In this document: piece after piece, positions 1 through 50,516 of the stretch
How the letters are laid out: every line of letters begins with the position of its first letter
Numbering within the stretch: the first letter of the stretch is position 1
From: Chiloscyllium plagiosum
Lineage: Eukaryota
Assembly: GCF_004010195.1 (NCBI RefSeq)
Contig: NC_057754.1
Location: forward strand, 7,300,871 to 7,351,386
Length of the DNA: 50,516 nucleotides
Reading direction: 5' to 3'
The notes under the pieces: model-generated
What the model was told of the DNA's origin: nothing
The model's database searches: none
What the model saw: the letters and a program-made list of their open reading frames with translations, nothing else
Position numbers and translations under genes: made by a program

Positions 1-209
1 GCCAATCCACCCTAACCTGCACATCCTTGGGCACTATGGGATAATTTAGCACGGCCAATCCACCCTAACCTGCACATCCCTGGGCACTATGGGACATTTT
101 AGCACGGCCAATCCACCCTAACCTGCACGTCCCTGGGCACTATGGGATCGAACCCAGGTCCCTGGCGCTGGGAGGCAGCAGTGCTAACCCACTGAGCCAC
201 CATGCCGCC
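1..209 (-). mobile_element. HE1/V-SINE-like tRNA-derived SINE head with internal 53-bp tandem repeat
   Basis: Reverse complement reads GGGCGGCATGGTGGCTCAGTGGGTTAGCACTGCTGCCTC...GGGTTCGATCCC (A/B boxes). The unit gccaatccaccctaacctgcac... recurs at 1, 54 and 107. Confidence 0.85.
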
Positions 210-228
210 CTGTTTATCTCCTGTTGTA

Positions 229-728
229 NNNNNNNNNNNNNNNNNNNNNNNNNNNNNNNNNNNNNNNNNNNNNNNNNNNNNNNNNNNNNNNNNNNNNNNN
301 NNNNNNNNNNNNNNNNNNNNNNNNNNNNNNNNNNNNNNNNNNNNNNNNNNNNNNNNNNNNNNNNNNNNNNNNNNNNNNNNNNNNNNNNNNNNNNNNNNNN
401 NNNNNNNNNNNNNNNNNNNNNNNNNNNNNNNNNNNNNNNNNNNNNNNNNNNNNNNNNNNNNNNNNNNNNNNNNNNNNNNNNNNNNNNNNNNNNNNNNNNN
501 NNNNNNNNNNNNNNNNNNNNNNNNNNNNNNNNNNNNNNNNNNNNNNNNNNNNNNNNNNNNNNNNNNNNNNNNNNNNNNNNNNNNNNNNNNNNNNNNNNNN
601 NNNNNNNNNNNNNNNNNNNNNNNNNNNNNNNNNNNNNNNNNNNNNNNNNNNNNNNNNNNNNNNNNNNNNNNNNNNNNNNNNNNNNNNNNNNNNNNNNNNN
701 NNNNNNNNNNNNNNNNNNNNNNNNNNNN
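229..728. other. Assembly gap (exactly 500 N)
   Basis: N run. Other gaps: 7377-7709, 16241-16653, 17519-17775, 20102-20601 (also 500 N), 21573-22146, 24740-24833, 30154-30207, 31166-31258. Confidence 0.98.
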
Positions 729-1000
729 AAAGGGAGCAGTTCAGCTATGAAGGGAGGCTGGATAAGCTTGAGTTATTTTGTTTGGAGCAGAGAAGGTTGA
801 GAAGGGACCTGATAGAGGTATGTAAGATTATGAGATGCATAGAAAGCATCCACTCTTCTTAATCGAAGGATCAATAACATGGGGCACCATTTTAAGGTCA
901 TATGTGGGAGGTTTAGTGGGGATTTGAGGAAACATTGCTTCAGCCAAAGGGTGGAGTGTGGTGGCGAAAGGAGAGATCTGGAATGCATTGCCTGTGAGGG
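729..1000 (+). mobile_element. CR1 LINE ORF2 3' fragment
   Basis: Encodes SYEGRLDKLELFCLEQRRLRRDLIEVCKIMR, the CR1 C-terminal motif (YEERL..LGLFSLE.RRLRGDLIE.YK). Confidence 0.85.
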
Positions 1001-1004
1001 TAAT

Positions 1005-1860
1005 GGGACACGGGCATCGCTGATTGACCCAGCATTTATTGCCTGTCCCTAGATGACCTTGGGAAGGCGGTGGTGAGCTACCTTCTTGAACTAATACAGT
1101 CCATGTTCCGTAGGTAGACTCACAATGCCCTGAGGGAAGGAATTCCAGGATATTGTCCCAGAGACTAACAAGGAACAATGATATATTTCCAAGTCAGAAC
1201 GGGGAATAGATTGCTGAGGAACTTGCAAGTGGTAGTGTTCCCATGTGTCTGCTTCCCTCGTCCTTCCATTTGAAAGTGGGTTTAGAAAGTGCCGTCTAAG
1301 GATCTCTGGTGATTTTATAGATAGTACACACTGTCGCTACTTAGCATCAGTGGTAGAGGGAGTGGATGTTTGTGGATGTCAAGAGAGCTACTTTCTCCTG
1401 GATGGTGTCGAGTGTTGTTGGAGCTACACTCAGCCAAGCAAGTGCAAATGTTCCAACACACTTTTGCCTTGGTGCTTGTAGATGGTGGATTAGCTTTGGG
1501 CAGTAAGGAGATGAGTTACTTGCTACACTATTCCTAGCCTCTGACCTGCTCGTGTAACCACTGTGCTTATTGTGAATACACATGAGTTTCTGTTCAATTA
1601 TAAGCCAAAGGATGTTGATAGTGGGGAATTCAGTCATGATTGCACCATTGACTTTCAAGAGGCAGTAGATTGTCTCTAACTGGAGATGGTCACTGTATGG
1701 CAATTGCGTGGAGTGAATATTACTTGCCGATTGTTAGCCTAAGCCTGGATATTGTCCAGATCTTTTTGGATTTGCACATAGACTGCTTCGGTGTCTGAGG
1801 ACTCATGAATGGTGCTGAACATTGTGCCATCATTGGTGAACACCTCTACTCTGACATTAC
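1005..1860 (-). mobile_element. CR1/L2-group LINE 3' fragment (second family)
   Basis: Degenerate translation PTINIL.LIIEQKL...LAWLSVAPTTLDTIQEKVA...TNIHSLYH fits a post-RT region of CR1/L2-group ORF2. Confidence 0.75.
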
Positions 1861-1864
1861 AATT

Positions 1865-2050
1865 GTCACCAGGCTGATCCCCAAAACAGAGGGATTGTCT
1901 TATGAGGAAAGATTGAGTAGGGTAGGATCTGTACTGAATAGAGTTAAGAAGAATCAGATCGCACCTTTTTGAAACATCGAAGATTCTAGAGGGATTCTAA
2001 AGGGTAGATGTGGAGACGTTAATTCCCCATGTGGGAGAGTCTATGACCAG
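1865..2050 (+). mobile_element. CR1 3' fragment
   Basis: caccaggctgatcc...gggattgtcttatgaggaaagattgagtag (TRLIP..GLSYEERLS). Confidence 0.75.
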
Positions 2051-2144
2051 ATGGGCTGAAGGTCCTCTTTGGTTGCTGTGTGATTCTATGAGCTTCTCCA
2101 TGAGAAATGAACACAGAACAGAAGTGGTCATAAATGCAGTCAGT

Positions 2145-2150
2145 TTTATT
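2145..2150 (-). promoter_or_regulatory. Candidate polyadenylation signal (AATAAA) of the defensin-like exon
   Basis: tttatt on +, about 85 nt downstream of the stop codon at 2234-2236 on the minus strand. Confidence 0.5.
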
Positions 2151-2233
2151 CCCACCAGTGCAGGGAGCTGCTAATTGACAGTGACACATTCGAGGAGGAA
2201 CTGCATTTCTCATCAAGCAGAGCTTTGTGCTGG

Positions 2234-2361
2234 TCACTGTTGCCCAATGGGCTTGCAGCACTTAAAGATGTAGATACACTTCCCATTCATTTAAATATCA
2301 TTCTCTGTACACAGTCTCAGCCTGCAGCTCCCATTGTCTTTGCCACAGTTGAAGGGTAGAC
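2234..2361 (-). pseudogene. Beta-defensin-like mature-peptide exon with one in-frame stop
   Basis: Acceptor ctctccctctcttttaaaccAG| then phase-1 frame xLPFNCGKDNGSCRLRLCTENDI*MNGKCIYIFKCCKPIGQQ*. Pattern C-x6-C-x4-C-x10-C-x5-CC with two GxC motifs; TAA at 2291-2293. Confidence 0.75.
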
Positions 2362-2667
2362 CTGGTTTAAAAGAGAGGGAGAGATCACAGAATGACAGAC
2401 ATTGGGACACAGAAGGAGACTGATCCACCCATCGTGCCTGTGTTCTGGTTCAATTCCCTCTAGCCAATCTCTTGTCTTCCCCTCCTAACATTGCACACAC
2501 CTTCTATCCCAATGGTTCCCTTGAATTCCTTCCTCATTAATGCTCAGAATTCACCTTTGAGCCTCCCCACAGAAGGACATATCTGTGGGGTAGTCTTTTT
2601 CAACTCCTCCCCTCATTATGTGGAGACCAACATCCTGCATCGTAGCAATGAAGTCCCTATTACCAGG

Positions 2668-3315
2668 ATCCTGGCATTGGAGGCAGCCCACAGAAGGATT
2701 ACCAAGGTTGATCTGAGGTAGGGAGGGACTGCCTTATGAGAAGATGAGTAGGGCTGTGCCTGTACTCTATGAACATGGATTGCTTTGGTATGAGGAGTCA
2801 CAAATATGCTGAACATTGTGGAATCATTGGCAAACACCCCAACTTCTAACATTATGACGGTCACCAGGCTGATCCCAAGAATGAAGCAACTGTCTTATGA
2901 GAAGAGGTTGAGTAGGGTTAGGCCTGTATTCATTGGAGTTTAGAATAATGAGATGATGCCTTATTGAAACTTAGAAGATTCTTAAGGACTTGGCAAGGTA
3001 AATATGGAAAGGTTGTTTCCCCTGTGGGTGAGTCTAGGACCAGAGGTCAATGTGTTAGGATAAGGGGTCGCCCATTTGAGAGAGAGATGAAGAGGAATTT
3101 CTTCTCTCGGAGGGTAGTGATTCTGTAGCATTCTTTGCTACAGAGGGTTGTGACTTATTAAAATAGATTTTTAATTAATAAAGAGAGGAATGGTCATGGG
3201 GTAAAGGCAGGAAAGTAGAAATGAGGATGATCAGATCAGTCAGATTTCATTGAATGGCAGTGAAGATTCAATGGACTGAATAGTCTATTTCTACTGTTCC
3301 CTCTTATGGTCTTGT
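2668..3315 (+). mobile_element. CR1 3' fragments including 3' UTR, with a short minus-strand LINE piece at about 2771-2858
   Basis: LSYEKRLSR..., RRNFFSRRVV, and the tail ctatttctactgttccctcttatggtctt. Confidence 0.75.
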
Positions 3316-3724
3316 GGATAGAACATGAAAATGAAATGTCCTGCAATGTCTCGCATATTAACTACAGCAAAGGAAATTGAGCTCTCAATGAGACCCATCA
3401 TCAGATACTGGAGATATGAGCTGAGCACTGTTCAAGTGTTTGGTTTGAAGGATAGACAGTGAGGATGGGAAGATCACGGGATGGAATTCAACTGCTGAAA
3501 AAATGTTGGCCTATGATGGTTCACATCACTTGCAGGTCTCCAGATCCTGAGAGGCACAGATCCTGATAAGTGTTTTCAGACAATGAGAGATACTAAGGGA
3601 CTGAGAAATCAGAGGGAATTCCGGCATGTGACATAATAAAGCTGAGATATCACAGCCAAACAATTGTGGAATAGCAGAGCAGTTGAGAAGGCTGAACGGT
3701 CGCTAAATACGATGGTGATAGATA

Positions 3725-3835
3725 TCTGAAACAGACGCTGACGGAGAGACTCAGCAGGTTTGACAGCATCTGCACAAAGACAGAGAGAAAACAGAGCTCA
3801 CGTTTCCAATCCGCTCTTACACTTCTTCAGAATTT
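3725..3835 (-). mobile_element. Degenerate PLE-derived short repeat with decayed hammerhead
   Basis: Reverse complement: attCTGAAGAag...gGAAACGTgagctctg...gatgctgtcaaacctgctgag. Confidence 0.45.
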
Positions 3836-4264
3836 CTTCAAAAATGGAACTGAATGGGAGGGTTGTTTGGGGCTTGTTACAATCTCCCATCGAGATGTTT
3901 GTAGATGTGGCTGCACACATTTTGACTGTTGTTGGCTGAGGTGGGAATGGAACCTCTGAAATTCTGGTCCTGAATTTCTGCTGCACTACACTGCAGGATC
4001 CCATGGAACAGAAGAGACTCCCTGAAGGGGCAGACAACAGCCTTACCTGGTCCTGGGAAGTTTGTGGCATTGATTCTAGCCCCCGCCTCATCGCTTCAGT
4101 TCTGGATTCAGGCTGGATTTGAACTCCCATCCTCAAAACGTTACCTGGGGTTCGAGAATAACAGTCCAAAAATAACACCACCGCAGTAATCAAATCCCAT
4201 TCTAATCCTATTTTTAAGCACTTGGCCCATGGCTGTGCCTGCTTTGACATTGCAAAGCCACATT

Positions 4265-4720
4265 GAGAATACAGAACAGCATATCAGAAGACAAGGCCAT
4301 TCAGCCCACCATGTCTGTGCTGACTATGATGCCATTCTAGTCTAATCCCATTTGCCTGCTCATAGTCTGCATCCATCTATTCACTGCCTGTTCAGAGAGA
4401 TTTTTAATCAGGAGTGAATTGAGGGTTATGGGGAAACGGCAGGAGAGTGGGTTTGATGATGATCAGATCGGCTATAATCTCATTGAGTGGTGAGCAGTCT
4501 CAATGGGCACTCTGTCTATTGTGAAAATGTCCTCTTTGAGATAGGGAGACCAAAACTACACACAATAACGCAGGGCTGATCTCATCAACTTCTTGTATAA
4601 CGTCAGTAAGGCACCACGAATCTGAACTCGAATCCTGTTGCAATGAAGGCCAACATACCATTTGTCTTCCCCATGGCTGGCTGCGAGTCAGACAGTGAGT
4701 AAACTGTTGGTTCACAATGA
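4265..4720. mobile_element. Patchwork of CR1 3' fragments in both orientations
   Basis: ggccattcagccc (3' UTR, -), gagggttatgggga...gatcagatc (+), gggagaccaaaactacacacaata (-). Confidence 0.6.
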
Positions 4721-4860
4721 GTGAAAAATTCCAAGCAGCTTAAGAAAGAGGCTCAGACAAGACGACGACTGGTTCTGCTTCAGAAGTAAGTATTGAAGAA
4801 AACAACAGCAGCTCATAAGAAATGTATAACCATTGGGAGCCAGCTGGTGGTGGTTAAATC

Positions 4861-4927
4861 GGAGGGTCAGGCAGCATCAAAGGAACAGGAGAATCGATGT
4901 TTCGGGCATAAGCCCTTCTTCAGGAAT
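4861..4927 (-). mobile_element. PLE pseudo-LTR fragment with hammerhead (family A)
   Basis: Reverse complement: ttcCTGAAGA A GGGC ttat GCCC GAAAcaTC gattctcc. Confidence 0.75.
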
Positions 4928-4929
4928 AC

Positions 4930-5710
4930 AAACAGTTATCGAGAGATATTGATAGTTTATGTCAGTGGGCATAATATTGACAAATGGTGTACGTTGTGGG
5001 CAGATATGAAGTTGATCACCTTGGAAGAGAGAACAAAAGAACAGAATATTATGTAAATGGAGAAAGCTGCTACACAAAGGAACTTGGGGGAACACGAAAC
5101 ACAGGAACAGCAGGTAATCAGGAAGGGCAATGGAATGTTGGCCCTTATTTCAAGTGGAATGCAGTACAAGAGTAGGGAAATCTTACTGTAACTGAACAAG
5201 ATGCTGGTGAGACCACACCTGGAGGACTGTTTTGGTCAGTTATGGCTCCCTTATTTAAGGAAACACATCAATTTTTTGAGGGCAGATCAGTGAAGGTATA
5301 TTGGGAAGATTATTGATAAGGAGGGATTGTCTTTGGAGCAAAGGTTAAAGCTGTTGGAACTCTACTCACTGAAGTTTAGAAGAATGAGAGGCGATCTTAC
5401 ATGAAATATACAGGATTCTTAAGGGGCTTGACAGGGTGAATGCTGAGAGGATCAGAGAATCAGAATAAAGGAACTCTAAAACTGAGATGAGGAGGAATTT
5501 GTTTCTCAGATTTGCAATATTTGGAATTATTTTCCACAAAGGGTTGTGGGGGGACACAATCTTGTGTATATTTAAAGCTGAGATAGATCGATTCTTCATT
5601 GGTCAGGGAATCAAGGGTTACAGAGAAAGGGCAGGAGAGTGAATGCGAGGAATGTTGAATATCAGAGCAGATTCAAGAGGCCTAATCCTCGTCCTATTAC
5701 TTATGGTCTT
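4930..5710 (+). mobile_element. Degraded CR1 ORF2 3' end and 3' UTR
   Basis: gctggtgagaccacacctggag (LVRPHLE), gagatgaggaggaatttg, and the tail cctattacttatggtctt. Confidence 0.75.
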
Positions 5711-6730
5711 TATCTCAGCTGGTACCTTTGAACCTTTATTGTTGGCATCGTTGACAATCCAGCCACCCGACCCGAACATCGGTACAACAGCAATGATGTG
5801 AAGATGGAAGGCTGAAAGACTGCTTGCAAATGTGATACATAGGAATAGGACACGTAGAGCCAATGGAAAATAATTGAGAAACAGTAGAGATCGTTGGGAA
5901 ATGCTGAGAAGGGAAAAATGCAGGGAGAGAGCAAGAGATCAGAGAGAGAGAGAGAATAATCAGGTAGAAGCAGCAAGATAGACAAGCAGATAGAAACAAA
6001 ATGGAAGATGAGGTGGTGTGGGAAATGTAGAGTGAGCTGCTGAGAGGGAGACAAATCAGGAAAGGTGCGAAATCAAAGGAAATAACTGACAGCACCTTCC
6101 AGAATCCCAGGATGTCTTAGACTGCTGGACAGACATGTTAATGACTAATGAGGACTGTCACTGTTGTAACTAGGGAGACAAGGCAGCCAATTAGCATGCA
6201 GTCAGCTCCCAATGTTCACAGCAAGGTATCAGCTTGTCTTATCAAGGGGTAAAGATTGGAGCTATGTATCTCTCAAGGTTTGCTTCCAAGAAGTGTTTGC
6301 GTTTGGAGGGATGCAGGCACTGGAGGAGGTAGAGGTCCACCAATGGGAACTGGGAGAAGGCTGAGTTGGAGAATGAGGCAACTTGTTTTCAGGTTTGGTT
6401 CACTAAAAGCTGCCCTGTGAAGGGCAGCTAGAAGCTCACTCAGTCGTGCCATACACCGTTTGAAGTAGATATGTAATCGGAAAGGATTGTCACAATTGGG
6501 AAAAGAGAAGCAATCATGTAGGCATAATCTGCCAGCCTCTTTCAAAGATCCAAACACATCATTTTCTGCAGAATTGCAATGGGTTTAAATACGGATTGTT
6601 GCTGCTTTCCGTCCAAGCCAATGAGAATCTCAATAAACAGCAGCTACTCTTAATTCAATGCTGTCTCCCATTTTAAAGTTGGTTTTCTACTTCCTGGGTC
6701 TGATGAGGAAATGTGGGAGATGAATCCATA

Positions 6731-7052
6731 GGGCAGTACAGTGGCTCAGTGGTTAGTATTACTGCCTCAAGCACTAGGCACCCAGGTTTGATTCACCATC
6801 GGGTGTTTGTCTGTGTGGAATTTGCACATTGTCCCCATGTCTGTGTGTTTCTTTTAGGTGCTCTAGTATCCTCCCATATTCAAAAAATTTGCAGGTTAGG
6901 TGAATTAGCCATGCTAGATTGTTCATCGTATTCAGGGATCTGTGGATTAGGTATATTAGTCATGAGAAAATAGAGGGCAGGGAAGTGGACCTGGGTGGGT
7001 TGCTCTTCAGAGGGTTGTGTGGATGTGTTTCCACACTGTAGGGATTCTGTGA
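6731..7052 (+). mobile_element. Old HE1/V-SINE
   Basis: tRNA-like head gtggctcagtggttag, V-domain tgtgtggaatttgcacattgtcccc, CR1-like tail tgtttccacactgtagggattct. Confidence 0.85.
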
Positions 7053-7709
7053 TATTTACTGGATTAAAGGTTGGAACAATTCCATGGCACCAGAAGATCC
7101 CTCAGTAGCTTGCCTGTTATTGTTACATTTTTAAGAGTAACCCAATGGGTGAGAATCAGCTGGAGACTAATCTCTCCTTAGGGATATAAGAGCAGACTAA
7201 AAGTCTGGAGGTGGACACAATTGACAGAAACACTTTCATTTTGGGGTGCGAGGGAAAGCAATCTTTGATAACTTTGGACAGTTGATCGGTCTGTTAAATA
7301 TTTGCCTCTAACACGGACCTCACCAGACTCTTGGCTCCATTCAGTCTTTCAGAGTTCAACAAATGTTGCATTGTACNNNNNNNNNNNNNNNNNNNNNNNN
7401 NNNNNNNNNNNNNNNNNNNNNNNNNNNNNNNNNNNNNNNNNNNNNNNNNNNNNNNNNNNNNNNNNNNNNNNNNNNNNNNNNNNNNNNNNNNNNNNNNNNN
7501 NNNNNNNNNNNNNNNNNNNNNNNNNNNNNNNNNNNNNNNNNNNNNNNNNNNNNNNNNNNNNNNNNNNNNNNNNNNNNNNNNNNNNNNNNNNNNNNNNNNN
7601 NNNNNNNNNNNNNNNNNNNNNNNNNNNNNNNNNNNNNNNNNNNNNNNNNNNNNNNNNNNNNNNNNNNNNNNNNNNNNNNNNNNNNNNNNNNNNNNNNNNN
7701 NNNNNNNNN

Positions 7710-8745
7710 GTGTTTAGGTTTCCTTAGGTTGGTGATGTCATTTCACGTTCTTTTTCTCAGAGGGTGATAGATGGGGTCCAAATCGATTTGCTTGATATAG
7801 CTCCAGTTGGAATGCCATGCTTAAAGGAATTCTCATGTGTGACTCTGCTTGGCTTGTTCAAGGATGGATGTGTTGTCCCAATCAAAGTGGTATGCTTCCT
7901 CATCTGTATGTAAGGATACTAGTGATAATAGGTCATGCTTTTTTTGTGGCTAGTCGATATTCATGTATCTTGGCGCCTAGTTTTCTGTCTGTTTGTCCAA
8001 TGTACTGTTTGCTACATTTCTTGCAAGGTAATTTGTAAATGACGTTCATTTTGCTTGTTGTCTGTATACGATGTACGGGAGAGTGATGTCGGGGAGACAA
8101 GCAGACAAAATATGCCCAGAAATCCTCTCCACTCTTCCTTACATCAAAGACATCTTGGAAATGACTGCCAAACTACTCAAACCTCTTGGCATCATGGTAA
8201 CCCACAAACCTACCAACACACTAAAACAGCAGCTAATGAACTTGAAAGCCCCTATACAGACAACAAGCATTATGTGTGTCATTTACAAAATATCTTGCAA
8301 GAACTGCAACAAACACTACATTGGACAAACCAGCAGAAAACTAGGCACCAGGATACATGTATATCAACTAGCCACAAAAAGACATGACCTACTGTCACTA
8401 GTATCCTTACATACAGAGGAGTAAGGATGCCACTTTGACTGGGACAACACATCCATCGTAGGACAAGCCAAATACAGACACACATGAGAATTCCAAGAAG
8501 CATGGCATTCCAACTGGAACTCTAACAACAAACACATTGATTTGGATCCCATCTACCACCCTTTGAGAAAAAAAACATGAAACGGTGTCACCAATACAGG
8601 AAAATGACATCACCAACACAAGGAAACGTAAACGCCTAAATAGAAAGTGGGACATAACATCAGCACTTCACCAGATAATGTTACCTAATACGGTGACAAA
8701 ACATCTGAAAATGAGCCTTCCAGCTCAGCGAGCAAACTTACGTGT
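7710..8745. mobile_element. Penelope/Poseidon-type PLE 3' end with GIY-YIG endonuclease, partly present as an inverted duplicate
   Basis: + strand 8119-8570 encodes LPYIKDILEMTAKLLKPLGI...VIYKISCKNCNKHYIGQTSRKLGTRI..., FDWDNTSI. 7710-8070 is a reverse-complement copy. Decayed family-C hammerhead at about 8668-8708. Confidence 0.85.
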
Positions 8746-8785
8746 CGACATTATATTGTCAACATTGTATTCATGTAGATTGTGG

Positions 8786-8936
8786 AGGAAGTGAGGACTG
8801 CCGATGCTGGAGATCAGAAACAAGAGTGTGGAACTGGCGAAGCACAGACTTCATCAGGCTTATGCCTGAAATGTCAATTCTCCTGCCCCTTGGATGCTGC
8901 CTGACCTGCTGGGCTTTTCCAGCACCACACTCTCGA
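8786..8936. mobile_element. Short two-part inverted PLE family-A insertion
   Basis: gaggaagtgaggactgccgatgctggagatcag (tail, -) joined to ggcttatgcctgaaatgtcaattctcctg...ccagcaccacactc (+). Confidence 0.7.
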
Positions 8937-8937
8937 G

Positions 8938-9225
8938 GTTGTGTCATTGTGTCTTATTGTGTGTATGAGTGTGATTGTGCATGTGAATGTTTGTTACTTT
9001 GTGTATCCATTTGTGCATGGTGTTTGTCTGTGAGTGAGTGTGTGTGTATGAGAGTGTACATGTGAGAAAGTGTCCGTATGAATATGTGTGTAAATGTGTG
9101 ATTGTGAGTGTGTGTATATACATATGCACCTGGCTGTATACATTGTCTGTGCAACAGTGAGAGTGTGTATCTCTCTGGTTGTTTAATGACATGTTGCTGT
9201 GTCTGTGTGAATCTGTGTCTGTTAC
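8938..9225. repeat. Degenerate (TG)n low-complexity tract
   Basis: Dense gtgt/tgtg repeats. Confidence 0.85.
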
Positions 9226-9388
9226 TGTTTGACCCCTTCACGTGTGCATCACGGATTCAGTCTCTGCTGGAGTGTTATAATTATTAACTGCAGGACAGTC
9301 TGTTCTATCATATAAGGAGCTTCCATCCTCCAGGCAACTCAGAGTTCAGCAGAAAGTCAGCAAAAGATAAGAACTGTTCTGTTCTTAG

Positions 9389-10089
9389 TGTTATGACATG
9401 GGGTGAACCCTCCTGCTTAATTTAAAACCAGCAACACAGAAAAGATTTATCCCGTGTAGTAATCTGTAAAAATTAGAGTGGCTAAGAACAACGTAAAGTA
9501 AAAATTAACAACTTTATTTCTTAAAGTATAACAGAGAATAATTAACTGACTACTATTTACAATTTATTTCTCTAACCTATCTTTTACCTTCCCTTCTATA
9601 ATACTAGTCTAATAAAACTCCCAATTAAGATTTACAAGACAACACTTCTTATCTCAAAACCAAGTAGCTGTAGGTCCTTGTCTTTGGATCTTACTATGTC
9701 TTCTTTTCTCCTTGTTAGGAATTTCTGCATCACAGCTTACTGATTGAAAAGGTACTTTTAAGAGAGAGCTATTTTCAAGCAGCCCGTTTACATGCTGGGC
9801 CGTGGCAGTTCTCCTCTCAACTGTTCAATTTTCCCCGGATTTATACTCCAGAGCATCGGAATGTGTCATTGGCTTTTAAGATTGTCAATATATTCAATTC
9901 AAACTTGATTGGAGTTTGATATTTCAGGTATAATTTAAACTGTTTGGCCAGATTCGAATTTGTCTTTCTCTCCAGGAAATGAACTACTCAAGTGTTACAT
10001 GCATCATTGCCTTATTGAGAACACTTAGTGCTGTCTGGTAGTTCTGCTGCTTTTAACTCTCTTAAAGGTGTATCCACATCTTCATAACA
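9389..10089. mobile_element. Solo LTR (Gypsy-type), 701 bp
   Basis: Termini TGTTATGA...TCATAACA form an 8-bp inverted repeat with TG..CA ends, flanked by a 4-bp TSD TTAG (9385-9388 and 10090-10093). Confidence 0.8.
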
Positions 10090-10769
10090 TTAGATATTTG
10101 GGACCTGGTGATGATGCAGCCAGACACTGCTGATGAATCTGTGAAACAACACCTTTCCTTTAAAGATGAGTCCATCTCTCCTCAAACAGCCTTCACACAC
10201 ATTCAGAAGGGCACATTAAATTCATTATTCCCCTGAAGATCAAGTTCCATTCGACTTGCTTTTGCTGACAAGAGTCTAAAATCAATCAGTTGTTATGTAT
10301 AATAATTGTTTGTGTAATGCAAAGCTAACATTTATTGTCCAACTTTTATTGCCTAGGGGTCATTTATGCCCAGGAATGAGCTACATTACTTTGAATCTGG
10401 ACTCACATATAAATCAGATCTGGGTGAGAACAGTGGGTTTCCTTCCCTAAAGGACATTAATGAAGGAGATAGCTCCTCGTTTCATCCTGCTCCTCCCCCA
10501 ACCTGATTATCAACAGCATTTATATATTTGACATTAGTCTTTGTAATCACTATATTTCAGTCTCATGCTCCCAAGCACACCCGGAGTTCATCTGCCTTAC
10601 CTGCCGGCCTCTTTGATGGTAATAAATGCAGTTTTATTTATCAGTCCTACGTCATCCTCTGCTTTACTTGTGCCTGCCTTAACTGTTTGACTTGCTGTTT
10701 TGCCCAACTGCACCAGTCTCCAAGTGATGTTTTTTCTCACTATCTCCTTGAGTCCCACTCCCCCTTCCT

Positions 10770-11880
10770 CTTAGTTTAAATCCTTCTGAGCAGCTCTGGC
10801 AAATCCCCCAACAGGAAATTAGGCAGGACCTTAAAAAGTATGTCCTCAAGAGTAGTAATACCTGGATTATGCCTGGTGACACGAGCAATTCCGGTGCAAT
10901 CCATCCTTCTTTTAGAGGTCACTTCTACCCAGACGATATTCCAATGACTTCTTCTCCCCTGCACCAGCTCTTCAGCCACGTAGTCATCTATCCTCCTATT
11001 CCTACTCTCACTAGCTTGTAGAATTGGGAATAATACAGATATTACTACCCTTGAGGACCTATTATTTTAAGCTGCTGCCTAACTTCCTGTATTCTGTCTT
11101 GAGAACATTATCCTTTTCTTTTCCTATGTCCTTGGATCCAATGTGTACAACAACCTCCTCCCCTTTGAGAACATTCTGCGCCGAGATATCCTTGACCCTG
11201 GCACCCAAGAGGCAAGATACCGTTCTGATATCTCACTGCCGGCAACAGAAACGTCTGTCTGTGCATCAGAGTAGAGAATACTCTATCACAGTCGATCGCT
11301 TGGAATCTGACGTATCCTTTGTTACATTAGAGTCAGTCTTGGTACCATAAACCTGGTTGTCAGTGCTACATTCCCCCGAGAGTCCCTCACCCCCTAGTTT
11401 TTCCAAAACAGCATCCCTGCTTTAGATGGGGATAGCCACAGGAGACTTCTGCAAAACCTGCCTCCGTTTACTACCTTTCCTGGAGGAACCCCATCAACCT
11501 CAAGCGACTGACTGTGTGGAGTTTGCACGTTCTCCCCGTGTCTGCGTGGGTTTCCTCCGGGTGCTCCGGTTTCCTCCCACAGTCCAAAGATGTGCAGGTC
11601 AGGTGAATTGGCCATGCTAAATTGCCCGTAGTGTTAGGTAAGGGGTAAATGTAGGGGTATGGGTGGGTTGCGCTTCGGCGGGTCGGTGTGGACATGTTGG
11701 GCCGAAGAGCCTGTTTCCAGACTGTAATGTAATGTAATCTAATCTAACCTGGCTGGATCTTCAGTTTATCTCTCTTCCTGCAACTGCCATCCATCACATC
11801 CCTTAGCTCCGGTTAATTCCATTTACCCTCTAACTGCTGGTCCAACCTAATCATGTAATCTGATAGGATTTGCATACAAA
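10770..11880 (-). mobile_element. CR1 ORF1 (SGNH esterase) fragment, interrupted by a SINE and containing a short inverted piece
   Basis: Minus translation includes CLLGARVKDISAQNVLKGEEVVVHIGSKDIGKEK. 10812-10890 is a plus-orientation copy of the same ORF1 segment. Confidence 0.75.
11499..11747 (+). mobile_element. Young 5'-truncated HE1/V-SINE
   Basis: Near-consensus V domain (tgtgtggagtttgcacgttctccccgtgtctgcgtgggtttcctccgggtgc) and a (taatg/taatc)n tail. Confidence 0.92.
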
Positions 11881-12289
11881 ACACACTGAGTCACCACATA
11901 AACCCTGCTTCCATTACAGCTGCATAATAAAGGATGTGATAAATTCTAAAAGATATTTACACCATCATGAAGAATTGCTTCCTTCTGCAAAACAGCTCCG
12001 AAATCCCTGCTTCAGCTCATGATTGGTGAAACATTCATTCCATTGTTACCTCGGCATGCTTGTATTCCAGTGCCATATCAGGATTATAAATTCTATGCAT
12101 TTATTTGGTCCAAATTTCTTACTTCCTCCTGGTTTGCATATCCCAACAAATCTCAATATTCCCTGAACATCTGGTGACTGCAAAAACCAACACAGGCACG
12201 TTGTCCTCTAAATTCTCGATTGTCAACTCTCACTCGTGTATTCAAAATGTTCCATGTTCATCCACTGATTTCTTTACTTTTTTGGACTG

Positions 12290-12853
12290 GTGTGATTGTA
12301 CAAGACTTTAGTTCGGCTGCATTTAGAATACTGTTTACAGTTCTGGTCGCCATATTACCAAAGGATGTGGACGCTTTGGAGAGGGTGCAGAGAAGGTTTA
12401 CGAGGATGTTGTCTGGTGGAAGGTGCTAGCTATAAAGAGAGGTTGAGTAGGTTAGGGTTGTTTTCATTAGAAAAAAGGAGATTGAGGGGGCAGCTGACTG
12501 AGGTCTACAAAATCATGAAGGGTATAGACAGGATAGATAGAGATAAGTTTTTTCCAAGGGTGAGGCATTCAATAACGAAAAGGTGAGAGCAAAAATGTTT
12601 AAGGAGGACACACACGGAAAGTACTTTACACAGAAGGTGTAGGTTGCCTGGAATGCATTGCCAGCAGAGGTAGTAGAGTCAGGCATGGTAGATTCATTTA
12701 AGATGTGCCTAGACAGATGCATGAGTAAGTGGGGAGCAGAGGGATACAGATCCTTAGGAATTGGATGATAGGTTTACACTGGATTTAGATCAGCACAGGC
12801 TTGAAGGGCTAAAAGACTTGTTCCTGGGCTGTAAGTTTTCTTTGTTCTTTGTT
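12290..12853 (+). mobile_element. CR1 3' end
   Basis: YKTLVRLHLEYCLQFWSPYY..DVDALERVQRRFTRM..SYKERLSRLGLFSLEKRRLRG; tail (ttctttg)n. Confidence 0.92.
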
Positions 12854-13270
12854 CCCCATTCCACCCAAAAGCTCAGTCAGTGCATGAGGAAAGATTTTAG
12901 ATGAACCTTTCAAACTTCACCATCTACTGTCTGATCACCTTGCTGATGGTCCTTTCATATTATTTGAAAAGTAAAGCAGTTTTGATCTTCTGTCTGATCA
13001 CATTCACTCCTGGATACATCAGACAGAGACACGGTCAGTGCAGTGACCTTGCCTTCCCTGTGTTTACTCATTCAGCCTCATGCCTCAGACGAAGCCAGTT
13101 TACAAAATGATTGCGATGTCTGATCTCTCTCTGTGATGTACACAGTGGGGTCACACCTGTTCTGTGAGGCCATAGTTTTGACCTGTCCAGTTCAAGGGGC
13201 CTCACTGCGATCAAACAGGGAGTTACCAAAACCTTCACTTTTCATAGTCTACAATGTGTTGATATTCCAG

Positions 13271-13679
13271 TGTTATGGACCTGGCCAGACCTCCTTAAAC
13301 CATATTAAGAAGGTAGGCCCCAGACCTTAACTTTCTTTTAGGCAGATGTACAGTGCATATTCCAGGAGTGATACAGCTGGTCAAACCACTCAGCTTTAAA
13401 AAAAGAGTTTATTTAAACATCATGGATGAAACACGAACAGGAGAAAATAGAACTTAGAATAACGTATTTGAAAACCCACCCAACACGATATCACAACTGA
13501 ATAAAGCTGTTCCAATCTCTACAACATCCAATAATCACAGCCCTTGACAAAAGGTAAAGTCAAATAAGGTTCTTACAGGCAGGATAAGATTCTGAGGGAA
13601 AGTTCAAACATTTAAAGTCATACCGGAATCTCTGCTTTCACGTCTCCTCTTGTAAAAAAAAAATCAAGGACAACATAAC
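13271..13679. mobile_element. Probable degraded solo LTR
   Basis: Starts TGTTATGG and ends ACATAAC. Flanks ccag/cttg give only an imperfect TSD. Confidence 0.45.
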
Positions 13680-13894
13680 CTTGTTGAAGGAGCAGCATCA
13701 TTATACCAGACTGCACAAAGCAGTTCCAGACATAGATGGTATGGTGTATGTGGGACGAGAAGTGATGGAATTGCCTTGATCCTTTGTGTCTTCTCTTGGT
13801 AGTACCCAGTATTTATCACTATTGACCATTCACTGGTGATCAACAAGGGCTGGGAGAAGCTGTTTAGTGAGGGAGCTGAGAATTTGCATCAGTT

Positions 13895-14610
13895 ACCATC
13901 CCTTCATATCTCTGTAATCTCTCTAGCGCAAACACACCTATCTCTAAAATTCTCCACTTCCTATTCCCCTCCCTATTTCTGTAAATTTGTCCAGCTCCTA
14001 CACCTCTCCCTACCTCTGTAACCTTCTCAAGCATATACTCCCCTCCAAACCTCACAACCTCCTGTAGTCCTGACACCCATCCTGACCTCTAAATTTCTCC
14101 AGCCCTGACACTCTTCCATATCTCTGTATCCTCCTGGCCCCTACACTTGAACATATCTCTGCAACTTCCTGAGACAAAAATGGAAATTTCTGGAAAAGCT
14201 CAGCAGGTCTGGCAGCAACTGTGGAGTGAAATCAGGGTTAATGTTTCAGGTTGAGCGGCCCTTCCCCAAAACTGTAACCTCCTTCGGGCCCAGCACTCTG
14301 AACTATTTCTGTATCTTCCTCCAGCAAGTACAAACACAACCAATGTCTGTACCATCCTCCAGGACCTGCATGCCTCCCTTATCTCTGTGACTGCCTCCAG
14401 GACCTGCATGCCTCCCTTATCTCTGTGACCTTCTCCAGGGCCTGCATCCCTCCCTTATCCCTGTGACCTCCCCCAGGACCTGCACCCCTCCCTTATCTGC
14501 GTGACCTCCTCCAGGACCTGCATGCCTCCCTTATCTCTGTGACTGCCTCCAGGACCTGAACTCTAAACTATCTGTGTAACCTCTCCACAGCCAACAAAAC
14601 CCTCCATGAC
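13895..14610 (+). repeat. Degenerate tandem array with a young 38-bp core (about 14357-14560)
   Basis: Unit cctccaggacctgcatgcctcccttatctctgtgactg; older copies ccctatttctgtaa/cctacctctgtaacc lie upstream. Interrupted at about 14175-14265 by a PLE-derived short repeat. Confidence 0.75.
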
Positions 14611-14624
14611 CTCTGATAAACTCA

Positions 14625-15665
14625 GTGTCACAAAGCACAGAAACCGACCCTTCAGTCCAACCAGTCCATGCTGACCATAGGAAAAAGTGAGAACGGCAGA
14701 TGCTGGAGATCAGAGTAGAGTGTGTGGTGCTTGGAAAGCACAGCAGGTCAGGCAGCTTCTGAGGAGCAGGAGAATCAGGCATAAGCCCTTCATCCGGAAT
14801 GGTACTGAATGTGGTCTAGCGTCTACGCGGGATCAGTCGATTCTGTAGACAGGCACTGAGAAAGGAGATGTGGCTGTGGTAGCAAGTCTGCTTCAGGACG
14901 TGGCTGAAGAGCTTCAGGGCAGAGCAGATGACCTGGGGGCAGTGGTGAGAGACAAAGATTCACTAAGAACGTTGTAGAGAGAGGACAGCTTCTTCAAGGT
15001 AGGCATCCTTGGAAGAGGCTTCGCTGTAAGGTTAAAACCAACTAGGAGAAAGTGAGGACTGCAAATGCTGGAGATCAGTGTCGAGAGTGTGGTGCTGGTA
15101 AAGCACAGCAGATCAGGCAGCATCCAAGCAGCAGGAGAATTGACACTTCAGGCATAAGCCCTTCATCAGGAACCAGCATTGTCCCAAACTAAACTCGCCT
15201 CACCATCCTGCGCTTGGCCCGTATCTCTTCAAACATTTCTTATTCATGTTATTATTTAAATGCCTTTTAAACATTGTAACTGCACCAGCATCCATCGCTT
15301 CCTCTGGAAGTTCATTCCATATAAAAATCATTCTCTGTGTAAAAAAATTGCCTCTCGTGTCTTTTTTAAAATCTTTCTCCTCTCATCTTAAAAATATGTC
15401 CCATAGTCTTGAAATCACTCACCCAAAGGAAAAGATGACTGCTATTCACCTTACTCTATATGGCTCATTACTTTAAAAATCTCAGTAAGGTCACTTCCTA
15501 CACTCCAGTGAGAAAAGTCCAAGCTTATCTAGCCTCTCCTTGTAACTCAAACCCTCCATTGTCAGCAACATCCTGATGAAGCTCTTCTGAACTCTGTCTA
15601 ACTTAATAATATCCTACCTATAACAGGGTGCCCAGAACTGAACGCAGTCCTCCAGAAGAGGCCTC
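14625..15665 (-). mobile_element. CR1 3' end split by a PLE insertion
   Basis: gcacagaaaccgacccttcagtccaaccagtccatgctgacca (3' UTR) resumes at about 15175 and runs to cagaactgaacgcagt (VQFW). Confidence 0.8.
14680..15172 (-). mobile_element. Neptune-type PLE: pseudo-LTR, ORF N-terminus and a second pseudo-LTR
   Basis: Minus strand: decayed hammerhead/tail at 15045-15172, then ATG at about 15007 (MPTLKKLSS... and, after a frameshift, LKLFSHVLKQTCYHSHISFLSACLQNRLIP), then a second tail at 14680-14800. Confidence 0.75.
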
Positions 15666-15669
15666 ATCG

Positions 15670-17518
15670 GCCTTCAGGAATGTAGAAGGGCTCATGCCAG
15701 AAACGTCGATTCTCCTGCTCCTTGGATGCTGCCTGACCTGCTGCGTTTTTCCAGCAACACATTTTCAGCTCTTAACCACCATACTTGCAGCCATGCGCCG
15801 CTACCTACATTCCCTGCAATTAGACCTACCCCAGCTCAGGACTACACTCTCACAGACCTGCAAAGGACCTCTACTGTTCTTCATCCACAGAAGAATCCAT
15901 ACAGTAAATAAACAGTTCTTCCTAGCCATATCGGAAATTAAAGACAGTAAGTACCAAAACCTTTCATGTACTTACCCCCACACTCTGGGTTCCTCAACTG
16001 TTCCAGAATCTTCCATCGGCCTCCGAAATCGTTCTGGCGCCATTAACCACGCGTCTGCTACATCGCCCATCGCAGCCTCCGCGATCGCCGCCCAGACAAC
16101 CGCCTCCGCGATCGCTGCCCAGACAACTACCTCCACGATCGCCAGGAAGACCATCGCCGACAGATTCGCGGCCCCTGCGGCTATCGGGAATAACACTGTC
16201 TCGGTCGTCGCCACAGCCACTTCCGCCCCCAGTGACATCANNNNNNNNNNNNNNNNNNNNNNNNNNNNNNNNNNNNNNNNNNNNNNNNNNNNNNNNNNNN
16301 NNNNNNNNNNNNNNNNNNNNNNNNNNNNNNNNNNNNNNNNNNNNNNNNNNNNNNNNNNNNNNNNNNNNNNNNNNNNNNNNNNNNNNNNNNNNNNNNNNNN
16401 NNNNNNNNNNNNNNNNNNNNNNNNNNNNNNNNNNNNNNNNNNNNNNNNNNNNNNNNNNNNNNNNNNNNNNNNNNNNNNNNNNNNNNNNNNNNNNNNNNNN
16501 NNNNNNNNNNNNNNNNNNNNNNNNNNNNNNNNNNNNNNNNNNNNNNNNNNNNNNNNNNNNNNNNNNNNNNNNNNNNNNNNNNNNNNNNNNNNNNNNNNNN
16601 NNNNNNNNNNNNNNNNNNNNNNNNNNNNNNNNNNNNNNNNNNNNNNNNNNNNNATCACCTCAAGGGATCTCCCATCCACCGCCTCCAACCTCATAGTCCC
16701 ACAACCCCACACTGCCCGTTTCTACCTCCTGCCCAAAATCAACAAACCTGACTACCCCGGCCGACCCATTGTCTCAGCCTGCTCCTGCCCCACTGAAGTC
16801 ATCTCTGCATACCTCGACATGGTCTGTCCACCTTAGTCCAAGAACTCCCCACCTACGTTCGGGACACCACCCACGCCCTCCACCTCCTCCATTATTTTTC
16901 TCTTCCCCGGTCCCCAACGCCTTATTTTCACCATGGACATCCAATTATTGTACACCTCCATCCCCCATCACGAAGGACTTAGAGCCCTCCGCTTCTTTCT
17001 TTTCCGCCATACCAACCAGTACCCTTCCACCAACACCCTCCTTCGACTGACTGAACTGGTCCTCACCCTGAACAACTTCTCTTTCGAATCCTCCCACTTC
17101 CTCCAAACCCCAAAGGAATAGCCATGGGCACCCGCATGGGCCCCAGCTATGCCTGCCTCTTCATAGGATATATGGAGCAGTCCATCTTCCGCAGCTACAC
17201 TGGCACCACCCCCCACCTTTTCCTCTGCTACATCAATGACTGTATTGGTGCTACCTCGTTCTCCCACTTTACCAACTCCTTCCACCCTGACCTCAAATTC
17301 ACCTGGACCGTCTCAGACTCCTCCCTCCCCTTCCTAGACCTTTCCATTTCTATCTCGAGTGACCGAATCGACACGGACATCTACTATAAACCGACCGACT
17401 CCGACAGCTACCTAGACCACACCTCCTCCCACCCTGCCCCCTGTAAAAACGCCGTCCCATATTCCCAATTCCTTCGTCTCCGCCGCATCTGCTCCCAGGA
17501 GGACCAGTTCCAAAACCG
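15670..17518 (+). mobile_element. Neptune-type Penelope-like element, reverse transcriptase (frameshifted, gapped)
   Basis: [65 protein letters not shown] (YIDD), LPFLDL, YYKPTD..SYL..TSSHP, PYSQFLRLRRICS. Preceded by a family-A tail at 15670-15770; 27-bp repeat (IAAQTTASA) at about 16068-16140. Confidence 0.92.
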
Positions 17519-17775
17519 NNNNNNNNNNNNNNNNNNNNNNNNNNNNNNNNNNNNNNNNNNNNNNNNNNNNNNNNNNNNNNNNNNNNNNNNNNNNNNNNNN
17601 NNNNNNNNNNNNNNNNNNNNNNNNNNNNNNNNNNNNNNNNNNNNNNNNNNNNNNNNNNNNNNNNNNNNNNNNNNNNNNNNNNNNNNNNNNNNNNNNNNNN
17701 NNNNNNNNNNNNNNNNNNNNNNNNNNNNNNNNNNNNNNNNNNNNNNNNNNNNNNNNNNNNNNNNNNNNNNNNNNN

Positions 17776-17995
17776 CTGATCATCTTATAAACCTCTGTCA
17801 AGTCACCCCTCATCCTTCGCCGTTCCAACGGGAAAAGGCCGAGAACTCTCAACCTATCCTCGTACGACTTATTCTCCATTCCAGGCAACATCCTGGTAAA
17901 TCTTCTCTGCACCCTCTCCAAAGCTTCCACATCTTTCCTAAAGTGAGGCGACCAGAACTGCACACAGTACTCCAACTGTGGCCTAACCAAAGTCC
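17776..17995 (-). mobile_element. CR1 ORF2 3' fragment
   Basis: VRPQLEYCVQFWSPHFRKDVEALERVQRRFTRMLPGM...RRMRGDLTEVYKMI. Confidence 0.92.
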
Positions 17996-18293
17996 TGAAG
18001 GTTCACGAGATATTATCATTATTTGAAACCTTGGACAGAAAGTGGACAGAACCATGAATAGTTTTACATTTGCTTGGTATTTCTGTACTGTGTATGTAAG
18101 AAAGAGGAGGCATTGTATTAGTTTTATTTTCAGGTTTTGTAAGTGGCATTGTACTATTGGAAATTTGTTTACAAGCATTTAAATCGAACTTTTAAAACTT
18201 CTTGAGCTGAACAGGGATAGGAATGAAAAATATCTTTGCAACTAGGCAAGGTATCCCAGACAGTAAGAGACAAAGACAGATATGAAAGATCTG

Positions 18294-18428
18294 TCCCTAC
18301 CTTTTATCTTAGCCTGCTGGACACACTTTCCTCATTCCTGAAGAAGGGCTTATGCCCAAAACGTCGATTCTCCTGTTCCTTGGATGCTGCCTGACCTGCT
18401 GCGCTTTTCCAGCAACACATTTTCAGCT
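18294..18428 (+). mobile_element. PLE family-A pseudo-LTR with mutated hammerhead
   Basis: ctcattcCTGAAGA A GGGCttatGCCC aAAACGTC gattctcc (G12 changed to A). Confidence 0.8.
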
Positions 18429-18431
18429 TAT

Positions 18432-19417
18432 TAGGATTTTACTGTGGACTCCCAAAAGTCAGTGGGAAATAGAGAAGCAAACTTGTAAGGAGATCTCAGT
18501 TATCTGTAAGAATAATAGGGTGGTAATGGTAAGGGATTTTAACTTTCCAAAGCATAGACTGGGACTGCCAAAGAGTTAAGGACTTGGTTGGAGAGGAATC
18601 TGTTAAGTGTGTACAAGGAAATGTTCTGATTCAGTAAATCGACGTACTTACTGAAGAAGGAGCAAAACTTGACCTCCTCTTGGGAAATAAAGTAGGGCAG
18701 GTGACTGAGTTGTCAGTGGGGGAGCACTTTGGGGCCAGTGACCATAATTCTATTAGTTTTAAATTAATGTTGAAAATCATACAACACGAGGTGGTAGTCC
18801 AACAGGTTTATTTGGAAACACTAGCTTTCGGAGAGCCACTCCTTCATCGGGTGGTTATACCTAATAAAGGAGTGGCGCTCCGAAAGCTAGTGCTTCCAAA
18901 TAAACCTATTGGACTATAACCTGATGTTGTGTGATTTTTAACTTTGTCCACACCAGTACAATACCAACACCTTCAAGTCAGGCAATTTTAAAATATTGAT
19001 GAAAAAAGATAGACCGGATCTAAAAGTTAAAGTTCTAAATTTAGAGGAAGGACAATCTTGATGATATTAGGCACGGACTTTCAAAAGTTGATTGGAGGTG
19101 GGTATTCACAGGTAAAGGACGGGTGGAAAGTTGGAAGCCTTCAACAATGAGTTAATGAGAATCCAGAGACAGTATGTTCCCATTAGAGTGAAGGGCAAGG
19201 CTGGTAGGTGTAGGGAATGCTGGATGACCAGAGAAAATGAGGTTTTGTTCAAGAATAAGGATTTGTTCAAGCGTATGTCAGGTATAGACAGTAGGGATAG
19301 AGAGAATCTCTAAAAGAGTATAAAGGCAGTAGAAGTATACATGAGGGAAATCAGGAAAATAAAAATGGGACATGGGATAGCTTTGGCAAATAGGGTGAGG
19401 GTGAATTCAATGGGATT
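18432..19417 (+). mobile_element. CR1 APE-endonuclease region fragment
   Basis: RVVMVRDFNFP, LDLLLGN..GQVTELSVGEHFGASDHNSISF; continues after the insertion at 18765-18985. Confidence 0.85.
18771..18980. mobile_element. Palindromic PLE-derived mini-element with two opposed, decayed family-B hammerheads
   Basis: Left arm ...cactagctttcggagagccactccttcatcgggtg is the reverse complement of right arm tacctaataaaggagtggcgctccgaaagctagtg...ttgtgtgatttt. Confidence 0.75.
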
Positions 19418-20101
19418 TCTTTTTCTTTCTCCCCCCCCACACAACCACCCAATCGCAGTCGTGCTTATTTTTCCCCAGCACCCCTGCGTGCAGGTGTCAG
19501 AACCTGTGAAGCACAACAATTGCTTCAATCTTTATTTATATTCCACCATCAGGAAGAAAGGAAACACTGAGTGACTAGTGACAAGCAGTGCCCTTATCAT
19601 CAAAGGGCAATGCTGCATGATCAAACAGTGAAGGGGAGGGTAAGGATTAAATCAGAATAGAGTTGGAGGGGGAAATAATACACTCCACTCCCTGTGGTGC
19701 CCACCTCTCCCTGAAAATCTCGAGGGTGTTGGTGGACACCGTGTGCTCCTTCTCCAGTGACACCCGGGCTCTAACATAACCATGTAAGAGAGGCAGGCAA
19801 TCGGCCTCAACACCCCCCTCCATGGCCCGCTGCCTGGACCTATTTATGGCCAGTTTTGCCATGCCCAGGAGCAGACCCACGAAGAGGTCCTCTGACCTAC
19901 CATCCCCCTACTGCACCAGGTGCCCGAAGATCAGAAGCGTGGGGCTGAAGTGAACCAGAAACAGCGAAGAAGGTTTTTAAGAAAATCAAAAAGGGAGTGC
20001 AAATGACCACACACAATATTTACATGGTCTCCGGACTCTACAGCACCACAGAACAAGCAGTTGGGCTGTGAGTCAGTGAGCCACCGTAATGTGATTGTAG
20101 G
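19418..20101 (-). mobile_element. Tx1-clade (L1 group) LINE 3' end
   Basis: ORF 19647-19880 (LLLGMAKLAINRSRQR...RARVSLEKEH...FRERWAPQGVECIISP) resembles Tx1 ORF2 C-termini; 3' UTR ends in an A-rich tail at about 19418-19430. Confidence 0.75.
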
Positions 20102-21369
20102 NNNNNNNNNNNNNNNNNNNNNNNNNNNNNNNNNNNNNNNNNNNNNNNNNNNNNNNNNNNNNNNNNNNNNNNNNNNNNNNNNNNNNNNNNNNNNNNNNNN
20201 NNNNNNNNNNNNNNNNNNNNNNNNNNNNNNNNNNNNNNNNNNNNNNNNNNNNNNNNNNNNNNNNNNNNNNNNNNNNNNNNNNNNNNNNNNNNNNNNNNNN
20301 NNNNNNNNNNNNNNNNNNNNNNNNNNNNNNNNNNNNNNNNNNNNNNNNNNNNNNNNNNNNNNNNNNNNNNNNNNNNNNNNNNNNNNNNNNNNNNNNNNNN
20401 NNNNNNNNNNNNNNNNNNNNNNNNNNNNNNNNNNNNNNNNNNNNNNNNNNNNNNNNNNNNNNNNNNNNNNNNNNNNNNNNNNNNNNNNNNNNNNNNNNNN
20501 NNNNNNNNNNNNNNNNNNNNNNNNNNNNNNNNNNNNNNNNNNNNNNNNNNNNNNNNNNNNNNNNNNNNNNNNNNNNNNNNNNNNNNNNNNNNNNNNNNNN
20601 NTACTAGTTCTGATTTCTTATCATATACACACTGTCAGCATTCTGTTTCATATTAGCAACAAAAAGCAAAATACCAGATGCTGGAAATTTGACATATAAA
20701 CAGGTAATTCTGAACAAACTCATTTACCAGCTCCTCACTTCCAACCTATCCCTTTTCTTTTTCCATTCCCTTCCCTGCTTTTTTTGTCACATCCCAGTTT
20801 TGATGATAATTTATTAACCTCTTATTTCACATTTTCAGTGTCTGCAGTTTTTTTTTACAACAATGCATGACACGTCCAAACAAAACTGAATCGTGAATCA
20901 CTAAACCATGGGTCGGATGCTCATTTGTTTATAACTCTCTTGAGATCACTACAGGAGAAGCAACAATGGTTAGGATTCTGCGGGCAGTCAACTCAAGTAT
21001 TGGGACCAGAGAGGGTTGGTGTTCTGGATGTAATAGGAAACAAAGAAATGTTCAGAGACATCCTTGCCAAAGGTTGACAGCTCAGGAGCACAGAGAGGGA
21101 TGGGGTAAATTGCCTTGGTGTAGCGCCTGGTTTGTTGCTGTCACTTACTGACTATGTAATGGAAACAGTGTTACCTCCACCCTGCTACAGGACAGCAGAA
21201 GTTCCAGGAAGATATCCAATCCTGCAAAGACGCTGAAATTTTTAGAGCTAAGATGGAGAGAGAGCTTATGAGAAGTGTAAGGGTAAGTGATCCTAGGAGG
21301 CGAAAGAAGGAAGAGGATAGAATGGTCTGTTTCTGTGCTCTGACTCTGACAGGCTGAGCTTGAGTTTTA

Positions 21370-22205
21370 AATGTGTTGCTGGAAAAGCGCAGCAGGTCAG
21401 GCAGCATCCAAGGGGCAGGAGAATCGACGTTTCGGGCATGAGCCCTTCTTCAGGAATGAGGGAAGTGTGTCCAGCAGGCTAAGATAAAATGTAGGCAGGA
21501 GGGACTTGGGGGAGGGGCGTGGAAGGAGGTCAAGGTGAGGGTGATAGGCCGGAGTGGGGGTGGGGGCGGAGANNNNNNNNNNNNNNNNNNNNNNNNNNNN
21601 NNNNNNNNNNNNNNNNNNNNNNNNNNNNNNNNNNNNNNNNNNNNNNNNNNNNNNNNNNNNNNNNNNNNNNNNNNNNNNNNNNNNNNNNNNNNNNNNNNNN
21701 NNNNNNNNNNNNNNNNNNNNNNNNNNNNNNNNNNNNNNNNNNNNNNNNNNNNNNNNNNNNNNNNNNNNNNNNNNNNNNNNNNNNNNNNNNNNNNNNNNNN
21801 NNNNNNNNNNNNNNNNNNNNNNNNNNNNNNNNNNNNNNNNNNNNNNNNNNNNNNNNNNNNNNNNNNNNNNNNNNNNNNNNNNNNNNNNNNNNNNNNNNNN
21901 NNNNNNNNNNNNNNNNNNNNNNNNNNNNNNNNNNNNNNNNNNNNNNNNNNNNNNNNNNNNNNNNNNNNNNNNNNNNNNNNNNNNNNNNNNNNNNNNNNNN
22001 NNNNNNNNNNNNNNNNNNNNNNNNNNNNNNNNNNNNNNNNNNNNNNNNNNNNNNNNNNNNNNNNNNNNNNNNNNNNNNNNNNNNNNNNNNNNNNNNNNNN
22101 NNNNNNNNNNNNNNNNNNNNNNNNNNNNNNNNNNNNNNNNNNNNNNGTCTTTGAAGAAGGAGGCCATCTGGATTGTACGGTATTGGAACTGGTCCTCCTG
22201 GGAGC
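21370..22205 (-). mobile_element. Neptune-type PLE 3' part with pseudo-LTR (gap in the middle)
   Basis: 22147-22205 encodes SQEDQFQYRTIQMASFFKD, continuing the RT seen near 17500; 21370-21572 is the family-A terminus. Confidence 0.85.
21422..21457 (-). ncRNA. Minimal type-I hammerhead ribozyme, family A, intact core
   Basis: attc CUGAAGA A GGGC-ucau-GCCC GAAA CG UC gauu; palindromic ACGU replaces stem III; stem I is imperfect. Confidence 0.7.
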
Positions 22206-22620
22206 TTGAGTTTTGTCGAGTCTGTGGGCAGAATTGGTGAAAGAGGTGATGAGAAGGGAGAATGATGGGGTGGGTTAGCTTGGGCATATACTTGCCACCT
22301 TGTCAATTATGTCACGGGCAAAAAGTCCATTGGGAACCTTCTTGAACTGTCAACAAGTAAGGCCCTTAAGTGGTCAATTAAGGGCCACTCAAGGGCGTCA
22401 ACTCGCCACCTCCCTGATTTCCTGCTTTCCCGGTAGGTGAGAAAGATGACTGGTTTCCCGATTAGGGAACTAGGCTTCCCTGGTAAGGTAAAGTGGTCTA
22501 AAGATTTCCTCCTCATAGATCGTTTGGTAATTCTTTTCTTAAAAACTTATTTCCAATCTTCTGACCTACCACCTATCTTTGCACAATTATATGTCTTTTC
22601 TTTAATACTACCTTTGACTC

Positions 22621-23163
22621 TGGATGTAGATTTGCTCGCTGAGCTGGAAGGTTCGTTTTCAGACATTTTGTAACCATACTAGGTAAAATCTTCAGTGAGC
22701 TTCTGGCTGAAGCACTGGTGGTGTAGCCCACTTTCTGTTTATATGTTTGAGTTTCCTTGGGTTGGTGATGTCATTTCCTGTTCTTTTCCTCTGGCTGGTA
22801 AATGGGATCCAAGTCAATGTGTTTGTTGATAGAGTTCCGGTTGGAATACCATGCTTCTAGGAATTCTTGTGCGTGTCGTTCCTAGGACTAGCCAAACAGA
22901 GACTTGCACCCATTTACCACCTCCTGAGAAAAAGAACAGGAAATGACATCGCCATGAGAAATGCCATGACCACCAGAAATGGCATCACCAACCCAAGGAA
23001 ACTCAAACATATAAATAGAAAGTGGGCTAAACCGCCAGTGTTTCATCCGGAGGCTCACTGAAGATGATACCTAGTCTGGTGACGAAATGTCTGAAAACGA
23101 ACCTTCCAGCTCAGCGAGCAAACCTACATCCAGAACCTCAACCTGAGCTACAAAACGCGCTAA
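22621..23163. mobile_element. Inverted-repeat PLE family-C derivative with hammerheads near both ends
   Basis: 22621-22760 is the reverse complement of about 22990-23132. Hammerhead on + at 23055-23094 (tca CTGAAGA t gatacc-tagtct-ggtgac GAAA tg TC tga); decayed copy on - at 22659-22698. Confidence 0.8.
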
Positions 23164-23164
23164 C

Positions 23165-24400
23165 TATCTTTGACTTTTTTGATTAAGCACGGATGGCAGA
23201 TTTGTCCCTTCAGATTTTTATTACTTATTGGAATGTATCTGCTCTGCACTTTCTGGGATAACTCCTTAAATATTTTTGCCACCGCATCCCTATTGATCTA
23301 TAATTCCTTAACTTATGCATTTGGAGGTCCATATACAATACAACAAACACAGTACTCTCATAGTGCTCCCTGCTATCAAAAAACCCAACCAAATCAGCAC
23401 ATTAGCTGCCTTTCTCAAGCTCATGCTGGTTTTCTTTATTAATCCACGTTTGTTTGAGTGTTCTGTTAATTTTGTCCCGACTTACTGTTCCAAAAAGCTT
23501 TTCTACCAAGGTTAATCTGACTGGCCTGTGGTGGCTGGACTTATTCTCTTATCCCTACTTGAACAAGGATGTACCCGTGCAGTTCTCCAGTCACCTGGCA
23601 TAACCCTGCGTCAGAGGAGGATCAGAGGATTATGGCCAGAGTCTCTGCAGTTTCACTTACTTCTCTCAGTAACATTAGATGTACCCCATCTGTCCCTGAT
23701 GACCTATCAACATTACGTACAGCCGGCCTACTTAGTTGGCTCTAACCTGCACATCTTTGGATTGTGGGAGGAAACCGGAGCACCCGGAGGAAACCCACGC
23801 AGACACGGGGAGTAGGTGCAAACTCCATACAGACAGTCACCCAAGGCTGGAATTGAACCCGGGACCCTGGCGAAGTGAGGCAGCAGTGCTAACCACTGAG
23901 CTACCGTGCTGCCCCAAGGGCAACTTGGGGCGAGCAGTAAATGCTGGCCAGTCAGCGACACCCATGGCCCACAAGTGAATAAAAATTCTTCAGTTTTGGA
24001 ACATTCTCTTCAATCAATACTGTTACACCCTGTTTTGCTTCTTCCTACTCCGTCCTGAACACCTTTTATCCAGGAATATGTAGTATCCAACAATATGTAG
24101 CATCCAGGCCTGTTCTTCAAAAATTGAATCTCCATATTGTCACAAAAGCATATTTCCACATGACTATTTGTGTGTACCTTATTTACAACACTTCACTCAT
24201 TTACCAAGTTGTACAATTTTGACATTATTACATTCCCTTCTAACCTGATCTCACCCATTCCCTTTCTATTTCCTACTGTAAAGATAATTTTTCTAATTCT
24301 CTGCACACATTGGTTTTCCTGTCTAATATTGCTTCCTGTCTCCCACATTCTGCCATACTAGTTTGGAGCCTTTCTGATCGTGCTAGCCAACCACCCCATC
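23165..24400 (-). mobile_element. Old degraded CR1 RT-region fragments
   Basis: Antisense CR1-like motifs such as gcagttctccagtcacctggc and aattagctgcctttctcaag. Confidence 0.5.
23741..23914 (-). mobile_element. HE1/V-SINE (5' half)
   Basis: Reverse complement: GGGGCAGCACGGTAGCTCAGTGGTTAGCACTGCTGCCTC...GGGTTCAATTCC plus V domain. Confidence 0.92.
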
Positions 24401-24494
24401 AGAATGCTTGCGCCAGTTCTGTTCAAGTGCAACCTGTCTGGTCTGTACGAATAGTATCTTGCCCAGAACTGGCCCCTGTATCCCAAGACACTTC

Positions 24495-25350
24495 AGCAAG
24501 GCATTTGATAAGGTTCCCCATGGAAGGCTCATTCAGAAGGTCAGGAGGAATGGGATACAGAATTGGCTGGCCAACAGAAGACAGCGAGTGGTAGTAGAAG
24601 GAAAATATTCTGCCTGGAAGTCAGTGGTGAGTGGTGTTCCACAGGGCTCTGTCCTTGGGCCTCTACTGTTTGTAATTTTTATTAATGACTTGGATGAGGG
24701 GATTGAAGGATGGGTCAGCAAGTTTGCAGACAACACAAANNNNNNNNNNNNNNNNNNNNNNNNNNNNNNNNNNNNNNNNNNNNNNNNNNNNNNNNNNNNN
24801 NNNNNNNNNNNNNNNNNNNNNNNNNNNNNNNNNCGCACTTGGAATACTGTGTCCAGTTCTGGTCGCCCTATTATAGGAAAGATGTGGATGCTTCAGAGAG
24901 GATTCAGAGGAGGTTTTCCAGGATGCTGCCTGGACTGGAGGGCTTATCTTATGAAGAGAGGTTGACTGAGCTCGGACTTTTTTCATTGGAGAAAGGGAGG
25001 AGGAGAGGGGACCAAATTGAGGTATACAAGATAATGAGAGGCATAGATAGAGTCGATAGCCAGAGACTATTTCCCAGGGCAGAAATGGCTAACACGAGGG
25101 GTCATAGTTTTAAGCTGGTTGGAGGAAAGTATAGAGGGGATGTCAGAGGCGGGTTCTTTACACAGAGAATTATGAGAGCATGGAATGCGTTGCCAGCAGC
25201 AGTTGTGGAAACAAGGTCATTGGGGACATTTAAGAGACTGCTGGACACAGAAATTTGAGGGTGCATACATGAGGATCAATGGTCGGCACAACATCGTGGG
25301 CTAAAGGGCCTGTTCTGTGCTGTACTGTTGTATGCTCTTCTATGCTCTAT
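24495..25350 (+). mobile_element. CR1 RT and 3' end
   Basis: [11 protein letters not shown]..., [46 protein letters not shown]; tail (ctatg)-like. Confidence 0.93.
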
Positions 25351-25730
25351 ACTGCTTCCCTTCCTCCTACATCATCTCTGCAGGCATGCATTTATCTGCT
25401 GTATTCCTCTGATGTCTAACCTCAGGAATTCTTGGAGTGCGCACGGGATGGTTTTCTTGACTGATATGTGGAGGGACCAACCAGAGAGCAGGCCTTAGAT
25501 TGGGTACTGTGTAATGAGAAGGGAATTATTGCCAATCTAGCTGTGTGAGACTCCTCTGGGATCAGCGACCATAACATGGTAGAAGTTTTTTATCAAGATG
25601 GAGAGTGAGGTAGATGATTTGGAGACTAGAGTGCTGAAACTTAATAAAAGAAACCATGAAGATATGAGGCGTGAGTCCGCCTTGAAAAATTTAGGAGAGT
25701 TATTTAAAGGGATGACAGTGGATAGGCAAT

Positions 25731-25838
25731 TAGGAGAAAGTGAGGACTGCAGATGCTGGAGATCAGATTCAAAAATGTCGACTCTCCTGCTCCTCAGATG
25801 CTGCTTGATCGGCTGTCCTTTGCCAGCACTACACTTTT
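25731..25838. mobile_element. Two-part inverted PLE family-A mini-insertion with 18-bp TSD
   Basis: TSD tgacagtggatagg(c/t)aat at 25713-25730 and 25839-25856. Confidence 0.8.
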
Positions 25839-25902
25839 TGACAGTGGATAGGTAATGGCAAACATTCAAGGGAAGCGTGGGGGAACTGCAAACGACTGTT
25901 TA

Positions 25903-26592
25903 GGGATGTAGGTTTACTCGCTGAGCTGGAAGGTTCGTTTTCAGATGTTTCATCACCATACTGGGTAACAGCTTCAGTGAGCCTTCGGATGAAGCACTAG
26001 TGGTGTAGCCCCTTTCTATTTATGTGTTTGAGTTTCCTTGGGTTGGTGTTGTCATTTCCTGTGGGATACAAGTCAATGTGTTTGTTGATAGAGTTCTGGT
26101 TGGAATGCTTGCTTCTAGGAATTTTTGTGCGTGTCTCCGTTTGGCTTGTCCTAGGATGGATGTGTTGTCCCAGTCAGTGGTTTCCTTCCTCATCTGTAAG
26201 TAAGGATAATAGGGAGAGTGAGTCATGTCGTTTTGTGGCTAGGTGATGTTCATGTATCCTGGTGACTAGTTTTCTGCCTGTTTGTCCAATGTAGTGAGAA
26301 ATAGGAACATTTCATTTACCATATCCCCCTATTTAGAACAGGAAATTATGTCACCATAGGAAATGATGTCAGCACAGGAAATGACATCACCACCCAAGGA
26401 AACTCAAACACATAAATAGGAAGCGGGCTACACCACCATCTTCATCTGGAGGCTCACTGAAGATGTTGGTAAAAACAACAGAAGATGTTACCTAGCAGGG
26501 TGATGAAACGTCTGAAAATGAACCTTCCAACTCAGCAAACAAACCTAAATCCAGAACCTCAACCTGAGCTACAAATATTCTAAAAACTCGCT
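25903..26592. mobile_element. Inverted-repeat PLE family-C derivative with 12-bp TSD
   Basis: Minus-strand GIY-YIG end (DWDNTSILGQAKRRHA) between inverted termini; TSD aac(g/a)actgttta at 25891-25902 and 26593-26604. Confidence 0.8.
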
Positions 26593-29500
26593 AACAACTG
26601 TTTATTCCTGTCTGGCACAAAAGCAAAATGGATGACAGCCAATCTACGGCTCAGAGACAGTATCTGATCCAAAGAAGAAACTGGCAGATTGGCCAAGAAA
26701 AATAATCGGTCTGAGGTTTGGGAGCAGTTTAGAATTCAGCAAAGAAGGGCCAAGGGATTGATTAGGAAGGGGAAAATATAATACAAAAGTAAGCCTGCAG
26801 GGAACATAAAGACTGACAGAAAGAGTTTCTATAGGTACGTGAAGAGAAAGAGATTGGTGAAGACAAATGTAGGTCCCGTACAGATAGAAGTGGGGGATTG
26901 TATAATAGATGACAAAGAAATGGCTGTGCAAATGAATACATACTTTGGTTCTATCTTCATACAAGAGGACACAAATCATATAGCCAGAAATGTTGGAGAA
27001 TGAAAGATTTTAATGAGAGGGAAGAACTGAGGGAGATCAATATTAGTACAGAAACGGTGCTGGGAAAATTGATGGGGTTGAAGGCAGATAAATCACCAGG
27101 GCCTGATAATCTACATCCCAGAGTATTTAAGGAAGTGGCTCTAGAAATAGTGGATGCATTTGTGGTCATCTTCCAGGATTCTATAGACTCTAGAAGAGTC
27201 CCTGCGGATTGGAGAGTAGCTAATGTCACTCCAATACTCCAAAAGGGAGATAAAGAGAAAACAGAGAATTACAGACCAGTAAGCCAGTAGTTCGGTAGTG
27301 GGGACAATTTTCATTATCAAGGACTTTATAGCAGAGCATTTAGAAAGCAGTGGCAGGATCAGACAGAGTCAACATGGATTTACGAAGGGGAAATCATGCT
27401 TGACAAATCTGTTGGGATTCTATGAAGATGTAACTAGTAGAGTTGACAAGGGGGAACCAGTTGATGTGGTATATTTGGATTTTCAGAAAGCATTTGACAA
27501 AGTGCGGCATAAGGGATTATTGGGCCAGATTAAAGCACGTGGGATTGAGGGAAGTGCACTGAAAAGGAAAGAAAATTGGTTGGCAGAGAGGAAACAAAGA
27601 GTTGGAATTAATGGGTCCTTTACAAATAGATGGGCAATAACTAGTGGGGTGCCACAGGGATCAGTGCTGGGTGCCCAGCTATTCACAGTATATATTAATG
27701 GATAGAATTAAGAATTCTAATAGAATTTGGATGAGGCAATAGAATGTAACATCTCAAAGTGGGAGGGGTGAACAGTGATGAAGATGCAGAGAGCCTTCAG
27801 CATGATCTGGACAGGTTGGGTGAGTGGGCACATCAATGGCAGGTGCAGCAAAATTTGGATAAATGTGAGGTTATTCACTTTGGAAGCAAAAACAGGAAGG
27901 CAGATTACTACCTGACAGGCTGTACATTGGGAGAGGGGAGTGTGCCGTGGGACCTGGGTGTCCCTGTGCACCGTCGCTGAAGGTAAGCATGCAGGTGCAG
28001 CGGGCGGTAAAGAAGGTAAATGGTATGTTGGCCTTCACTGTGAGAGGTTTCGAGTGCAGGAGCAGGGATGTGTTGTTGCAGTTATACAGGGCCTTGGTGA
28101 GGCCACATCTAGAATATTGTATGTAGTTTTGGTCTCCTTTTCTGAGGGAGGATACTCTTGCTCTCGAGTAAGTGCAGTGAGGGTTTCCCAGGCTGATCCC
28201 GGGAATGGCGGGACCGACGTATGAGGAGAGATTGATGAGGTTAGGATTGTTTTTACTGGAGTCCAGATGAATGAGGGGGATCTCACAGAGACTTATAAAA
28301 TTCTAACAGGACCAGTCAGGGTAGATGCAGGGAGGATGTTCCTGATGGTGAGTGTGTCCAGAACAGGGGTCACAGTCTGAGGATTTGGGATAGACCATTT
28401 AGGACAGAGATGAAGAGACATTTCTTCACCCAAAGAGGGGTGAGCCTGTGGAACTCAGTGCCACAGGAAGGAGTTGATGCCAAAACATTGAGTGTATTCA
28501 AGAGGCAGCTAGATTTCGCACTTGGGGCAAATGGGGTCAAAGGTTATTGGGAGAAAGCAGGATTAGGCTATTGAGTTGACAGAGCAGGCTCGAAGGGCGG
28601 AATGGCCTCCTCCCCCTGCTCCTATCTTCTATGTTTCTATATTTCACTTGTACGTTGTACTGAGGGATAACTAGAGATTATGATCTTTTGAGGCCTGATT
28701 TCTGGCCTCCTCCCTCGCTTCCCTAAACCTTCCTCCTTCCACCAATCTGGTCAATATCAATATGGACCATGATTTCTGGTAGCTCACCCTCCCCCTAATC
28801 CTGAATGAATGAGCTTGTGTAGATGGTCACTGGTAACAATGGGTGTGAAGGTTGGGTTTCTGCACTGAGAGGCAGTGATCTGTCACTCCAGAAAAATACC
28901 AGGGGCAGCAACGTGGAGAAGTGGCAAGGGTGCAGATAAGCTAACTGGTCATGTCAACAGATAGAGCAGAAGCAAAGGATAGCACCGATGGTGCTAGTGG
29001 GGGGAGGGGAAATAGATTTAGTAGGAATCGTGTTTGATGCTGTTCCCTCAGTTACCTAAGAAGATTTTACCTTGATCCAGTTTAGGAACTAATTTTCCAA
29101 CGACCTGGCACATATTTACCACACCATTTTCCAGCAATTAGCCAAACTTGGCGTACCATCAGTAACGTCTTGCTGCACACACTCATGCACCTGGGCGTTC
29201 TGGTTCTCCAGAGCTCTGTAACTGTGCATTGACTCAAATATTTTTATTTTTTTAATCTAGAAACGAGCAAAGACATCTACCCAAGCTGAAGGTGAAACCA
29301 CCCTGCAGCCTGGCTCATGGGCTTCAGGTTGGTACACTCTCCTTAGGCCAGGAGGATTACTTGATGTTCACAGCAGACAATGCACAATTTGGTTCCATAA
29401 TTTAGGGGCCTTCTAAGCAACAACATTCTCCAAGCCCATTGAGGTAACTCTTCCACTAAAATGGCAGGCAAAGGTTGTGAGAAACATTACAGCATTGCAA

Positions 29501-29654
29501 ACGTTAATTTGCATCTAACAGCTATCACCTATAAGCAAGATGTTGTCATTTTACTTCCAATGGCTGGCTGAACAAAGAAGGCACACTGATTCGATCTTGG
29601 TGTGGTGTGAGGGCAGCTCACACCGGCAGCTATATCCCCAGATCCTGACTTGGA

Positions 29655-30402
29655 TTGGTGTTGGGTCCACTACTTTTTGTCATTTATAAAAATGATTTGG
29701 ATGTGAACATAGGAGGTATAGTCAGTAAGTTTGCAGGTGACACCAAAATTGGAGGTGTGGTGGACAGCAAAGAGGGTTACCTCAGGTTACAACAGAATCT
29801 GGACCCAATGGGCTGAGAAGTGGCTGATGGAGTTTAATCTAGATAAATGTGAGGTGCTGCATTTTGGGGAAGCAAATCTTATCAGGACTTATACACTTAA
29901 TGGTAAGGTCCTAGGGAGTGTTGCTAAACAGAGACCCTGGAGTGTAGGTTCCTAGCTCCTTGAAAGTGGAGTCGCAGGTAGATAGGATAGTGACGAAGGC
30001 ATTTGGTATGCTTTCATTTATTGGTCAGAGTATTGAGTACAGGAGTTGGGAGGTCATGTTGCGGCTGTACAGGACATTGGTTAGGCCACTGTTGGAATAT
30101 TATTTGTAATTCTGGTCTCCTTCCTATTGGAAAGATGTTGTGAAACTTGAAAGNNNNNNNNNNNNNNNNNNNNNNNNNNNNNNNNNNNNNNNNNNNNNNN
30201 NNNNNNNAGGAAGTGGTGGAGGCTGGTACAATTGCAACATTTAAGAGACATCTGGATGGGTATATGAATAGGAAGGGTTTGGAGGGAATTGGCAGGGCAC
30301 TGGCAGGTGGGACTAGATTGGGTTGGGATATCTGGTCGGCATGGACGGGTTGGACCGAAGGGTCTGTTTCCGTGCTGTACATCTCTATGACTCTATGATT
30401 CT
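29655..30402 (+). mobile_element. CR1 3' fragment
   Basis: [45 protein letters not shown]; tail (tctatga)n. Confidence 0.92.
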
Positions 30403-31091
30403 AATCGAGGGCCATCAGCTTCAACTCACATGGGAATGTCATCCCTTCTCACTCACAAGACGATTGCAAATGGCAGATGACACAGAAGGATCCTAACAAA
30501 TTTGTAGGACAATTTGTTCAGAGGTTAGAGACCAGCAAGGTTTGTGATGCACCCAAGGGCACAGCCATATGCGTAAGCGGGCACATGGCGGTCCCAGCTG
30601 TGAAGACCAGTGCCCCAATGAGAATAAGCCCCACGGTTAGCTATTCAAAGTCACTGCCAGACCACGGCAGCAGATCTCCTGGCTGGAGTGACTACATGGA
30701 CGACAGACGGGGGTTTGGATTAAGTTTACACTGTCCGCCAACCAGCTATCCTGGGGCTGTTTTTCACTCTCACCAGGTAAGCCTGGAATTGCAGCACCGA
30801 ACAGGAATGACGATGGCGTGAAGGAACAAACCACCTCAGATCAGAAACTGGGGTGTGATCCACCACAGGCAGCCGCAGGAGGAATGCTTCAATTTTTACT
30901 CAGGTAATCAACTTAGACTTCTGCAAATTAACTGTTTGAAACGCTATCTCAAATCCAGCAGCCTTGCCTGAGCCAGACTGTGTTAATTCAAATTTAAAAC
31001 AGCTTAATACAATGAATAGGGGATTTCGGAAAACCAACTGAGATGATTGCAAATTAAGCACATTAGGTTAATGACCTTGTCACTGTTGATA

Positions 31092-31330
31092 TTAGATTAG
31101 ATTAGGTTAGATGACCTACAGTGTGGAAACAGGCCCTTCGGCCCAACAAGTCCACACCGACCCTCNNNNNNNNNNNNNNNNNNNNNNNNNNNNNNNNNNN
31201 NNNNNNNNNNNNNNNNNNNNNNNNNNNNNNNNNNNNNNNNNNNNNNNNNNNNNNNNNNCACCCGGAGGAAACCCACGCAGACACGGGGAGAATGTGCAAA
31301 CTCCACACAGACAGTTGCTTGAGTCGGGAA
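31092..31330 (-). mobile_element. HE1/V-SINE (gapped)
   Basis: (ttaga)n tail, cagtgtggaaacaggcccttcggcccaacaag, V domain. Confidence 0.9.
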
Positions 31331-31544
31331 TTCATATCTCACACAATGATTTTGATAACTGTTTTATGCTAGCCCCAGTTCCCTCCATCAGCCAAACCTG
31401 CTCAAAATGAGAAAAAAATTCAATTTAAAAAAGGTTAGTGTTAACATTTCAAATCCAATTACCCTTCTTCAGAACAGTGGACTTGAAATCTTAACTCTGT
31501 TTCTGTCTCCTTTGCGAAAGGTGAGTCATTCATTTAAATCTTGA

Positions 31545-34091
31545 CATCTGACATCGGAGAGCAGAGGCTTCTGGGAAACGAGAGATTTTGTTTTCCCCTC
31601 AGCAATGTAAGTGAGTGTTTTCTAAACCCAAGACCCTACCCTTGTAGGGCGTGCCGCCCATCCACCTCCTCTAACCTTAAACACCAGGGACACATCAGGT
31701 AAGTTTCTCTCATTTTTTACTTTCTGATAAGGGGACTAGCAGGGATGGCAATGCAGGGAGAGGAATGGTCCTCCTGCATGATGTTTGAGGTGAGGGACGC
31801 CATTAGTGACCCATCCAAGTACATCTGCAGGAAGTGCATCCAACTGTTGTTCCTCCAAGACCGCATTCGGGAACCGGAGTAGGAGCTGGAAGAACTTTGG
31901 ATCGTTCGGGAGGCAGAGGCTGTGATAATTAAGAGTTACAGGGAATTATTACTCCTCGGCACAAAGAAAGCTGGGTAACTGTTAGAAGGGGGGAAAATAC
32001 AGTCAGTGCAGGGATCCCCTGTTGTCATTTCGCTGAAAAATAAATATACTGTTTTGGATACTGTTTGGGGGGGGATCGATTTACCAGGGGCATGCAGATC
32101 TCTGGCACCGAGTCTGTCCCTGCTGCACAGAAGGGAAGGGGGGATAGGAGGGGAGAGTGTGAGTCATTGGAGACTGAATATTTAGAGGCTCAGATAGAAG
32201 GTTTGTAGGGAACGAACGAGACTCGCGGTCGGTGTGTTGCCTCCCAGGTGCCAGGGTCCGTGATGTCTCGGATCGTATCTTTGGAATCCTGAAGGGAGAG
32301 GGCGACCGACCCCAAGTTGTGGTCCACATAGGTACCAACGACATAGGTAGGAAGAGGGATAGGGAATGTTAGGCAGGATTTCAGGGAGCTAGGGTGGAAG
32401 CTGAGAGCTAGAACAAACAGAGTTGTTATCTCTGGTTTGTTACCTGTGCCACGTGATAGTGAGGCAAGGTATAGGGAGAGATATCAGCTAAACACGTGGC
32501 TGCGAGGATGGTGCAGGAGGGAGGGTTTCAGGTACATCGATAATTGGGGCTCATTTTGAAGAAGGTGGGACCTCTACAAACAGGGCAGTCTTCACTTGAA
32601 CCAGAGGGGTACTAACATCCTGGGTGGGAAATGTGCTCATGCTAATTGGGTGGGTTTAAACTAGCTCAGCAGGGGGATGGGATCCTATGGTGTAGTTCCA
32701 GTGCACAGGAGGATGAGAGTAGGGAGGACAGGGACAAGATTTCACAGTCATAGGAGTGTGCTGGCAGACAGCAAGCTGGTTTGAAGTGTGTCTTCTTCAA
32801 CGCCAGGAGTATCTGGAATAAGGTAGGTGAGCTTGCAGCATGGATAGGTACCTGGGACTTCGATGTTGTGGCCATTTCAGAAACATGGATAGAGTAGATT
32901 GAGGAATGGATGTTGCAGGTTCCAGTATTTAGATGTTTAATTAAAAACAGGCAAGGCGGTAAAAGAGGGGGAGGTGTGGCCTTGTTAGTCAAGGACAGTA
33001 TAACGGTGGCTGAAAGAACTTTTGACGAGGATTTGTCTACTGAGGTGGTATGGGCTGAGGTTAGAAACAGGAGAGGTCACACTGCTGGGAGCTTTTTCTA
33101 GGCCTCCACAAAGTTCCAGGGATGTGAAGGAGAGGATTGGCAAAACGATTCTGGGTAGGAGTGAAAGGGAGAGGGTTGTCATTATGGGAGACTTTAACTT
33201 CCCCAACATTGACTGGAAATGCTATAACTCTCGTGTGTCGGATGGATCAGTTTTTGTCCAATGTGTACAGGAGGGTTCCCTGACACAGTATGTTTGAAGG
33301 GCTGACAAAGAGGGGAGGCCACACTGGATCTGGTGCTTGGTCATGAACCAGGCCAGGCGTTAATTTAGTGGTAGGTGAGCACTTTGGAGAGAGTGACCAT
33401 AATTCAGTTACATTTAGTTTAGCGATGGAAAGGGATAGGTACATGCCACAGGGCAAGAGTTATAGATGGGGGAAGGGCAATTATAATGTGATTAGGCAAG
33501 ACTTAGGAGGCATAGAATGGCGTAGCAAAATGCAGGGGATGGGGTCAATTGAAATGTGGAGCTGGTTTAAGGAACAGATATTGCATGTCCTTGATAGGTA
33601 CGTCCCTGTCAGGCAGGGGGGAAGTGATAAGGTAAGGGAACCCGTGGTTTACGACAGAAATTGCATCTCTTGGTAAGCGGAAGAAGGAGGCCTATGTGAC
33701 GTTGAGACGAGATGGTTCAGATGAGGCGATGGAGAGTTACAGATTATCCCGTAAGGATTTAAAGAGAGAGTTAAGAAAAGCAAAGAGAGGACATGAGCAG
33801 TCTTTAGAAGGTAGAATAAAGAAGAACCCTAAAGCTTTCAATACGTATGTGAAGAATAAAAGGATGACTAGGGTAGGAATAGGGTCAGTCAAAGACAGAA
33901 GTGGGAAGTTGTGTGTGCACCCTGTGGAGATCAGACAGGTGCTAAACAAAGATTTCTAATCTGTTTTCACTCAGGAAAAGGAAAATATTGTAGAGAAGAA
34001 GAATGAGATACGAGATATTAGACAGTAAAGGATTGAAGTCAGTAAGGAGGTGGTGTGATCAATTCTAGAAGGTGTGAAAGTAGATAAATCC
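31545..34091 (+). mobile_element. CR1 5' portion: 5' UTR, ORF1 (zinc finger and SGNH esterase) and ORF2 APE domain, cut off by the satellite
   Basis: ORF1 about 31745-32664: SSCMMFEV..YICRKCIQL, CCLPGARVRDVSDR, VVVHIGTNDIG. ORF2 from about 32775: LKCVFFNARSI.NKVGEL, DVVAISETW, VIMGDFNFPNIDW, GEHFGESDHNSVTF, ending at VKVDKS. Confidence 0.92.
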
Positions 34092-37000
34092 TCTCCATCC
34101 CTCACCGTGTGCTCCAACCCTCACCACATCCTCCATCCCTCACCGCGTCCTCCATCCCTCACCGTGTCCTCCATCCCTCACCACATCCTCCATCCCTCAC
34201 CGCGTCCTCCATCCCTCACCATGTCCTCCATCCCTCACCGTATGCTCCATACCTCACCGTGTGCTCCATCCCTCACCATGTGCTCCATCCCTCACCGCGT
34301 GCTCCATCCCTCACCACATCCTCCATCCACCACCGTATGCTCCATACCTCACCGTGTGCTCCATCCCTCACCGTGTGCTCCATCCCTCACCGTGTGCTCC
34401 ATCCCTCACCGCGTGCTCCATCCCTCACCGCGTGCTCCATCCCTCACCGCGTGCTCCATCCCTCACCATGTGCTCCATCCCTCACCGCGTGCTCCATCCC
34501 TTACCATGTGCACCATCCCTCACCGCATGCTCCAACATACACTGCGTGCTCCATCCCTCACCACATCCTCCATCCCTCACCGTGTGCTCCATCCCTCACC
34601 GTGTGCTCCATCCCTCACCAGATCCTTCATCCCTCACCGTGTGCTCCATCCCTCAACGAGTGCTCCCTCCCTCACCGCGTGCTCCATCCCTCACCACATC
34701 TCCATCCCTCACCGTGTGCTCCATCCCTCACCGCGTGCTCCATCCCTCACCATGTCCTCCATCCCTCACTGCATGCTCTATCCCTCACCACGTGCTCCAT
34801 CCCTCACCATGTCCTCCATCCCTCACCGCGTGCTCCATCCCTCACCATGTCCTCCATCCCTCACTGCATGCTCTATCCCTCACCACGTGCTCCATCCCTC
34901 ACCATGTGCTCCATCCCTCACCGTGTCCTCCATCCCTCACCACGTGCTCCATCCCTCACCATGTCCTCCATCCCTCACCATGTCCTCCATCCCTCACCGT
35001 GTGCTCCATCCCTCACCGCGTGCTCCATCCCTCACTGCGTGCTCCATCCCTCACCAAGTGCTCCATCCCTCACCACATCCTCCATCCCTCACCGTGTGCT
35101 CCATCCCTCACCGTGTGTTCCATCCCTCACCGTGTGCTCCATCCCTCACCACATCCTCCATCCCTCACCGTGTGTTTCATCCCTCACCGTGTGTTCCATC
35201 CCTCACCGTGTGTTCCATCCCTCACCGCGTGCTCCATCCCTTACCGTGTCCTCCATCCCTCACCGTGTGCTCCATCCCTCACCGCGTGCTCCATCCCTCA
35301 CCGTGTCCTCCATCCCTCTCTGTGTCTTCCATCCCTCACTGTGTGCTCCATCCCTCACTGTGTCTTCCATCCCTCACCGCGTGCTCCATCCCTCACCACG
35401 TGCTCCATCCCTCACCACGTGCTCCATCTCTCACCATGTGCCCCATCCCTCACCGTGTGCTCCATCCCTCACTGTGTGCTCCATCCCTCACTGTGTGCTC
35501 CATCCCTCACCACGTGCTCCATCCCTCACCACGTGCTCCATCTCTCACCATGTGCCCCATCCCTCACTGTGTGCTCCATCCCTCACCACGTGCTCCATCC
35601 CTCACCGTGTGCTCCATCCCTCACAGAGTGCTCCATCCCTCACCACATGCTCCATCCCTCACCATGTGCTCCATCCCTTACCGTGTGCTCCATCCCTCAC
35701 AGTGTGCTCCATCCCTCACTGCGTGCTCCATCCCTCACTGTGTGCTCCATCCCTCACTGTGTGCTCCATCCCTCACCACGTGCTCCATCCCTCACTGCGT
35801 GCTCCATCTCTCACCGCGTCCTCCATCCCTCACCGTGTCCTCCATCCCTCACCGCGTGCTCCATCCCTCACCGCGTCCTCCATCCCTCACCGTGTCCTCC
35901 ATCCCTCACCATGTGCTCCATCCCTCACCGTGTGCTCCATCTCTCACTGCATGCTCCATCCCTCACCGCGTGCTCCATCCCTCACCACGTGCTCCATCCC
36001 TCACCATGTGCTCCATCCCTCACCGTGTGCTGCACCCCCTCACCGCGTGCTCCATCTCTCACCGCATGCTCCATCCCTCACCGTGTGCTCCATCCCTCAC
36101 CGCGTGCTCCATCCCTCACCACATCCTCCATCCCTCACCATGTGCCCCATCTCTCACCGTGTGCTCCACCCCTCACTGTGTGCTCCATCCCTCACTGTGT
36201 GCTCCATCCCTCACCACATGTTCCATCCCTCACCACATGCTCCATCCCTCACCATGTCCTCCATCCCTCACTGCATGCTCTATCCCTCACCGCGTCCTCT
36301 ATCCCTCACCGCGTCCTCCATCCCTCACCGTGTCCTCCATCCCTCACCGCGTGCTCCATCCCTCACCATGTGCTCCATCCCTCACCACGTGCTCCATCCC
36401 TCACCGCGTGCTCCATCCCTCACCGCGTGATCCATCCCTCACCGAGAGCTCCATCCCTCACCGCGTGATCCATCCCTCACCGCGTGCTCCATCCCTCACC
36501 GTGTGCTCCATCCCTCGCCGTGCGCTCCATCCCTCACCGTGTGCTCCATCCCTCACCGAGTGCTCCATCCCTCACCGAGAGCTCCATCACTCACTGCGTG
36601 CTCTATCCCTCATCACATCTTCCATACTTCACCGCGTGCTCCATCCCTCACCGAGTGCTCCATCCCTCACCGAGAGCTCCACCCCTCACCGCGTGATCCA
36701 TCCCTCACCGTGCGCTCCATCCCTCACCGTGCGCTCCATCCCTCACCGCGTGATCCATCCCTCACCGCGTGATCCATCCCTCACCGTGCGCTCCATCCCT
36801 CACCGTGCGCTCCATCCCTCACCGAGTGCTCCATCCCTCACCGCGTGATCCATCCCTCACCGCGTGATCCATCCCTCACCGTGCGCTCCATCCCTCACCG
36901 TGCGCTCCATCCCTCACCGAGTGCTCCATCCCTCACCGAGTGCTCCATCCCTCACCGCGTGATCCATCCCTCACCGCGTGATCCATCCCTCACCGCGTGA

Positions 37001-39379
37001 TCCATCCCTCACCGCGTGATCCATCCCTCACCGCGTGATCCATCCCTCACCGCGTGATCCATCCCTCACCGCGTGATCCATCCCTCACCGCGTGATCCAT
37101 CCCTCACCGCGTGATCCATCCCTCACCGCGTGATCCATCCCTCACCGTGCGCTCCATCCCTCACCGAGTGCTCCATCCCTCACCGAGAGCTCCACCCCTC
37201 ACCGCGTGATCCATCCCTCACCGAGAGCTCCATCACTCACTGCGTGCTCTATCCCTCATCACATCTTCCATACTTCACCGCGTGCTCCATCCCTCACCGA
37301 GTGCTCCATCCCTCACCGCGTGATCCATCCCTCACCGCGTGCTCCATCCCTCACCGAGTGCTCCATCCCTCACCGCGTGATCCATCCCTCACCGCGTGCT
37401 CCATCCCTCACCGAGTGCTCCATCCCTCACCGCGTGATCCATCCCTCACCGCGTGCTCCATCCCTCACCGAGTGCTCCATCCCTCACCGAGAGCTCCACC
37501 CCTCACCGCGTGATCCATCCCTCACCGTGCGCTCCATCCCTCACCGAGTGCTCCATCCCTCACCGCGTGATCCATCCCTCACCGTGCGCTCCATCCCTCA
37601 CCGAGTGCTCCATCCCTCACCGCGTGATCCATCCCTCACCGTGCGCTCCATCCCTCACCGAGTGCTCCATCCCTCACCGCGTGATCCATCCCTCACCGTG
37701 CGCTCCATCCCTCACCGAGTGCTCCATCCCTCACCGCGTGATCCATCCCTCACCGTGCGCTCCATCCCTCACCGAGTGCTCCATCCCTCACCGAGAGCTC
37801 CACCCCTCACCGCGTGATCCATCCCTCACCGTGCGCTCCATCCCTCACCGAGTGCTCCATCCCTCACCGCGTGATCCATCCCTCACCGTGCGCTCCATCC
37901 CTCACCGAGTGCTCCATCCCTCACCGCGTGATCCATCCCTCACCGTGCGCTCCATCCCTCACCGAGTGCTCCATCCCTCACCGCGTGATCCATCCCTCAC
38001 CGTGCGCTCCATCCCTCACCGAGTGCTCCATCCCTCACCGCGTGATCCATCCCTCACCGTGCGCTCCATCCCTCACCGAGTGCTCCATCCCTCACCGAGA
38101 GCTCCACCCCTCACCGCGTGATCCATCCCTCACCGTGCGCTCCATCCCTCACCGAGTGCTCCATCCCTCACCGCGTGATCCATCCCTCACCGTGCGCTCC
38201 ATCCCTCACCGAGTGCTCCATCCCTCACCGCGTGATCCATCCCTCACCGTGCGCTCCATCCCTCACCGAGTGCTCCATCCCTCACCGCGTGATCCATCCC
38301 TCACCGTGCGCTCCATCCCTCACCGAGTGCTCCATCCCTCACCGCGTGATCCATCCCTCACCGTGCGCTCCATCCCTCACCGAGTGCTCCATCCCTCACC
38401 GAGAGCTCCACCCCTCACCGCGTGATCCATCCCTCACCGTGCGCTCCATCCCTCACCGAGTGCTCCATCCCTCACCGCGTGATCCATCCCTCACCGTGCG
38501 CTCCATCCCTCACCGAGTGCTCCATCCCTCACCGCGTGATCCATCCCTCACCGTGCGCTCCATCCCTCACCGAGTGCTCCATCCCTCACCGCGTGATCCA
38601 TCCCTCACCGTGCGCTCCATCCCTCACCGAGTGCTCCATCCCTCACCGCGTGATCCATCCCTCACCGTGCGCTCCATCCCTCACCGAGTGCTCCATCCCT
38701 CACCGAGAGCTCCACCCCTCACCGCGTGATCCATCCCTCACCGTGCGCTCCATCCCTCACCGAGTGCTCCATCCCTCACCGCGTGATCCATCCCTCACCG
38801 TGCGCTCCATCCCTCACCGAGTGCTCCATCCCTCACCGCGTGATCCATCCCTCACCGTGCGCTCCATCCCTCACCGAGTGCTCCATCCCTCACCGCGTGA
38901 TCCATCCCTCACCGTGCGCTCCATCCCTCACCGAGTGCTCCATCCCTCACCGCGTGATCCATCCCGTGTCCTCCATCCCTCACCACATCCTCCATCCCTT
39001 ACCGTGTCCTCCATCCCTCACCACATCCTCCATCCCTCTCCATGTGTTCCATCCCTCACCGTGTCCTCCATCCCTCACTGCGTGCTCCATCCCTCACTAC
39101 ATCCTCCAACCCTCACCACATCCTCCATCCCTTACCGTGTCCTCCATCCCTCACCACATCCTCCATCCCTTACCGTGTCCTCCATCCCTCACCACATCCT
39201 CCATCCCTCTCCATGTGTTCCATCCCTCACCGTGTCCTCCATCCCTCACCGCGTGCTCCATCCCTCACCACATCCTCCATCCCTCACCATGTGCTCCCTC
39301 TCTCACCGCGTGCTCCATCCCTCACCACATCCTCCATCCCTCTCCTTGTGCTCCATCCCTCTCCTTGTGCTCCATCCCT
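34092..39379. repeat. 19-bp satellite (CCATCCCTCACCGYGTGCT), about 5.3 kb, with internal higher-order repeats
   Basis: Continuous 19-bp periodicity; the marker variant gagagctccacccctcac occurs at 37185, 37489, 37793, 38097, 38401 and 38705 (304-bp spacing). Confidence 0.97.
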
Positions 39380-39523
39380 TGTATTTGGCCTGTAGGACTC
39401 TTGCCCACATTGCTTTGCTTTGATTATTGCATTGAAAACAGGGGTGTTTCCCCTTGACAGACCCAAGACAAGCTCAAAGAGCTGGAATAATCTCCAGAGC
39501 TGTGATGAGCCTCTCTCCGGCTG

Positions 39524-39701
39524 GGTGCCTCGGATCAGAGGGGATCGAACCCATGACCTTTCCCAACTTGAAGCTCCAGTTATTGTGCAGACAAGATTGT
39601 AATGTTACATTCAGGTTGTCACAGGTCAGAGGGATTGAGTATCCAAAATGTCAGGTTTTTTTCAATGTAGTTTCTAATAAACTTTGCAAGCACGATGTAC
39701 A
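39524..39701 (+). repeat. 178-bp direct repeat, copy 1
   Basis: Matches 40581-40758 with 5 mismatches counted by eye. Confidence 0.92.
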
Positions 39702-40580
39702 CGTGTTCTGGGGTGAATGATGCAATGCCTTTCAAATAAAGTACATTAAAGCCCTGTGAATTATCCTGATTACCAGAGGATCTGATCTCTTTTTGCAGTG
39801 CTTTGTTTCCATTCCATTTGCTATTTGCCAGGAGGCAGTCGAAATAGCAGCTTCAGTCTGTCTCTCGAACGATTAAGTCAGCGAGTATCAACTTGCTATC
39901 ACATTCAGGCTTCCACGATTCACTGTGGCATTGAAAATGTTCATTGTTCTACAAAATGTTGACTCCTGTCATAAGTTCTGCTCAATATGTTTGGAAATGT
40001 AATAACTGTGGTTTAAAGTTGTTAAATGGGATTGCCAGCAGCCTTGGGTAATGTTTTATTACTCTCTGACTGTCAAACATGTTTGATGTTGAAGATGCAG
40101 GGTGCACTCCAGTAGGTAATTTCAATGTCACCATCTCACAGCCAAGTTCCATCTTAGTATGTACTTATCCAATTCCCCCAGTGCTTCACTCTCACCAGGG
40201 GGCAGAAGGTTGGCTGATTTATTAATCAATCTCTCTCACTATCTCTGACATAGGGGGCTGAATTCCCACCCAACCACCAATCTCTCGGTCCCTGTGACCC
40301 TTGGGGAAGACAGCCTGGCTCCTGTCTACTTTATCTCTCTCTCTCTCTCTCTCTTTCTTTCTGTGACACTGGAAACAGAGACTGACTAAATTCTATCCCT
40401 TCCCCCAACCTCCCGGTCCTGCTGTATCTGTCCCTGACTATCCCCCTCTCTCTGTGACCCAGCAACACTGGGGAGCAGGACCCTGACTGGATCCAAGCCT
40501 CACTCTCCCTCTCCCCATATCGCCGAAGTATCCTGAGGCTATTTCAACTGTTGATCTAGCAAACCTGACGTAGGTCAGTA

Positions 40581-40758
40581 GGTGCCCCGGATCAGAGGGG
40601 ATCGAACCCATGACCTTTCCCAACTTGAAGCTCCAGTTATTGTTCAGACAAGATTGTAATGTTACATTCAAGTTGTCACAGGTCAGAGGGATTGAGTATC
40701 CAAAATGTCAGGTTTTTTTCAATGTAGTTTCCAATAAACTTTGCGAGCACGATGTACA
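40581..40758 (+). repeat. 178-bp direct repeat, copy 2
   Basis: Matches 39524-39701 (offset 1057). Confidence 0.92.
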
Positions 40759-41396
40759 GTGTTATGTGTAGTGATACCTCTCTACATTGTCGTCCAGTTT
40801 ACCGTCCACACAACTGAAAACATTTCGAGCAGCTCTGCATTTCAGAGGGTCCTTTCTGCCTGTCCAACAGTGTGTGATGGAACCACTCCACATTAGCTTC
40901 CGTTTGCCCTCGCCATACTCAGGGCCGAATCTTTCAAACCCATGAACAAAGTGGCCGCTAGTGAGTCGGTTGTGAAAAGGTGGCGAGATTGGAAAAGTGA
41001 GAGTCCTGATGGTGGGAAAGAGACGTTTGATTTGACAACCCAAGTTGGGGTGAGAATCTCACCTGTGAGCAGCAAGAGGCTTGTCTATATCCATCTTCGT
41101 GCATTAACCTAAACTTACATCATCAATATGCAGTTTCCCATTCTCCCTTCCATCTGATAGAAACCAGACAAGCAATAATTCACACATCTCCGATCCAGAT
41201 ACGATGCCCGAGTAAATAAAGGGTGACTTGGTGATGGGATACAGGCCTCTGTGCAGTTATTTCAGTGTCAATGGGAGAAAACAATATGTACCTGAAGATC
41301 ATTCGCTCGTAGCAGTCATCTTGGAGTTGGCATTTCTGGCATCACGCCTTTATTTGGAAAACTTGACTCATTTGCTGTTGAAAACTTGACTCATTT

Positions 41397-41456
41397 GCTT
41401 CTCCAGCAACACATTTCCATCTCTGATCTCCAACATCTGCAGACCTCATTTTCTCT
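41397..41456 (+). mobile_element. PLE family-A tail fragment inserted in gag
   Basis: ccagcaacacatttccatctctgatctccaacatctgcagacctcattttctc, with adjacent duplication of gaaaacttgactcatttgct. Confidence 0.7.
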
Positions 41457-42680
41457 TCTGTTGAAGACTGGGCCCAATATGTGGAAAGGATGTGGGTTTC
41501 TTTCCAGGCAAATGATATTGGGGTAGGAAAAAAAGCAATGAGTAATCCTTCAGACTGCTTGTGGATCTGCAGCATTTTTGGTTATAAGGGGCTTAACTTT
41601 CCCAGAGGCACCAGACACTAAAACCTTCTAAGAGTTGACGAATTTGGTTAAGGAATATTACGGCCCCAAACCTCCTCTAATCCTGAGACACCATCGGTTT
41701 TATTCAGCTGTTAGAGAATCGGGGGAATCTGTTTTGGGTTTTTTTGGTGAGGTTGAGATGACTGGCAGAGGCATGTGACTTTGGGTTAGCCCTGAATGAG
41801 ATGCTGAGAGACGGTTTGGTATGTGAGATTAATGACGTAACCATACAGAAGCGGCTACCAGCTGAGGCTCAACTGGACTTCAGACAGGCACTACGGCTGG
41901 CTTTGTCCTTAGAAGATGTGGCAAGTGGAACATGGGAACTATTGGGCATCTCAATGGAAGTGGACACCCTCACCCTGTCCGACTGAGCTTGAGGAACACC
42001 ACTTGAGTGTAGGCAAACCCAGAGCCTCAGGCAGGACGTATCCTGAGCAGAGGGACCCTAGGCCAACCCACAGCAGATACCTCACAACAAATCCAAGCCT
42101 CAGTCAAGTGGCTAAAAAGTTCTTCAGCATCTGGACCACAAGTCATTGTAGGTGCTGACTCGGGACAGTAAAGGAGTCCTACAAGCCCTGACTTGAGTAA
42201 GAAATGTCCTGTTTTGAAGACATGGCTTTGCCACCCACAGCTTCCTAGAACTCATCATTGGGCCCTTATTCTCAGCTTGTACAAGTGTAAGCTAGAACAT
42301 CGTCCAGGAATCCAAGTGGCTAATGCAGAAGCCTTGAACCACCTCCCACTGACAGATACTCCACCGGTGGTGCCTCCCTTGGAAGAGTCCATTTTGGCTT
42401 TAAACCTCTTGACAGCTTTCCAGTCACCGCTGACGATATCTGACTGTGGATACACAAACATCATGTCCTAGCAAAGCTAAAGCAGCTGATGGTATTCAGG
42501 AAAAGAGAAGGGCCATCACAACCAGGACTGAAACCTTTTGGAGCACACAACACCAGATCACTGTAGAGGACGGCGTATGACTATGGGGAGCACGAGTGAT
42601 TAAAGGTCACCATGAGATACCAGGGTCTCCCAAGATGAAGATGCTAGCAAGAAGCTATGGGTCTGGTGGCCAGGGTTTGA

Positions 42681-42961
42681 TTAGATTAGATTACTTACTC
42701 CGACCGAGCCGCCAAAGCGTAACCCACCCAGACCCATTCCCCTACATTTACTCCTTCACCTAACACTACAGGCAATTTAGCATGGCCAATTCACCTAACC
42801 TGCACATTTTTTTGGATTGTGGGAGGAAACCGGAGCACCCGGAGGAAACCCACACAGACACGGGGTAGAATGTGCAAACTCCACACAGAGAGTCGCCTGA
42901 GGCAGGTATTGAACCCGGGTCTCTGGCGCTGTAAGGCAGCAGTGCTAACCACTGTGCCGCC
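42681..42961 (-). mobile_element. HE1/V-SINE inserted in the Gypsy integrase
   Basis: Reverse complement: GCGGCACAGTGGTTAGCACTGCTGCC...GGGTTCAATACC, V domain, (ttaga)n tail. Confidence 0.92.
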
Positions 42962-44391
42962 GACATCATTGCATTGGTGGAGCAATGCCCCAGTGTGCCA
43001 AGGTGGACAAACATTATCACCAGCAGCACCTCCACATTCGGTGGGACTGGCTGGGTAAACCCTGGACCCAGTCGCGTGTCGATCGTGCGGATCCATTCAT
43101 GGGCTCAATGTTCCTGGTCATTGTGCAGGCCCAATCTAAGTGGTTGGATGTGCATAAAGTTCGTTCTGCAAACTCAGGGATGATTGAGAAGCTTCGAGCA
43201 TTGTTTGTGAAGCGTGGACTCTTGGGAAACATGGACGTCATTTACCAGCAGGGAATTTGAATATTTCCTGAAGTCAAATGATGTTCAGTACATAAGGACA
43301 GCTCCATACCATCCATCATCCAATGGTAAAGCAGAAAGAGTGGTCGAAATGTTGAAGGTAGGCTTAAAGAAGCACCCTACAGCGTCACTGGATATCAAAC
43401 TGTTCCCATTCCTGTTTAACTATCGGATCACCCTGTACGGAACCACAGGGATAGCTCTAGAAGAGTTGCTAATGGGGACAAGACTCTGTACCAGATTAAG
43501 CCTGATATTCCCAAACCCTGTGGTGGGGAGGGAGGGAGGGCAGTAGGAATGCCTACATGCCTCCTGTAAGCAAGAGAGGCAATTTAATGCAGGGGCTGAG
43601 GTTTGGTGCCGGAACCATGGAAATGGTCCTGTATGGGTATGAGACCAGGTCGATGCGAGGTCAGGTCCCATGACTTACAAAGTTCGGGTAGTCCTGAACA
43701 AACACATGGATCACCTGAACGCTGTTACCTCACAAACGGGGTAGGGACAAAACATATGTGGCCCCTCAGAACAGCCAGAAGGTCAGTCAGAAACAGTAAG
43801 TAACCTCCTCCCATCTAGTGTCGAGGACACCTCAGAGTCCGAGATGGATGCAGCCGCGAGACCGTTACCGCCGGAAGGAGACGAGGAAACTCTCCCGAGA
43901 TGCTCCGGACGCAAGAGACGGGCTATGGTCAGGCACACGCTGCCTGTGTCAGAGTCCCAGTCAGAGGAACCTGACCCAGGGGCAAACACATCGCAGGAAA
44001 AGCTACAAGAGAAAGACCAGGCCAACATCCCCGCACTTGGGAAGGAGGGCGGAGGGACATCGTGATGGGAACCAGCTGGGTCATGTGGACTACAAGCTCC
44101 TTGATTGGGGTCGGTGATCTAGACCAGTCAGGAAAGCCCTGGCTGACCAATATTAACAGGAGTCAGTGTACAGTGCCCAAGTAAATAAAGGGTGACCTGG
44201 TGATGGAATACTAGCCTCCAAGCAGTTATTTCAACACTAAAACCATGCAGACCCTCCCAGTGCAGAACTGCGCTAAGTGAGTATAAGCCAATTCTCTCTC
44301 CCCTCCAATTCCAGTTTTAAAATCTCAACCCTACAACTCCACAAGAGGGTGCTATCGAGCACACTCACTCCAGTATGTTTCTCTGACAAGT

Positions 44392-44584
44392 CATGATTTG
44401 GAGATGCTGGTGTTGGACTGGGGTGGACAAAGTTAAAAATCACACAACACAAGTTTATAGTCCAGCAGGTTTAATTGGAAGCACAATTAAACATCCTGTG
44501 TCACCTGATGAAGGAGCGTCGCTCCGAAAGCTAGTGCTTCCAATTAAACCTGCTGGACTATAACCTGGTGTTGTGTGATTTATA
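44392..44584. mobile_element. Hairpin-shaped PLE-derived mini-element with 12-bp TSD
   Basis: Arms at about 44438-44484 and 44534-44580 are near-perfect inverted repeats; TSD tctctgacaagt at 44380-44391 and 44585-44596. Confidence 0.8.
44502..44536 (+). ncRNA. Minimal type-I hammerhead ribozyme, family B, intact core
   Basis: cac CUGAUGA A GGAGC-guc-GCUCC GAAA GC UA gug: stem I cac/gug, 5-bp stem II, palindromic AGCU in place of stem III. Confidence 0.8.
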
Positions 44585-46357
44585 TCTCTGACAAGTGTTT
44601 TAATTGTCTGTGGCCTTTTAAAGCATACTTATTTAAGAATTCAACAAAAAACATATTGGGCTCAAAGTGTTAACCCACTTTGTTACTCTCTGCCATAGTT
44701 TTGTTTTTGTTTCTTCAAGCTTTTTCCCATCACTGCACAGACTATTTCTTTAACAGGAGTGAACTTTTCACTTTTAAGTTTGGGAATTGATACAGGGCTA
44801 TGGGGAGAGAGCAGGGCAGTGGGATTAGTTTGGGGATTGATACAGGGCTATGGGGAGAGAGCAGGGCAGTCGGATTAGGTTGGGATTGATACAGGGCTAT
44901 GGGGAGAGAGCAGGGCAGCGGATTAGTTTGGGATTGATACAGGGCTATGGGGAGAGAGCAGGGCAGCGGATTAGTTTGGGAATTGATACAGGGCTATGGG
45001 GAGAGAGCAGGGCAGTGGGATTAGTTTGGGAATTGATACAGGGCTATGGGGAGAGAGCAGGGCAGCGGATTAGTTTGGGAATTGATACAGGGCTATGGGG
45101 AGAGAGCAGGGCAGCGGATTAGTTTGGGAATTGATACAGGGCTATGGGGAGAGAGCAGGGCAGCGGATTAGTTTGGGAATTGATACAGGGCTATGGGGAG
45201 AGAGCAGGGCAGCGGATTAGTTTGGGAATTGATACAGGGCTATGGGGAGAGAGCAGGGCAGCGGATTAGTTTGGGATTGATACAGGGCTATGGGGAGAGA
45301 GCAGGGCAGCGGATTAGTTTGGGAATTGATACAGGGCTATGGGGAGAGAGCAGGGCAGCGGATTAGTTTGGGAATTGATACAGGGCTATGGGGAGAGAGC
45401 AGGGCAGCGGATTAGTTTGGGAATTGATACAGGGCTATGGGGAGAGAGCAGGGCAGCGGATTAGTTTGGGAATTGATACAGGGCTATGGGGAGAGAGCAG
45501 GGCAGCGGATTAGTTTGGGAATTGATACAGGGCTATGGGGAGAGAGCAGGGCAGCGGATTAGTTTGGGAATTGATACAGGGCTATGGGGAGAGAGCAGGG
45601 CAGCGGATTAGTTTGGGAATTGATACAGGGCTATGGGGAGAGAGCAGGGCAGCGGATTAGTTTGGGAATTGATACAGGGCTATGGGGAGAGAGCAGGGCA
45701 GCGGATTAGTTTGGGAATTGATACAGGGCTATGGGGAGAGAGCAGGGCAGCGGATTAGTTTGGGAATTGATACAGGGCTATGGGGAGAGAGCAGGGCAGC
45801 GGATTAGTTTGGGAATTGATACAGGGCTATGGGGAGAGAGCAGGGCAGCGGATTAGTTTGGGAATTGATACAGGGCTATGGGGAGAGAGCAGGGCAGCGG
45901 ATTAGTTTGGGAATTGATACAGGGCTATGGGGAGAGAGCAGGGCAGCGGATTAGTTTGGGAATTGATACAGGGCTATGGGGAGAGAGCAGGGCAGTGGGA
46001 TTAGTTTGGGAATTGATACAAGTTTGGGGATTGATAGAGGGCTATGGGGAGAGAATGGGGCTGTGGGATTAGTTTGGGGATTGATACAGGGCTATGTGGA
46101 GAGAGTGGGACCATGGGATTAGTTTGGGGATTGATACAGGGCTATGGGAAGAGTGGGGCAGTGGGATTAGTTTGAAGATTGATACAGGGCTATGAGGAGA
46201 GAGCGGGGCAGTGGGATTAGTTTGGGGATTGATACAGGGCAATGGGGAGAGAGAGTGGGACCGTGGGATTAGTTTGGGGATTGATACAGGGCTATGGGAG
46301 AGAGTGGGGCAGTGGGACTAGTTTGAAGATTGATACAGGGCTATGGGGAGAGAGTGG

Positions 46358-46476
46358 GAGAAAGTGAGGTCTGCAGATGCAGATTCCTGAAGAAGGGCTT
46401 ATGCCCGAAACGTTGATTCTCCTGCTCCTCGGATGCTGCCTGGCCTGCTGCACTTTTCCAGTACTACACCTTTCAA
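46358..46476. mobile_element. Two-part inverted PLE family-A insertion within the minisatellite
   Basis: gagaaagtgaggtctgcagatgc joined to the opposite-orientation hammerhead and tail. Confidence 0.8.
46383..46418 (+). ncRNA. Minimal type-I hammerhead ribozyme, family A, intact core
   Basis: auuc CUGAAGA A GGGC-uuau-GCCC GAAA CG UU gauu. Confidence 0.68.
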
Positions 46477-47177
46477 CTATGGGGAGAGTGTGGGGCAGTG
46501 GGATTAGTTTGGGGATTGGTACAGAGCTATGGAGAGAGAGTGGGGCAGTGGGATTAGTTTGGGATTGATTTAGGACTATGGGGAGAGAGTGGGGCAGTGG
46601 GATTAGTTTGGGGATTGATGGAGTGCTATGGGGAGAGAGTGGGACCGTGGGATTAGTTTGGGATTGATTTCGGGCTATGGGGAGAAATCGGGGCAGTGGG
46701 ATTAGTTTGGAGAATGATACAGGGCTATGGGGAGAGTGTGAGGCAGTGGGATTAGTTTGGGATTGATGTAGGGCTATGGGGAGAAAGTGGGGCAGATAGA
46801 TTAGTTTGGAGAATGATACGGGGCCATGCAGAGAGAGTGGGGCAGTGAAACTAGTTTAGGGATTAATAAAGGGGCTGAAAGGGAGGCAGAAGTGTTAATT
46901 ATAAGCCGGAAGTGGAGCTGATATGAAGAAACTGTTCCTCACTCAAGGGAGAGTGGAAATTTGGGACTCAGTCACCCCCACTACAAAACTAGATACCAGG
47001 TGTGAATTCAAACATTCGTGGCTGATAAAATAGTTGTAGGGTTCGGATATCAAGAGAAACGGGATCTGAGATGAACAGAGATTGGTTAGAGGTTAACCAC
47101 CATCTTGTTTAAGGGAAGGTACCAGTGTGTTTCACTGCTGCTCTGAATAGGGCCCCGTAAAGATCAGCAAGACTGCC

Positions 47178-48362
47178 TATGTGTGGAACTGCAGGAGATG
47201 GGGAGATACTAAATGAGTGTTTTGCTTCAGTAGTTACTGTGGAGAAAGATATGGAAGATAGAGAACTTGGGGAAATGGATGGTGACATCTTGAAAAATAT
47301 CCAAATTATAGAGGAGGAGGTGCTGGATGTCTTAAAACGCATGAAGGTGGATAAATCCCTGGGACCTGATCAGGTGTACCCTGGAACTTTGTGGGAAGCC
47401 AGGGAAGTGATTGCTGGGCCCCTCGCTGAGATATTTGTATCGATAGTCACAACGATCAGTGCTGGGTCCACTACTTTTTGTCATTTATACAAATGATTTG
47501 GATGTAAACATAGGAGATACGGTTAGTAAGTTTACCAATAACACCAAAATTGGTGGTGTAGTCAACAGCCAAGAAGGTTACTTCAGAGTCCAAGTGGATG
47601 TTGATCGTATGGGTCGAGGAGTGGTAGATGGAGTTTAATTTGACTAAATGTGAGGTGTTGCATTTTGGAAAGGACTTATACACTTAATGGTAAGCTCCTG
47701 GGTGTATTGATGAACAAAGAGACCTTGGAGTGCAGGTTCCTAGCTCCTTGAAAGTGGAGTCGCAGGTAGACAGGATAGTGAAGAAGGTGTTTGGTATGCT
47801 GGCCTTTATTGGTCAGTGCTTTGAGTACAGGAATTGAGTGGTCATCTTGTGGCTCGACAGGACATTGGTTAGGCCACTTTTGGAATATTATGTTCAATTC
47901 TGCTCTAGGAAGGATGCTGTGAAACTTGAAAGGGTTCAGAAAAGATTTACAAGGATGTTGTCAGGGTTGGAGCGTTTGAGCTACAGGGAGAGGCTGAACA
48001 GGCTGGGGCTGTTTTCCCTGGAGGTCAGAGGCTGAGGGGTGACCTTACAGAGGTTTATAAAATCATGAGGGGCATGGATAGGGTGAATAGACAAGGTCTT
48101 TTCCCCCAGGGTAGTGGAGTCCAGAAGTCGAGGGCGTAGGTTTACGATGAGAGGGGAAAGATTTAAAAGGGACCTAAGGGGCAACTTTTTCATGCAGAGG
48201 ATGGTGTGTGTGTGGAATGAGCTGCCAGAGGAAGTGGTGGAGGCTGGTACAATTGCAACATTTAAAAGGCATCTGGATGGGTATATGAATAGGAAGGGTT
48301 TCGATTAATTTTGGATACCTGGTTGGTATGGATGAGTTGGACCAGAGGGTCTGTTTCCATTC
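47178..48362 (+). mobile_element. CR1 ORF2 fragment with internal deletion and 3' end
   Basis: ILNECFASV..KVDKSLGPDQVYP..EVIAGPLAEIF jumps at about 47455 to SVLGPLLF; then LVRPLLEY, DLRGNFFMQRMV. Confidence 0.92.
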
Positions 48363-48549
48363 TACACATAACTCTCAGTGCAGGGGAGGTGTTCCACATA
48401 GCACAGAAAACCACACAGCCTTGATTGGTAAAGAAAATGAGGAGATTACTCCCTCAGTGATCGCTGCCTCTGACCCTCTAACCGGGAATCAATCATCTCA
48501 TTCGAGAAATTTTGCAGAGAAGAATAGGGACTTATATCCACACTTGTTG

Positions 48550-48640
48550 AGAGTGTGTTGCTGGAAAAGCACAGCAGGTCAGGCAGCATCCAAGGAGCAG
48601 GAGAATCGACGTTTCAGATCGGAGTCTTGCATTAGGAATT
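48550..48640 (-). mobile_element. PLE family-A tail fragment
   Basis: gtgtgttgctggaaaagcacagcaggtcaggcagcatccaaggagcaggagaatcgacgtttc. Confidence 0.8.
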
Positions 48641-48762
48641 ATATCCTTATATCCATCCCTCTCCCCTGACCCAATCTGACACATTTACTCCATACAAATT
48701 CTCTTCGACTGGTTTGGTTGTCGTCTGTCCTGCCAGTGTAGACAGGCAGCATTGCTGGAAAA

Positions 48763-48840
48763 GGTCTCATGACACAGTGGGGAGCGTCACGGCCTCAGAG
48801 CTAGGAGCTCTGGGTTCGAGCCCCACTCCAGGACTTGTTA
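48763..48840 (+). mobile_element. Degenerate tRNA-derived SINE head
   Basis: catgacacagtgg...ctgggttcgagccccactccagg (A/B-box-like). Confidence 0.5.
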
Positions 48841-49094
48841 GCCAGGGAAGCTGCGACTTGCCAATCCTTTTAGCCAATGGCAGGCAGGAAGCCAATTTCG
48901 AGGAGATTCCTGATCAGTCGCCTGATAGACAGAAAGTGGAGCACCTAACTCCAGGCGACGGAATGCTCATAAAATCACCGTTACCACGACGACTACAAAT
49001 ACAAAATGGGAAATAGTTAACGGCTCAGGCACCATCTGTGGTGAGAGACATCTCATCCTCTCTCTGTACTCACCCCACAAAAGTCTGCTGGCTA

Positions 49095-49588
49095 GATAAT
49101 AGCACGTGGCCTTTAGTGCAAAGAGAATGGAGTGTAAAATTTTGCTAAGACCATCGTGTTTTAGGCCCTGAAAGATATATTGGCATTGGTGGCAATCCAG
49201 ACACGAGGTTGATACCAGGGTGACGAGAGGTTAAGTAGATTGGGTTTCATGCTCATTGGAGTTTATTAAGAATGAGGCAACATTATTGAAAGAAATAAAT
49301 GATTCTTAAGGGAATGACAGGTTAGATACAGAAAAGTTGGTTCCCTTGAGGGACAGTCCAGGACCAGGGGGTATCATCTCAAAATAAGGGCTTGTAAGAC
49401 AGATGAGGAATTTCTACCTTCAGAGGGTTAATTCCTTACCTCAGAGGGCTGTCGAGGCTGGGTTGTTAAGGCTGAGGCAGTCAGGTTTTTAATCAGAAAG
49501 GGGCATCAAAGATGATTTGAGGACATTCAGATTAACCACAATCCTCATTGATGGGCTGAATGCCCTACCTTTGCTCCTGTTATGGCCT
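49095..49588 (+). mobile_element. Highly degraded CR1 3' end
   Basis: gagaggttaagtagattggg, gatgaggaatttct, and the tail cctttgctcctgttatggcctt. Confidence 0.65.
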
Positions 49589-50057
49589 TACGCCCAGCTG
49601 AGGTTTCCCAGCAGTCTTATCCCTGCAGCACTCCCTGAGTGAGTTGTCGGGGGGAGGATCTGGTTTAATCGCTGAGTCTGTGTTCAGAAGCTCCCCCCAC
49701 TCCCGCGAGTAACACTGACTTCTCCCAGTGTCTGAGACAATGGTCTTGAAAGGAACCGTGCCAGTACACCACAACTGAGTGACACACACACACACCAAAC
49801 TTCAAAGCAGAAACAGAAACCAGCTCCTGTCAAAATCCATACCCACAGCCTCTCAATGATCGGAGGCGTTCCAATTGGACACTGATAGAGGGAGGTTCAA
49901 GGAGAAAGGGGGATGGCTTGTGTCTATCACCAATATTAAGCCAGGAACAAAATTTCCCAAAATCTTCTCCAGAGAGACAGAGATATTGGCGGAGACAACA
50001 AGAGCAGAGGTGAGAACTGTTTATACCATATTCATTGTATATCTACACTCCAGCTGT

Positions 50058-50516
50058 ACTCACTCTGTCTCACTCTCTGTCTCACTCACTCACTCTCTCT
50101 TTCCCTCTGTCTCACTCACTCACTCTCTCTTTCCCTCTGTCTCTCTCACTCTCTCTCTCTGTCCTGGGCTTTATTCTTCTCTCTCTCTCTAGCTCTCTAT
50201 CTCTCTCTCCTTAGCCTGGTGTTTATTCTCTCTCTCTATCTTGGGGTTTATTCTCTCTCTCTCTCTCTCTCTCTCAGAATCTATTCCATTCTCTATCCTG
50301 GTATTTATGCCCTTCCTCTCCGATCCTGGGTTCATTCTCTCTCTGTCTGTCTCTTTGTCTGTCTGTCTATCTCTCTCTATCCTAGTATTTATTCCCTCCC
50401 TCTCTCTATCCTGGGTTTATTTTTTCTCTCTCTCTATCCTGAGGTTTAATTTCTCTCTCTCTATCCTGGGATTTATATTCTCTCTCTCTATCCTGGGAAT
50501 TATATTCTCTCTCTCT
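50058..50516. repeat. CT-rich low-complexity/minisatellite tract
   Basis: (CT)n runs interleaved with atcctggg(a/t)ttat motifs. Confidence 0.85.

Follow-up and report, generated by a model that had tools for sequence, protein, structure and literature searches.

A probable beta-defensin pseudogene whose second exon appears to be reused as the last exon of a transposon-started non-coding RNA

The window, meaning here the whole stretch of 50,516 bases that was analysed, is part of contig C45 of an assembly of 3.56 Gb in 101,977 contigs. On its minus strand it carries an exon with six cysteine codons, bounded by a splice acceptor on one side and a polyadenylation signal on the other (Table 1). 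Read from 2359, the codons are LPFNCGKDNGSCRLRLCTENDI, TAA (2293-2291), MNGKCIYIFKCCKPIGQQ and TGA (2236-2234), and they are preceded by G(2361) and T(2360), the two split-codon bases that open the exon and place the intron in phase 1. The acceptor sits 14 nt ahead of the first cysteine (AG|GT CTA...) and is kept in all seven family copies compared. The original prediction had described a phase-1 frame behind a pyrimidine-rich acceptor on this strand, interrupted by a TAA, and the sequence reads exactly as claimed on both points. The AATAAA that it placed about 85 nt after the stop was found 84 nt past the TGA and is used in a polyadenylated contig of sequencing run X1; the same place is occupied by AATAAA in a related gene on contig C101976.

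Table 1. Positions of the exons, introns, signals and lesions at the locus, in window coordinates.
Feature	Position	Strand	Remarks
Terminal exon, 3' untranslated part	2125..2233	minus	AATAAA at 2150-2145, poly(A) addition site 2125
Cysteine-motif exon, probable beta-defensin pseudogene	2234..2361	minus	2 nt of split codon, 41 codons and TGA; six Cys codons
Premature TAA, between Cys3 and Cys4	2291..2293	minus	GAA (Glu) in 6/6 close intact paralogues
Splice acceptor, AG at 2363-2362 and pyrimidine-rich tract ...ctctcttttaaaccAG	2362..2385	minus	intron phase 1
Intron, 1685 nt	2362..4046	minus	X1 joint, "skips 1685, CT..AC (cut +2)"
Deletion scar, signal-peptide exon and proximal promoter gone	3868..3947	minus	79 nt here, 386 nt in the C101976 gene
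Internal exon A, 98 nt	4047..4144	minus	acceptor AG 4146-4145, donor CAG|GTAAGG 4046-4041
Intron, about 11.8 kb	4145..15975	minus	X1 loose end at 4145
Upstream exon	15976..16240	minus	high-copy, retroelement-derived; run of N from 16241 hides the 5' end

Elsewhere in the window, a long tandem array on the plus strand (34059-39450) has all three forward frames open for up to 929 codons, with successive ORF starts 304 nt apart from 37134 to 38958. Fragments of mobile-element proteins lie at 7933-8172 (minus), 27283-27702 (plus) and 43211-43543 (plus). The ORF at 27283-27702 is of CR1 reverse-transcriptase type, with PF00078-like clusters, and its top named identities are to Callorhinchus milii (62-66%), Hypanus sabinus (66%) and Pristis pectinata (62%), with birds and turtles at 44-58%. 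These identities agree with the shark origin guessed in the original prediction, as indirect support short of proof. One mobile-element ORF reads ...VIYKLPCKKCSKQYIGQT..., which may be GIY-YIG/Penelope-like, and one reads ...YIRTAPYHPSSNGKAERVV..., presumably an integrase-like sequence. About 60 nt at 4865-4927 reach a summed contig depth of 440,000-865,000 in DNA-type runs, which points to an extremely abundant short repeat; this was the only examined part with many raw single-cell RNA reads, and its motif (…GCTGGAAAAGCGCAGCAGGTCAGGCAGCATC…) is also present downstream of the C101976 defensin gene. Nine runs of N account for 2,818 bases (229-728, 7377-7709, 16241-16653, 17519-17775, 20102-20601, 21573-22146, 24740-24833, 30154-30207 and 31166-31258).

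The cysteines of the exon are spaced C-x6-C-x4-C-x10-C-x5-CC, with the stop counted as one position, and a GSC is present. Compared with the beta-defensin pattern C-x5-6-C-x3-4-C-x9-13-C-x4-7-CC with Gly two residues before Cys2, the exon agrees in both the spacing and the glycine. When all six frames of the whole window were scanned with a loose six-cysteine pattern there were two matches only, the second of which is a low-complexity stretch of Cys and Val at 9111-9200. A profile made from paralogues alone (alignment A4, 15 peptides, with the window copy left out) matched the exon with E = 4e-15 and 50 bits, and the same profile searched against the whole window found no defensin exon besides that at 2234-2361. 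The match of the cysteine exon is far beyond chance.

The window exon has close relatives in its own genome. A six-frame search of the assembly with the window peptide (tblastn) gave 42 matches from 43 candidates, of which 19 had E < 1e-3, the window itself included. Twenty loci were fetched, and among them were seven distinct exons with six cysteines and no stop (one on C101976, five on C46 and one on C43), while twelve further loci had lost cysteines or contained stops. The closest relatives of the window exon are on contigs C101976 and C46, and its amino-acid identity to the intact C101976 paralogue is 68% (E = 3.6e-13). The homology among the copies spans about 1.8 kb, running through the intron and the 3' flank. 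When the own genome was searched at the DNA level with the exon and its flanks, 21 first-look candidates came up and 23 places matched, with identities of 67-74%. Homology of this length at only 23 genomic places indicates a duplicated gene family and no transposable element; the family would be a low-copy one, spread by segmental duplication.

These counts also bear on the idea that the cysteine pattern arose by chance or is a fragment inside a transposable element, an idea that the setting invites, because the window consists mostly of repeats, the exon is flanked by LINE-tail repeat copies at 1773-2051 and 2770-3044, and the window peptide has no Pfam match. Against it stand the strength of the paralogue profile match, the course of the homology through intron and 3' flank, as in duplicated genes, and the 21-23 copies at 67-74% identity, where a true repeat in the same window has 839 candidates. 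The original prediction had named a high-copy transposable-element match over these bases as an outcome that would speak against a defensin, and the search of the own genome gave none. We regard a chance or transposon origin as extremely improbable.

Several side observations concern the relatives themselves. Eight of the loci (L008, L011-L014, L016, L017 and L020, on C49, C27 and unplaced contigs) have common losses, Cys2 to Tyr and CC to YY or YD, reading ...CGKDNGSYRLRVCTENVVQTNGKCFLLLEYYKPL..., and this sub-group seems to descend from an already dead copy that was then duplicated many times. On C46, locus L003 has two intact cysteine exons on the same strand at 1513-1605 and 1896-1988 (C46:3859743 and 3860126), 383 nt apart, a very local tandem duplication.

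Assignment to the beta-defensins comes through the paralogues. With X at the stop, the window peptide matched 0 families in Pfam, and a search of PDB sequences returned only chance rows of EGF/LDL-receptor-like proteins, at E >= 0.4. On Pfam PF00711 (Defensin_beta), which has a cut-off of 21 bits, intact paralogues reach 25.9 and 21.3 bits, and seven of the eight members of alignment A2 and six of the ten of alignment A3 match it at E <= 1. The profile check suggested with the original prediction was therefore negative for the window peptide but supports a beta-defensin identity by way of its paralogues. A ten-peptide profile drawn from several subfamilies had AvBD3 (7lzl) as its best PDB match, at E = 0.053 and with all six cysteines aligned, and eight of its nine PDB matches were defensins. 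The nearest ESM Atlas clusters are likewise beta-defensin (score 0.87, 187 of 256 features common).

The peptide of the C101976 paralogue was modelled with AlphaFold2 from 15 diverse alignment rows, which gave a pLDDT of 79.8, a short N-terminal helix (5-8) and three strands; a first model, made from 8 near-identical rows, had a pLDDT of 50 and was discarded. The first 16 rows of a Foldseek search with the retained model were all beta-defensins (among them hBD-1, AvBD3, hBD-2, crocodile CpoBD13 and bovine BNBD-12), with a TM-score of 0.72-0.79 and an rmsd of 1.7-1.8 to hBD-1 and with E >= 0.23 throughout because the domain is so small. A structure prediction had been proposed as a check, and the predicted fold of this intact paralogue does match hBD-1, AvBD3 and hBD-2. 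Counted from sequence, the C101976 peptide has a net charge of +1 and the window reading one of +3.

Searches of larger protein collections were negative. In a word-indexed protein search, the 47-residue read-through of locus L004 gave no candidate and the ten-row alignment A3 gave two candidates, neither of them at E <= 1. With the C101976 peptide as query, an exhaustive phmmer search of 1.84 billion representatives returned 0 matches at E <= 0.001, a threshold for which a query of 39 residues needs about 45 bits, and one that moderately diverged orthologues could escape. Taken together, the profile, fold and paralogue comparisons support the view that the window exon is probably a real beta-defensin exon.

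The locus as it stands has neither an uninterrupted frame nor a signal-peptide exon, two further features of beta-defensin genes. As to the frame, the closest intact paralogues have GAA at the place of the TAA, so a single G-to-T change would have made the stop. The TAA is carried by both of the runs whose contigs cover base 2293, namely by the X1 contig on 2125-2366, with 0 differences from the window, and by a contig of run X2 on 2097-3019, with 1 difference, at 2610; a contig of a further run, X15 (type guessed), ends at 2292 and leaves the critical base outside. Because X1 and X2 come from two studies and have other SNPs relative to the assembly, they are not the assembly's own reads, which excludes an assembly error. 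A look at raw reads over 2291-2293 had been proposed as a check, and in the run contigs the stop stands, without a variant in X1 or X2; of the options originally offered, a single-base assembly error is thereby set aside, and a pseudogene is borne out by the GAA of the intact paralogues, the TAA of the runs and the deleted signal exon. Read-through or recoding of the TAA was also considered and is without support, and the exon upstream closes the frame anyway.

The signal-peptide exon was sought by way of the C101976 gene, where the prediction places an upstream exon, reading MVKALILLLASLMLTEAFGPDFEKELWVSVG, at 5.1 kb ahead of the cysteine exon; a phase-1 GTGAGA donor comes after it. The signal peptide is predicted there as MVKALILLLASLMLTEAF..., and N-terminal to its cysteine domain the predicted precursor has this signal peptide and a propiece some 14 residues long. 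This first exon was predicted from its ORF, its donor and its co-duplication with the cysteine exon, and we infer that it is the true exon 1 of the family. In the window the corresponding interval has shrunk: between colinear blocks, positions 4561 to 4947 of C101976 face 3947 to 3868 of the window, so that some 300 bp are gone on balance, among them the exon and a TATA-like upstream region. No exon-1-like sequence was found elsewhere in the window, whose 2,818 N could hide one, or in this part of C45. When the predicted exon 1 was used as a protein query it matched nothing but itself, and a DNA search found 39 copies in the genome.

Of these 39 copies 20 were examined, and four have no stop between the ATG and the donor. 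In ten others (L028, L030-L032, L035-L037 and L040-L042) we observed a common stop at codon 7, MVKAL(I/N)*, and those copies include the ones nearest to intact-looking cysteine exons on C46; several of the intact-looking C46 exon 2 copies may thus belong to dead genes. Since most of the examined exon-1 copies are stopped, much of the subfamily would be dead too. C101976 is the only locus for which both an open exon 1 and an intact exon 2 could be shown. Coding identity of the window copy to its paralogues (74-80%) is barely higher than that of the flanks (54-76%), and dN/dS is 0.32-0.56, resting on 38 codons only; coding identity so close to flank identity, over so few codons, gives little sign of how long the gene stayed functional.

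Contigs of run X1 show the dead exon within a spliced and polyadenylated transcript. The contig on 2125-2366 is 261 nt long, has a depth of 732 against about 10 in the flanks, and opens with 19 T before 2125 on the plus strand, which is a minus-strand poly(A) tail 20 nt past the AATAAA. A second contig, at a depth of 405.7, joins 2361 to 4047 with GT..AG ends; junctions ending at 2361 were among the things that the original prediction had recommended looking for. The mean X1 depth of 207 in the 200-nt bin 4000-4199 fits a 98-nt exon at about 405. At the donor place, 4046, the C101976 paralogue reads CTAATG against GTAAGG in the window, and from this comparison the donor of exon A looks newly arisen. 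A third contig ends at 4145, and its 25-nt loose end is exactly window 15977-16001, beside GGG|GTAAGT. The RNA has at least three exons, then, running to 15976, from 4144 to 4047 and from 2361 to 2125.

The upstream exon belongs to a repeat for which 839 first-look candidates and 52 scored matches of 77-94% identity were found on many contigs. It is antisense to a retroelement's long ORF, the orientation being taken from copy L053, whose opposite strand has a 412-codon ORF and then the motif ...IKPADKGVAVVVW.... The repeat at 15940-16240 and copies L050-L054 look like the 5' part of a retroelement, and the transcript would start from its antisense strand or run through it.

Each splice junction is represented by one assembled contig from one run. 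Run X1 has no recorded library type, and its flat flank depth of about 10 could mean that DNA is mixed in; the poly(A) tail, both canonical junctions and a depth excess of 40-70-fold lead us to infer that it is RNA. A processed DNA copy as the source of these contigs is unlikely, since the assembly has no near-identical second copy. In the DNA run X2 the depth over the exon is 15.9 and the 2361|4047 joint was not found, and about 2% of the raw single-cell RNA reads of run X18 held nothing on the defensin exon.

Translated through the three exons in the defensin frame, the RNA meets three stops in exon A (TAA, TGA and TGA) and the TAA of the defensin exon, with no in-frame ATG after the stops of exon A, and the open frame of the upstream exon ends at the first codons of exon A. 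With these stops, no start and no signal peptide, the RNA is non-coding with respect to the defensin, and the transcript is presumably without function. The same features weigh against a working beta-defensin gene in which the TAA would be an assembly error or a rare null allele. Six cysteine codons, acceptor and poly(A) signal are intact and the exon is highly represented in X1, as such a gene would have it; but the TAA is present in both covering runs, the expressed contig included, the exon spliced to 2361 has three stops and no ATG in the defensin frame, and the signal exon is deleted. We hold this reading to be very improbable.

A new function, whether of a regulatory long non-coding RNA or of a small ORF, is easier to entertain and yet unlikely. 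Two small ORFs come into question, one of 18 codons (MNGKCIYIFKCCKPIGQQ) from an ATG right after the TAA and one from the retroelement exon into exon A. The depth of the spliced form in X1 (405-732 against about 10), the retention of the splice and poly(A) signals and the ATG following the TAA could all be taken in its favour. The transcript was seen in one run only, however; the small ORF has no signal peptide and three of the six cysteines, and the upstream ORF is antisense retroelement sequence that ends 94 nt before the last junction, which would normally trigger nonsense-mediated decay.

The reading that we prefer, with a probability of roughly 0.85, is that the gene was a beta-defensin gene of two exons and is now a pseudogene, with the cysteine exon as its second exon, the one for the mature peptide, reused as the terminal exon of a transposon-started non-coding RNA. 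Two lesions would have disabled the gene. One is the G-to-T change that would have turned a conserved Glu codon between Cys3 and Cys4 into TAA, and the other is a deletion of about 300 bp, some 1.5 kb upstream, that would have taken the signal-peptide exon and the promoter. The surviving acceptor and the AATAAA with its poly(A) site would then place the exon at the 3' end of an RNA that is spliced and polyadenylated, and that would come from the retroelement-derived exon at least 13.6 kb upstream and pass through the 98-nt exon with its new GTAAGG donor. The lost signal exon, this reuse and the dozens of relatives in the genome go beyond the original prediction.

Seen beside known defensins, the exon resembles vertebrate beta-defensins (human DEFB1, mallard AvBD3, crocodile CpoBD13) in the array C-x6-C-x4-C-x9/10-C-x5/6-CC with Gly-x-Cys, and in having all six cysteines in one exon, with a phase-1 intron behind a signal-peptide exon in the family. 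It differs from them in the premature stop and the missing signal exon of the window copy and in that its subfamily is weakly cationic. Human theta-defensin pseudogenes, which are still transcribed, are likewise defensin genes inactivated by a premature stop; here, unlike there, the signal exon is deleted too, and transcription comes from a retroelement-derived upstream exon. Teleost beta-defensins share with the exon the cysteine array, a low net charge and a similar (L/F)P..C-type N-terminus. Their genes have three exons with the mature peptide spread over exons 2 and 3, according to the sections of PMC8231796 used here, whereas the window exon holds six cysteines in one exon, as in mammals; the same sections describe the silencing of human theta-defensin genes by a premature stop. 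Invertebrate big defensins also have a phase-1 intron directly 5' of the cysteine-rich domain, which the relevant part of PMC7203481 uses as an argument for common ancestry with big defensins. An oyster big defensin is among the weaker Foldseek matches to the C101976 model, at ranks 26 and 36, but the predicted C101976 precursor is without the hydrophobic N-terminal domain of the big defensins.

The relatives extend well beyond the subfamily of the window exon. Leads were taken from a genome-wide scan with PF00711, whose best E-value of 0.15 is non-significant on 3.5 Gb, and the cysteine exons that they yielded differ in sequence (for example SMKYCLVQGGICRRSLCLPHEIPSSGFCEHGGFCCQRK, AIFGCDRIPGSCRQGPCRRNEYIVPNKCFWFYKCCVVR and CQAGSCRQHRCNKGEKTVPFRCFWIFKCC...). 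Among 15 family peptides the invariant columns are C, G, C, R, C, E, C and CC. An AG acceptor lies 14 nt before Cys1 in four of seven further loci and 2 nt before it in a fifth, all in phase 1. Genome searches with three subfamily peptides gave 18, 25 and 12 places at E <= 1e-3, with stops inside 1, 3 and 2 of them, respectively. Allowing for overlaps, the beta-defensin-like cysteine exons number roughly 60-70 and fall into at least four subfamilies, with contigs C49, C46 and C50 as the main sites; some loci are identical pairs on short contigs and may be haplotype duplicates. The other subfamilies are richer in Arg and Lys than that of the window and C101976.

It is conceivable, and we propose it with less than even confidence, that behind the pseudogene stands a cartilaginous fish's large and so far unannotated repertoire of beta-defensins, with all six cysteines in one phase-1 exon. 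No described relative of the family came up in the literature or protein searches. Full-text searches of the literature outside subscription journals and genome annotations gave no paper on a chondrichthyan beta-defensin, so that "undescribed" is uncertain. The part of PMC6795676 dealing with shark and skate antimicrobials names transferrin, squalamine and kenojeinin and no defensin, and beta-defensins run "teleosts to mammals" in the pertinent passage of PMC7203481. The portion of PMC8231796 on gene structure gives three exons for fish genes and two for mammalian ones, and puts forward the hypothesis of a two-exon ancestor.

Taken alone, the locus is an ordinary dead gene, one that would show how the acceptor and poly(A) signal left in a pseudogene can come to end a transposon-started RNA. 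The family outweighs the locus in importance. If it is indeed chondrichthyan and undescribed, beta-defensins would extend to the base of the jawed vertebrates. The two-exon, phase-1 structure would then be ancestral in vertebrates, as hypothesised in the cited portion of PMC8231796, and the teleost three-exon form derived; this would fix the ancestral gene structure of jawed vertebrates and bring it one step nearer to the proposed big-defensin ancestor. The family would also yield testable peptides from a lineage whose antimicrobial peptides have been little studied.
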